Shown here: in pieces, positions 1 to 52,584 of the stretch | Layout: every line of letters starts with the position of its first letter | Numbering within the stretch: the first letter of the stretch is position 1 | Source: Candidatus Methylomirabilota bacterium | GTDB taxonomy: Bacteria; Methylomirabilota; Methylomirabilia; Rokubacteriales; CSP1-6 | NCBI GenBank assembly: GCA_046726415.1 | Contig: JBKPAK010000127.1 | Span: forward strand, 1-52,584 | Reading direction: 5' to 3' | Length of the DNA stretch: 52,584 nucleotides | The notes under the pieces: generated by a model | Database searches by the model: none | Told to the model about the DNA's origin: nothing | The model's input: the letters and a program-made list of their open reading frames with translations, nothing else | Translations under genes and position numbers: made by a program

Positions 1-296
1 ACGGCAATCTCGTGCTCGACGCGGAAGACTTTCTCGCCCACCCACGCCACGACGGTGTGGATGGTGACGATGTCGCCGTAGCGGACCGGCGCCATGAAGC
101 GCGAGCCCGACTCCACGATGGGCACCCCCACGATGCCGTACTTCGGAAAGGCCTCTGGCCAGGGAAGCCCGTGGGCGGCAAACAGTTCTTCCGTCCCGAG
201 GTCGTACCACTCGAAGAACCGCGGGTAGAAGGCGATGCCGGCCGGATCGGCGTCGCTCCAGCGGACCTGCACGGTGGTGGTGTGTTGGGCCGGCAT
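1..296 (-). CDS. Acyl-CoA thioesterase (4HBT/YbgC hotdog family), runs off the window start
   Basis: Hand translation from ATG at 296: MPAQHTTTVQVRWSDADPAGIAFYPRFFEWYDLG...PIVESGSRFMAPVRYGD. Contains the DxDxxG-x-V/A-x-Y/F hotdog motif. Not in the ORF track because no stop codon lies in the window. Confidence 0.85.
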   Translation of the reverse strand, partial: MPAQHTTTVQVRWSDADPAGIAFYPRFFEWYDLGTEELFAAHGLPWPEAFPKYGIVGVPIVESGSRFMAPVRYGDIVTIHTVVAWVGEKVFRVEHEIA

Positions 297-347
297 CTAT
301 CCGGCATCCGATACGGCCGGAGCCACCAAGACAATCAGTTCGTCGAT

Positions 348-428
348 CAGCCGCGGAGCCGAAGGCGCGCAGCTGAGGCGACCCGCCGGAGTGTCGCTGG
401 CGACATCCTCGCCACGCCGAGCCGCGGG
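348..428. repeat. Intergenic palindromic REP-like element
   Basis: AGCCGCGG at 349-356 and 420-427. GCCGAAGGCG (358-367) is shared with the element at 2.6-2.75 kb. Hairpin TGGCGA-catcc-TCGCCA at 398-414. Confidence 0.45.
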
Positions 429-471
429 ATCGTCGACACAAGCGGTGACGGCGTTGGTCATGACGCGCAGG

Positions 472-1683
472 TTAGGATACCTCGCGCTCGACCACGAAGG
501 GGAACGCCGCCACCACCCACACGAGGCCGATGACCTCGGAATCGCCAAAGTTGTACTCGAAGAGTCCGGCCACGAGGAAGCCTGTCACCGCGGCCAAACT
601 TCCGGCCACCAGCGCGCGGTCGTCGGTCCGTTCCCGCGGCAGGGCGGTATAGATTCGCCATGCCTTGGCCAGGTAGATCGCCCATATGGCGCACCACGCG
701 GCGAGGCCGAGAAGCCCGCGCTCGGCGGCAATTTGCACGAAATTGTTGTGGAGATGGCTCGTCCCGGGGCGCCGGGCCGCCGGGTCCCTGTACGCCGGAT
801 ACTTGCGCAGAACCGCGCCAGGACCGAGGCCAAGAAGTGGAGCGTCCGCGATCATGCGCCCGCCCGCCCGCCAGAAGTAGAGCCGCTCGGTGGCGCTGGG
901 ACTAGACAGATCGAACATCGAGAGCATCTTCGCCCTCAACGGCGATGGCACGACCAGGACCAGGACGACGAGGAGGACGGCCGCGCCGAGCGCGACCCAC
1001 CGGCGGCTCAGCACCACCAGCACGGCAATCACTGCCGTGAGCCCCAGCCAGGCGTTCCTGACGTACGTGAGGCCCAGGGCCACCAGGCCGAAGGCACTCT
1101 GAATGGCGGGCCGACCGCGCTCGGTGCCGAAAACAACCGACGCGAGCAGCAGGGCGAGGGCGACCATCAGACTCCCCCCGAGTGTCATGTAGATGCTGAA
1201 GAAGCCCTTGGCCCGGAACGGCTCCACGCTGGGCTGCCGACACACGGCGAGCTTCAGTTTCAGGGCCCACGCGACCCACGGCGGGACGGCGACGGTCGTC
1301 ACGCACACGAGCGTTTGAAGCGCCGCGTAGATAGACACCACGACCACGGTGGCCCCGAACCACCACAGGGCCCGCCGGATCTCCCCGCCGGAACGGAACT
1401 CGTTGGCCGCGACGAACAACATGAGCACCAGGTAGAGGTGGCGCAGGTACAGGAGCGAGGCGGTGCGGTGTTCAGAAGCGAGAGCGGAGAGCAGGGAGAC
1501 CAGGCAAAAGATCAGGATGGGGAGGCCGAGAGGAAACCGGTAGCCCGAGCGCGCGTCGGCATCGCTCAGCCGCGCGAGCGTGGCCAACACGAGGAGGGCC
1601 AGGAGGACTCCCATCGCGCTGATGGACGTGAGCAGGGCGATCATCAACAAGACGAGGAGGGCCGGCCGGCAGCGCTCGGCCAC
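472..1683 (-). CDS. O-antigen ligase (Wzy_C/WaaL-like) family membrane protein
   Basis: Many TM helices; motifs T-Y-V-R-N-A-W, ERLYFW, P-L-L-G-L-G-P-G and H-L-H-N-x-F-V-Q-x-x-x-E-x-G. The ORF-track extension to 2313 overlaps the NUDIX gene, so GTG 1683 was chosen as the start. Confidence 0.8.
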   Translation of the reverse strand: MAERCRPALLVLLMIALLTSISAMGVLLALLVLATLARLSDADARSGYRFPLGLPILIFCLVSLLSALASEHRTASLLYLRHLYLVLMLFVAANEFRSGGEIRRALWWFGATVVVVSIYAALQTLVCVTTVAVPPWVAWALKLKLAVCRQPSVEPFRAKGFFSIYMTLGGSLMVALALLLASVVFGTERGRPAIQSAFGLVALGLTYVRNAWLGLTAVIAVLVVLSRRWVALGAAVLLVVLVLVVPSPLRAKMLSMFDLSSPSATERLYFWRAGGRMIADAPLLGLGPGAVLRKYPAYRDPAARRPGTSHLHNNFVQIAAERGLLGLAAWCAIWAIYLAKAWRIYTALPRERTDDRALVAGSLAAVTGFLVAGLFEYNFGDSEVIGLVWVVAAFPFVVEREVS

Positions 1684-1697
1684 ACGGGCGAGCAGAT

Positions 1698-2513
1698 TCA
1701 GCGAGATGGCCAGCGATTGGCCTTCCAGTCGAACTTCTCCCAGAACGCGTCGATGTGATGGACGATCCCGTGGAATTTCTCGGTGCCGTCTGCGCTGGCC
1801 GCATACAGCTCCTCGAGTGAGGTGAACTGGGCCAGATAGCCGAGGCCATACTCGGCGGGCTCGGCCATCGCCATCTCTCCGGCCACGAAACGCTGGTACC
1901 CCTCGCCGGGATGGATCCAGAATCCCTCGGAGGTCTCGTCGGTGAAGAGCCGTGGCTCTTGTCCGGGTGGGAGCGTACCCAGGAAGAACCGGGCGGCGAA
2001 GCGGATGGGGCTCGCGCGGGGCGTGACGAAGTGTGACAGGTACAGTAGTGGTCGCGCGTCGGCGTACCATCCTTCGCGCGCGAGCAAGGTCGCGAAGGAT
2101 CCACCGGCCATCAGCTCCTTCCGGCAGTGCTCGATCCCCGCCCGCACGGCAGAGTCCGCGGCGTCCACCGGGCAGCCAGTGTCGTCGCAGGCCAGCAGCA
2201 CCCCACTCTCCTCCAGAAGCTCTCGGACCGCCGTCATCCAGAAGGCTAAAGGAACCGCGCCAGCCGTGGATGGGAACAGGGCCTCGGCGTCCTCGGGCGT
2301 CAGGCCCCAGCATCGCGCGAGGCTCTCGGAGGCGCCGTCAGCCGGATCGACCTTGCCTCCCGGAAACGCGTAGTAGCCTCCGAGGAACTTCATGCCCCGG
2401 TTCCGCCGGATCATGTAGACCTCCAGCGGTTCGGCCGCTCGCGGCGCTGCGGCCCGCACGAGAAGAACCGACGCTGCCGGTCCGGGATCCACCGGCGCTG
2501 CAGGCGCATTCAC
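1698..2513 (-). CDS. NUDIX hydrolase (Nudt19-like, probable acyl-CoA diphosphatase)
   Basis: Split NUDIX box AFPGGKVD...AVRELLEESGV. Start placed at GTG 2513, 7 nt below an extended -10. Confidence 0.8.
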   Translation of the reverse strand: MNAPAAPVDPGPAASVLLVRAAAPRAAEPLEVYMIRRNRGMKFLGGYYAFPGGKVDPADGASESLARCWGLTPEDAEALFPSTAGAVPLAFWMTAVRELLEESGVLLACDDTGCPVDAADSAVRAGIEHCRKELMAGGSFATLLAREGWYADARPLLYLSHFVTPRASPIRFAARFFLGTLPPGQEPRLFTDETSEGFWIHPGEGYQRFVAGEMAMAEPAEYGLGYLAQFTSLEELYAASADGTEKFHGIVHHIDAFWEKFDWKANRWPSR

Positions 2514-2520
2514 GGATGCC

Positions 2521-2529
2521 ACGGTATCA
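2521..2529 (-). promoter_or_regulatory. Extended -10 promoter (TG-a-TACCGT), leaderless geometry
   Basis: TGnTANNNT on the minus strand, 7 nt upstream of GTG 2513; no Shine-Dalgarno (SD). Confidence 0.5.
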
Positions 2530-2544
2530 CTGAAAGCAAGCGCC

Positions 2545-2808
2545 GTTCGAGCGCGCTCGCTCAGCGAACGAGGGCGGTCTCCGCGTGTCGCACGCGAGCG
2601 CCCCCTCGCGCCTCACCGGAGGCGTGAATGAGCCGCGTGTCTCCCGCGCCCCACGAATTAATCGGATGTATCGCGTGCCGAAGGCGTGAATCAATCGGAT
2701 GTATCGGGTGCCGGCGAGCCCAGAGGGCTCGCCGAAGGCGTGAAAAGGGGGGTTTGGGGGGATGCGTCTCGTGTCCCCCCAACTCTATAGCCCCCCCAAA
2801 CTCTATAG
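2545..2808. repeat. Composite intergenic repeat (tandem units plus hairpins)
   Basis: GAATYAATCGGATGTATCGSGTGCCG at 2655-2680 and 2688-2713. CCGRAGGCGTGAA at 2616, 2678 and 2732. Perfect stem 2712-2721/2725-2734. G6/C6 hairpin about 2754-2782. CCCCCCAA(A)CTCTATAG duplicated at 2775-2790 and 2792-2808. Confidence 0.8.
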
Positions 2809-3942
2809 ATTGATGAGCTGCGCGACGCGCTCCCGGTGATACGTGGCGTCGCCGAAAGTGAACTCCGACGACTTGGCCCGCTTGAAGTAGAGGTGCAGGT
2901 CGTGCTCCCAGGTGAACCCGATCCCGCCGTGGAGCTGGATGCCCGCTGCGGAGACCCGCCGATAGGCGTCCGAACAGTACGCTTTCGCCATGGACGCGGC
3001 CAGGGCCGCCTCGGGCGCGTCCTCGTCGACGGCCCATGCCGCGTAGTACGTCAGCGACTTCGCGTTTTCCACCTCGACGAGCATGTCGGCCGCCCGGTGC
3101 TTGACCCCCTGATACGAGCCGATGGGGCGGCCAAAGGCGACGCGGATCTTCGCGTACTCGACCGTCATGTCGAGCACGCGCTGGGCGCCGCCGCACATCT
3201 CGGCGCAGAGGGCCACGGTGGCGCGCTCGACCACGCGCGAGAGCGCGGGCCATCCCCCGCCCGGCGTCCCCAACACCCCCTCGGCGGGAACCCGGAGGTC
3301 GTTGAGCGTCACCTCGCAGAGCTTGCGGGTCTGGTCCATGGTCGGCAGGAGCTTGACGTCGAGTCCCACCGTCCCCTTCGGGACGAGGAAGAGGCCAACG
3401 CCCTCCTCGGGATTCCTATGCTCTGCCGTGCGCGCCACCACCACGACCACATCGGCGAGGTGCGCGTCCAGCACGAAGAGCTTCGTCCCCGTGATGGTCC
3501 ATCCGCCCGCCACCGGCTTGGCGGTGGTCGTGATCCCGCCGGCGTCCCAGCGCCCGCTCGGCTCCGTCCAGGCCAGCGCGCTCTTGGCCTGACCGGCGGC
3601 GATCCTGGGGAGCCACATCTTCCGCTGTGCGGCCGAGCCCGCCTCCCGAATCGCCAGGCCGCCGAGGAGCACCGTCGAAAGGTAGGGACCGGGGGTGACC
3701 GCGCGGCCCATTTCCTCCATCAGGACGGTCAGGTCCACGAAGCCGAGGCCGCTTCCCCCGTATTCTTCCGGATACACCAAGCCCAGCCACCCCTGCTCGG
3801 CCACCTTGCCCCAGAAGTCGTCGCTGACGCCCGCCCCTTCCGCCATCTGTCTGCGCACGAACTCCGAGGTGCACTCGTTTTCGAGAAACTTGCGCGCCGT
3901 GGAGCGCAGCAGCTCCTGCTCCTCGTTGAAGCCGAAATCCAT
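2803..3942 (-). CDS. Acyl-CoA dehydrogenase, partner subunit of a heteromeric pair (PimD/ChsE-like)
   Basis: MDFGFNEEQELLR start with GGAGG SD; ITGTKLFV; RVAFGRPIGSYQGVKH; QLHGGIGFTWEH. Confidence 0.9.
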   Translation of the reverse strand: MDFGFNEEQELLRSTARKFLENECTSEFVRRQMAEGAGVSDDFWGKVAEQGWLGLVYPEEYGGSGLGFVDLTVLMEEMGRAVTPGPYLSTVLLGGLAIREAGSAAQRKMWLPRIAAGQAKSALAWTEPSGRWDAGGITTTAKPVAGGWTITGTKLFVLDAHLADVVVVVARTAEHRNPEEGVGLFLVPKGTVGLDVKLLPTMDQTRKLCEVTLNDLRVPAEGVLGTPGGGWPALSRVVERATVALCAEMCGGAQRVLDMTVEYAKIRVAFGRPIGSYQGVKHRAADMLVEVENAKSLTYYAAWAVDEDAPEAALAASMAKAYCSDAYRRVSAAGIQLHGGIGFTWEHDLHLYFKRAKSSEFTFGDATYHRERVAQLINL

Positions 3943-3955
3943 GGTCCCTCCGTTT

Positions 3956-4036
3956 GGACGCGGGGCTCCGAAATGGCCCCCATCCCTCAACGCTCGGTGC
4001 GCCTCGGCATAGCCGTGACGCGCGTCGACACGCCTA
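3956..4036. repeat. REP-like element, degenerate copy of the 13.8 kb element
   Basis: GGGGCTCCGAAATGGCCCC...CGCTCGGTGCGCCTCGGCATAGCCGTGACGCGCGTCGA aligns along its length with 13820-13889. Confidence 0.75.
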
Positions 4037-5230
4037 GCCTTTCGGCAGGCCCAGCACGCGCTCGCCGATGATGTTCTTCTGAATCTCCGTGGTCCCGCCC
4101 TCGATGGAGTTGGCCCGCGATCGGAGGAACGAATACTGCCACACGCCGTTCTCGATCGCGCGGTCGGAGCCCGCGACGAGTTGAGCGTATGGTCCCTGAA
4201 TGTCCATGGCCAATTCCTGAAGCCGCTGGTGGACATCGACCCATACCACTTTGCCGGCCGACGCCTCCGGCCCCGGCAGCTCGCCCCGCAGGAGCTTGGT
4301 GACGGCGCGGGCCCCCGTATACTTCAGGCTCTCTGTCTCGATCCAGAGCTGGGCGATCTTCTGTCTCAGGATGGCGTCCTTGGTGGTGGGACGGCCGCCT
4401 TTCTCCACGTGCCGGGCCATGTCCACGAGGCCGTCGAGGGCGATGCGCAGCCGCACCTGGAGTCCAAAGCCGAGGGCGAGGCGCTCGTACATCAACGTGG
4501 TGAGGCCGACCGGCCAGCCGTTGTTGACGCCCCCCAGCACCTGCGACTCGTGGACGCGGACGTTGTCGAAGAACACTTCGTTGAACTCGGCGTCACCGGT
4601 GATCTGTCGCAGCGGCTTCACGGTGACCCCGGGAAGCTTCATGTCGAGCAGGAAGTAGGTGATGCCCTTGTGCTTCGGGGCGTCGGGATCGGTGCGAGCC
4701 AGCAGCATCATCCAGTCGGCGATGTGGGCCAGGGACGTCCACACCTTCTGACCGTTGATGATCCAGTGGTCACCGTCCCTGACGGCGCGCGTCTGCAGAG
4801 ACGCCAGGTCCGAACCGGCGTTGGGCTCCGAGTACCCCTGACACCAGATCTCCTCGGCCGAGAGGATGCGTGCGGGGTAGCGGCGCTTCTGCTCCTCTGT
4901 GCCGTAGGCGACGATGGTGGGGCCGGCCATGCCCACCCCCAGGACATTGAGAATGGGCGGCGCCTTCAGGATGGCCATCTCCTGATGGAGAATCATCTCC
5001 TCCACGAACGTCAGTCCCTGACCGCCGTATTCCTTCGGCCAGGTGAGGCCGATGAACCCGGCGTCATAGAGCCTGCGCTGCCACTCGCGGAGGAGCTGAT
5101 AGGCCTCCGGGCGAGGGACTTCTGAGCTGCCGGTGGCGCGTCGCACCCAATCTCGCGGGATGCTCTGCTCGAGCCAGGAACGGACGCGCTCCCGGAATGC
5201 CTCCTGCGCTGGAGTCAGTGAGAAGTCCAC
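4034..5230 (-). CDS. Acyl-CoA dehydrogenase (PimC/FadE17-like catalytic subunit)
   Basis: WCQGYSEPNAGSDLASL; NGQKVWTS; EFNEVFFD; SIEGGTTEIQKNII. GGAGG SD before the GTG. Confidence 0.92.
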   Translation of the reverse strand: MDFSLTPAQEAFRERVRSWLEQSIPRDWVRRATGSSEVPRPEAYQLLREWQRRLYDAGFIGLTWPKEYGGQGLTFVEEMILHQEMAILKAPPILNVLGVGMAGPTIVAYGTEEQKRRYPARILSAEEIWCQGYSEPNAGSDLASLQTRAVRDGDHWIINGQKVWTSLAHIADWMMLLARTDPDAPKHKGITYFLLDMKLPGVTVKPLRQITGDAEFNEVFFDNVRVHESQVLGGVNNGWPVGLTTLMYERLALGFGLQVRLRIALDGLVDMARHVEKGGRPTTKDAILRQKIAQLWIETESLKYTGARAVTKLLRGELPGPEASAGKVVWVDVHQRLQELAMDIQGPYAQLVAGSDRAIENGVWQYSFLRSRANSIEGGTTEIQKNIIGERVLGLPKG

Positions 5231-5264
5231 TCGTCGCCTCCTGGGATTCCTCGACGCACGGGAC

Positions 5265-5307
5265 TGAACCGCGGTTCATTCTAGGAACGCCCGGCGCGTG
5301 AAGTCAA
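5265..5307 (-). promoter_or_regulatory. sigma70 promoter (TTGACT-18-TAGAAT) with a perfect 14-bp palindromic operator
   Basis: -35 at 5302-5307 and -10 at 5278-5283 on the minus strand. Palindrome TGAACCGCGGTTCA at 5265-5278 covers the predicted start site. Confidence 0.7.
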
Positions 5308-5310
5308 GGC

Positions 5311-5316
5311 TATACT
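5311..5316 (+). promoter_or_regulatory. -10 box TATACT, leaderless geometry
   Basis: 7 nt upstream of ATG 5324; no SD. Confidence 0.55.
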
Positions 5317-5323
5317 CGCGTCG

Positions 5324-6562
5324 ATGGCTGCGATCTCGCTCTCCCGTCTCCGCTCTCGCATCGAGACGCTGGCGCGCTTCGGCGCGCTGCCCGGGGGCGG
5401 CGTCACTCGTCCGGCATGGAGCCCCCAGTACGAAGAGGCGCGCGCCTGGCTGCTCGCGGAGATCCGCGCGGCGGGACTCGTAGCGTGGGTCGATGCGGCC
5501 GGCAACACCTTCGGCGCTGTGGGCGCTGAGGGATTCCGCGCGGAGACGCCGGCCGTGCTCACGGGCTCGCACATCGATACGGTACCGGAGGGGGGAATTC
5601 TCGACGGGGCTCTCGGCGTCTTGGCTGGGCTCGAATGCCTTCATACCATCGCGGAGCACGGTCTGGCGCGGGGGCGACCCCTGGTCGTTGCGGCATGGAG
5701 CGACGAGGAGGGACGCTATGGCAGCCTCTTTGGCTCTCGCGCCTTCTGCGGGTTGCTGGAAGAGGTCAAGGTTGCCGAGATGGCCGCCGTCGATGGCGAG
5801 CCGCTGACCGACGCCATGGCGCGGGCCGGCTTCGATGCGCGGCAGTCGCCGAGCGCGCGCGCCCCGCGCGGGGCGGTGGCGGCCTACGTGGAGTTGCACA
5901 TCGAGCAGGGGCCGCGGCTCGAAGAGGCGGGCATCCCGATCGGCGTGGTGGAGTCGATCGTCGGCGTCCGCCGGACGCGGTTGATCTTCACCGGGCAAGC
6001 CGACCATGCCGGCACGACCCCGATGGAGCGCCGCCGCGACGGATTCCTGGCGGGCGCGGAGTACGCCACGAAGGCGCGAGACCTCGTGGTCAAGCGAGGC
6101 GGGGGACGCAGCGTCACCAACGTGGGGGTCGTTTACGTGCATCCGGGAGTGACCAACGTCGTCCCGGCGCGCTGCGAGCTGGTGCACGAGATGCGATCGC
6201 CCGACGCCGCCGTGCTCGAGGCCCTCTGGCGCGCCTGCAGCTCGCTGGGTCGGCGGGTGGCCAAGCGCAGGCACGTCGGTGTCGAGATCCGCCCGTTATC
6301 GACGACAGCTCCTGCCCTGTGCGCGCCTCGCGTGCAGGAGATGATCGAGATCACGTGCGGAGAGCTGGGGCTCGCCTCTCAGCGGATGTACTCAGCAGCC
6401 GGACACGATGCTCAGAACCTCGCGACGGTGACCGACGCGGGCATGATCTTCATCCCGTCCAAGGGGGGGCGGAGCCACCGGGTCGATGAGATGAGCGACT
6501 GGGACGCCATCGAGCGCGGTGCCAACGTTCTGCTCGGAAGTCTGCTGAAGCTCTCCCGGTAG
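5324..6562 (+). CDS. M20 Zn-dependent amidohydrolase (allantoate amidohydrolase / N-carbamoyl-amino acid hydrolase family)
   Basis: GSHIDTV; DGALG; DEEG; ELHIEQGP; HAGTTPM; AGHDAQ; SH near the C-terminus. Confidence 0.88.
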   Translation: MAAISLSRLRSRIETLARFGALPGGGVTRPAWSPQYEEARAWLLAEIRAAGLVAWVDAAGNTFGAVGAEGFRAETPAVLTGSHIDTVPEGGILDGALGVLAGLECLHTIAEHGLARGRPLVVAAWSDEEGRYGSLFGSRAFCGLLEEVKVAEMAAVDGEPLTDAMARAGFDARQSPSARAPRGAVAAYVELHIEQGPRLEEAGIPIGVVESIVGVRRTRLIFTGQADHAGTTPMERRRDGFLAGAEYATKARDLVVKRGGGRSVTNVGVVYVHPGVTNVVPARCELVHEMRSPDAAVLEALWRACSSLGRRVAKRRHVGVEIRPLSTTAPALCAPRVQEMIEITCGELGLASQRMYSAAGHDAQNLATVTDAGMIFIPSKGGRSHRVDEMSDWDAIERGANVLLGSLLKLSR

Positions 6563-6697
6563 CGAGCGCCGGCGCTCCCGGTCGTCCCGACCACGCTCTG
6601 TCACTGCCCATGCCCACGTTGCGCTGATGGGGTGAGCGCGCCGGGCAATTCGCTACAGGCCTTCCGGCGCGCCTGTCTTTTCGCGCTGCGCCATGAA

Positions 6698-6706
6698 TGC
6701 TATCGT
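6698..6706 (+). promoter_or_regulatory. Extended -10 (TG-c-TATCGT) for the cox operon
   Basis: 6 nt upstream of the in-frame GTG 6713. Confidence 0.55.
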
Positions 6707-6712
6707 TGCCTT

Positions 6713-7735
6713 GTGAATGCTTGCACAGGCCGTGAGCGCCGGCATCGGCGTACGGCATTGCAGGGTGCTGCCGGCCTCATCTCGTTCTTCTTCGGTGGCT
6801 GCGGCTGGAATACTCCCCAGACCTCGCTCGTTCCGCGTTCGGACCTGACGCGCGAGATCCAGGATCTCTACGGACTCATCACGTGGGCCGCCATCGTCAT
6901 CGGCGCCGTCGTCCTCATCCTGATCGCGTGGATCCTGCTCCGGTTTCGCGAGAGCCCGGGGGGGCCCGCGCCGCGACAGATCCGCGGTCATTCCATACTG
7001 GAAATCGCGTGGACCATCGCCCCCGCCCTGGTGCTGCTGGTCATCGCCGTACCCACCATCCAGGTGGTCTTTCGCACGCAGGCGCCGGCCAGCCCACAGG
7101 CGCTGCCGATCGACGTCATCGGCAGGCAATGGTGGTGGGAATATCGGTATCCGACTCTGGGCGTCATCACCGCCAACGAGCTGCATGTGCCCGCCGGAAA
7201 GCCCGTGGTGGTCAAACTGGTGGGATGGGACGTCATCCATAGCTTCTGGGTTCCCCAGATCGCCGCCAAGCGCGACGTCATCCCCGGCCGGCTACTCCAT
7301 ATCACTTTCACCGCGGACACACCGGGGACGTACTGGGGACAATGCGCAGAGTACTGCGGCACCTCGCACGCCAACATGAAGTTGCGCGTCATGGTCGATA
7401 CACCCGAGGACTTCGACCGCTGGGTCCAGGCGCAACTCGCGCCACCCGCCGAGCCGTCGGGTCTGGCCGCCGAGGGCCAAACCTTCTACACGACGCACGC
7501 CTGCGTCGGCTGCCACACGATCCGCGGCGTGTCCGCCGGGGTCGTGGGCCCGGACCTCACGCACTTCGGCAGCCGCACCACCTTCGGCGCCGGTCTGCTG
7601 CCGAACGGGCCGCAGACTCTGGCCGCGTGGCTCAAGGATCCCCAGGCGGTGAAACCAGGCGCGAAGATGCCGAATCTTGGACTCACTGACGACCAGACCC
7701 GGGCCGTCGCCGCGTACTTGCTGAGCCTCAAGTAA
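6713..7735 (+). CDS. ctaC: Cytochrome c oxidase subunit II with C-terminal cytochrome c (caa3 type)
   Basis: Lipoprotein-like FFFGGC; LEIAWT; QWWWEY; DVIHSFW; CuA ligands CAEYCGTSHANM; heme c motif CVGCH with distal Met in KMP. Confidence 0.93.
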   Translation: MNACTGRERRHRRTALQGAAGLISFFFGGCGWNTPQTSLVPRSDLTREIQDLYGLITWAAIVIGAVVLILIAWILLRFRESPGGPAPRQIRGHSILEIAWTIAPALVLLVIAVPTIQVVFRTQAPASPQALPIDVIGRQWWWEYRYPTLGVITANELHVPAGKPVVVKLVGWDVIHSFWVPQIAAKRDVIPGRLLHITFTADTPGTYWGQCAEYCGTSHANMKLRVMVDTPEDFDRWVQAQLAPPAEPSGLAAEGQTFYTTHACVGCHTIRGVSAGVVGPDLTHFGSRTTFGAGLLPNGPQTLAAWLKDPQAVKPGAKMPNLGLTDDQTRAVAAYLLSLK

Positions 7736-7737
7736 CC

Positions 7738-10155
7738 ATGGCCAGCCACGCGTTCGTAGCCGCGCGCTCTCCTCACGTCCACGCGCACGCCGCCACAGGA
7801 GTCAGGAGCTGGATCACCACCGTCGACCACAAGCGGATCGGCATCCTGTACGGGGTCAGCGCGTTCTTCTTCCTGCTTGTGGGAGGACTCGAGGCGCTCG
7901 TGATCCGCGCCCAGCTCGCCCGTCCGGACAACACGCTGGTCAGCGCCGACTTCTATAACGCGCTGTTCACCATGCACGGCACGACGATGATCTTCCTGGC
8001 CATCATGCCCCTGAACAACGCCTTCTTTAACTACCTGGTCCCCCTGCAGATTGGCGCGCGCGACGTCGCCTTCCCTCGCCTCAACGCGCTCTCCTACTGG
8101 CTCTTTCTGGGCGGCGCCCTCTTCCTGAACGCCAGCTTCCTCGTGGGCACGCCGCCCGATGGCGGCTGGTTCGGTTACGTCAGTCTCACCTCGCGGCAGT
8201 ATTCTCCGGGCCACGGCATCGACTTCTGGCTGCTCGGGCTTCAGGTTCTCGGGGCGTCCTCGCTCATCGCCGGGGTGAACTTCATCGTCACCATCCTGAA
8301 CATGCGGGCTCCCGGTATGACGCTCATGCGGATGCCGGTGTTCGTGTGGATGACGCTGGTGGTCCAGTTCCTGATCGTGCTGGCGTTCCCGGTGGTCACC
8401 GTGGGGCTGATCTTCCTGATGTTCGACCGCTTCTTCGGCACCCACTTCTACGACGTGGCGGCCGGCGGCGACCTGCACCTCTGGCAGCACCTCTTCTGGA
8501 TCTTCGGCCATCCCGAGGTGTACATCCTGATCCTGCCCGCCTTTGGCATCGTCTCCGAGGTCTTGCCGACGTTCTCGCGCAAGCCGCTCTTCGGCGCGCC
8601 CGTGGTGATCTATTCCGGCGCCCTCATCGGGTTCTTCGGCTTCGGCGTGTGGGCCCACCACATGTTCGCGGCCGGAATGGGCCCGGTGGCCGACGCCGCC
8701 TTCTCGATCGCCACGATGCTGATCGCCATCCCCACCGGGGTGAAGATCTTCAACTGGCTGGCCACCATGTGGGGCGGAAGCATCCGGCCCACGACCGCCT
8801 TCTACTTCGCGGCCGCGCTCATCGCGGACTTCACCATCGGCGGCTTGTCGGGCATCATGCACTCGTCACCGCCGGTCGACCTCCAGCAGACCGACAGCTA
8901 CTTCGTGGTGGCGCACTTCCACTACGTGCTGATCGGCGGCAGCCTCTTCGGGCTGCTGGCCGGACTCTTCTACTGGTGGCCCAAGATCTCGGGGCGCATG
9001 CTCGACGAACGGCTGGGCAAGGTGGCGTTCTGGGTGATCTTCATCGGCTTCAATGTGACGTTCTTTCCGCAGCACTACCTCGGCGCCATCGGCATGCCGC
9101 GCCGGATCTACACCTATCCGGCCAACGCCGGCTGGAACCTGTGGAACCTCGTTTCGACGGTGGGGGCCTTCGCCCTCGGGTTCGGGGTACTGCTCGTGCT
9201 CCTCAATGCGCTGCGCAGCCTGCGCCGGGGCGAACGGGCGCCCGCCGATCCCTGGGACGGCCGCACGCTCGAGTGGCGCACGGGATCCCCGCCGCCGCCT
9301 CACGACTTCGACGAGATTCCTCCCATCTACGGGCGCGACACGTTCTGGCGTGAGAAGTATGGAGACCGGCACGGCCGGCGGCCAACGCCGGTGGTCCCAC
9401 CCCCACCGGACGCGCACGGCATTCACATGCCCTCGCCGTCGGTGTGGCCGTTCGCGATCGCCGTCGGCGTGACCATCGCGGTGACCGGCGCGCTGATCAG
9501 CCTGCCGGTGGTCATCCTCGGCTCCGCCATCACCGTGTATGGTGGCTTCCGGTTCGCCCTGGAGCACCACGGCAACCCCGCGCACGCGCATCAGGACGGC
9601 CTGCTTGACATCGATATGCGGAAGCTGGCCATGTGGACCTTCATCGGCTCGGAGTGCATGCTCTTTGGAACGCTGATCGCCACCTACCTGGCCTACCGAG
9701 GCAAGAGCACGGTGGGTCCACATCCGCACGAGATCCTCAACATCCCGCTGACCACGCTCAGCACGTTCGATCTCCTGATGTCGAGCTTGCTCATGGTGCT
9801 GGCCCTCGACGCCATCCTGCGCGACAAGCGACAACTGGCCCGGCTGTGGCTGGCTGGCACGGCCCTCTTCGGCCTGCTCTTCCTCGGCTTCCAGGCGTAC
9901 GAGTTCACCCACTTCGTGCGCGAAGGACTGACCCTGCAGCGCAACGTGTTCGGCTCCACCTTCTTCACCTTGACCGGCTTCCATGGCGGCCACGTCACCC
10001 TGGGAGTCGCCCTCCTCCTCACCCTCCTCATCCTGGACCTCCGCGGCAAGCTGGGGGTGGCTGACGCGCCGAAGGTCGAGGTCGTGGGGTTGTACTGGCA
10101 TTTCGTGGATATCGTGTGGATCGCTATCTTCACCCTCATTTACCTGGTGCCCTGA
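7738..10155 (+). CDS. ctaD: Cytochrome c oxidase subunit I fused to subunit III
   Basis: DHKRIG; MHG; A1-type WIFGHPEVY; WAHHMF; AHFHYV. Continues in frame into subunit III motifs FIGSECMLF, TGFHGGHV, YWHFVDIVW. Confidence 0.93.
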   Translation: MASHAFVAARSPHVHAHAATGVRSWITTVDHKRIGILYGVSAFFFLLVGGLEALVIRAQLARPDNTLVSADFYNALFTMHGTTMIFLAIMPLNNAFFNYLVPLQIGARDVAFPRLNALSYWLFLGGALFLNASFLVGTPPDGGWFGYVSLTSRQYSPGHGIDFWLLGLQVLGASSLIAGVNFIVTILNMRAPGMTLMRMPVFVWMTLVVQFLIVLAFPVVTVGLIFLMFDRFFGTHFYDVAAGGDLHLWQHLFWIFGHPEVYILILPAFGIVSEVLPTFSRKPLFGAPVVIYSGALIGFFGFGVWAHHMFAAGMGPVADAAFSIATMLIAIPTGVKIFNWLATMWGGSIRPTTAFYFAAALIADFTIGGLSGIMHSSPPVDLQQTDSYFVVAHFHYVLIGGSLFGLLAGLFYWWPKISGRMLDERLGKVAFWVIFIGFNVTFFPQHYLGAIGMPRRIYTYPANAGWNLWNLVSTVGAFALGFGVLLVLLNALRSLRRGERAPADPWDGRTLEWRTGSPPPPHDFDEIPPIYGRDTFWREKYGDRHGRRPTPVVPPPPDAHGIHMPSPSVWPFAIAVGVTIAVTGALISLPVVILGSAITVYGGFRFALEHHGNPAHAHQDGLLDIDMRKLAMWTFIGSECMLFGTLIATYLAYRGKSTVGPHPHEILNIPLTTLSTFDLLMSSLLMVLALDAILRDKRQLARLWLAGTALFGLLFLGFQAYEFTHFVREGLTLQRNVFGSTFFTLTGFHGGHVTLGVALLLTLLILDLRGKLGVADAPKVEVVGLYWHFVDIVWIAIFTLIYLVP

Positions 10156-10487
10156 TGACCGCCTCCCCTCCCGCTCGCGATCGCTCGCCGAAGGGCGAGC
10201 ACCGCCACGTCTCGGTGGCCACCTACGTCGTGATCGCCGTCGTCCTCTGCGTGGTCACCGCGCTGGAGTTCTCCATCCTCTACATTCGGGCGCTGACGCC
10301 AATTCTGATCCCCCTGCTGCTGGTGATGTCGGCGGGCAAGTTCGCCCTGGTCGTCCTGTTCTTCATGCACCTGCGCTACGAAAAGCCCGTCATCCCCGCC
10401 CTCTTCGCCGGAACGCTGGTCATCGCCATCGCGATCATCGTGGCCATGATGACGCTGACCGATGCGTTTCTGATCTTCGAGCGCTGA
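10155..10487 (+). CDS. Cytochrome c oxidase subunit IV (COX4_pro family)
   Basis: Three TM helices; KFALVVLFFMHLRYE motif; TGATG overlap with the upstream stop. Confidence 0.85.
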   Translation: MTASPPARDRSPKGEHRHVSVATYVVIAVVLCVVTALEFSILYIRALTPILIPLLLVMSAGKFALVVLFFMHLRYEKPVIPALFAGTLVIAIAIIVAMMTLTDAFLIFER

Positions 10488-10488
10488 G

Positions 10489-11319
10489 GTGAGCACCGCG
10501 CCGCCGTCGTTTTCGTGGGTCTCCGGAAGTGTTCATCTCGACGTCCTCCTCGGAGTGGCGCTGGTCGGCGTGGTCTACGCCTGGGCGTGGTGGCGCCACC
10601 CCGGGCGACCGACCGGCGGCCGCTTTGCCTGTTTCTACGGAGGTCTCCTCATCCTGATCCTCGCCCTGAACGGGCCACTGCACGATCTGAGCGACTGGTA
10701 TCTCTTCAGCGCCCACATGGTGCAACACCTCATCTTGACGTTGGTCGTCCCACCGCTGCTGCTGCTTGGTACTGCGCCGTGGATGGCCGACCGCCTTCTG
10801 GCCCCGCTGGTCCGCCACCCGGTGAGCCGCTGGGTCGTGCGCACCCTCACCCGTCCGGTGCCCGCGCTGGGCTTCTATACGGCGGCCCTGGTGTTGTGGC
10901 ATCTACCCGCCCCGTACGAGCTGGCCCTGCGCGTCCACCCCTGGCACATCGCCCAGCACCTGTCCCTGATGACCGCCGCCGGCCTCGCATGGTGGCCGGT
11001 GCTCTCGCCGGCCACCATCGTCCCGCGGCTGCACTACGGCGCCCAGCTCCTGTACATCTTCGCCTTCGGGATGCCCATGACGGTGGTGGCGGCGATGATC
11101 ACGGGGGCCGAGGACCTTCTCTATGGGTCCTACGCCACCGCCCCGCGGCTCTTCGACCTGACCCCGTTCGCCGATCAGCGGCTGGGCGGCGTGATCATGT
11201 GGGTGCCCGCCGGAGTGGTCCCGCTCCTCACCTTTACTGCCGTCTTCTTCCGATGGGCGGCTGCCGAAGTGGATGACTTCGACGGGGACGTCCTGCCACC
11301 GCCGCGCGGTCACGCGTGA
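10489..11319 (+). CDS. ctaG: caa3 oxidase assembly factor (CtaG/YtwI-type)
   Basis: LFSAHMVQH; WHLP; DQRLGGVIMW; located in the cox operon. Confidence 0.85.
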   Translation: MSTAPPSFSWVSGSVHLDVLLGVALVGVVYAWAWWRHPGRPTGGRFACFYGGLLILILALNGPLHDLSDWYLFSAHMVQHLILTLVVPPLLLLGTAPWMADRLLAPLVRHPVSRWVVRTLTRPVPALGFYTAALVLWHLPAPYELALRVHPWHIAQHLSLMTAAGLAWWPVLSPATIVPRLHYGAQLLYIFAFGMPMTVVAAMITGAEDLLYGSYATAPRLFDLTPFADQRLGGVIMWVPAGVVPLLTFTAVFFRWAAAEVDDFDGDVLPPPRGHA

Positions 11320-11386
11320 TCGCGCGGCCGCCCGCGCAGCGGGCCCTCACCTCTCTGTTATGATGGCACCTCGTGGGTGACGGGCG

Positions 11387-12697
11387 ATGAACATTTGCGT
11401 GGTGGGGACCGGCTACGTGGGACTGGTCACCGGAGCCGTCTTTGCCGATCTCGGCAACGACGTGACGTGCGTCGACAACCAGAGCGACAAGGTGGCGGCC
11501 CTGCGCGGCGGCCAGATGCCGATCTACGAGCCGGGGCTGGAGGAGATGGTGGCGCGGAACGTCGCTGATGGGCGACTCGGCTTCACCATCGATCTGACGG
11601 CCGCCGTGCGGCGTTCCGACATCGTCTTCATCACGGTGGGTACGCCGCCCGGCGACGGCGGCAAGACCGACCTCAGCGCGGTGGAGTCGGTGGCCCGCAC
11701 CATCGGGCAAGCCATGGACCACTACTTGGTGGTGGTCAACAAGTCCACCGTGCCCGTGGGCACCGGTGAGTTCGTGCGCGAGACCATCGAGCGCCATCAG
11801 GTCCGGCCAATCCCCTTCGACGTCGTCTCGAACCCAGAGTTCCTCCGCGAGGGCTCGGCCATCGAGGACACCCTCCGACCCGACCGCATCGTCATCGGCG
11901 CGCCCTCCCAGCAGGTGGCCATGATGCTGCTCGAGTTGTACGCCCCCCTCGAGCGGCCCATGATCATCACCGACGTCCCCTCGGCGGAGATGATCAAATA
12001 CGCTTCGAACGCCTTTCTCGCGACCAAGATCTCGTTCGCCAACGCCATCGCGAATTTATGCGAGTCGGCTGGGGCCGACGTGACCCAGGTGGTGAAAGGG
12101 ATGGGCCTCGACGCGCGGATCGGCGCGTCGTTCCTCGCGGCCGGGCTCGGCTACGGAGGAAGCTGCTTCCCCAAGGACACCGAATCCCTCATCCACACGG
12201 CGGCCACCCTCGGCTACGACTTTGCCCTGCTCCGGGCGGTGGTGGAAATCAATCGCGGCCGGGCCTCGCATTTCGTGGAGGGTCTGCGCAAAGCGCTCTC
12301 TCCCCTGGATGGCAAGATCATCGCGCTGCTGGGAGTGGCCTTCAAGCCGAACACCGACGACATGCGGGAAGCCAAGAGCATCGAGGTGGTGTCGGAGTTG
12401 GTGCGCCTGGGCGTCACCGTGCGCGCCTACGACCCCGTCGCGCTCGATAATGCCCGGGCGATCCTCCCCCCGTCCGTGACCTACTGCGGCTCTCCATACG
12501 AAGCGGCGGCTGGCGCCGACGCCATCGCCCTGGTGACCGAGTGGAACGAGTTCAAGCTCCTCAACCTTGAACGCGTGCGCAATGCCATGCGGCGCCCCGT
12601 CATTTTCGACGGCCGCAATCTCTGGGAGCCGGAGCGCATGCGCCGCCTCGGCTTCGAGTACCACTCGATCGGTCGTCGGCCTATCCTACCGGCCTAG
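11387..12697 (+). CDS. ugd: UDP-glucose 6-dehydrogenase
   Basis: [45 protein letters not shown]. Confidence 0.95.
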
Positions 12698-12704
12698 CAT
12701 TTCC

Positions 12705-13649
12705 GTGCGGATTCTCGTCACCGGCGGCGCGGGCTTCATCGGCTCGCACCTGTGCGAGTTCCTCCTCGGCCAGGGGGCCGAGGTCATCTGCATGGACAAC
12801 TACGTCACCGGCGCGCGGCACAACATCGCGACCATCACCGGCTCGCCGCGATTCACCGTGGTCGAACACAACGTCAGCGAGTACATTCGACTCGACGGGC
12901 CCCTCGACTGGGTCCTGCACTTCGCCAGCCCGGCCTCCCCCCGCGATTACCTCGAGCTGCCCATTCCAACCCTGAAGGTCGGGGCCCTCGGCACGCACAA
13001 CGCGCTCGGGCTGGCCAAGGCCAAGGGCGCGCGTTTTCTCCTGGCCTCGACATCGGAAGTCTACGGGGATCCGCTGGTCCATCCCCAGCCCGAGGACTAC
13101 TGGGGCAACGTCAACCCGGTGGGGCCTCGCGGAGTGTACGACGAGGCCAAGCGCTTCGCGGAGGCCATCACCATGGCCTACCACCGCGCACACGGTATCG
13201 GCACGCGGATCGTGCGCATCTTCAACACTTACGGTCCGCGCATGCGGCTCAACGACGGGCGCGCCATTCCCGCCTTCATGACCCAGGCTCTCTCCGGGCA
13301 GCCCCTGACCGTCTTCGGGGACGGTAGCCAGACGCGATCCTTCCAGTACATCTCGGATCTGATCGAAGGCATCTGGCTATTGATGCAGCACGCGGTCAGT
13401 AGCCCGGTGAACATCGGCAATCCCCATGAGATGACCTTGCTCGACCTGGCCAAGCGAATTATCCGCCTAGTCCGCTCCACCAGCGACATCGTCTTCCATC
13501 CCCTGCCCGAGGACGATCCCAAGGTGCGCCAGCCCGACATCACGCGCGCTCGCAGCCAACTCGGCTGGGAGCCCCGCGTGGATGTGGACGAAGGGCTGCG
13601 CCTCACCCTCGATTGGTTTGGCCGTCAACTGGGAAGGACCCCGCCATGA
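12705..13649 (+). CDS. UDP-glucuronate decarboxylase (UDP-xylose synthase-like extended SDR)
   Basis: [53 protein letters not shown]. Confidence 0.88.
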
Positions 13650-13813
13650 TCGACGACGAGCTCAAGGCGATCCTCGTGTGCCCCGCCTGCAAGGGTGACC
13701 TCCGATTCGAGGAGACACGGATTATTTGCCCCGCCTGCCGCAAGGCCTATCCCATCCGGGACGGGATCCCAGTGATGCTCATCAGCGAAGCGCAACCGTG
13801 GGCGGAACGGTAG
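13646..13813 (+). CDS. Trm112-like (YcaR) small protein
   Basis: [10 protein letters not shown]...[22 protein letters not shown] overlap. Confidence 0.85.
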
Positions 13814-13919
13814 ACATGGGGGGCCCCGAAAGGGCCCCCCAAGCCCCCCAGCGCTCGGAGCGTCCCGGCGCAGCCGTGCCGCTCCTCGATTCCCCGTGGC
13901 GTCCGGGCGGCCCCACTAC
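13810..13919. repeat. REP/REPIN-like element (best-preserved copy)
   Basis: GTAG-acat-GGGGGGCCC-cgaaa-GGGCCCCCC-aag-CCCCCC, then a second hairpin GAGCG...CGGCgcaGCCG...CGCTC; ends near CTAC at 13916-13919. Confidence 0.75.
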
Positions 13920-13958
13920 CCTCGGGCGCGCCCCCCGAACCCCACGCGATTTCCCGAC

Positions 13959-15050
13959 ATGGCGCTAGCGACCCAGGCGGTCATCCTGGCGGGGGGCCAG
14001 GGCACTCGCCTCCGCCCCCTGACCTTGGCGCGAGCCAAGCCCGTGGTTCCGCTCCTCAATCGTCCGTTCCTGGCGTATCAGATCGCCCTGCTCCGCCGGC
14101 ACGGAGTCACCGACATCGTCCTGTCGTGCTCGTACCGAGTGGACGACGTGCGCCGCGCCCTCGGCGATGCCCGCGCTCTCGGAGTGACCCTGCGGTATGT
14201 CGTCGAGGACGAGCCCCTCGGCACCGGTGGCGGCGTGCGCAACGCGGCAGATCTGACGCGGGGGACGGTGTTCGTCCTCAACGGGGACGTGCTCACCGAC
14301 GCCGATCTCACGGCCATGCGCGCATTCCACGAGGCCCGTGGTTCCCGCCTGACCATCTTCCTCGTGCCCGTCGAGGATCCACGCGCCTATGGCTTGGTGG
14401 AAACCGCAGGGGACGGCCGCCTGCTCCGCTTCCGGGAAAAGCCGGGTCCGGAAGACCCCATTGCGACCAACATGATCAACGCCGGGATCTACCTCATCGA
14501 GGCGCCGCTCCTGGCCCGGATTCCCGTGGGCCGCATGATGTCGATCGAGCGCGAGTTCTTTCCCGACGTGATCGCCGACGGGATCCCCAGCTTCGGTTGG
14601 ACCGCGCCCGCCTACTGGCGCGACATCGGCACTCCCGCCTCCTATCACGCCGCCCAGATCGATCTCCTGAAGGGGCACATCAGCACACCGCTGACGCCGG
14701 CGGGCGAGTTCCGGAACGGAAGCTGGGTGGCGCCCGGAACCGCCACTGCCGCCGGGCGCCTCGAGGGACCTTCCGTCGTGGATGCCTGCGTGACGATCGG
14801 TGCGCGGGCCCAGGTCGGCCCGTACGCCGTCATCGGGGCCGGCTCGATCATCGGCGCTGGCGCGCGCGTGCAGCGCGCGGTGCTCTGGGAGCGCGTGCAG
14901 GTCGGCGAGGAGGCGGAGGTTCGCGACTGCGTGATCGGCTCGGATGCGGTGATCGGCGCGGGCGCCCAGTTGGCCGGGGGCGTGGCCATCGAATCCGGAG
15001 CGGTCGTTCCCGGCTCCGCCCGGCAGGGGGATCAAGCGCTCACCGCGTGA
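13959..15050 (+). CDS. Sugar-phosphate nucleotidyltransferase (mannose-1-phosphate guanylyltransferase-like) with a hexapeptide-repeat C-terminus
   Basis: ILAGGQGTRLRPLT..KP; EPLGTGG; NGDVL; FREKP; YWRDIG; left-handed beta-helix repeats. Confidence 0.88.
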   Translation: MALATQAVILAGGQGTRLRPLTLARAKPVVPLLNRPFLAYQIALLRRHGVTDIVLSCSYRVDDVRRALGDARALGVTLRYVVEDEPLGTGGGVRNAADLTRGTVFVLNGDVLTDADLTAMRAFHEARGSRLTIFLVPVEDPRAYGLVETAGDGRLLRFREKPGPEDPIATNMINAGIYLIEAPLLARIPVGRMMSIEREFFPDVIADGIPSFGWTAPAYWRDIGTPASYHAAQIDLLKGHISTPLTPAGEFRNGSWVAPGTATAAGRLEGPSVVDACVTIGARAQVGPYAVIGAGSIIGAGARVQRAVLWERVQVGEEAEVRDCVIGSDAVIGAGAQLAGGVAIESGAVVPGSARQGDQALTA

Positions 15051-15058
15051 TGGTCAGG

Positions 15059-15067
15059 TGCTAGACT
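15059..15067 (+). promoter_or_regulatory. Extended -10 (TG-c-TAGACT), leaderless geometry for lepA
   Basis: 6 nt upstream of ATG 15074. Confidence 0.6.
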
Positions 15068-15073
15068 GAAGTG

Positions 15074-16864
15074 ATGGCCCTCGCCCGCATCCGAAACTTC
15101 TCCATCGTTGCGCACATCGACCACGGCAAGTCCACCCTGGCGGACCGGCTGCTCGCCCTGACTGGGACGATGGACGCCAAGAAGGCCGTCGATCAGGTGC
15201 TCGACTCCATGGACCTCGAGCGCGAGCGCGGGATCACCATCAAGGCGCACACTGTGCGGCTCATGTATCGGGCACAAGACGGGCAGGAGTACACCCTGAA
15301 TCTCATCGACACGCCTGGTCATGTGGACTTCTCCTACGAGGTGTCGCGGGCCCTGGCCGCCTGCGAGGGCGCCGTGCTCATCATCGATGCCGCCCAGGGT
15401 ATCGAGGCGCAAACGCTGGCCAACTACTACCTCGCCCGCGACGCCGCGCTGACCATCATTCCCGTCATCAACAAGATCGACCTGCCGGCCGCCGATGTGG
15501 ACGGCACGCGCACCCAGATTGCGGAGACGCTCGACCTGGATGGTGACGAGGCGCTGGCCATCTCGGCCAAGCACGGAACGGGAGTGCCCGCGGTGCTGGA
15601 GGCCATCGTGGCGCGCATCCCGCCGCCCGTCGGTCAGGCCGAGGCGCCCTTGAAAGCGCTGGTCTTCGACTCGTTCTACGACTCCTATCAGGGCGTCGTC
15701 ATCTACGTGCGTCTCGGCGACGGGCGGGTGCGCGCGGGCACGCGCATCCTCCTGATGTCGAACGGGCGCGCGTACGACGTCCAGCAGGTGGGCGTCTTTG
15801 CGCCGGACATGCGCCCGGTGGACGAGTTGTCGGCCGGACAGGTGGGCTACATCACGGCGTCGATCAAGCGGGTTGCCGATGCCAAGGTGGGCGAGACCAT
15901 CACCGAAGCGCTGCGTCCAACCGCCACGCCTTTCCCGGGATACCGCGACGCCAAACCCATGGTCTTTGCCGGCCTCTATCCCATCGAGGACAGCGACTAC
16001 GAGGGTCTACGCGACGCCCTGGAGAAGCTGCGGCTCAACGACCCGGCCTTCACCTTTGAGCCGGAAACATCGCTGGCCCTCGGCTACGGGTTCCGCTGTG
16101 GCTTTCTGGGCATGCTCCACCTCGAGATCGTGCAGGAGCGGCTGGAGCGCGAGTTCGATCTCTCCCTCATCGTCACCGCCCCCAGCGTCGAGTACCGGGT
16201 GCTCACCACGGCCGGCGACGTGCTCGACATCGAGAACCCCTCCAAGCTCCCCTCCCCTGACAAGGTCGAGATCATGGAGGAGCCCTATGTGAGCGCGTCG
16301 ATCTTCGCGCCCACGGAGTTCATGACGGCCATCTACAAACTGGCCCAGGAAAAGCGGGGCGAGCACAAGTCCCTGGAGTATCTCGGGAAACGCGTGCACA
16401 TCCGGTTTGATTTTCCCCTGGCCGAGATCGTGGTCGACTTCTACGACAAGCTGAAGTCCATCTCGAAGGGCTACGCCTCCTTCGACTACGAGTTCGCTGA
16501 CTTCCGGGCGTCCGACCTGGTGAAGCTGGACATTCTCCTCAACGGCGACCCCGTCGATGCCCTGAGCTGCATCGTGCATCGCGACAAGGCGTATGAGCGA
16601 GGCAAGGCGCTGGTGGAGAAGTTGCGCGGCGTCATCCCCCGCCAACTCTTCGAGGTGGCCATCCAGGCCGCGATCGGCAGCCGCGTCATCGCCCGGGAGA
16701 CGGTCAAGGCCATGGGCAAGAACGTCACCGCGAAGTGCTATGGCGGCGACATCACGCGCAAGCGCAAGCTGCTTGAGCGCCAGAAGGAAGGCAAGAAGCG
16801 CATGAAGCAGGTGGGCCGGGTCGAGATCCCTCAGGAGGCATTCCTGTCGGTGCTGAAGAGTTGA
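15074..16864 (+). CDS. lepA: Elongation factor 4
   Basis: [53 protein letters not shown]. Confidence 0.98.
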
Positions 16865-16866
16865 GC

Positions 16867-17547
16867 ATGGATCTGCAGTCCGAGAAGGCCCAGGGCGTCC
16901 CCGGTCCAGCCGCCGACGCCCAGGCGGCTCCCCGCCGCAAGTCTCTCGTCCGCGAGTACGTGGAGGCCATCGCCATCGCGATTCTCCTCGCCCTCGTGAT
17001 CCGGACATTCGTGGTCCAGGCCTTCACCATCCCGTCGGGTTCCATGATGGACACCCTGTTGGTCGGTGACTATATCCTCGTGAACAAGTTCCTCTACGGG
17101 CCGGAAGTGCCGTTCACCGACACCCACCTGCCCGGATTGCGCGCTCCTCAGCGAGGCGACATCATCGTTTTCAAGTACCCCCAGGACGAAAAGCGCGACT
17201 TCATCAAGCGCATCGTCGGCGTTCCCGGTGACACCGTTCAAGTGCGCGGGGGGCAGGTCTATGTGAACGGAAAGCCCACCGAGGAGGCCTACGTGAGGGC
17301 CGGCTCGGCCCGCCCCCATCTCGGCGTGGCGACCTACTGTGGCTACGCCTACGCCTGCGAGCCGACGGTGGTCCCCCCCGATTCCTACTTCGTCATGGGC
17401 GATAACCGAGACAACTCCCAGGACAGCCGTTACTGGGGCTTCGTCAAACGCGACAAGATCAAGGGCAAGGCGTTTCTCATCTACTGGTCATGGGACAGCG
17501 ACAAGCACTGGCCGCGCTGGCTTCGCCTGGGGCACTACATCCCCTAG
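16867..17547 (+). CDS. lepB: Signal peptidase I
   Basis: PSGSM catalytic Ser; DFIKR catalytic Lys; GDNRDNSQDSRYWG. Confidence 0.95.
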   Translation: MDLQSEKAQGVPGPAADAQAAPRRKSLVREYVEAIAIAILLALVIRTFVVQAFTIPSGSMMDTLLVGDYILVNKFLYGPEVPFTDTHLPGLRAPQRGDIIVFKYPQDEKRDFIKRIVGVPGDTVQVRGGQVYVNGKPTEEAYVRAGSARPHLGVATYCGYAYACEPTVVPPDSYFVMGDNRDNSQDSRYWGFVKRDKIKGKAFLIYWSWDSDKHWPRWLRLGHYIP

Positions 17548-17564
17548 ACGACCATCTGGGCCCT

Positions 17565-18710
17565 TTGGCGGAGACGTATCCCGACGGGCCAGGGCTCGGA
17601 TTCTACGTGCACGTGCCCTTCTGCGTGGCGCGTTGCCACTATTGTTCCTTCAACACGGCGCCCCACGATGGCGCGGCTCTGACCCGCTACCTCGCGGCCC
17701 TGGCCCGCGAGATTGATTTGCTCGGCGCCGCCCCATGGGCGGGGCGCCTCCGCCTCGACACCATCTTCTTCGGGGGCGGAACTCCCTCGGTCCTCGCCGC
17801 CGACGAACTGGCCGCCATCCTCCTTCGCCTGCGGGCATGCTTCCGGGTGGCGCCAGACTCGGAGGTGACCGTGGAGTGCAACCCCGAGAGCGTCGGTCGA
17901 GAGTCCCTCGCCGCCTACCGCGCGGCCGGCGTGACTCGAATCAGTCTCGGTGTGCAGTCGCTCGACGACGCCATTCTCGAGAACCTGGGACGGCGGCACT
18001 CGGCGCGGGGCGCGCGGTCCGCCTTCGAGGCGGCTCGCGCCGTGGGCTTCACCAACGTCAGCGTCGACCTCATGTACGGCCTTCCCGGACTCGACGTGGC
18101 GAGATGGATGCAAACGGTCCAGGCGATTCTCGACTGGGCGCCAGACCACCTCTCCGCCTACGGGCTGACCCTCGATGAGGGCAGCCGATGGGGCGCTCAC
18201 GGTGTGGCCGGCCTGCCGCCAGAGGACGCGGTGGTCACCCAGTACTGGGCGCTGGCCCGCGCGGCGGCCGCGCGCGGCTACGAGCATTACGAGATCTCCA
18301 ACTACGCGCGGCCAGGTTATCGCGCCCGCCACAACCTCGTCTACTGGCGCGGCGCGGAGTACCTCGCCAGCGGGCCGGGAGCGTGCGGCTTCATCGGCGA
18401 CATCCGCTACGCGAACGCCAAGCCCATTGCGCGCTACTGTGCTGCGCTCGAACAGGGGCGACTTCCCATCGAGAGTTCCGAGCGGCTGACTCCGCGCCAG
18501 CGCCTCGGCGAGCGCCTCATCCTCGGTCTGCGGACGTCCGACGGGGTGCCCACCGCCTGGCTGACCGAGCGCGTCCTCGCGAATCGCGCGCTGGCCCGTC
18601 GGGTGGAAGCGTGGCGAGAGGCCGGTCTCATGGACGAGGAGGACGACCGCCTGCGTCTCACCGAGCAGGGTTTTCTGCTGTCGGACGCGCTGTTCGTGGA
18701 GCTGGTGTGA
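17565..18710 (+). CDS. hemW: Radical SAM heme chaperone HemW (HemN-like)
   Basis: YVHVPFCVARCHYC; GGGTPS; RISLGVQS; YEISNY; HNLVYW. Start (TTG 17565) is uncertain. Confidence 0.88.
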   Translation: MAETYPDGPGLGFYVHVPFCVARCHYCSFNTAPHDGAALTRYLAALAREIDLLGAAPWAGRLRLDTIFFGGGTPSVLAADELAAILLRLRACFRVAPDSEVTVECNPESVGRESLAAYRAAGVTRISLGVQSLDDAILENLGRRHSARGARSAFEAARAVGFTNVSVDLMYGLPGLDVARWMQTVQAILDWAPDHLSAYGLTLDEGSRWGAHGVAGLPPEDAVVTQYWALARAAAARGYEHYEISNYARPGYRARHNLVYWRGAEYLASGPGACGFIGDIRYANAKPIARYCAALEQGRLPIESSERLTPRQRLGERLILGLRTSDGVPTAWLTERVLANRALARRVEAWREAGLMDEEDDRLRLTEQGFLLSDALFVELV

Positions 18711-18745
18711 TTGAGGCCCGGGGGACGCGACCCCTCGCCGCGTTC

Positions 18746-18774
18746 TTGACACGATTGGCGGCGATTGTTACTAG
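18746..18774 (+). promoter_or_regulatory. sigma70 promoter for hrcA (TTGACA-17-TACTAG with TGn)
   Basis: Perfect -35 at 18746-18751. The -10 is 6 nt above GTG 18781 but lacks the conserved final T; alternative TAGACT at 18772. Confidence 0.5.
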
Positions 18775-18780
18775 ACTGTC

Positions 18781-19800
18781 GTGGACGCGCGATCCCGAGA
18801 CGTCCTGATCGCTCTCATCCGCGAATACGTACACACCGCGGAGCCGGTAGGATCCCGGGCACTTGCTCGGCGGTACTTCCCCAACCTCTCCCCCGCCACC
18901 TTGCGCAACGCGATGGCGGACCTCGACGAGATGGGCTACCTGACCCAGCCGCACCCCAGCGCCGGCCGGGTCCCGACCGACAAGGCCTATCGGTTCTACG
19001 TGGAGTCCTTCCCCCCGCCCACCGCCATCCCGGTCCCGGCTGAAGCGCGCCCACCCCGCGCGACGGGCGTGGAAGGATTCATGGAGCGCACCTCGTCCCG
19101 GCTGTCGGTCGCCACCAGATTGACCGCCCTCCTGCTGGCGCCACCACTCAAGCAGACGACGGTGGCCCGGGTGGAAGTGATGCCTCTGGAAGATGACCGC
19201 GCGCTGGCCGTGGTGATCACCGAATCCGGCTGGGTCACCGCCCGTGCCCTCACCGTCGATCCGCCCCGAACCGCCGAGGAGCTGCGAAACATCGGCCGGG
19301 AGCTGTCGCGGCGATTTCGCGGTCGCACGGTGCACGAGATCGTGGAGATGGAAACATCGCCGGCCGATCCGCTCGACGAGCTCCACACTCGCTCGCGGGC
19401 GGTGACCGAACAGGTCGTGGCCATGCTGGACGGACGCACCCTGTACGTGAGCGGCGCCATCAACATGCTCGACCATCCCGAGTTTCTGGATCTCGCGGCC
19501 ACCCGCGATCTCCTGCGCCTGTTCGAGCAAAAGGAGCGCCTGGCCGATCTCATGACGTCGTTCGCGGAGGGCGAGGCGCTTCGCGTCACCATCGGGGAAG
19601 AGAACCCTGTGGTCGAGATGCGCGAGTGCACCATGATCACCTCCACCTACCTGTTTCGCAACCAGGTGCTCGGCATCCTCGGCGTGATCGGTCCCCGGCG
19701 CCTGCCGTATCCGGAAGTCATCTCCATCGTGGAGGAGACGGCTCGCCATGTGACGGACGAGCTGGCCCGGGTGCGCCAGGATCTGTACCTACCGCCGTAG
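18781..19800 (+). CDS. hrcA: Heat-inducible transcription repressor
   Basis: EPVGS; SPATLRNAMADL; PHPSAGRVPTDKAYRFYV; GILGVIGP. Confidence 0.95.
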   Translation: MDARSRDVLIALIREYVHTAEPVGSRALARRYFPNLSPATLRNAMADLDEMGYLTQPHPSAGRVPTDKAYRFYVESFPPPTAIPVPAEARPPRATGVEGFMERTSSRLSVATRLTALLLAPPLKQTTVARVEVMPLEDDRALAVVITESGWVTARALTVDPPRTAEELRNIGRELSRRFRGRTVHEIVEMETSPADPLDELHTRSRAVTEQVVAMLDGRTLYVSGAINMLDHPEFLDLAATRDLLRLFEQKERLADLMTSFAEGEALRVTIGEENPVVEMRECTMITSTYLFRNQVLGILGVIGPRRLPYPEVISIVEETARHVTDELARVRQDLYLPP

Positions 19801-19843
19801 TGCGAGGGGGCCCCGACATGGACCCCCAACCCCCCGACGCTTG
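19797..19843. repeat. Truncated REP-like element
   Basis: GTAG-tgcga-GGGGGCCCCGACATGGACCCCC-aa-CCCCCCGACGCT matches the 5' half of the 13.8 kb element. Confidence 0.7.
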
Positions 19844-19852
19844 CGTCCGCGC

Positions 19853-19861
19853 TGCTATACT
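19853..19861 (+). promoter_or_regulatory. Extended -10 (TG-c-TATACT) for grpE-dnaJ
   Basis: 8 nt upstream of ATG 19870; no SD. Confidence 0.6.
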
Positions 19862-19869
19862 TCACCCAT

Positions 19870-20403
19870 ATGGACGAGATCACGCGTCGGGACGATTCAT
19901 ACACGGCCGATCCCGCGGCCGATACCGCGATGCCCTCCGAGGTCGAAGAGTTGCGCGCGCAGCTCGCCGAGAAGCAGGATCGGCTCTTGCGCGCGCTGGC
20001 CGAAGGCGACAACATCCGCCGGCGCGCCCAGCGCGATCGGGACGACTATGTCCGCTACGCCAATGAATCGCTCATTCGCGATCTCCTTCCCGTCCTCGAC
20101 AATCTCGACCGCGCGCTTGCCGCGGCCCGCGGAGAGGAGGGCGCGAGCGGTCTCCGGGAGGGCGTGGAGCTGATCCAGCGGGAGATGCTCAAGATCTTGG
20201 AACGGGCGGGGGTCACCCGCTACTCCGCGCGGGGCGCCTCTTTCGATCCCACCCGACACGAGGCGGTGGCTCGGGTGGTGAATCCGCAGGTCGCGGCCAA
20301 TACTGTCGTCGAGGAGACGCTTCCCGGTTACATGCTGAACGGCCGCGTGCTCCGGCCGGCCATGGTGAGCGTGTCGGTCGCTCCTGACGAGGACGCCGCG
20401 TAA
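19870..20403 (+). CDS. grpE: Nucleotide exchange factor GrpE
   Basis: [44 protein letters not shown]. Confidence 0.95.
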
Positions 20404-20404
20404 G

Positions 20405-21493
20405 GTGTCCGCCGGCGACTACTACGAGATTCTCGGCGTCTCGCGCGACGCCAGCGAGACGGAGATCAAGAAGTCCTACCGACAGCTGGCCATGCAGTAC
20501 CATCCGGACCGCAACCCCGGGGACAAGAAATCCGAGGAACACTTCAAGGCGGTGAACGAGGCCTATGCGGTGCTGTCCGATCAGGACAAGCGCGCCCACT
20601 ACGATCGGTTCGGCACCGTCGCCGGGCCAGGGGGATTCGAAACCGGCTTCGGCACCCTCTTCGAGGACATCTTTGACAACTTCTTCTCGGGGGGCGAGCG
20701 CGGTCGTCGCACCCGCGGGCGGCGAGGCGAGGATCTCCAGTACGAGATGAAGCTGACCCTGGAGGAGGCGGCCCGCGGTGTGGAAACGAAGGTCCAGGTC
20801 CCGCGCCTCGAGACGTGCGAGCGCTGCAGCGGCAGCGGGTCCGAGCCGGGCACCCAGCCGGCGACGTGCGAGACTTGCCGGGGCCGCGGCGAGGTCCGGT
20901 TGAGCCAGGGGTTCCTGACCGTGGCGCGGCCCTGCCCAAAATGTCATGGCGAGGGCCGGATCAACAAACACCCATGCAAGTCGTGCCGCGGCGAAGGGCG
21001 CCAGCGCACCGAGCGCGTCCTCCAGGTCAAGATCCCCGCCGGCATCGAAGACGGCATGCAGCTGCGCCTCACCGGAGAGGGTTCCGGCGGTCTCGCCAGC
21101 GGCCCTCCTGGAGATCTCTACGTGCTTGTCCGCATCGGGGAGCACGAGCTCTTCGTCCGCGACGGCGCTGACCTCTACTGCGATATTCCCGTGACCTTTC
21201 CGCAGCTTGCGCTGGGTGACGAGGTGGATGTCCCCATCCTCAACGGCACCGAACGGTTGAGCATTCCCGCCGGCACTCAGCCCAACGAGGTCCTGCGCTT
21301 GCGCGGTCAGGGCATGCCGCGCCTGCGCGACCGGCGCCACGGGGACGCCTGTTATCGCCTCATCCTGGAAGTCCCGAACAAGCTCAACGGCAAGCAGCGC
21401 GAGGCCCTCGAGGCGTACGCCGCCGCCACCAAGAGCGACCAAGGTCCACTGTCGCTGTCGTTCATCGAGCGGATGAAGAAACTCCTGGGGTGA
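20405..21493 (+). CDS. dnaJ: Chaperone DnaJ (class A)
   Basis: [11 protein letters not shown] motif; four CxxCxGxG repeats; GDLYV. Confidence 0.97.
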
Positions 21494-22371
21494 TGTCCGC
21501 CTCCCAGTTCTGGGAGCTGAGCGTCAGCGCACCTGAGGACATCAGCGAAGGTCTTACCAACTTCGTCTGGGAGCTCGGGGCCCTCGGGGTCTTCGAAGAG
21601 GAGGTGGGCGGCGCCGCTCGGCTGCGGGCTTTCTTTCCCGCCTCGCTGAGCGCCGCCGGGCTCGACACCGAGGTGCGAGACTATCTCGGCGGGCTCCGCG
21701 CGCTGGGTTTCCGCGTCATCGACGATACGCGTATCGCGGCCGTCGCGGACCCCGGCTGGGCGGAGGCGTGGCGAACCCATTTCCAGCCGCTCTGTGTGGG
21801 GAATCGGCTCCTCGTCGTCCCTCCGTGGGAGACGTGGCGCGCCGAGGGACGCCTCGTCATCGTCATCGAGCCCGGCCGCGCCTTCGGCACCGGGCATCAT
21901 GGCAGCACCGCCGGCTGCCTGGAGATGCTGGAGCGGGTGATTGAAGATGAGCGACCTGCGCGCGCGCTCGACCTGGGAACGGGCTCAGGGATCCTCGCCA
22001 TCGCCGCCGCGCGCCTCGGCGTCGCCCGCGTTCGGGCCATCGACCACGATCCCGAGGCGGTGGCGAATGCTCTGGCCAACGTTGCGCGCAATGACGTCGC
22101 CACGTCGGTGATGTGTACCCTGGGAGATGTGGCGGCGCTGGAAGCCGAGCCGACCCCCATCGTCTTCGCGAATATCCTGGCGGCGGCCCACACCCGCCTG
22201 GCGGCGATCTACCAGCGTCTCGTCGCCCCGGGGGGGGTCCTCGTCCTCGGCGGCCTGCTCGAGGGCGAGGTCGGCGGCGCCGCCGAGGTGATGAGTCGGC
22301 GCGGTTTCGACCGGCGCGCCACTTTGGTGCGCGAGGGCTGGGGCGCGCTCGAATTGATCCAGCGCGGTTAG
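21493..22371 (+). CDS. prmA: Ribosomal protein L11 methyltransferase
   Basis: EPGRAFGTGHHGST; LDLGTGSGILAI; ANIL; follows dnaJ. Confidence 0.92.
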   Translation: MSASQFWELSVSAPEDISEGLTNFVWELGALGVFEEEVGGAARLRAFFPASLSAAGLDTEVRDYLGGLRALGFRVIDDTRIAAVADPGWAEAWRTHFQPLCVGNRLLVVPPWETWRAEGRLVIVIEPGRAFGTGHHGSTAGCLEMLERVIEDERPARALDLGTGSGILAIAAARLGVARVRAIDHDPEAVANALANVARNDVATSVMCTLGDVAALEAEPTPIVFANILAAAHTRLAAIYQRLVAPGGVLVLGGLLEGEVGGAAEVMSRRGFDRRATLVREGWGALELIQRG

Positions 22372-22378
22372 CGCTCTC

Positions 22379-23152
22379 GTGCATCGCTTCGCCATTGCTC
22401 CCGAGCAGATCGACGGTGAGCGGGTGACATTCGACCACGACGAGACGCGCCACCTTGCGCGGGTCCTTCGACTCCGGCCCGGGGATCTCGTGTTGGCGAC
22501 CGACGGCCAGGGTCGGGAATACACGGTCCGGATCGAGAGGATCGGGGCCGCAGCCACCGGGACGGTCCTGGAAATCGCCGCGCGCCCGACCGAGTCTCCC
22601 GTTGCCGTGATCCTCGTCCAGGGCGTTCCGAAGGGCGACAGGATGGAGACCATCATCCGCGGCGCCACAGAGCTCGGCGTGGTCCACATCGTCCCCGCTA
22701 TCGCTGCGCGTACCGTGGTAAAGCTCGAGGGCGGTCGCTGGCGAGAGCGCACGGACCGCTGGCAGCGGGTCGCCAGAGAGGCCGCGAAGCAGTCAGGACG
22801 AGCGGTCATCCCGCAGGTCTCGACCCCCACGCGTCTGGGGCCTGCCCTGGAGGCGGTCGGTCCCACCGCGCTGAGGATCTGCCTCTGGGAAGGCGAGCGT
22901 CATCCTCTTCTCAAGGTTCTCAACGACGTGGTCGAAGTCCCCGGGACGGTAGCGTTGGTGGTTGGGCCCGAGGGTGGGCTCGCGTCTGATGAAGTCGAGC
23001 AGGCCCGGCGCCTGGGCTGGATGATCGCGGGCCTCGGCCCGAGGATCCTGCGAACGGAAACCGCCAGTCTCGCCGCCGTCGCGGTCATCCAGGGGAGTTT
23101 TGGCGATCTCGTTGGTGAAGACGGCCGTGTCTCAAAAGAGAGACACGGCTAG
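22379..23152 (+). CDS. rsmE: 16S rRNA m3U1498 methyltransferase
   Basis: HLARVLR; TELGV; EAAKQSGR; VGPEGGL; LGPRILRTETA. Confidence 0.95.
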   Translation: MHRFAIAPEQIDGERVTFDHDETRHLARVLRLRPGDLVLATDGQGREYTVRIERIGAAATGTVLEIAARPTESPVAVILVQGVPKGDRMETIIRGATELGVVHIVPAIAARTVVKLEGGRWRERTDRWQRVAREAAKQSGRAVIPQVSTPTRLGPALEAVGPTALRICLWEGERHPLLKVLNDVVEVPGTVALVVGPEGGLASDEVEQARRLGWMIAGLGPRILRTETASLAAVAVIQGSFGDLVGEDGRVSKERHG

Positions 23153-23241
23153 ATTCTGGGCGTCTCGTCCTGACCACTTCGCTGCCGATCCGACCGCCCC
23201 GCACATCTTTGTTTCCGGTTCGTTACAGTTCGAAGTTGCTT

Positions 23242-23258
23242 CAGGTATGCATATTGCT
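23242..23258 (+). promoter_or_regulatory. Putative sigma54 (-24/-12) promoter for lpxC
   Basis: CAGGTATGCATATTGCT: GG-N10-GC with TTGCT, in an AT-richer intergenic stretch. Confidence 0.55.
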
Positions 23259-23274
23259 GAGTTCCGCCGTCGGC

Positions 23275-24195
23275 ATGAATCAACGGACGATCAGGACCTC
23301 GGTCGTTGCCGAGGGCCTTGGGCTCCATTCCGGCAAGCCAGTTCGCGTGACGATCTCTCCAGCTCCCCCAAACTCCGGGATCGTGTTCCGCGAGCATGAT
23401 CACCCCGAGCGAATCCCGGCCGCTCCAGACAGCGTGAGCAACTCGCACTACGCGACCACGATCGGATGGAATGGCACGCGGATCCAGACGGTCGAGCACC
23501 TCATGGCGGCCACAGCGGGCCTGGGCATCGACAACCTCGAGGTCGAGGTAGAGGGAGGTGAGATTCCCGCCCTCGATGGGAGCGCGCGACCATTCGTCTC
23601 CCTATTGGCCTCGGCCGGACGGGCGTCACAGTCCGCGGCGAGGCGACCCATCGTGATTCCCTATCCCCTTCGCGTTGGCGACGAGCGCCGATGGTTGGAG
23701 ATCGCGCCTTCACCGACCTTGCGCATCACCTACACCTTGCACAACGACCATCCGGCCATTGGCCGGCAGGAGCTGTCGTGCGTGCCGACGGAGAAGTCGT
23801 TCGTGGACGAGTTCGCGCCGGCGCGGACGTATGGCTTCCTGAAGGACGTGGGATTCATGCGCAGGAATGGCTTGGCTCGCGGTGGCTCGCTGGAAAACGC
23901 CATCGTGCTCGGCAAGCGGGGCCCCCTCAATGGCCTGCGCTATCCCGACGAATTCGTCCGCCACAAGATTCTCGATCTCATCGGCGACCTGGGACTACTG
24001 GGCCGCCCGGTGGTCGGGCAGATATCGGCATTCAATGGCGGTCACGCGCTGAACCTCGAGCTGGTGAAGGCCATCCAGCGCGCCCTCGGCCTCGAGCGCC
24101 GCGCGGTAGCCGCGGCGGCCGCGGTGGCCACCCCGGTGGTGTCGGCTCGCATTCCCGAGGGTTTCGGACCCAGCCCCGGACTCGCGACGATCTAG
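23275..24195 (+). CDS. lpxC: UDP-3-O-acyl-N-acetylglucosamine deacetylase
   Basis: QRTI; GLHSG; TVEHLMAA; DGSA; ARTYGF; RHKILDLIGDL; GH. Confidence 0.95.
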   Translation: MNQRTIRTSVVAEGLGLHSGKPVRVTISPAPPNSGIVFREHDHPERIPAAPDSVSNSHYATTIGWNGTRIQTVEHLMAATAGLGIDNLEVEVEGGEIPALDGSARPFVSLLASAGRASQSAARRPIVIPYPLRVGDERRWLEIAPSPTLRITYTLHNDHPAIGRQELSCVPTEKSFVDEFAPARTYGFLKDVGFMRRNGLARGGSLENAIVLGKRGPLNGLRYPDEFVRHKILDLIGDLGLLGRPVVGQISAFNGGHALNLELVKAIQRALGLERRAVAAAAAVATPVVSARIPEGFGPSPGLATI

Positions 24196-24225
24196 ATCCG
24201 GGGGGCGCGTTCGCCCCGCCCCGCC
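24192..24225. repeat. Short TAG-anchored G/C hairpin (REP-like relative or terminator)
   Basis: CTAG-atcc-GGGGGG-cgcgttcg-CCCC-g-CCCC directly after the lpxC stop. Confidence 0.4.
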
Positions 24226-24308
24226 TCGTCGACAGCTCCTCGGCGATTCACCAACCGCCTCCTCGGCGGCTCCCGGCAGGGCGGGGGATATAATGGCGCG
24301 TTCATCGT

Positions 24309-24875
24309 ATGCGCATGACGACCCTCGCCGCCCTGGTCCTCGGGGGGATCCTGGCGCTGGCCAGCAACTCCCCTGTGCGCGCCGAGCTTCGCATCAGCGA
24401 TCTCGACGTGTATCTGAATGACCACGAGGTGACCGTCCACATCGTGCTCCTCGGGGCCATTCCGACCGAGTTCCTCGAGGGCCTTCACAGCGGCATTTCT
24501 GCCCATCTCCGGGTCGTCATCGAGCTGTTCCGCTATAACCGTCTGCGGCCCGACCGGCGGGTGAACCGCGCCATCCTGGAGCGGACGCTCACCTACAACG
24601 TGGTCACCAAGGAATACAAGGTCACCTTGGGACCCAACGAGCACCGTCCTCCCACCACCACCCGCGAGCTGCGCCACGCCGAACGGATCCTGTCTGAGGC
24701 GCGGGGCGTCAAGCTGACGCCAGCCGACACCCTCGATGCGTCGGAGATTTACTACGTGCGCGTCAACGCCGAAACCGCCCTCAACGGCGACACCTCCTGG
24801 GTGGCGCGGATGTCGGGCCTGTCCGAGCGAACCTCTCGCCAGTCGGACTACCGCACCCTGCTTCCCACCCGCTAG
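24309..24875 (+). CDS. DUF4390-family exported protein
   Basis: Signal peptide; L.SGI...YNVVTKEY pattern; conserved position upstream of ntrY-like kinases; TATAAT at 24289. Confidence 0.7.
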   Translation: MRMTTLAALVLGGILALASNSPVRAELRISDLDVYLNDHEVTVHIVLLGAIPTEFLEGLHSGISAHLRVVIELFRYNRLRPDRRVNRAILERTLTYNVVTKEYKVTLGPNEHRPPTTTRELRHAERILSEARGVKLTPADTLDASEIYYVRVNAETALNGDTSWVARMSGLSERTSRQSDYRTLLPTR

Positions 24876-24883
24876 GTCATGCC

Positions 24884-27118
24884 ATGCCACTTCTGAGCGA
24901 GGACCATCGGCGCAAGCGCAACCTCGTGATCATCACGGCCGTGCTGATCGTCCTGGCGGCCGGCAGTGCCGTCAACTACGGCCTCACGGGACCCGATCTT
25001 CCGGTGGCGTCGAATCTCGCCATGATCCTCCTCTTCAACCTCAACGCCGTCGTGCTCCTGCTCCTGGTGGTTCTGCTCTTCCGGAATCTCGTGAAGCTCT
25101 GGTTCGAGCGGCAGCAGAAAGTCGTGGCCTCGAAGTTCAAGGCCAAGCTGGTCCTCGCCTTTCTCTTCCTGTCCCTGGTTCCGACCCTGCTGATCATCCT
25201 CATCGCGTCGACCATCATCAATCGCTCCATCGACGGGTGGTTCAAGCCCCAGGTCGAGCGACCGCTCGACCAGGCGCTGGCCGTGGCCCAGGCCTATTAC
25301 CAGAACCTCGAGTTCACCGCCCTCCGCCACGCCCAGCAGATCGCCCACGTGGTGACCCGCGACAACCTCCTGGACACATCCCAGCGGACGGGGCTCCGCC
25401 TCTACCTCGCCGAGCAGCAGCAGCAGCTCGGTCTCGGCGGGGTGACCGTGCTGATCGCCTCGGGCAAGGAGTTGGCTCACGTCAAGGATCCGGCCCTCGC
25501 CGACTTGCCTCTCCGCAGCGTGGGCGAGACGCAGCTCAAGCGCGGTATGGCCGGCCACGAAGTCACCAGCGTTCGCGAGGTGGACAGCGTTGACCTGGTG
25601 GACGCCGTGACGCCCATCTGGTCTCGACAGGAGGGTACCCGCTCCGTGGACGGGCTCGTGGTGGTGAGCACCCACGTGCCCGAACGCCTGGAGGCGAAGG
25701 TCCGGGGCGTCTCCCAGGCCTTCAAGGAGTACAAGCAGCTGCGGCTCCTGCGCACGCCGATCAAGGTGAACCTCATCCTCTTCTTCATCCTCATCACGCT
25801 CATCGTCGTCTTCTGCTTCACCTGGTTCGGGCTGTACCTGGCCCGCGGCATCACCGGTCCCATCGAGCAGCTGGTCGAGGGCACGCGCGAGGTAGCCGCC
25901 GGGAACCTCAACTACAAGGTGCAGACCCGGGCCGACGACGAAATCGGCGTCCTGGTGGACTCCTTCAACCGCATGACCGACGATCTGAGTCTCTCTAAGC
26001 ACCAGCTTGAGGAGGCGTACCTCGACCTCCAGGACAAGCACACCGAGCTGGAGGAGCGTCGGCGCTACATTGAGACGGTGCTGGAGGCGATCACCACCGG
26101 CGTCGTTTCCTTCGACGCGGTGGGACGGCTCACGACCATCAACGGCGCGGCCGCCCGCATGTTCGACCTGAGCGAGGAGACAAGCGTCGGCCGCCTGCTT
26201 GAGGACGTCTTCCAGGGTTCCGAGGGTCACCAGATCGTTTCCCTGGTGCGACGCGCCCAGCGGACCAAGGTCGGTGCCGCCGCGGCCGAGGTCACCCGCG
26301 AGCGCACGGGAACCCGCCTGTCGCTGCTGGCATCGGTGACCGCCTTGCGCGGGCCGGAAGGCGAGTACGGTGGCGCCGTCGTCGTCTTCGACGATCTCAC
26401 AGAACTGATCCAGGCCCAGCGCCAGGCCGCCTGGCGCGAAGTCGCCCAGCGCCTGGCCCACGAGATCAAGAACCCACTCACGCCCATCCAGCTCTCGGCC
26501 CAGCGACTGCGCCGGCGGCTGGCGCGGCAGACCGGCGACGCGGAGCGGCTGGTCACCGAGTGCACGGAGATCATCATCCAGGAGGTCGACGGGCTGAAGC
26601 GACTCGTCGAGGAATTCTCGCGCTTTGCCCGCATGCCCGCGGTGATCCCGCGCCCCACCGACATCCGTCCGATCATCGAGTCGATCGCCAGCCTCTATCG
26701 CGAGTCGCACCCGACCCTCAATCTCCTCACCCGACACGCCGAGGCCTTGCCCGAGCTGGAGGTCGATCCCGACCATCTCAAGCGCGCCGTGCTGAATCTT
26801 GTCGACAATGCCGTCGACGCCGTGAGCGGCGTGGGCGAGGTCGTCATCGAGACCCAGTTCCTCGAGGAGGGCGGTCGCGCCCGAATCGCCGTGGCCGATG
26901 ACGGCCAAGGCATCAGCGCCGCCGACCAGGAGAAGGTCTTCACCCCGTACTTTTCCACCAAGGTGGCGGGGATGGGGCTCGGTCTGCCCATCGTGCACCA
27001 CATCGTGACCGAACACCGCGGCACGATCCGGGTAGAGCCCAACCTCCCGCGAGGTAGCCGGTTCATCATCGAGGTGCCGGTGGCTCGAGGCGCGGTCCCG
27101 GTGGAGGCGCAGGCGTAG
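24884..27118 (+). CDS. ntrY: NtrY-like sensor histidine kinase (TM, HAMP, PAS, HisKA, HATPase)
   Basis: AWREVAQRLAHEIKNPLTPIQLSA; NLVDNA; DDGQG; FTPYFSTK; GMGLGL. Confidence 0.9.
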   Translation: MPLLSEDHRRKRNLVIITAVLIVLAAGSAVNYGLTGPDLPVASNLAMILLFNLNAVVLLLLVVLLFRNLVKLWFERQQKVVASKFKAKLVLAFLFLSLVPTLLIILIASTIINRSIDGWFKPQVERPLDQALAVAQAYYQNLEFTALRHAQQIAHVVTRDNLLDTSQRTGLRLYLAEQQQQLGLGGVTVLIASGKELAHVKDPALADLPLRSVGETQLKRGMAGHEVTSVREVDSVDLVDAVTPIWSRQEGTRSVDGLVVVSTHVPERLEAKVRGVSQAFKEYKQLRLLRTPIKVNLILFFILITLIVVFCFTWFGLYLARGITGPIEQLVEGTREVAAGNLNYKVQTRADDEIGVLVDSFNRMTDDLSLSKHQLEEAYLDLQDKHTELEERRRYIETVLEAITTGVVSFDAVGRLTTINGAAARMFDLSEETSVGRLLEDVFQGSEGHQIVSLVRRAQRTKVGAAAAEVTRERTGTRLSLLASVTALRGPEGEYGGAVVVFDDLTELIQAQRQAAWREVAQRLAHEIKNPLTPIQLSAQRLRRRLARQTGDAERLVTECTEIIIQEVDGLKRLVEEFSRFARMPAVIPRPTDIRPIIESIASLYRESHPTLNLLTRHAEALPELEVDPDHLKRAVLNLVDNAVDAVSGVGEVVIETQFLEEGGRARIAVADDGQGISAADQEKVFTPYFSTKVAGMGLGLPIVHHIVTEHRGTIRVEPNLPRGSRFIIEVPVARGAVPVEAQA

Positions 27119-27174
27119 GGCGGGCGCATGGCAGGCGAGCGCGTCTGCGTGCCGAGCACGGCTGGCGGTCGCTG

Positions 27175-28536
27175 ATGGCCGGCGAGCACATCCTGATCGT
27201 CGACGACGAACACGCGATCCAGACTTCCCTGCGGGGCGTCCTGGAGGACGAAGGTTACCGGGTCACTGCGGTAGGCACCGGGGTCGATGCCGTGCGCATG
27301 CTCGCCGAGGAGCTTCCCGATCTCATCTTCCTGGACATCTGGATGCCGGGGATCGACGGCCTCGAGGCGCTGGGCGAGATCAAACGCCTGCAGCCGGAGG
27401 CCACCGTCATCATGATCTCGGGTCATGCCACCATCGACACGGCGGTGAAGGCTACCCGGCTCGGCGCCTACGACTTCATCGAGAAGCCGCTCTCCCTCGA
27501 AAAGGTGCTGCTCGCCGTCAGCCATGCGCTGGAGCACGCGCGGCTGGCGCACGAGAACGCGGCCCTGCGCGCGCGGCTTGATCGACGACTCGAGATCACC
27601 GGCGACAGTCCCGTGTTCCGCGCCCTCCGCGAGCAGATCGCGCTGGCCGCCCCCACGATGGGACGCGTGCTCATCCACGGCGAGAACGGCAGCGGCAAGG
27701 AGCTGGTGGCCCGCGCCATCCATGCCCTCTCCGCTCGAGCCGACCAGTCGTTCGTGGAGGTGAACTGCGCCGCCATCCCCGAGGAGCTGATCGAGTCCGA
27801 GCTATTCGGGCACGAGCGGGGTGCCTTCACGGGCGCGCTGGCCCGCCGTCGCGGGCGCTTCGAGCTGGCCGACGGCGGAACGCTGTTCCTCGACGAGGTG
27901 GGCGACATGAGCCTGAAGACCCAAGCCAAGGTTCTGCGCGCTCTGGAGGAGCAGTCGTTCGAACGCATCGGGGGCAAGGACACCGTCAAGGTCGATGTGC
28001 GGGTCATCGCCGCATCGAATCGCGATCTCTCCGCGCTCATCGCGGAGGGCCGATTCCGGGAAGATCTCTACTATCGGCTCAACGTGATTCCCATCGAGGT
28101 CCCGCCGCTCCGCAGCCGGCGGGAGGATATCCCGCTGCTGATCGATCACTTCCTCGAGCTGTTCTGCGCGGAGAACGGCAAGCGGCTCAAGCGGGTCTCC
28201 GTGGAGGCGCTGGCCTACTTCGTCGGGTACGACTGGCCGGGCAACGTGCGCGAGCTTCGCAACATGGTGGAGCGTCTGGTCATCATGGCTCCCGGCGCGG
28301 TCATTGCGCCCGACGACCTCCCGGCACCGCTCCGCCCCCGATCGGATGCGCCCCTTGCCCCCGACGGGCGCGAGAAAACACTCAAGGAGGCCCGCGACAA
28401 TTTCGAGCGCGCCTACATCCTGGCCGAGCTGCGGGCCCACGACTGGAACATGACCCGCACGGCCGAGCGGTTGGGCATCGAGCGCAGCCACCTCTACCGG
28501 AAAGTCAAAGCCCACAAGATCGCACCGCCGAAGTGA
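27175..28536 (+). CDS. ntrX: NtrX-like sigma54-dependent response regulator
   Basis: Receiver LDIWMP; GENGSGKE; intact GAFTGA; LFLDE; WPGNVRELRN; Fis-type HTH. Confidence 0.92.
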   Translation: MAGEHILIVDDEHAIQTSLRGVLEDEGYRVTAVGTGVDAVRMLAEELPDLIFLDIWMPGIDGLEALGEIKRLQPEATVIMISGHATIDTAVKATRLGAYDFIEKPLSLEKVLLAVSHALEHARLAHENAALRARLDRRLEITGDSPVFRALREQIALAAPTMGRVLIHGENGSGKELVARAIHALSARADQSFVEVNCAAIPEELIESELFGHERGAFTGALARRRGRFELADGGTLFLDEVGDMSLKTQAKVLRALEEQSFERIGGKDTVKVDVRVIAASNRDLSALIAEGRFREDLYYRLNVIPIEVPPLRSRREDIPLLIDHFLELFCAENGKRLKRVSVEALAYFVGYDWPGNVRELRNMVERLVIMAPGAVIAPDDLPAPLRPRSDAPLAPDGREKTLKEARDNFERAYILAELRAHDWNMTRTAERLGIERSHLYRKVKAHKIAPPK

Positions 28537-30068
28537 CGCGGACCATCGTCCGGCGCAGCTCCTATCACGACTCCGTCGCCCTCTTGCGTGCGTCGCGCGA
28601 GATGGAGGCCGTGCTCGGCGTCCACCGCGCCGCGGCCATCATGGGCACGCCGCAGAATCTGGCTCTCTTGCGCGAGGCCGGCCTGCTCAGCACCGAGGCG
28701 GAGAGCGCGGGTCCCACCGACCTCGTGATGGCCGTGCTCGCCGACGACGCCGCGGCAGCCGAAGCGGCGACGGCGGCGGCAGAGGCTGTCCTGGCTGGCC
28801 CCGTCCGAACGGCCGGGATGCTCGACACGCGACCTCGATCCCTGCCTACCGCGCTTCGGATGCTGCCCGGCGCCACCCTGGCCCTCATCTCCGTGCCCGG
28901 AACCCACGCGGGACGAGAAGCACGGAAGGCCCTCCAGGCCGGACTCCACGTCATGCTCTTCAGTGACAACGTTCCCGTGAACGTGGAGATCGCCCTCAAA
29001 CACCTGGCCCGGGACTGCGGGCTCTTTCTCATGGGACCGGACTGCGGCAGCGCCATCATCGACGGCGTGCCGCTCGGCTTCGCCAATGCCGTCCCGCGCG
29101 GACGCATCGGCATTGCCGCCGCCTCGGGCACGGGGCTCCAGGAGGTGACGTGTCTGATCGCGGCCGCGGGCGAGGGCATCTCACACGCGATTGGGGTGGG
29201 CGGGCGAGATCTCTCGCCCGCCGTGGGGGGCCTGATGATGGACGCGGCCCTGGAGGCGCTGGCCGAGGATCCGCGAACCGAAGTCATCTGCGTCGTGGGC
29301 AAACCCGCGGATCCATCGGTGGTTGCGCGGCTGGGTGCCCAGGCGACGCGAACCGGCAAGCCGTGTGCGGCCTATCTTTCCGGTGCCGCCGAAGCAAGCT
29401 CGCCCAGCCTCGGATGGCATTGCGCGGCCACCCTGGAGGATGCCGCTCAAGCCGCGGTCGCCCTCGCGCGCGGCGGACCCCCGGTCACCGTGGAGTTCGG
29501 CCAACCGACCGAGACGATCCGACGGCTCGCGGACGACGCGATCGCCAGGCTGGCCAAGGAGCAGCGCTTCGTCCGGGGCATCTATACCGGGGGTACGCTC
29601 GCCTGGGAAGCCTGCGGCATCCTCGCGTCCCGACTGAGGGACGTGACGCCGGATGTGGGGGGCGGAGGTCGTGGGCATCGCGTGGTCGACCTCGGCGAGG
29701 ACATGTTCACCGTCGGGCGGCCGCATCCCATGCTCGATGGAAGCGTGCGGCGGGAATGGATCGCGCGCGAGGGCCACGATGCCGCTACCGCCGTGTTGTT
29801 GCTCGACGTGGTGCTCGGCTACGGCGCCCACCGCGATCCTGTCGGCGAGATCCTGCCGGCCGTGCGCCGAGTCCGCGAGGAGCGCCGCGCGCGGGGCGAG
29901 GATCTCGTGGTGGTGGCGAGCGTATGCGGGACGGACGCCGATCCGCAGAACCGCACCGCGCAGGTCCTGGCTCTCGAGTCCAGTGGGGTCATCGTCATGC
30001 TCTCGAACGCCCGAGCCGCCCGCTTCGCCGCGCTCGTCGCCGCCCGGCTGGCTGAGCGCGGGCCCTGA
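28533..30068 (+). CDS. fdrA: FdrA (AllF) succinyl-CoA-ligase-like subunit of the oxamate carbamoyltransferase complex
   Basis: YHDSV; MGTPQN; ISVPG; FSDNV; MGPDCG; SGTGLQE; GGRDLS; GRPHPM; LDVVLGYG. Confidence 0.9.
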   Translation: MTRTIVRRSSYHDSVALLRASREMEAVLGVHRAAAIMGTPQNLALLREAGLLSTEAESAGPTDLVMAVLADDAAAAEAATAAAEAVLAGPVRTAGMLDTRPRSLPTALRMLPGATLALISVPGTHAGREARKALQAGLHVMLFSDNVPVNVEIALKHLARDCGLFLMGPDCGSAIIDGVPLGFANAVPRGRIGIAAASGTGLQEVTCLIAAAGEGISHAIGVGGRDLSPAVGGLMMDAALEALAEDPRTEVICVVGKPADPSVVARLGAQATRTGKPCAAYLSGAAEASSPSLGWHCAATLEDAAQAAVALARGGPPVTVEFGQPTETIRRLADDAIARLAKEQRFVRGIYTGGTLAWEACGILASRLRDVTPDVGGGGRGHRVVDLGEDMFTVGRPHPMLDGSVRREWIAREGHDAATAVLLLDVVLGYGAHRDPVGEILPAVRRVREERRARGEDLVVVASVCGTDADPQNRTAQVLALESSGVIVMLSNARAARFAALVAARLAERGP

Positions 30069-30156
30069 TGGCTCGCCGGCCCCGGTGCGAACGGCTGATC
30101 CCGGATGGTAGGGCCGGCCAATTTCGCGGATGACGATCGTCCGGCCGCCCCCGGTC

Positions 30157-31083
30157 CTAGCGCGAGATGGTGGGCATGACTTCTCGCGCGAACGTTTCGA
30201 GCATGCCGGTCGCGGGGAAGTCGGAGAATCCCAGCATGAGATCGGTGACCCCGGCCGCGGCATAGTCGGCGATCCGCGCCGCCACCGCGCCCGGATCGCC
30301 GGCAAGCACCGTCTCGAGCAGAGGATGCTCCTGCTCCAGGTGGCGTCGGCGGCAGAACTGCCCCAACGCGTCGGCGAGTTGAGCGGGCGATGCCAGCACG
30401 ACGTCCAGTTCGACGGAGCGACGAAAGCCCTCGGCCCGGCGGCCCATGTGCAGCAATGCATTGCGCACGATCATCCAGCGCGCGGCAAAGGCCGACGGCG
30501 TGAGATATGACGCCTCCCAGCCATCGGCGCTGCGCGCGGCGGCGGCCAGCGCTTTCGGACCCATGGCGGCGATCCACACGGGCGGTCCGGGCGTCTGGAC
30601 GGGCGTAGGGACGAGGGTGGCGCCGGCCAGCTGCCAGTGTCGTCCGGTGTAGTCGACGCGCTCACCCGTCCAGAGGGCCCGCGCGACGGCAACGGCCTCC
30701 TCCAGCATGGCCACCCGCGCGCGGCCAGGTGGATAACTGATGCCGTGGCTCGTCCATCCGCGGGCGGTCTCGGCGTCTTCCGCGCCGATGCCCAACCGCA
30801 ACTCGGCCCGCCCGCCCGAGAAATGGTCGAGCGTCGCCGCGCGCTTCGCGAGCCAGGAGGGATGGTGCGCCGCCGGATCGAAGGCGTACGTCACGGCCGG
30901 CCCTAGTCGCGCGCGCCGGGTGAGGGCGGCGAGCGCGCCCAAGGTGGTCCAGCCATCGAGCGTCCAGGCGCCGAGACCGTCGCCATACGCGATGCGCGCG
31001 AAACCGAGATCATCGGCGAGCGTCCAGTACCGGCGCAGCGCAGCCGTGTCGGTCCCCCATGTTTGCACACCGATGTCGACCAC
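30157..31083 (-). CDS. LLM-class (luciferase-like) flavin/F420-dependent oxidoreductase
   Basis: LAKRAATLDHFSGGRAELRLGIG; PVQTPGPPVWIA; ADGW. Confidence 0.85.
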   Translation of the reverse strand: MVDIGVQTWGTDTAALRRYWTLADDLGFARIAYGDGLGAWTLDGWTTLGALAALTRRARLGPAVTYAFDPAAHHPSWLAKRAATLDHFSGGRAELRLGIGAEDAETARGWTSHGISYPPGRARVAMLEEAVAVARALWTGERVDYTGRHWQLAGATLVPTPVQTPGPPVWIAAMGPKALAAAARSADGWEASYLTPSAFAARWMIVRNALLHMGRRAEGFRRSVELDVVLASPAQLADALGQFCRRRHLEQEHPLLETVLAGDPGAVAARIADYAAAGVTDLMLGFSDFPATGMLETFAREVMPTISR

Positions 31084-31086
31084 GGC

Positions 31087-32235
31087 CTACCTCAGGGCCC
31101 GGAAGAAGGCGCGGACGTCGGCCGCGAGCGCGTCCGGCTCTTCCAGCGCGGCGAAGTGGCCGCCGGTCTTCATCTCGGTCCAGCGCCGGATGTCGTAGAC
31201 GCGCTCGGCCCACGCGCGCGGCGGACTGAGAATCTCGCGGGGGAAGGCGGCGTAGCCGGTGGGCACGGCGATGCGGTGCCCGTCAGGGATAGGCCAGCTC
31301 TCGTGGTACCGCGCGTAGTAGGGCCAGAAGGACGAATTGATGGCGCCCGTGACCCAGTAGAGCATGACGTTGGTCAGCAGCGTATCCTTGGAGAAGCGGC
31401 GCTCGACGTCACCGCCGCAGTCGCTCCATGTCCGGAATTTCTCGACGATCCACGCGGCCAGCCCCGCCGGTGAATCGGTGAGCCCGTAGGCCAAGGTCTG
31501 CGGCTTGGTGCCCTGGATCCACTGATAGCCCGTCTCCTCGCGAAGCCAGTGCTGGAGCTGCGCGAGATAGGCCTTCTCCTCGGCGGTCGGCTCTGCCGGC
31601 GCGGTGACGTCGCGCCGCACGGCGAGCAAGTTGACGTGGATCCCGACGAGACGCTCGGGACAGGCCACGCCGAGGCGCGACGTGATGAAGGCGCCCCAGT
31701 CGCCTCCCTGGGCGGCGAAGCGAGCGTAACCGAGCACGTCAGTCATCAGGGTCGCGAAAAGGTCGGCGATCTGCTCCACCCCAAAGCGGGGTTGATTCGG
31801 CTGGAACGAGAACGCGTAGCCGGGCAGCGACGGCGCCACCACGGTGAAGGCGTCGGCGGAATCGCCGCCGAAGCGTCCAGGATTGGTCAGGCGGGGAATG
31901 AGGGCCTCGAATTCCACGATGGAGCCGGGCCAGCCGTGGGAGAGCAGGAGCGGCAGGGGATTCGGTCCAACCCCGGGCTCGTGGATGAAGTGCAGCTCGA
32001 TGCCGCCGAGGGACACAGTGTACTGGCGCAGCCGATTGAGCCGGGCCTCATGCGTTCGCCAGTCATAGCGCTCGCGCCAGAACGCGATCAGCTCCTTCAT
32101 GTAGGCCAGGTCGCTTCCATAACGCCAGGTGGCACCGGGAATCTCGTCGGGCCACCGCACGCGCTCGAGACGGGTTCGCAGATCGAGCAGGACCTCGTCG
32201 GACACGTGGATGGTGAACGGTCGTGGGGTCGTCAT
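31087..32235 (-). CDS. Epoxide hydrolase (EHN plus alpha/beta hydrolase)
   Basis: HGWP oxyanion motif; QGGDWG nucleophile; PQTLAYGLTDSPAG; GGHFAALE; GGGAGG SD. Confidence 0.92.
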   Translation of the reverse strand: MTTPRPFTIHVSDEVLLDLRTRLERVRWPDEIPGATWRYGSDLAYMKELIAFWRERYDWRTHEARLNRLRQYTVSLGGIELHFIHEPGVGPNPLPLLLSHGWPGSIVEFEALIPRLTNPGRFGGDSADAFTVVAPSLPGYAFSFQPNQPRFGVEQIADLFATLMTDVLGYARFAAQGGDWGAFITSRLGVACPERLVGIHVNLLAVRRDVTAPAEPTAEEKAYLAQLQHWLREETGYQWIQGTKPQTLAYGLTDSPAGLAAWIVEKFRTWSDCGGDVERRFSKDTLLTNVMLYWVTGAINSSFWPYYARYHESWPIPDGHRIAVPTGYAAFPREILSPPRAWAERVYDIRRWTEMKTGGHFAALEEPDALAADVRAFFRALR

Positions 32236-32260
32236 GCCGGCTACCTCCCATCGGGCATGA

Positions 32261-33106
32261 TCATTGGGCGAGTTCGACCTCGTCGAGGAATTGCTCCAGC
32301 AGGTTGCCGGCCACGGTGCGGCGATAGCGCGCGGTGGAGCGGATGTCGTCGATGGGGGCGACCTCGTCTTCGAGGATCTCGCGCGCCGCCCGGCGATCGA
32401 TGTCGCCACACCGGCGAGATCCTAAGTACTCCGCGGTGCGGCGCGCTTCCAGGGGCGTCGGCGCCACGCTTCCCAGCGCGATGCGCACGGCCTCGAGTCG
32501 ATCGCCCCGCCCGCGCGCCACGCCGGCGAAGCAGACCTTGCTGATCGCTTGTGCCCGACGGGTCCCCACTTTGCGATAGAAGCCGGGCCCACCGTACTCG
32601 CGCGGAAGGTAGATGCGCGTGATCAGCTCGTCCGCGGCCCGCTGGGTGACCTTGTATCTCAGGTGGAATTCCGCATAGGGCAACCACCGGGATCCCCGCG
32701 TACTGGTCAGTTCGATCCGGGCGCGGTAGACGAGCAGCACCGGCGGCGTGTCGGCGGCGGGCGACGCATTGGCGATGTTCCCGCCCACCGTCCCGCGGTT
32801 CTGCACTGCCCAGGCGCCGCTCACTCGCGCGGCCTGGACCAAGAGGGGATAGCGCTCCTGCACCAGCCGAGAGGCGGCCAGCTCGGTGTAGGTCGTCAGC
32901 GCCCCAAGACTCACACCGTCAGGGGACTCGTCGATGCCTCGCAGCTCGGGCAATGCTCGGATGTCGACGAAGACGCCATCTTCCAGGGAGCCGAGCCGAC
33001 GCAGAACCATCAGATCCGTTCCCCCGGCGAACGGAATGGCCGTTGGCTCGGTGGCCAGGATGGCGAGGGCTTCCTCCAGCCGCTGCGGCGAGCGCCAGGG
33101 GATCAC
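32261..33106 (-). CDS. Xanthine dehydrogenase family FAD-binding subunit
   Basis: AGGTDL; NRGTVGGNIANASPAADT; PIDDIRSTARYR. Confidence 0.9.
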   Translation of the reverse strand: MIPWRSPQRLEEALAILATEPTAIPFAGGTDLMVLRRLGSLEDGVFVDIRALPELRGIDESPDGVSLGALTTYTELAASRLVQERYPLLVQAARVSGAWAVQNRGTVGGNIANASPAADTPPVLLVYRARIELTSTRGSRWLPYAEFHLRYKVTQRAADELITRIYLPREYGGPGFYRKVGTRRAQAISKVCFAGVARGRGDRLEAVRIALGSVAPTPLEARRTAEYLGSRRCGDIDRRAAREILEDEVAPIDDIRSTARYRRTVAGNLLEQFLDEVELAQ

Positions 33107-33166
33107 GTGACGTTGAGGGGCGCGAACGCGCCTCTTCCCCGCCCAGTCAACCCTTCCGCGGCGACT

Positions 33167-33658
33167 TCAGCGCTGCCCACCGCTGACCTCGACCTCGGAG
33201 GCGCCCGCTGAATTCAGGACGGCGCGATAGATGGCCCCGTATCCGGTACAGCGGCACAGGTTGCCGGCCAGCGCCTCGCGCACCTCGTCGAGCGTCGGAT
33301 GGGGGCGGGCAGCGAGCAATGCGTGGGCCGCCAGCACGATTCCCGGCGTGCAGATCCCGCACTGGGCGGCGCCCGCCGCGATCATGGCCTCCTGGATGGG
33401 GCTGAGGCGCGCGCCTTCCGCGTCCTCCAGGCCCTCTACAGTCAGGACGGTCGCCCCGTGCATCTGGCCCATGGGGACGAGGCAACCCAGCGCGAGGGCA
33501 TCATCGACGATGACCGAGCATGATCCGCACTCGCCCTCCCCGCAGCCTTCCTTGGCCCCGGTCAGTCCGCGCTCCTCGCGCAGAAAGTCGAGAAGGCGGA
33601 GGAGCGGATCGACGTCCGCGCTGACGCGCTGACCATTGATGGTCAGGTCGATCCTCAT
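33167..33658 (-). CDS. Xanthine dehydrogenase family 2Fe-2S subunit
   Basis: GAKEGCGEGECGSC; QCGICTPG; GNLCRCTGY. Confidence 0.93.
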   Translation of the reverse strand: MRIDLTINGQRVSADVDPLLRLLDFLREERGLTGAKEGCGEGECGSCSVIVDDALALGCLVPMGQMHGATVLTVEGLEDAEGARLSPIQEAMIAAGAAQCGICTPGIVLAAHALLAARPHPTLDEVREALAGNLCRCTGYGAIYRAVLNSAGASEVEVSGGQR

Positions 33659-35856
33659 TTTTCGACGTCGGGGGCGCGCCGCCCCGCTTCGAGGACGATC
33701 TCCGGCAGGGCTGGGATGGCCGCGATCTCGGCACCGAGCGCCATGTTGATCGCATTGACGATGGCCGGCGCCGTTCCGTCGAGGGGCAACTCGCCGATCC
33801 CCTTGGCGCCGAACGGCCCGCTGGCCAGGGGCACCTCCAGGAAACCGACGTGGATGGGCGGCATGTCCGCGCTCGTCGGGATGATGTAGTTCGTGAGCCG
33901 GGCGTTGGCCATGACGCCTTCGCTCCAGACGACGTGTTCAGAGAGCGCCAGACCAATGCCCTGTGCCACCCCACCCTCGATCTGCCCCCGCGCCAGGACA
34001 GGATGGATCACCCGTCCGACCTCCTGCACGGCGTAGAAGTCAGTGACCTCGGTTTCACCGGTGCGCGTATCCACCGCGACTTCCGCGATATAACAGGCCC
34101 ACGCGTAGCCCGCGTAGGCGTCGCCCACAAAGTTCTTGTCGTCCCAGCTCTGGCCGGCTGGTGGTTGATAGTCAGCCATCGCCACGAGCGGTCCGTGCTC
34201 GGACACGTAGCGGCACGCCCCGGCGCGGAACTCGGCGACCGAGTGCGGACTGGGCAACCCGATACGCGCGCGCAGGATCTCTAGCATGTCGCGCGCCGCG
34301 CGTGCCAGCAGCCCTCCGACCACCATGGCTGTGCGGGAGGCCACGGTGGGCCCGCTATCGGGAACGAGGGTCGTGTCCGGTTGAGCCGTGACGACCATGT
34401 CGTACGGCACGCCGAGAACCTCGCTGACGATTTGCGGATGTGTGGTGGACGCCCCCTGGCCGATCTCGGTACTGGAGGCGAGGATTTCCACCGTCCCGTC
34501 CGAGCGCAGCCGCAGTCCGGCCCGGGAAGCGAGCGTGGTCTCGCCGCTCCCCGTGAAGCCAGCCCCGTGCATGAACGCGGCGAGGCCGATCCCGCGCTTG
34601 AGGTAGCGTGACCGTCTATTGGCGGCGACGCAGGCTACCCGCTTGGCCGTGAAGTCGCTCTGGGCCAACGCCGTATCGAGCACGAGGACGACGTCGACCC
34701 CGGCGTCCACCGGCTGGCCGGTGGCCATGGCATCATCCGGGCCCAGGAGGTTGCGCCGTCTCAGCTCGACCGGATCGAGACCGAGCGCCCTCGCTACGCG
34801 GTCGAGGTGCGTCTCTATGGCGAAGATGCTCTGCGGCGCGCCGAAGCCACGGAACGCCCCATGCGGAGGATAGTTGGTGGCCATGACCCGCCCGGTGATC
34901 CGAACATGCGGCCACCGGTAGGGACCGGGCGCATGGATCAGCGCGCGCGAGAGTACCACCGGGCTGAGGGTGAGATACGCCCCTCCGTCGAGGAGCAGCT
35001 CCGTCTCTAGCGCGATGAGCCGGCCGTCCCGGCTCACGCCCGTCCGGTGCCGGATCCGGGAGGGATGGCGCTTGGTAGTCGCCATCATGTCCTCCATCCG
35101 GTCGTAGATGAGCTTGACGGCACCGCCAGCCTTCTGAGCGAGCAGCGCCGCGTGGCCGGCGATAATCGAGGGATACTCCTCCTTGCCGCCGAAGCCACCG
35201 CCGGTCGTGGTCTGGACGACTTGGACGCGTTCGGGCGGGACGCCCAGCAAGAGAGCCACCGCCGGCTGCACGTAGTAGGGACACTGCAGTGAGCCACGGA
35301 CACAGATGCCGCCGTCAGGACGCGGCTCAGCCAGCATACCCTGGGGCTCGATGTAGACGTGTTCCTGGGCTCCCGTCTCGTAGACGCCCTCGACGACGAA
35401 GTCGGCCTCGGCGAAGCCCGTCTCTACATTGCCCTTCTCGAGGGTCCGCGCGAGGAACTCGGTGCGCGACTGATCAAGGGATAGCACGGGCTCTTCAGGG
35501 GAGATGACCAGCCGGACTCCGCGCACCGCGCGCGCCAGCAGGTGGCGGTCCTCGTGGGCCAGGAGGACGACCGGCTCTTCGCGATGGCGGATCTCTTGTT
35601 CGGCCAGGAACGGCTGCTCGAGGTCGATGAGCTTGACCCGGTTCGTGCCGGGCACGTCTCGCGCGGTCACGACCACGATCTCGTCCCACGGTAGATCAGG
35701 ATCGAACTCGATCCGCTCCAGCCGGCCACGGGCAACGGCCGATCGGACGGTGCGTCCGTGCCGCAGGCCGGGGGGTTGGAGATCGTCGACGTAACGGGCG
35801 AGGCCCCTGACCTTGTCGCGGCCATCCTTGCGGGCAACGCTCGTTCCAACGGCCAT
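33655..35856 (-). CDS. Xanthine dehydrogenase family molybdopterin-binding subunit (PucD-like)
   Basis: GGGFGGKE; AFRGFG; GQG; ASRT; GQIEGG; KGIGE. ATG 35856 lies 6 nt below TACCTT. Confidence 0.92.
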   Translation of the reverse strand: MAVGTSVARKDGRDKVRGLARYVDDLQPPGLRHGRTVRSAVARGRLERIEFDPDLPWDEIVVVTARDVPGTNRVKLIDLEQPFLAEQEIRHREEPVVLLAHEDRHLLARAVRGVRLVISPEEPVLSLDQSRTEFLARTLEKGNVETGFAEADFVVEGVYETGAQEHVYIEPQGMLAEPRPDGGICVRGSLQCPYYVQPAVALLLGVPPERVQVVQTTTGGGFGGKEEYPSIIAGHAALLAQKAGGAVKLIYDRMEDMMATTKRHPSRIRHRTGVSRDGRLIALETELLLDGGAYLTLSPVVLSRALIHAPGPYRWPHVRITGRVMATNYPPHGAFRGFGAPQSIFAIETHLDRVARALGLDPVELRRRNLLGPDDAMATGQPVDAGVDVVLVLDTALAQSDFTAKRVACVAANRRSRYLKRGIGLAAFMHGAGFTGSGETTLASRAGLRLRSDGTVEILASSTEIGQGASTTHPQIVSEVLGVPYDMVVTAQPDTTLVPDSGPTVASRTAMVVGGLLARAARDMLEILRARIGLPSPHSVAEFRAGACRYVSEHGPLVAMADYQPPAGQSWDDKNFVGDAYAGYAWACYIAEVAVDTRTGETEVTDFYAVQEVGRVIHPVLARGQIEGGVAQGIGLALSEHVVWSEGVMANARLTNYIIPTSADMPPIHVGFLEVPLASGPFGAKGIGELPLDGTAPAIVNAINMALGAEIAAIPALPEIVLEAGRRAPDVEK

Positions 35857-35920
35857 CGGATCAAGGTACAGGGCAGGGGCACGAGGCTCAAGAAGCACTC
35901 TCGAGGTGCGAAGGTGGCAG

Positions 35921-35949
35921 TTGACCTGCCCGTCATCTGCCCATAACGT
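35921..35949 (+). promoter_or_regulatory. sigma70 promoter TTGACC-17-TAACGT for the ABC/puuD operon
   Basis: Canonical spacing; predicts a leader of about 145 nt before ATG 36102. Confidence 0.6.
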
Positions 35950-36101
35950 AGGCTCGCCCACACGCGCTGTGCTCGGTGTTTGGGCGTGGCGGCGGCGCCC
36001 AAGCCCCCTAGCCCGCGAAAGAGCTCGCGTGAGGCAGGCACGGCCCTTGCGTGTCGGAGCGCTGCTCGACGTCCGCTCCGCTGTGTCAAGGAGAATTAGG
36101 C

Positions 36102-37130
36102 ATGAAGCTGAACATCCTGCTCACTCGTGCCGCGACCGCGGCCATCTTGGCGGTGCTCGCCGCCGCCACTCCGGCCGCCGCCCAGACGAAGGTGAGGTTC
36201 GTGCTGGACTGGCAGATCCAGGGACCGCAGGCTCCCTTCATCGCTGCCAAGACGTTAGGGGGGTTCGGCGGGGCCGGACTCGACGTCAGCATCGATCGCG
36301 GCACCGGATCGCAGAAGACCATCGAGCAGGTAGCCACCGGCACCTACGACATCGGCTACGGCGACATCAACTCGATGATCGAGTACAACGTGAAAAACCC
36401 GGGCAACCCGCTGGTGGCCGTCTACATGGTCCTGAACACGCCGCCGTTCTCGCTGCTCTCCCTGAAGAAATACGGGGTGAAGCAGCCTAAGGACCTCAAG
36501 GGGCTGAGCATCGGAGCCCCGGCAGGAGACGCGCCCCGCCGGCTCTGGCCACTCTTTGCCCGGAACGTCGGGCTCGCTGCGGACAGCGTGACATGGACCA
36601 ACATGGCCCCTCCCCTGCGCGAGCCCGCCCTCGTCAAGGGTGACGTCAAGGCTATCTCCGGTTTCTACTTCACCGGCTTCCTCAATCTCACCGAGAACCT
36701 CAAGGTGCCCGCGGACGATGTGGTGGCCTTCCGGTACAGCAACTACGGCATCGACCTCTACGGCAACGCGGTGATCGTCCGCGTCGACTGGGTGAGGGCC
36801 AACGCGGAAACTCTCCGGAAGTTCGTGGCCGCCGTCAACACGGGCATGAAGTTCACCTTGAAGGACCCCCAGGCGGCCATCGGTTTCATCAAGGGTGTGG
36901 AGCCCTTGGTGAACGAGGCCACGGAGCTGAAGCGGCTGCAGCTCGCCATTTCATCCAACATGGTGAACGACGAGGTCAAGCGCGATGGCCTGGGTGGCAT
37001 CGATCCCAAGCGCATGCAGCGCGCCATCGACCAGGTCGTGCTGTCGTTCGAATTGCCCTCCAAGCCCTCGGTGGCCCAGGTCTTCAACGGCGAGTTCCTG
37101 CCGTCCGCCGCGGTGCGGAAGCTCCAGTAG
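36102..37130 (+). CDS. ABC substrate-binding protein, NMT1/THI5 family
   Basis: Signal peptide ending AAA; LDW...GP.AP; RGTGS; YGN; AAGGAG SD. Confidence 0.88.
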   Translation: MKLNILLTRAATAAILAVLAAATPAAAQTKVRFVLDWQIQGPQAPFIAAKTLGGFGGAGLDVSIDRGTGSQKTIEQVATGTYDIGYGDINSMIEYNVKNPGNPLVAVYMVLNTPPFSLLSLKKYGVKQPKDLKGLSIGAPAGDAPRRLWPLFARNVGLAADSVTWTNMAPPLREPALVKGDVKAISGFYFTGFLNLTENLKVPADDVVAFRYSNYGIDLYGNAVIVRVDWVRANAETLRKFVAAVNTGMKFTLKDPQAAIGFIKGVEPLVNEATELKRLQLAISSNMVNDEVKRDGLGGIDPKRMQRAIDQVVLSFELPSKPSVAQVFNGEFLPSAAVRKLQ

Positions 37131-37157
37131 CGCGGATCCCCGAGTGCTCGCGGCGAC

Positions 37158-37934
37158 ATGATCGAGCTGGACGGAGTCGCGCTCGACTATGCCGTTCGCG
37201 GGCGTTTCACGCACGCCCTTCAGGACATCACCTTGACGGTGGCCCGCGGCGCCTCGGTGGCGTTCGTGGGACCCAGCGGCTGCGGCAAGTCGACCCTGCT
37301 CAAGCTGATCTCCGGGCTCCTGCCGGCCACCCGCGGCACGGTACGGGTGGCCGGCCGTACCGTCGACGCTCCGCTCAAGAACGTGGGCATGGCCTTCCAG
37401 AACCCGGTCCTCCTGCCCTGGCGCCGGGTGCTCGACAATGTGATGCTGCCCCTGGAGATCCTAAAAGAGAATCGCGAGAGGCTGGCGACCGACCGCGCGG
37501 CCTGGGAGGCGAAGGCCCGCGATCTCCTGCGCACCGTCGGGCTCGACAACGTCGATGACCAGCAACCCCGCGAGTTGTCCGGCGGCATGCGGCAGCGCGT
37601 GAGCCTCTGTCGGGCGCTGATCCACGAGCCGGAGTTTCTGCTGCTCGACGAGCCTTTCGCCGCCCTCGATGCCTTCACGCGCGAGGAGATGTGGGAGCTC
37701 CACCAGACCTTGCGCCAGGGGCGGCAGTTCACCAGTGTGCTGGTGACCCACGACCTCCGCGAGGCCGTGTTCCTGAGCGAGGTCGTGTACGTCCTCTCCA
37801 CCAACCCGGGACGCGTCGCCCACGTGCACGCGGTCGACCTGCCCATTCCGCGGACCTTGACGGACTGTTACGGCCCCATGGGCACGGCCCTCATCGCGAC
37901 CATGCGCGAGCAGATCCGGAGCGCTCGTGGGTGA
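37158..37934 (+). CDS. ABC ATP-binding protein (TauB/SsuB-like)
   Basis: GPSGCGKST; LSGGMRQR; LLLDEPFAALD; VTHD. Confidence 0.93.
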   Translation: MIELDGVALDYAVRGRFTHALQDITLTVARGASVAFVGPSGCGKSTLLKLISGLLPATRGTVRVAGRTVDAPLKNVGMAFQNPVLLPWRRVLDNVMLPLEILKENRERLATDRAAWEAKARDLLRTVGLDNVDDQQPRELSGGMRQRVSLCRALIHEPEFLLLDEPFAALDAFTREEMWELHQTLRQGRQFTSVLVTHDLREAVFLSEVVYVLSTNPGRVAHVHAVDLPIPRTLTDCYGPMGTALIATMREQIRSARG

Positions 37935-37949
37935 CGGCAGGCCACGGCC

Positions 37950-38708
37950 GTGAGTCGCGGGGTGTTCCGACGGGTGGTCCTCCCCACCGCCGCCTTTGTT
38001 CTCATCCTCGTGGTATGGGAGGGGGCTGTCGCTCTTCTCCGCATCCAGCAAATCGTGCTTCCGCGGCCGAGCGCCATCGCCGTCACCATGGTGCAGATGG
38101 CCAAGCCCATCGCCTTCCACGCGAGCCAGACGCTCTTCACCACGCTCGTGGGCTTCGGCGTGGCCGTGGTCCTCGGGCTCCTGCTCGGCTTCGCCATCGG
38201 CGCCTCCCTGATCGTGCACGACGCGCTCTATCCGCTGCTGGTGGGGTTCAACAGCATCCCCAAGGCCGCCGTGGTCCCCCTGCTCGTGATGTGGTTCGGG
38301 GTGGGCACGGTCCCCGCCGTCATCACCGCCTTCCTGCTGGCGTTCTTCCCGGTGGCGGTCAACGTGGCCCTGGGACTGGCCACACTGGAGGCGGAGCTGC
38401 GCGACGTGCTCCGGGCGCTGGGCGCCTCGCCGTGGCAGATCTTCGTGAAGGTGGGCGCTCCCCGCACCATGCCGATGTTCTTCGCATCGCTGAAAGTGGC
38501 CATTTCCTCGGCCTTCGTGGGATCGGTCATTTCGGAGACGGTGGCCGCCAACGCGGGGATTGGCTATCTCATGGCGGTGGCCGCTTCCGACTTCAACACG
38601 CGGCTGGCCTTCTGTGGTCTCTTCGTGCTGGCCGCCATGGGCGTGCTGCTGTATGGATTGTTCGCCGCGGTGGAGCGCCGGGTGACCGGCTGGGCGTACA
38701 CCGAGTAG
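37950..38708 (+). CDS. ABC permease (TauC/SsuC-like)
   Basis: LPRPS; SIPKAA; AFFP; ALGASPWQIF; GIGY; about six TM helices. Confidence 0.9.
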   Translation: MSRGVFRRVVLPTAAFVLILVVWEGAVALLRIQQIVLPRPSAIAVTMVQMAKPIAFHASQTLFTTLVGFGVAVVLGLLLGFAIGASLIVHDALYPLLVGFNSIPKAAVVPLLVMWFGVGTVPAVITAFLLAFFPVAVNVALGLATLEAELRDVLRALGASPWQIFVKVGAPRTMPMFFASLKVAISSAFVGSVISETVAANAGIGYLMAVAASDFNTRLAFCGLFVLAAMGVLLYGLFAAVERRVTGWAYTE

Positions 38709-38725
38709 CGGACGGGAGGTCCTTC

Positions 38726-39916
38726 GTGGAGGCGACCCTTCTCGACTGGCTCAACCTCGCCCTGCGCTGGTTTCACGTGGTGGTGGCCATCGGGTGGATC
38801 GGCGCATCGTTCTACTTCATGTGGGTCGACAGCAACATTACCCCACCGGAGAAGCCGCGTGAGGGCGTCGCGGGGGAGCTGTGGATGGTGCACAGCGGCC
38901 ACTTCTACCAGGTCGAGATGCGCCACCTCCGCCCTGGCGAGATGCCCAAGGTACTGCACTGGTTCAAGTGGGAAGCGGCCCTGACGTGGATCAGTGGCAT
39001 CGCGCTCCTCACCGTCGCGTACTACCTGACCGGCGGCGTGTACCTCGTGGACCCCAGCGTCTCGCGCATCTCCACGGGCGGCGCGGTCGCTCTGTGCGTG
39101 GGGCTGCTCATTCTGTCCTGGGTGGTCTACGATCTGCTCTGGGTCTCGCCCCTGGGCCGCGACCACGCCCGAGCCGCCACAGCCATCTCGTACGCGCTCC
39201 TCCTCGGAGTGGTGATCGCGCTGTGCCGGACGCTCAGCGGGCGGGCGGCCTTCATCCACGTGGGCGCGATGCTGGGGACGATCATGGTGGCCAACGTGTG
39301 GATGCGCATCCTCCCCGCGCAGCGGGAGCTGATCGCCGCCACCGCGCAGGGCCGCACCGCGGACTGGACTCTGTCCGACCGCGCCAAGCGACGTTCAGTT
39401 CACAACAGCTACGTCACCCTGCCGGTCATCTTCATGATGGTCAGCAACCACTACCCGAGCACGTATAGCAACCGGCTGAACTGGTTGATTCTCGCGCTCT
39501 TTATCGTGGTGGGCGTGGGCCTTCGACACCTCATGATCACCCACGAGAAGCACCGACCCGCCGCCTGGGTGCTCGCTCCGGTGGCGGTGTCCGTTGCTGT
39601 TCTGGTCTACCTCACCCTTCCCACCGCTCCGGCCGCCGGCGTCGGAGCGCGCGTTCCGTTCCCGGTAGCCCGACGCATCGTGGAAACCCGGTGCGTCTCC
39701 TGCCACTCAACCACTCCCACCGACGACATCTTTCGCGCGGCGCCCAACGGCGTCGCCTTCGATACGCCCGAGAGCATCCGGCTCCGCGCGGAGACCATCA
39801 AGCAGCGCACGGTCCTGCTGAAGAACATGCCGCTGGCGAACAAGACGGGCATGAGCGAGATCGAGCGCGAGACGCTGGGACGCTGGATCGACCAGGGAGC
39901 TCGGCTTGACCAGTGA
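38726..39916 (+). CDS. puuD: Membrane urate hydroxylase PuuD (DUF989 plus C-terminal cytochrome c)
   Basis: WLNLALRWFHV..IGWIGASFYF; LWMVHSG; LHWFKWEA; GRAAFIHVGAMLGTIMVANV; RSVHNSY.TLPV; SNHYP; CVSCH; MP. GGGAGG SD before the GTG. Confidence 0.9.
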   Translation: MEATLLDWLNLALRWFHVVVAIGWIGASFYFMWVDSNITPPEKPREGVAGELWMVHSGHFYQVEMRHLRPGEMPKVLHWFKWEAALTWISGIALLTVAYYLTGGVYLVDPSVSRISTGGAVALCVGLLILSWVVYDLLWVSPLGRDHARAATAISYALLLGVVIALCRTLSGRAAFIHVGAMLGTIMVANVWMRILPAQRELIAATAQGRTADWTLSDRAKRRSVHNSYVTLPVIFMMVSNHYPSTYSNRLNWLILALFIVVGVGLRHLMITHEKHRPAAWVLAPVAVSVAVLVYLTLPTAPAAGVGARVPFPVARRIVETRCVSCHSTTPTDDIFRAAPNGVAFDTPESIRLRAETIKQRTVLLKNMPLANKTGMSEIERETLGRWIDQGARLDQ

Positions 39917-41381
39917 CCCGGCCCTGCTCCTGACGAGCCCCATGCGCGTCGTGAATATCGGCCTCGCCCTGTTCGCGGAGGAGCTGCAGCGGCTGAACGT
40001 TCCCGTCGTGCACGTCGCCTGGCAACCGCCGGCCGCGGAGCCGGCCACCCTGGCGGCGCTCGAGCGGTTGCAGGCGCGGCATGCGGCCATCGAGACCGCG
40101 AATGCCCGGGCGTTCGATCGTCTGGTCAACGGCGAGCCCTATCTCGTGGACTGTCGCCCCGCCCGCGAGGCGCTCGAGCTACCCGAACACATCGTCTTGC
40201 ACGCGGGGCCTCCCTTGGACTGGAACAGGGCCTGCGAGCCGATGCGGGCCGCCGTGCTGTGCGCCATCCGGTACGAGGGATGGGCCGCCAATGACGATGC
40301 GGCCCGCGATCTCGTGCAGCGCGGAACGGTGCGCCTCGCCCCCGCTCATCACTGGCGCTCGGTCGGGCCGATGACGGGCATGATCACGCCCTCCATGCCC
40401 GTGTTCGTCGTGGAGAACCGCGCGTACGGCAATCGCGCGCACGCCACCATCAACGAGGGGCTGGGCAAGGTGCTGCGCTTCGGCGCCAACGACGACGCGG
40501 TTCTGGCGCGACTGCGCTGGCTGGCGATCGAGGCCGGTCCCCTGCTGGGCGCGGCCCTCCGAGTCTCCCGCGGCATCGACCTGCGCGCGCTCATGGCCCA
40601 GGCACTCCGGATGGGCGACGAGATGCATCAGCGCAACGTGGCGGCCTCGTCATTGCTGGTGCGGGCGCTCATGCCATCCGTCGCCCGCGTCGGCGAAAAG
40701 CATGGCGCCGTGGCGCGGCTGGCCGAGTTCCTGGCCGGCAACGATCAATTCTTCCTCAACGTGGCCATGGCCGCGGGCAAGGCATTGGCCGATCCCGCTG
40801 GTGGTGTCGCCGATTCCACGCTGGTCACGGCCATGGCGCGCAATGGGACCGACTTTGGCATCCGCGTGTCCGGTCTGGGCGACCGCTGGATCATGGCGCC
40901 AGTGACGATGCCCATCGGGATGTACTTCCCCGGGTACAGCGCCGCCGACGCCAACCCCGACATGGGCGACAGCGCCATCGTCGAGACGATCGGACTTGGC
41001 GGCGGGGCCATGGCCGCCTCTTCTGCGGTTGCGCGTTTCGTGGGGGCCGGGGGGATGAGCGAAGCCCTGGCGGCCACGGCGGAGATCGGCGAGATCTGTC
41101 TTGACGGGCATCCGCACTTCAAGATCGCCACCCTCGACGAGCGCGGGGCTCCCGTGGGAATTGACGTGCGCCGCGTGGTCGAGACGGGCATCACGCCGCT
41201 GATCAACACCGGCATCGCTGGGCGCCGCGCAGGGATCGGCCAGATCGGCGCGGGGGTGGTGCGGGCGCCCTTGGCCTGCTTCGCCGAGGCTGTTCACGCG
41301 CTCGCAGGGATGGAGAACCCGTCAGGATGCTCCAGGGACGTGCCCGCGAGAGCAGCGAACGCTGACCCGGCTGCCTCGTAA
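39906..41381 (+). CDS. ylbE: YlbE/DUF1116 (AllG) protein with an N-terminal FdrA-tail module
   Basis: LHAGPP; VGPMTG; NEGLGKVLRFGA; MGDEMHQRN; NDQFFLN; ARNG; DMGDSAI; GITPLINTGIA. Confidence 0.88.
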   Translation: MTSDPALLLTSPMRVVNIGLALFAEELQRLNVPVVHVAWQPPAAEPATLAALERLQARHAAIETANARAFDRLVNGEPYLVDCRPAREALELPEHIVLHAGPPLDWNRACEPMRAAVLCAIRYEGWAANDDAARDLVQRGTVRLAPAHHWRSVGPMTGMITPSMPVFVVENRAYGNRAHATINEGLGKVLRFGANDDAVLARLRWLAIEAGPLLGAALRVSRGIDLRALMAQALRMGDEMHQRNVAASSLLVRALMPSVARVGEKHGAVARLAEFLAGNDQFFLNVAMAAGKALADPAGGVADSTLVTAMARNGTDFGIRVSGLGDRWIMAPVTMPIGMYFPGYSAADANPDMGDSAIVETIGLGGGAMAASSAVARFVGAGGMSEALAATAEIGEICLDGHPHFKIATLDERGAPVGIDVRRVVETGITPLINTGIAGRRAGIGQIGAGVVRAPLACFAEAVHALAGMENPSGCSRDVPARAANADPAAS

Positions 41382-41438
41382 GGCGGCAGTGACCCGGAGG
41401 CCTATTTCCGAAGTGTCAAGATCCCCGAGCCCAATCGC

Positions 41439-41455
41439 CTGGCACGTTTGCTGCT
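41439..41455 (+). promoter_or_regulatory. sigma54 promoter
   Basis: CTGGCACGTTTGCTGCT: TGGCACG at -24 with GG-N10-GC spacing. Confidence 0.65.
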
Positions 41456-41505
41456 GCCACTCCAGCAGGCACGTGCTCACTGGCGCGCCGCCTGATGGAG
41501 GCTGT

Positions 41506-41688
41506 ATGGACAGCTTGTGGAGCGACATCGACGACGACGTCTTGGGCGTACTCGAGACGGAGGGGGCGATGGATCCGGCGGACCTCGGCCGGAAGCTTGG
41601 GGTCTCCGCCGACGCCGCGTCCTCGTGGGTGTGCAACCTCGTGATGCAGGGGAAGGTGCGCATCAAGCTGGTCGAGCTGGTGCCCTGA
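41506..41688 (+). CDS. Small (60 aa) winged-helix-like protein
   Basis: GGAGG SD; MDSLWSDIDDDVLGVLETEGAMDPADLGRKLGVSADAASSWVCNLVMQGKVRI resembles an HTH plus wing. Confidence 0.65.
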   Translation: MDSLWSDIDDDVLGVLETEGAMDPADLGRKLGVSADAASSWVCNLVMQGKVRIKLVELVP

Positions 41689-41807
41689 CACCGCTTCGGG
41701 TCGATCGAATCAGTTCCCTTGGTCCAGATCAGGCGCCGTGTTGGTATCGTGACGCTCGCGTCCGGCCAACGACACCCCCGAAGCGCTCACCGTATACCGG
41801 CGGCGTC

Positions 41808-42235
41808 ATGGCGGACGAGATCGAGATCTGGTTTGAGCGTGGCCTTACCGATGGGCTGCCGGTGGCGCCGCCGACGCGCGAACGCGTGGAGCGCATGCTG
41901 ACCGCCACTTCGCGCGCCGAGCTGGTCGCCCGCGTACCGCCGAACTACGGGCGGAGGCCGTGGAGAAAATCGCGGTCAATGTAGTCTGGCCGGATGCCGA
42001 GCGGCCGGTACGCGACCTCGTCCCCGCCCCCGGACGGTGCCGGCTGAAGGACCTCGTGGAAGGACACCGGGAAGACGAACTGGTGACGAACTTCCCGTCC
42101 ATCGACGACGACATCTTAGTGATGGTGGCCGGCGGCACCGCCGGCCGGTTCTCGGCGGTGATCCCGGGCTGGATGGGGGGGGAGATGGGTTCGCGGCCAG
42201 TCACGCGCGCGATCGCGAACGGGCGAGAGGCCTAG
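41808..42235 (+). pseudogene. Frameshifted, internally deleted remnant of a TDGLP-motif (UGSC-associated) protein
   Basis: Frame 1: GLTDGLPVAPPTRERVERML...VPPNYG. Shifts near 41955 to VEKIAVNV, then jumps to a C-terminal ILVMVAGG.AGRFSAVIPGW..SRPVT. Confidence 0.6.
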
Positions 42236-42247
42236 CTCGCGCCCCGC

Positions 42248-42301
42248 GATTGCGACGGAGTGTGTCGCCCGGCGGGGCGTCACGCACCTCCGTCGGCGAT
42301 C
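42248..42301. terminator. Long GC hairpin between convergent genes
   Basis: CGACGGAG/CTCCGTCG stem with inner CGCCC/GGGCG pairing and an outer GATTGC/GCGATC extension; no U-tract. Confidence 0.45.
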
Positions 42302-42306
42302 AAGTC

Positions 42307-42672
42307 TCAGTTCTTCGGGGCCTCGCTGGTAGGCTCCTTCAGTGCGAGCCCGGTCAGGACCTTTTTGCCATTCTCTTCTCGATAGCTCGCGATCACGATC
42401 GCGCCCTCCACGAGCGCTCCCGGCCTGACGGCGGTGCGGGGCGGCGTCGTGAGTGTCGTGCCGTCCGTGAGTGTGATCTCTGTCCCGGAGGGGTTGATGC
42501 TCTTGACCTGGCCCTCGACCTCCTTCTCCTCTCCCGGCGTCGGCGTTTCTTGGCCTGCACCCGGCGACCTCTGCTCGGCTGGGGGAGTAGCCTGCGTCTG
42601 AGCCCTTGCTTCGGTGACAAAGGTCAACGACGCGGCCACCAGGATCGCTGCGAGCATCGTGAACGCTCCCAT
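42307..42672 (-). CDS. Small exported OB-fold-like protein (DUF5666/DUF1344-like)
   Basis: Signal peptide ending ARA; VEGQVKSIN..ITLTDGT..L.EGA.V..SY.EENGK; GGAGG SD before ATG 42672. Confidence 0.65.
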   Translation of the reverse strand: MGAFTMLAAILVAASLTFVTEARAQTQATPPAEQRSPGAGQETPTPGEEKEVEGQVKSINPSGTEITLTDGTTLTTPPRTAVRPGALVEGAIVIASYREENGKKVLTGLALKEPTSEAPKN

Positions 42673-42728
42673 GCTTTGAACCTCCATTGCTGGTTGGGCG
42701 AAATGGCGACTCGCCGCCCCAGAGAGCC

Positions 42729-42745
42729 AGCAAGCGACCTGCCAG
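42729..42745 (-). promoter_or_regulatory. sigma54 promoter
   Basis: Minus strand CTGGCAGGTCGCTTGCT: TGGCA at -24 and TTGCT at -12, N10 spacing. Confidence 0.65.
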
Positions 42746-42808
42746 CGAGGACCGCTGCATAGGGGGCAGGTCGCTCTTCTGAAACTCCCTCCGTCCTCGG
42801 ACGTGCCG

Positions 42809-43330
42809 CTACCGGGCGAAGGCGTCGCGGGCGAGCGGAAGCCGCACGTCGGTCCCGTTGAACAGCACGGTCATCACGACCTCGACCGAATGATTGACGG
42901 CGAGACCCTGGCAACCGATGGCCGCGCGGGTTGGCTTGCCGCGCTCGCCGAACAATTCGACGAGAAGATCGGTCGCGCCGTTGATCACGCGAGGCTGGTC
43001 GCTGAAGCCAGGCGCCGAGTTCACATAGCCGATAAGCTGGACGATCTGCTGTACGCGGCCGAGATCGCCGAGCGCGTACTTCACCACCGCTAGGCTGGTG
43101 AGAGTCGCGAAGCGAGCCGCTTCGTACCCCTGCTCCGGGCTCAGATCCTTCCCGAGAACCCCGGTCAGGTAAGGATGGCCATCCTTCACGGGGGTCGTCC
43201 CTGACATGTAGAGAACGTTTTGAACGGGGAAGTGCGAAATGTAGCGGGCGCCCGAGACGTTGGTGCGATACAGCGCCTCGAGTTCTGGCAAGGTCAGTCC
43301 GAGCGTCGCGAGTTTTTCCTCGGCGATCAT
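42809..43330 (-). CDS. RidA/YjgF family protein (Atu1372-like subgroup)
   Basis: LYMSG; G.LG; GYVNSAPGFSDQPRVINGATDLLVELFGE.G..TRAAIG; VEV. Confidence 0.88.
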   Translation of the reverse strand: MIAEEKLATLGLTLPELEALYRTNVSGARYISHFPVQNVLYMSGTTPVKDGHPYLTGVLGKDLSPEQGYEAARFATLTSLAVVKYALGDLGRVQQIVQLIGYVNSAPGFSDQPRVINGATDLLVELFGERGKPTRAAIGCQGLAVNHSVEVVMTVLFNGTDVRLPLARDAFAR

Positions 43331-43417
43331 GGCGCCTCCTCCGAGCCGGGTTGGTCGGGGGCTGGTGTATCATGCGCGCCGCGACGGCGACAAGCCCTTC
43401 CAACGGCGGAGGACGAG

Positions 43418-44254
43418 GTGAAGACGGACATCCTGCTCATCCCGATGAGCGCAAGCTGGTCTGACATGCGCGCGGCCGCAGTGGCCACAGAGGAGGCGGG
43501 CTTCGACGGCCTGTGGACCTGGGATCATCTGCGAGATCCCGAGGCGACCTCTGATGTGGGTGTTCCCGAGGCGCTTACCGTCCTGACTGCGCTCGCCGAA
43601 GTCACGCGGCGGATCGCGCTCGGTCCGCTCGTGCTGAACGTCGCCAACCGGCATCCCGGACTGCTCGCCAACATGGCGGCCACCCTGCAACAGGTGTCGG
43701 AGGGCCGGTTGCTGCTGGGGCTGGGTGCCGGCGGCAACCGACGGCTGCCGTACGCCGCGGAACAGGAGATGCTCGGCCTGGTCGTCGAGTCCGATGCCTC
43801 GCGCGCCCAGCGCGTGGCCGAAGCCGCTCAGATCCTGCGCCGCCTATGGGCTGGAGATGGCTCGAGCTTCACGGGAACCCACTATCGATTGCAACGGCCG
43901 TCCGGTTATCTCCGGGCCGATCCGCCACCGCCGATCATCGTGGGAGGCTTCGGGCCCCGCATGGCCGCCATCGCCGGTCGCCACGCCGACGGCTTCAACA
44001 CGCAGGCGCGCCATCCACGGCTCGCCGAGCTGCTGCGCGTCGCTCGCGCCGAGCACGCGGCCAGCGGACGCGATCCCGCGCGATTCGTGGCCACCGTCTT
44101 CGCCGGCCTCGACGAGCATTCACTGAAGCCGGAATCATCCGAGCGCACGGCACTCACGCGTCTCGGTATCGACCGGCTCATCCTGCTCGTCTCACCGCCC
44201 TTCGCCGCCGACCGGATTCGCACCGCCGGCCACATCCTCTCGGGCCGAGGCTGA
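43418..44254 (+). CDS. LLM-class flavin/F420-dependent oxidoreductase
   Basis: AGFDGLWTWDH; RHPGLLANMAATL..SEGRLLLGLGAG; PPIIVGG; ADG. GGAGG SD. Confidence 0.87.
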   Translation: MKTDILLIPMSASWSDMRAAAVATEEAGFDGLWTWDHLRDPEATSDVGVPEALTVLTALAEVTRRIALGPLVLNVANRHPGLLANMAATLQQVSEGRLLLGLGAGGNRRLPYAAEQEMLGLVVESDASRAQRVAEAAQILRRLWAGDGSSFTGTHYRLQRPSGYLRADPPPPIIVGGFGPRMAAIAGRHADGFNTQARHPRLAELLRVARAEHAASGRDPARFVATVFAGLDEHSLKPESSERTALTRLGIDRLILLVSPPFAADRIRTAGHILSGRG

Positions 44255-44302
44255 AGGCCGCGAGCCCGCCGCGCATGTGCATGTCGGGGCCGGCCCCGCC
44301 GG

Positions 44303-44719
44303 TCACGCGAAGTCGAGGACCGCAGCCGCCGACCGCGCGAAAGCCGAGGGCTTCGTCGGCGCGCTGCGCCGGCAGGTTGTTCTCGCCGGTGAAGAGCACC
44401 GAGCGCGTCGGGCCCGGCGCCCACGCCTCGAGCAGCAAGCCCGCCACCACGGTGCGCGCGAATCCCTGGCCCCGCCACGCCGGCGGAGTCCACACCACGG
44501 ATCTGGACGATGTGGGGCAGGACGGCGTTGAACGCGGAAGAGGCGACCAGCGTGTCGTCCCTCCTGAAAGGCGGCGGCGTAGGTCGCCTGGTCCGCCTGG
44601 CCGCGATCGACCAATCCCGCGAACCGCGCGCTCGAGCTCAGGACGCGGTCGGCGTGGCGGATCAGAAACGCTTCGAGTGCGTTCTCGTCGCCGGTGATGA
44701 GGATCCCCAGCGCGCTCAT
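44303..44719 (-). pseudogene. Degraded GNAT acetyltransferase
   Basis: Pieces in different frames: LEAFL..H..; FNAVLPHIVQIRGV; WTPPAWRGQGFARTVV..SVLFTGENNLPAQRA.EALGF. Confidence 0.7.
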
Positions 44720-44754
44720 GCCCTCCCAGACCACATGGTATAGTCGAAAACGCC

Positions 44755-45801
44755 TTGAGCTTCCCCGCCACCTATCTCGTCACCGGCGGCGCCGGCTTCC
44801 TCGGAATCAACCTGGTGCGGTATCTGCTGGCGCGCGATCACGCGGTGACGTCGCTCGACCTCAGCGACTTCGACTATCCGGAGCGCGGTCGCGTCCACAT
44901 CGTCATGGGCAACATCTGCGACCGGTTCACCGTCGAGCGCGCGCTCGAGGGGGTGGACATCGTGGTGCACTGCGCGGCAGCATTGCCGCTCTATCCCTCG
45001 GCGGAGATCTACGCAACGGACATCGACGGTACCCGCACGGTCATCGAGGCGGCGCACGCGCAGGGGGTGTCGCGGTTCATCCACGTCTCATCGACCGCGG
45101 TGTACGGCATCCCCGATCACCATCCCCTCGTCGAAACGGATCCCCTCCGCGGGGTGGGACCCTACGGGCAGGCCAAGGTGCTGGCGGAAGGCGTTTGCCT
45201 CGAGTACCGAAAGAAGGGCATGTGCGTGCCCATCATTCGACCCAAGTCGTTCATCGGACCGGAGCGACTCGGGGTGTTCGCGCTCCTCTACGACTGGGCC
45301 AGTGGCGGACACGGCTTCCCGATGATCGGCCGCGGCGACAACCGGTATCAGTTTCTCGACGTCGAGGATCTCTGCGACGCCATCTACCTCACCGCCACCG
45401 CCGATCCCGCGCGCGCCAGCGACACGTTCAACATCGGCGCCAAGGTCTTCACCACGATGAAGGAAGACTACCAGGCTGTCCTCGATTACGCCGGCTTCGG
45501 CAAACGGGTTCGCGGCTTCCCCGCCGCGCCTATGATCTGGACCTTGCGCGCGCTCGAGACGCTCAAGCTGTCACCGCTCTACCGCTGGATTTACGAGACC
45601 GCGGCCACTGACTCGTTCGTCTCCATCGAGAAGGCCGAGCGCGTGCTGGACTTCGCGCCAAAGTACTCCAACCAGGACGCCCTCATCCGCAACTATCAGT
45701 GGTATCTCGACAACCGGGACCGCTTCGCCAGCCGGTCCGGCGTCACCCATCGCCTCCCGTGGCGGCAGGGCGTCCTGGCGGTGGCCAAGCGATTCTTCTG
45801 A
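44755..45801 (+). CDS. NAD-dependent epimerase/dehydratase (3beta-HSD-like extended SDR)
   Basis: TGGAGFLG; HCAA; SSTAVYG; YGQAK. Extended -10 TG-g-TATAGT at 44736-44744. Confidence 0.88.
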   Translation: MSFPATYLVTGGAGFLGINLVRYLLARDHAVTSLDLSDFDYPERGRVHIVMGNICDRFTVERALEGVDIVVHCAAALPLYPSAEIYATDIDGTRTVIEAAHAQGVSRFIHVSSTAVYGIPDHHPLVETDPLRGVGPYGQAKVLAEGVCLEYRKKGMCVPIIRPKSFIGPERLGVFALLYDWASGGHGFPMIGRGDNRYQFLDVEDLCDAIYLTATADPARASDTFNIGAKVFTTMKEDYQAVLDYAGFGKRVRGFPAAPMIWTLRALETLKLSPLYRWIYETAATDSFVSIEKAERVLDFAPKYSNQDALIRNYQWYLDNRDRFASRSGVTHRLPWRQGVLAVAKRFF

Positions 45802-45825
45802 CGCCCGTGCCCTGAGGTTCTCGCG

Positions 45826-46416
45826 CTGAGGCCGGCCAAGCCGCACATCGGCGTCATCGGAGAGGGCCGGTGCTCGAAGCGGGCGGCCCGTGACGCCGAA
45901 CAGGTTGGGGCCACCCTCGCGCGAGCCGGGGCCGTCGTTCTCACTGGAGGACGCGGTGGCGTGATGGAAGCCGCGTCCCGAGGAGCGGCCCGGGCAGGCG
46001 GCCTCGTGGTGGGCATCCTGCCGGGCTTTGCCCGCGAGGATGCCAACCGCTGGGTGACCGTGCCGATCGTCACCGGCATGGACCAAGCGCGCAACGCGAT
46101 TCTCGTGCGCTCCTGCGACGCCGTCATCGCGGTGGGTGGCATGTACGGGACCCTCTCCGAGATCGGCATCGCGTTGAAGCTCGGCGTTCCCGTGGTCGGC
46201 CTGCACACGTGGCGACTCGCGCAGCCGGAAGGTCGCCGGGTGGCGGTCATGATCGCCACCACTCCCGGTGACGCCGCGGCGAAGGCCCTTCGCGCCGCGG
46301 CCCGTGGCCGCCCCCCCCACGCGCCGGTGGCTCGCGTGACATTTGGGCGCGTCGGAGTTCCTGCCGCCTATACTGCGGGAGCGGCACCGATCCGTGCCGG
46401 CAGGAGGACAGGGTGA
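45826..46416 (+). CDS. TIGR00725 family (LOG/DprA-like Rossmann) protein; non-canonical start
   Basis: HIGVIG..TGGRGGVMEAASRGA; GILPG; TGMDQARN; GGMYGTLSEI. The conserved N-terminus lies upstream of the first ATG/GTG/TTG. Confidence 0.8.
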   Translation: MRPAKPHIGVIGEGRCSKRAARDAEQVGATLARAGAVVLTGGRGGVMEAASRGAARAGGLVVGILPGFAREDANRWVTVPIVTGMDQARNAILVRSCDAVIAVGGMYGTLSEIGIALKLGVPVVGLHTWRLAQPEGRRVAVMIATTPGDAAAKALRAAARGRPPHAPVARVTFGRVGVPAAYTAGAAPIRAGRRTG

Positions 46417-47576
46417 GTACTCCGAGGACAGCGAGCGTGGTCATCATTGGAGGGGGCGTGGTCGGCTGCAGCATTGCCTATCATCTCGCCCGCCGCGGTC
46501 AGCGCGACGTCGTGGTGGTCGAGCGCGACGCGGTCGGCGCCGGCACGACGAGCAAAGCGGCGGGGGGCATCCGCGCCCAGTTTCCCACGGAGACGGAGAT
46601 TCGCTTTTCGCTGGAGGCCATGGGGGTCTTCGAAACGTTCCGCGAGGAGTTCGGCGTCGACATCGGCTATCGGAAGATCGGGTACCTGTTTCTCGTGTCC
46701 GATGAGGACGACCTGCGTGGCTTTCAGGAGCGAATGGCCCTCCAGCGGCGCCTGGGCGCCGACGTCCGTCTCATCACGCCCAAGGAGGCGCAAGCGCTGG
46801 TGCCCGCGCTCCGCGTGGACGACCTCGTGGCCGCCGTATGGGGCCCGGGTGACGGCATGGCCGGCCCGGCGGAGGTCACCAACGGCTTCGCGCGGCGCGC
46901 CCGCGAACTGGGCGCGTGCATTGCCGAGGGAGTCGACGTCACCGGAATCGACCTCGAGGGTGGCCGCGTTCGCGGCGTTCGCACGACCCAGGGCCGCATC
47001 GACACCTCCCGCGTCGTCAACGCGGCGGGACCGGCCGCGGCCCGCGTCGGTCGCCTGGCGGGTCTCGAGATTCCCGTGCTTCCGCGCCGGCGCCACATTT
47101 TCTTCACCGAGCCATTCCCGGAAATTCCCGGGCCGGTACCGCTGACTACGGATCGGGCGAGCGGCTTCTACTTCCGCAAGGAAATGGAGCAAGTGCTCCT
47201 GAGCCCGGGGGATGTCGAGGACGTTGGCGACGATCTGAACGTCGCCGTCGACCGCGGCAAGATTGAGATCACGGTCCACAAAGCGCTTCACCGCATCCCT
47301 GTTATCGAGGACGCCCGGATCGCCGGAGGCTGGGCGGGCCTGCGGCCTCTCACTCCGGACGACCACGCGATCCTCGGACCGGCGCCGCGTGTCGAGGGCT
47401 TCTTCCTTGCCGTCGGCTTCGGTGGTCACGGCTTCCAGCACTCGCCGGCCACCGGCCGCTACGTCGCGGAGTGGATCCTGGACGGCACGCCTTCGATGGA
47501 TCTGTCGCTGTTCGATCCCGGCCGCTTCGCCGCGGGACGCGTCATTGCGCAGGCCAAGGGCCCCGACGCGGAGTAA
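46413..47576 (+). CDS. FAD-dependent amine/amino-acid oxidoreductase (DAO/sarcosine oxidase beta family)
   Basis: IIGGGVVG; TSKAAGG; VNAAG; WAGLRPLTPD; GFGGHGF; AGGAGG SD. Confidence 0.88.
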   Translation: MSTPRTASVVIIGGGVVGCSIAYHLARRGQRDVVVVERDAVGAGTTSKAAGGIRAQFPTETEIRFSLEAMGVFETFREEFGVDIGYRKIGYLFLVSDEDDLRGFQERMALQRRLGADVRLITPKEAQALVPALRVDDLVAAVWGPGDGMAGPAEVTNGFARRARELGACIAEGVDVTGIDLEGGRVRGVRTTQGRIDTSRVVNAAGPAAARVGRLAGLEIPVLPRRRHIFFTEPFPEIPGPVPLTTDRASGFYFRKEMEQVLLSPGDVEDVGDDLNVAVDRGKIEITVHKALHRIPVIEDARIAGGWAGLRPLTPDDHAILGPAPRVEGFFLAVGFGGHGFQHSPATGRYVAEWILDGTPSMDLSLFDPGRFAAGRVIAQAKGPDAE

Positions 47577-47579
47577 CCG

Positions 47580-48689
47580 ATGCAGCTCGCCGACGTTCGC
47601 GTCGCCCTCGCCGATATTCCCGTCAAGCGTCCCCACGCCATGTCGTTCACCACGCTGAAGGCGGTGAATTTCGCCTTCGTGCGGCTGGAGGCGCGAAACG
47701 GCCTGGTGGGCTGGGGCGAGGCGGCCTGTCTGGGCGGGCCGACGTGGAGCGAAGAATCGGCGGAGTCGGTGGCCATCACCATCGAGCGCTACATCGCGCC
47801 CTGGCTGGTGGGTCGCGACGTCACCCAGATCGAAGCCCTTCGCCAGGAGATGGCGCATCGCCTCCAGGGCAACCCGTTCGCGCGGGCCGCCGTGGAGATG
47901 GCGCTGTGGGACCTGAACGGCCGCGCCCTCGGCGTGCCCGTCCACCGGCTGCTCGGAGGGCGCATGCGGGATCGCGTGCCTCTGTCTTGGTCGCTGGCCG
48001 TGGAGGATCCCGATGCTGAACTGGCCGAGGCCCGCGCGCTCGTCGCTCGCGGACACCGGATCTTCAAGATCAAGACGGCCGCGCAGGCGCTCGCCCACGA
48101 CATGGAGCGCGTGCGGCGGATCCGCGAGGCGGTCGGCCCAGGCGTGTCTCTGCGCGTGGACGCCAACCAGGGTTGGGATCGCGCGAGCGCGCGCCGCGCC
48201 ATCCGCGCCCTCGAACCTTTCGATCTCGACTTCGTGGAGCAACCGCTCCCGCGCTGGGACCTCGAGGGCATGGCGCAACTCGGGCGCAGCGTGGGCGTGC
48301 CCATCATGGCCGACGAGTCGTGCTTCACGCTCCACGATGCGATGACCATCGCCCGGCTGGGTGGGGTGAGCATCCTCGGGCTCAAGGTGACGAAGTCGGG
48401 GGGTCTGCTCGGCAGCCTGGCCATCGCTCGAATCGCCGAAGGGAGCGGCCTCACCTGCTACATGGGTTGCATGATCGAGACGTCCCTGGGGACGGCCGCC
48501 TCTTTGCACGTCGCGCTGGCGGCGCCGCCCGTCACCTGGGGCTGCGAGCTGTTCGGCCCCTTGCTCCTCACGGGCGACGTGGTTGCGCGGCCCGTCGAAT
48601 ACGCGGAGGGCGCCATCCTCGCTCTCGACGGACCTGGCCTGGGCGTCGAGGTCGACGAGCAGGCGATCAAGGAGTGGACCCGACGGTGA
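47580..48689 (+). CDS. Enolase superfamily, muconate cycloisomerase-like
   Basis: GWGEA; KIK; DAN; EQP; ADE; K in LGLK; ELFGPLLL; GPGLG. Confidence 0.85.
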   Translation: MQLADVRVALADIPVKRPHAMSFTTLKAVNFAFVRLEARNGLVGWGEAACLGGPTWSEESAESVAITIERYIAPWLVGRDVTQIEALRQEMAHRLQGNPFARAAVEMALWDLNGRALGVPVHRLLGGRMRDRVPLSWSLAVEDPDAELAEARALVARGHRIFKIKTAAQALAHDMERVRRIREAVGPGVSLRVDANQGWDRASARRAIRALEPFDLDFVEQPLPRWDLEGMAQLGRSVGVPIMADESCFTLHDAMTIARLGGVSILGLKVTKSGGLLGSLAIARIAEGSGLTCYMGCMIETSLGTAASLHVALAAPPVTWGCELFGPLLLTGDVVARPVEYAEGAILALDGPGLGVEVDEQAIKEWTRR

Positions 48690-48731
48690 CGGCGCGAGAC
48701 TCCGCCCTGGCCCACGGCCTCCGCCGCACCG

Positions 48732-48797
48732 CTCGACGGTCAGCCTCCCTACCCCTGCGATGTCTCGACGGTCAGCCTCCCCCTACCTCGGCGATGT
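48732..48797. repeat. Imperfect tandem duplication of the 3' end of the ROK gene
   Basis: CTCGACGGTCAGCCTCCCTACCCCTGCGATGT (48732-48763) versus CTCGACGGTCAGCCTCCCCCTACCTCGGCGATGT (48764-48797). Confidence 0.8.
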
Positions 48798-49716
48798 CCC
48801 GCGCGAGGGCCAGTGCGCCCAGAACGCCGGCGCGCGAGCCCAGCGCGGGGCCGACAACATAGTCGTCGATGCGATCAGCGATCGCCGCAGACGGCACATA
48901 GCCGTTCAGAAGGCCCAGCATCTTCGCGCGCACCAGCGGCAACAGGGCGGTCTGGCGCATGATCCCACCTCCCAGCAGCACCCGGCGCGGCGACAGGATG
49001 CAGATCACGCTCACCACCCCGAGGGCCAAGTAGTGCGCCTCGAGAGGCCAAGCGGGATGATCGGCAGGGAGCGTCTCCGGGGGCTGTCCCCAGCGTTGGC
49101 CCAGGGCATGTGCTGAAGCCAGGCCCTCGAGGCAATCGCCGTGGTACGGGCACACCCCATCGAACGGATCGGCCTCCCGATCGCGGGGCACGCGCATGTG
49201 CCCCATCTCGGGATGCACCAGGCCGTGCAGCGGACGACCGTTCACGAGTCCCCCTCCCCCGATGCCCGCCCCCGCGGTCAGGTAGACGAACGTCTCGAGA
49301 CCCTGAGCGGCACCCCAGCGGTACTCGGCGAGGGCCGCCGCGTTCACATCGGTATCGAGGGCGACCGGCGTGCCGACTCCGCGGCGCAGCACGCCCACGA
49401 GGTCCACGCCTGCCCAGTCCGGCTTGGGCGTCGTGGTGATCGACCCGAAGGTCGATGAGGCCGGATCGAGGTCGAGAGGGCCGAAGGCGGCGATGCCAAT
49501 GGCCGCCAGCGGCGCGCGTGGCATGCGGGCGCGGAAGAAGTCGATGGCGTTGCCCAGAGTCGCTTCCGGCGTGGTGGTGGGGAACTCCACCAGCGCGCGC
49601 AGGTCGGCTGGCCCCGTGCCAATCGCGCAGACGACCTTCGTTCCGCCAGTCTCGACGCCGCCGACGAGCGGAGGAATGTCACCGCCGGTCTCGAACCGAT
49701 GGTCGCCCTGTGGCAT
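48772..49716 (-). CDS. ROK family fructokinase (GmuE/ScrK-like)
   Basis: [40 protein letters not shown]. Confidence 0.92.
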
Positions 49717-49852
49717 TGACCTGCTTCCCTATGATCGGTCACCCCAGGTGGATCCGTCGAGAGTCTGACGTAGTCGGGCCGCGCGCCCAACAACGATGCC
49801 TGGCCGTGGTAGCATGCCGATGCCAAGCCTCATTGCAGAGAGGGCCAGCGAT

Positions 49853-51934
<2,082 letters not shown>

Positions 51935-51944
51935 GAGACGCCCC

Positions 51945-52409
51945 ATGAACCCACTCACTGTGGAGTATCCCCGGGACTTGCAGCAGCACATCGGGCAAGA
52001 GCTGGGCCCCTCGGACTGGATCACCGTCGACCAGGCCATGATCGACAAGTTCGCCGAGGCGACCGGTGACCACCAGTGGATCCACGTCGACGTGGAGAGG
52101 GCCAAGCGCGAGATGCCGGGCGGCAAGACCATCGCGCACGGCTACCTCACGCTGTCGCTCGTCCCGCGCCTGGCCTCCACCTTGCTCAAGGTGACCAAGC
52201 GCAGCCGCGGCGTGAACTACGGCTCCAACAAGGTCCGCTTCACCGGCATGGTGCCGGCGGGAGCCCGGGTGCGGTTGCGCCAGAAGCTCCTCAAGGTCGA
52301 AGAGGTCGCCCACAACGGCGTGCGCGTGACGTCCGAGATGACCATGGAGGTCGAGGGTCAGGAGCGCCCGGCGCTCGTGGCGGAGACCATGGGCATCCAG
52401 TACACCTGA
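51945..52409 (+). CDS. MaoC family dehydratase
   Basis: FAEATGDHQWIHVD; TIAHG; NYG..KVRF; AGGAG SD. Confidence 0.92.
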   Translation: MNPLTVEYPRDLQQHIGQELGPSDWITVDQAMIDKFAEATGDHQWIHVDVERAKREMPGGKTIAHGYLTLSLVPRLASTLLKVTKRSRGVNYGSNKVRFTGMVPAGARVRLRQKLLKVEEVAHNGVRVTSEMTMEVEGQERPALVAETMGIQYT

Positions 52410-52584
52410 CCAGGGTCGACGGATCGACCCAGTGGAGGTCTTCCACGATCAGGAGCACGGGCTGGCGCGTGGCCGCTGGAGCAGCAGCGCCACCACCGTC
52501 TCGAGCGTTCGCTGGCGCTGTCGATCGGGGCTCATGGCCCGCGGCGGATAGCGGGTCTCCGGCGTTGACAGCGTCAAGAGCGGG
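52410..52584 (-). pseudogene. Truncated, frameshifted fragment of an adenylate-cyclase-associated AAA/STAND ATPase
   Basis: Hand translation RYPPRAMSPDRQRQRTLETVVALL, then a frameshift to ATRQPVLLIVEDLHWVDPSTL (Walker B). Homology stops at the MaoC stop codon. Confidence 0.65.

Follow-up and report, generated by a model that had tools for sequence, protein, structure and literature searches.

Purine-oxidation genes between fdrA and allG homologues in a Candidatus Rokubacteria genome: a probable genus-specific mosaic

The region at 28.5-41.4 kb of the window, which is the whole stretch of 52,584 nucleotides analyzed and comes from a soil Candidatus Rokubacteria MAG, is probably a mosaic specific to one genus, composed of a purine-oxidation module, two passenger genes, and fdrA and allG. 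This reading is based on direct observations of three kinds: the protein families, the active-site positions that are kept, and the patterns of synteny. The genes of the window were called by matches to Pfam and NCBIfam profiles (Table 1), and their order is ntrYX-fdrA on the plus strand; genes of a luciferase-like oxidoreductase (LLM), an epoxide-hydrolase-like (EH) enzyme and the xdh FAD, FeS and Mo subunits on the minus strand; genes of an NMT1-type ABC transporter, puuD and allG/ylbE on the plus strand. All genes named in an earlier sequence-only reading were found at or near the positions it gave. The start of fdrA overlaps the stop of ntrX, the TTG start of allG/ylbE overlaps the stop of puuD, and the xdh transcription unit ends with the LLM gene. 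The Mo gene probably starts at 35856, because the alignment with XdhB begins at residue 36; the true start of the EH gene is probably located at about 32256 (gene 31087..32256).

Table 1. Features of the window, with positions, strands and supporting matches.
Feature	Position	Strand	Basis
M20 amidohydrolase	5324..6562	+	NF006771 'allantoate amidohydrolase' subfamily, 418 bits vs. cut-off 399
ntrY, two-component sensor	24884-27118	+	Pfam
ntrX, sigma-54 activator	27175-28536	+	Pfam
fdrA/allF homologue, 511 aa	28533-30068	+	NF004760 'acyl-CoA synthetase FdrA', 471 bits vs. cut-off 433
LLM, luciferase-like oxidoreductase (F420/FMN class)	30157-31083	-	Bac_luciferase, E 1.8e-45
Epoxide-hydrolase-N-domain (EHN) alpha/beta hydrolase	ORF 31087-32409	-	Pfam EHN, E 4e-35
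xdh FAD subunit	32261-33106	-	Pfam, NCBIfam
xdh [2Fe-2S] (FeS) subunit	33167-33658	-	Pfam, NCBIfam
xdh Mo (molybdopterin) subunit	ORF 33655-35961	-	Pfam, NCBIfam, PDB match
Divergent intergenic region, xdh Mo/binding-protein gene	35857..36101		
NMT1/ThiY-family binding protein	ORF 36051-37130; start ATG 36102	+	Pfam; AAGGAG upstream of ATG
ABC ATPase	37158-37934	+	Pfam
ABC permease	37950-38708	+	Pfam
puuD, membrane cytochrome-c urate oxidase, 396 aa	38726-39916	+	Urate_ox_N, E 5e-106, 355 bits
allG/ylbE homologue, 491 aa	39906-41381	+	PF06545, E 1.7e-88, 296 bits

Purine oxidation would begin with the three-subunit xanthine dehydrogenase (XDH), producing urate. The best PDB match of the Mo subunit is XdhB of R. 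capsulatus (1jro_B, E 5e-80), and its top PDB and NCBIfam matches are xanthine dehydrogenases throughout. All seven checked positions of the XDH signature (equivalents of Q197, E232, R310, F344, F459, T460 and E730) are kept, and among the 33 Mo-subunit paralogues of the genome only this one has the full set; it includes a Glu/Arg pair, which we take to separate purine hydroxylases from aldehyde oxidases. The motifs GGKE, VLSRA, FRGFG and GIGE, previously read by eye, are present and align with catalytic and substrate-binding positions of XdhB; the signature and the XdhB match support the earlier assignment of the Mo enzyme to purine hydroxylases. Mo, 2Fe-2S and FAD modules, as well as substrate-binding and catalytic residues, are shared with R. 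capsulatus XdhAB (1jro) and B. subtilis PucCDE (TIGR03196/03198/03199), but here the modules are separate proteins, three subunits encoded in the order Mo-FeS-FAD, no xdhC is adjacent, identity to the solved enzymes is about 30%, and the subunits do not reach the equivalog cut-offs of NCBIfam (pucD 477 vs. 784). These scores, as well as the location of the single XdhC_CoxI gene of the genome on contig C180, outside the locus, count against the mosaic reading.

XDH orthologues with 46-56% identity were surveyed at 78 loci of other phyla. The FAD subunit gene adjoins the Mo orthologue in 63 of them and the FeS subunit gene in 73. Ureide-pathway neighbors were found at 27 loci (UraH at 24, AAH-like at 13, PuuD at 7, PucG-like at 5, UraD at 4), and at 20 of the 44 loci of at least 15 kb; two Acidobacteriota loci have the order Mo-FeS-FAD-amidohydrolase-allantoicase-(UraD)-UraH-PuuD. 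Genes fdrA, allG and allH and the genes of carbamate kinase (CK), EH and LLM adjoin XDH orthologues at none of the 78 loci.

A substrate of the Mo enzyme other than xanthine, either a different N-heterocycle or an aldehyde, which the ABC transporter would import, is very improbable. The scores under the equivalog cut-offs, the diverse specificity of the 33 paralogues, the lack of xdhC in the locus and the binding of pyrimidine precursors by the nearest solved relatives of the binding protein are consistent with such a substrate, but the complete signature with its Glu/Arg pair, the top matches and the occurrence of orthologues within canonical urate/allantoin clusters argue for xanthine.

The NMT1/ThiY-family ABC system is a candidate importer that probably brings in xanthine or urate. 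Genes of the ABC ATPase and permease lie upstream of puuD in 14 of the 18 Rokubacteria loci outside the genus that were surveyed for PuuD orthologues. The binding protein (39-41% identity) adjoins XDH orthologues in five MAG loci, four labelled Burkholderiales/Betaproteobacteria and one (L104) 'uncultured bacterium', and the permease (54-56% identity) does so in four of the five. The nearest solved relatives of the binding protein are THI5/ThiY (E 8e-11), which counts against the mosaic reading.

PuuD would convert urate to 5-hydroxyisourate. Its gene starts with GTG, preceded by GGGAGG, and the earlier identification as urate oxidase is borne out by the Urate_ox_N match and by the haem-c invariants, all of which are kept: CVSCH 323-327, Met368 (+41) and Arg381 (+13). 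The spacing of CXXCH, Met and Arg is identical in Agrobacterium fabrum PuuD, and both proteins are fusions of a DUF989 membrane domain with cytochrome c, according to the available text of PMC4562309. In 11 of the 18 Rokubacteria loci outside the genus, PuuD orthologues are directly followed by uraD-uraH, while allG adjoins PuuD orthologues in none of the 18. Compared with the A. fabrum PuuD-UraH-UraD system, as far as the available part of PMC4562309 describes it, puuD of Rokubacteria comes last in an operon for an NMT1-type ABC transporter, and in the genus of the window uraD-uraH are relocated, with allG in their position.

The divergent spacer between the Mo and binding-protein genes contains a sigma-54-like element, AGGCACGGCCCTTGCG (36036-36051, plus strand), as well as a block of about 35 conserved nt at about 35920-35955. 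Both are kept in two genomes of the same genus, G001 and G002, while the remaining spacer is divergent. The sigma-54-like element is a lead only, because the count of the motif across the window equals the chance expectation.

The EH enzyme and the LLM oxidoreductase are probably passengers; they are co-transcribed with xdh here, and their orthologues elsewhere lie in unrelated contexts. Every NCBIfam match of the LLM oxidoreductase is below cut-off. The sequence-only reading had proposed that urate reaches oxalurate by a route not yet described, in which the two enzymes possibly take over missing steps such as those of HIU hydrolase, OHCU decarboxylase and allantoinase. The close spacing of Mo-FeS-FAD-EH-LLM on one strand and the identical order in G001 are in line with this proposal, but it is scarcely credible and is not supported: UraH, UraD and PuuE are all encoded elsewhere in the genome, and the gene order is conserved within the genus only. 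Among 158 genomes of the family, 120 have EH orthologues (68-83% identity), against 21 with PuuD among 251 genomes of the phylum. At 27 loci outside the genus, EH orthologues have neither xdh nor LLM nor fdrA within 1.5 kb, and at 13 loci of other genera no gene of the cluster lies within 1.5 kb of an LLM orthologue. In G002 the EH and LLM genes are separated by an inserted serine-hydrolase gene, and neither EH nor LLM occurs at the 78 XDH loci of other phyla.

HIU hydrolase, OHCU decarboxylase, allantoinase, ylbF and carbamate kinase, correctly reported as missing from the window, are all encoded elsewhere in the genome. Contig C336 carries uraD-uraH beside puuE and the gene of a PucG-type aminotransferase, allH (ylbF) was found on C85, and carbamate kinase on C22 (372 > 358 bits). 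UraD, UraH and PuuE each exceed their NCBIfam cut-offs (PuuE: TIGR03212, 486 > 425; PuuE structure 3cl6, 454 bits), and the aminotransferase matches PucG 3isl with 414 bits. The same four-gene cluster is present in G002, on a contig other than that of xdh and puuD. The contig with the carbamate kinase gene is 17 kb long, with the gene at its end, and the bin has 4.66% contamination; the gene is assigned to this genome by binning, which counts against the mosaic reading. Uricase, ureidoglycolate lyase and ureidoglycine aminohydrolase were not found in the genome search.

With these genes, a genome-wide route is plausible in which UraH and UraD would convert 5-hydroxyisourate via OHCU to allantoin, PuuE allantoin to allantoate, an M20 amidohydrolase allantoate to ureidoglycine, and the PucG-type aminotransferase ureidoglycine to oxalurate; FdrA/AllG with AllH would then split oxalurate with phosphate into oxamate and carbamoyl phosphate, and carbamate kinase would release ATP, NH3 and CO2 from the latter. 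The earlier suggestion of conversion from urate through oxalurate to oxamate and carbamoyl phosphate thus fits the gene content of the genome, but by known enzyme families and not by an undescribed route. The amidohydrolase at 5324, also suggested to take part, is possibly the allantoate amidohydrolase, with ambiguous matches: NF006771 is above cut-off, but among PDB entries N-carbamoyl-L-amino-acid hydrolase 3n5f matches best (268 bits), with allantoate amidohydrolase 1z2l at 191 bits. This ambiguity counts against the mosaic reading.

The C336 aminotransferase resembles enzymes of the PucG/HpxJ ureidoglycine-glyoxylate aminotransferase branch (PDB 3isl, 3nnk), whose pathway roles are reportedly described for B. 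subtilis and Klebsiella, and it adjoins puuE and uraDH. We infer that it is joined here to AllFGH and carbamate kinase; in the Klebsiella HPX route oxalurate is said to be hydrolysed, while the likely sink here is a phosphorolytic AllFGH-type enzyme. PucG requires glyoxylate; no source of it for this step was identified, which counts against the mosaic reading.

The proposal that fdrA and allG encode two subunits of an oxamate carbamoyltransferase of the AllFGH type, and have become separated, is supported: FdrA is above the NF004760 cut-off and matches the E. coli FdrA structure 3dmy with 286 bits, and AllG matches PF06545. The predicted FdrA-AllG complex has a contact score of 0.85, against 0.00 for the best of three controls, with at least 94% of contacts common to the runs and partner pLDDT of at least 91; of 157 solved complexes 116 attain this score, and of 215 mismatched pairs 2 do so, an approximate calibration, since own alignments were used. 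In the FdrA and AllG trees the window pair falls in a clade with genes of allF-allG-CK-allH operons of sister genera. E. coli AllFGH is an oxamate carbamoyltransferase for which all three genes are required, according to the available text of PMC11326118. Homologues of all four E. coli allFGH-allK proteins are present in this genome, with AllG and AllH matching their own Pfam families, and sister-genus orthologues form similar fdrA-allG-CK-(allH) operons; here, in contrast to the system described in that text, the four genes are scattered, with one behind ntrX, one behind puuD, one on C85 and one on C22, and oxalurate would be supplied by the PucG-type aminotransferase, not by AllD. In nitrifier MAGs, as described in the available part of PMC12625717, allFGHK clusters lie beside bmpA-nupABC and amidases; similarly, carbamate kinase of this genome has genes of a BMP-type ABC transporter and of an amidase as neighbors, and paralogous fdrA-allG pairs are beside Bmp or Opp transporters. 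The nitrifier MAGs of that account lack upstream purine genes, whereas here the upstream pathway is complete.

Synteny was compared between this genome (G000), G001 and G002, and G010, G012 and G015 of sister genera. The order DUF4390-ntrY-ntrX-fdrA is also present in G001, G010 and G012. In G010 it continues contiguously into allG; in G012 ntrX-fdrA is followed by three unrelated minus-strand genes and allG-CK; G015 contains fdrA-allG-CK-fdrA'-allH. Orthologues of allG with 73-78% identity directly follow fdrA in G010 and adjoin carbamate kinase in G012 and G015. In sister genera ABC-puuD-uraD-uraH is a separate unit, and in G012 and G015 puuD is on contigs other than those of fdrA and allG. 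Accordingly, we infer an insertion history in which the ancestral order would have been ntrY-ntrX-fdrA-allG, with a purine-oxidation block of about 10 kb now between fdrA and allG.

A rather unlikely alternative is that the juxtaposition is accidental: fdrA and allG would belong to an NtrYX-linked nitrogen-scavenging unit with a carbamoyl or ureido substrate unrelated to urate, or be decaying, and the purine block landed between them. The ntrX-fdrA(-allG) linkage in G001, G010 and G012 is consistent with this, as are pyrR and dihydroorotase genes after the pair in G010 and G008. Two more fdrA-allG pairs of the genome occur in non-purine contexts, beside hydantoinase/caprolactamase-like genes and an Opp-type transporter, and count against the mosaic reading. 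So do results from G002 (95% complete), in which neither a window-type fdrA (best match a paralogue with 50% identity) nor, at E <= 1e-40, a carbamate kinase was found, and in which the puuD frame is broken. The AllFGHK set of this genus may thus be in decay and have lost its function. In line with accident, allG of G002 is 5 kb from puuD, overlapping LLM2-epimerase-DAO-cycloisomerase instead. The link of allF and allG to purines is unsupported by co-occurrence, since neither gene was found at any of the 78 XDH or 18 PuuD loci outside the genus, and this too counts against the mosaic reading. Against accident, the PucG-type enzyme should make oxalurate and other outlets for ureidoglycine or ureidoglycolate were not found in the genome, therefore an oxalurate sink is needed; orthologues of the pair are in operons with carbamate kinase and allH, like E. 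coli allFGHK; and the puuD/allG overlap, indicative of translational coupling, occurs in both G000 and G001.

The mosaic reading is thus preferred, in which the dispersed AllF/G/H/K genes would still work together. The arrangement of the locus is confined to one genus. Ordinary xanthine- and urate-oxidation genes stand between two genes of an oxalurate enzyme, and the locus therefore looks like a genus-specific gene shuffle, not a new pathway.

Contig C127 is the entire 52,584-base window in a 7.6 Mb genome of 352 contigs (G000, completeness 98%, contamination 4.66%). All genes named in the sequence-only reading, which saw here a hybrid purine-catabolism cluster, were confirmed in the window by Pfam and NCBIfam. 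The minus-strand xdh unit and the plus-strand ABC unit are divergent, with a spacer of 245 bases between them.

Gene units of the purine-related locus on contig C127
Feature	Position	Strand	Remark
DUF4390, ntrY, ntrX, then fdrA (allF)	fdrA 28533-30068	+	fdrA start overlaps ntrX stop
xdh Mo, FeS and FAD subunits, epoxide-hydrolase-N-domain alpha/beta hydrolase (EH), luciferase-like oxidoreductase (LLM)	Mo 33655-35856	-	tight spacing
NMT1-family binding protein, ATPase, permease, puuD, allG/ylbE	binding-protein start 36102	+	
puuD	38726-39916	+	
allG/ylbE	39906-41381	+	TTG start overlaps puuD stop

Three adjacent genes encode the Mo-pterin, two [2Fe-2S] and FAD modules of a molybdenum hydroxylase, represented by the Pfam domains MoCoBD_1/2, Fer2_2/Fer2 and FAD_binding_5/CO_deh_flav_C, respectively. 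The best solved relatives of the Mo subunit are XdhB of R. capsulatus (E 5e-80) and mammalian xanthine oxidoreductases; aldehyde oxidases, 4-hydroxybenzoyl-CoA reductase, quinoline oxidoreductase and CO dehydrogenase rank below the xanthine dehydrogenases among its PDB matches. In the phmmer alignment with 1jro_B, the equivalents of Q197, E232, R310, F344, F459, T460 and E730, which we take, in numbering and roles, to be the active-site positions of XdhB, are identical in 7/7 cases, and the four motifs singled out in the sequence-only reading fall among these positions. Mo-hydroxylases of the CoxL/Xdh family are greatly expanded in G000, with 33 large-subunit paralogues that align across 500 residues or more; all seven signature residues are present in 1/33, namely in the protein encoded in the window. 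Since the Mo subunit scores under the NCBIfam equivalog cut-offs (477 vs 784 for pucD; 380 vs 850 for xdhB), it is assigned to a divergent clade with no named equivalog.

A scan of representative genomes revealed 80 loci of this clade, 78 of which are outside the genus (46-56% identity) and belong to Acidobacteriota, Gemmatimonadota, Sumerlaeota, Planctomycetota, Burkholderiales and others. Genes of the ureide pathway, searched by tblastn with G000 proteins, adjoin the XDH orthologues at 27/78 loci outside the genus, and at 20 of the 44 loci of at least 15 kb: UraH was found at 24 loci, AAH-like proteins at 13, PuuD at 7, PucG-like proteins at 5 and UraD at 4. FdrA, AllG, AllH, carbamate kinase, the hydrolase and LLM were found by tblastn at none of the 78 loci. 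Two Acidobacteriota loci (L051, L053) contain, according to Pfam, the gene series Mo-FeS-FAD-amidohydrolase-allantoicase-(OHCU decarboxylase)-HIU hydrolase-Urate_ox_N. By its signature residues, its PDB ranking and the ureide-gene neighbours of its orthologues, the Mo enzyme is a predicted xanthine dehydrogenase of the purine hydroxylase branch, as had been proposed.

PuuD contains the DUF989/Urate_ox_N membrane domain (PF06181, 355 bits, profile positions 2-292 of 295) and a C-terminal cytochrome c with the motif CVSCH at residues 323-327, M368 (+41 from His) and R381 (+13 from Met). This His-Met-Arg spacing is identical to that of H344, M385 and R398, described as invariant in PuuD by Doniselli et al. 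(PMC4562309). By domain and residue spacing, the predicted protein is a bona fide member of the PuuD family, in agreement with its first assignment. A caa3-type cytochrome oxidase cluster is also encoded in the window (6632-11319), with a fusion of subunit II and cytochrome c, a subunit I-III fusion of 805 aa, and CtaG; electrons from the haem c of PuuD could plausibly pass to this cytochrome c oxidase.

At E <= 1e-50, PuuD was found in 21 of the 251 genomes of the phylum, G000 counted. Among 18 PuuD loci outside the genus, genes of the ABC ATPase/permease seen in the window lie upstream at 14, uraD-uraH directly downstream at 11, and allG was found near puuD at none; uraH and uraD are absent from the vicinity of puuD in the window. 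The usual unit of the lineage is thus ABC importer-puuD-uraD-uraH. Two unpublished genomes (G011, G115) are included in the genome tallies, among them those for PuuD, the hydrolase and LLM, and provide two of the LLM/PuuD neighbourhood loci; no conclusion rests on them.

Homologues of the binding protein (39-41% identity, five loci) and of the permease (54-56%, four of those five) adjoin XDH orthologues in MAG loci, labelled as Burkholderiales or Betaproteobacteria in 4/5 cases and as 'uncultured bacterium' in one (L104). A PDB search with the binding protein gave only distant THI5/ThiY matches, from which no ligand can be deduced. The NMT1-family ABC transporter, recurrent with puuD-uraDH in Rokubacteria and with XDH in MAGs mostly of Burkholderiales/Betaproteobacteria, is a candidate urate or xanthine importer.

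All three AllFGH subunit families are encoded in G000 in unclustered form: FdrA (NF004760, over cut-off), AllG (PF06545, DUF1116) and AllH (PF11392, DUF2877), the latter on contig C85. AllFGH of E. coli turns oxalurate into carbamoyl phosphate plus oxamate and requires all three genes (PMC11326118), and the carbamoyltransferase of PMC4016543 is a different one. The family matches in the window are consistent with the proposed identification of fdrA and ylbE as putative subunit genes of an AllFGH-type carbamoyltransferase. The operon of carbamate kinase (CK) and allFGH is absent from G000, where CK is located on contig C22; CK accompanies the orthologous loci of the sister-genus genomes G012, G014 and G015, and no CK was found in the same-genus genomes G001 and G002.

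The scores of the three FdrA paralogues against E. coli FdrA (3dmy; 286, 269 and 246 bits) are too close for assignment, and therefore trees and synteny were used for orthology. In the trees, FdrA and AllG of the window belong to a sister-genus clade, apart from the pairs encoded on contigs C44 and C300 of G000. The predicted complex of FdrA and AllG (two subunits, without AllH) scored 0.85, and the best of three controls 0.00; this mark is reached by about 116/157 solved and about 2/215 mismatched pairs, rough figures because own alignments were used. Model runs shared at least 94% of contacts, with partner pLDDT of at least 91, and the model, as a prediction, supports a contact between the two proteins.

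The two further adjacent fdrA-allG pairs, C44:3116-10005 (L012) and C300:5336-8426 (L013), are not accompanied by allH. One adjoins genes for hydantoinase/caprolactamase-like HyuA/HyuB and an ABC transporter of the Bmp type, and the other adjoins an Opp-type transporter; reuse of the FdrA/AllG pair for other ureido or lactam substrates is suggested. At two sister-genus loci, L131 of G010 and L132 of G008, pyrR and an ORF containing a dihydroorotase come after fdrA-allG, so a producer of carbamoyl phosphate adjoins pyrimidine-biosynthesis genes consuming it.

Genes for steps missing from the window were found on other contigs of G000. On C336, the gene puuE (TIGR03212, 486 vs cut-off 425; PuuE structure 3cl6, 454 bits) lies next to an aminotransferase gene, whose product has PucG of B. 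subtilis (414 bits) and ureidoglycine-glyoxylate aminotransferase of Klebsiella (381 bits) as best solved relatives; the genes uraD and uraH, both over cut-offs, are divergent from these two. The four genes are clustered likewise on contig C7 of G002, with xdh and puuD on its 925 kb contig C19. The gene allH stands alone on C85, and the CK gene, over cut-off, is located at the end of C22, adjoining genes for a BMP-type ABC transporter and an amidase. Genes for uricase, ureidoglycolate lyase and ureidoglycine aminohydrolase were not found in G000; allantoicase (PF03561) gave no match in G000, but the control was positive in 0/14 control genomes, and the family is detectable by Pfam in L051 and L053. 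The amidohydrolase at 5324 scores 418 vs a cut-off of 399 with the NCBI 'allantoate amidohydrolase' subfamily model; among solved structures, N-carbamoyl-L-amino-acid hydrolase (268 bits) ranks above allantoate amidohydrolase (191 bits).

A gene of the gamma-glutamyltransferase family (C85:6987-8648, L002) is located 1.3 kb from the orphan allH. Its PDB matches include 5hft (chains A/B, 200/184 bits) and 2nlz (311 bits). The PDB record of 5hft names only gamma-glutamyltranspeptidase; we take this structure to be oxamate amidohydrolase HpxW, and because of this match the gene may provide a route from oxamate to oxalate.

The hydrolase and LLM had been considered as enzymes of the missing steps. 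The hydrolase has orthologues (68-83% identity) in 137/251 genomes of the phylum and 120/158 genomes of the family, far more genomes than PuuD, and at 27 loci outside the genus none has xdh, LLM or fdrA within 1.5 kb. Orthologues of LLM (55-64% identity) occur in 36/158 family genomes, with none of the cluster genes nearby at 13 loci outside the genus. These distributions, the lack of both genes at the XDH loci and the presence of uraH, uraD and puuE on C336 argue against such a role; the tie of the hydrolase and LLM to purines is adjacency in one genus, nothing more.

The full gene order of the window is present in G001. In G002, LLM directly follows ntrX and fdrA is absent; the hydrolase and LLM are separated by a serine-hydrolase gene, the puuD reading frame is broken into two, a two-component block of 5 kb separates puuD from allG, and allG overlaps the series LLM2-epimerase-DAO-cycloisomerase. 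The locus (C19; L035, L126) shows high plasticity in this genus. In the window, the stretch between allG and LLM2 (41381-43400) contains small minus-strand genes for DUF1344 (42307-42687) and a YjgF/RidA-like protein (42809-43330); G002 lacks this gap. None of the DAO, cycloisomerase, epimerase and LLM2 genes after allG belongs to a purine-specific family.

Orthologues of the window pair in other genera of the family show 63-66% identity for FdrA and 73-78% for AllG. The genes DUF4390-ntrY-ntrX-fdrA-allG are contiguous in G010; G012 has ntrX-fdrA, three unrelated minus-strand genes and allG-CK; G015 has fdrA-allG-CK-fdrA fragment-allH, with CK 77% identical to that of G000; G008 and G014 have allH-fdrA-allG, with CK also in G014. 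In G012 and G015, puuD and fdrA/allG are located on separate contigs. The co-occurrence of puuD with ylbE and fdrA did not extend beyond the genus: outside it, allF/allG are unlinked to xdh and allG is unlinked to puuD. The gene order of the window is a mosaic confined to this genus, in which known modules of purine catabolism have been rearranged. By parsimony, the simplest order of events starts from ntrYX-fdrA-allG(-CK-allH) and a separate ABC-puuD-uraDH unit; in this genus, a block of about 10 kb (xdh-EH-LLM and ABC-puuD, without uraDH) would then have come to lie between fdrA and allG. The arrangement was not found described in the literature searched on ureide pathways, Rokubacteria purine genes, NMT1 transporters and FdrA/DUF1116/DUF2877.

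The divergent spacer contains a sigma-54-like element GGCAC-N5-TTGC, AGGCACGGCCCTTGCG (36036-36051), some 50 bases upstream of the start of the binding-protein gene, and a stretch of roughly 35 nt, GTTGACCTGCCCGTCATCTGCCCATAACGTAGGCT, at about 35920-35955. Both are kept in G001 and G002, and the rest of the spacer diverges. The pattern TGGCAC-N5-TTGCW with at most two mismatches gave 16 matches in the window vs 16.3 expected by chance; the element is kept as a lead only, because of its position and conservation. The spacer elements, in the neighbourhood of ntrX, which encodes a sigma-54 activator, may be sites of nitrogen control. A scan of 27-44 kb gave no sigma-70 promoters and 5 terminator-like sites vs 5.7 expected.

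Taken together, the most probable course is as follows: xanthine or urate would presumably enter via the ABC importer; XDH would form urate, and PuuD would convert urate to 5-hydroxyisourate; UraH, UraD and PuuE would lead to allantoate, and an M20 amidohydrolase to ureidoglycine; the PucG-type enzyme would transaminate ureidoglycine to oxalurate; FdrA/AllG/AllH would cleave oxalurate phosphorolytically to oxamate and carbamoyl phosphate, by analogy with E. coli AllFGH (PMC11326118); and CK would use carbamoyl phosphate to form ATP. That these Rokubacteria operate this hybrid ureide pathway, undescribed in the literature searched, with an NMT1/ThiY urate importer, a respiratory-chain-linked PuuD, a dispersed, still assembling AllF/AllG/AllH, and an importer-puuD-allG operon under sigma-54/NtrYX nitrogen control, appears rather doubtful. 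Against a working system are the absence of the window-type fdrA and CK from G002 (95% complete), the dependence of CK membership in G000 on binning, and the lack of co-occurrence of allFG with xdh or puuD outside the genus. What is kept of the sequence-only reading is the identification of the enzymes and of the probable end products, not the new route.

The locus reveals no new chemistry: rearrangement can yield a hybrid-looking cluster, and neighbour genes need not supply "missing" steps. The gene content of G000 predicts a PucG-AllFGH-carbamate kinase end of purine catabolism, which would join two known enterobacterial branches. In this genus the genes of one multi-subunit enzyme are dispersed, and its sister genera keep them in an operon, a natural setting for testing if operons break up before genes are lost.
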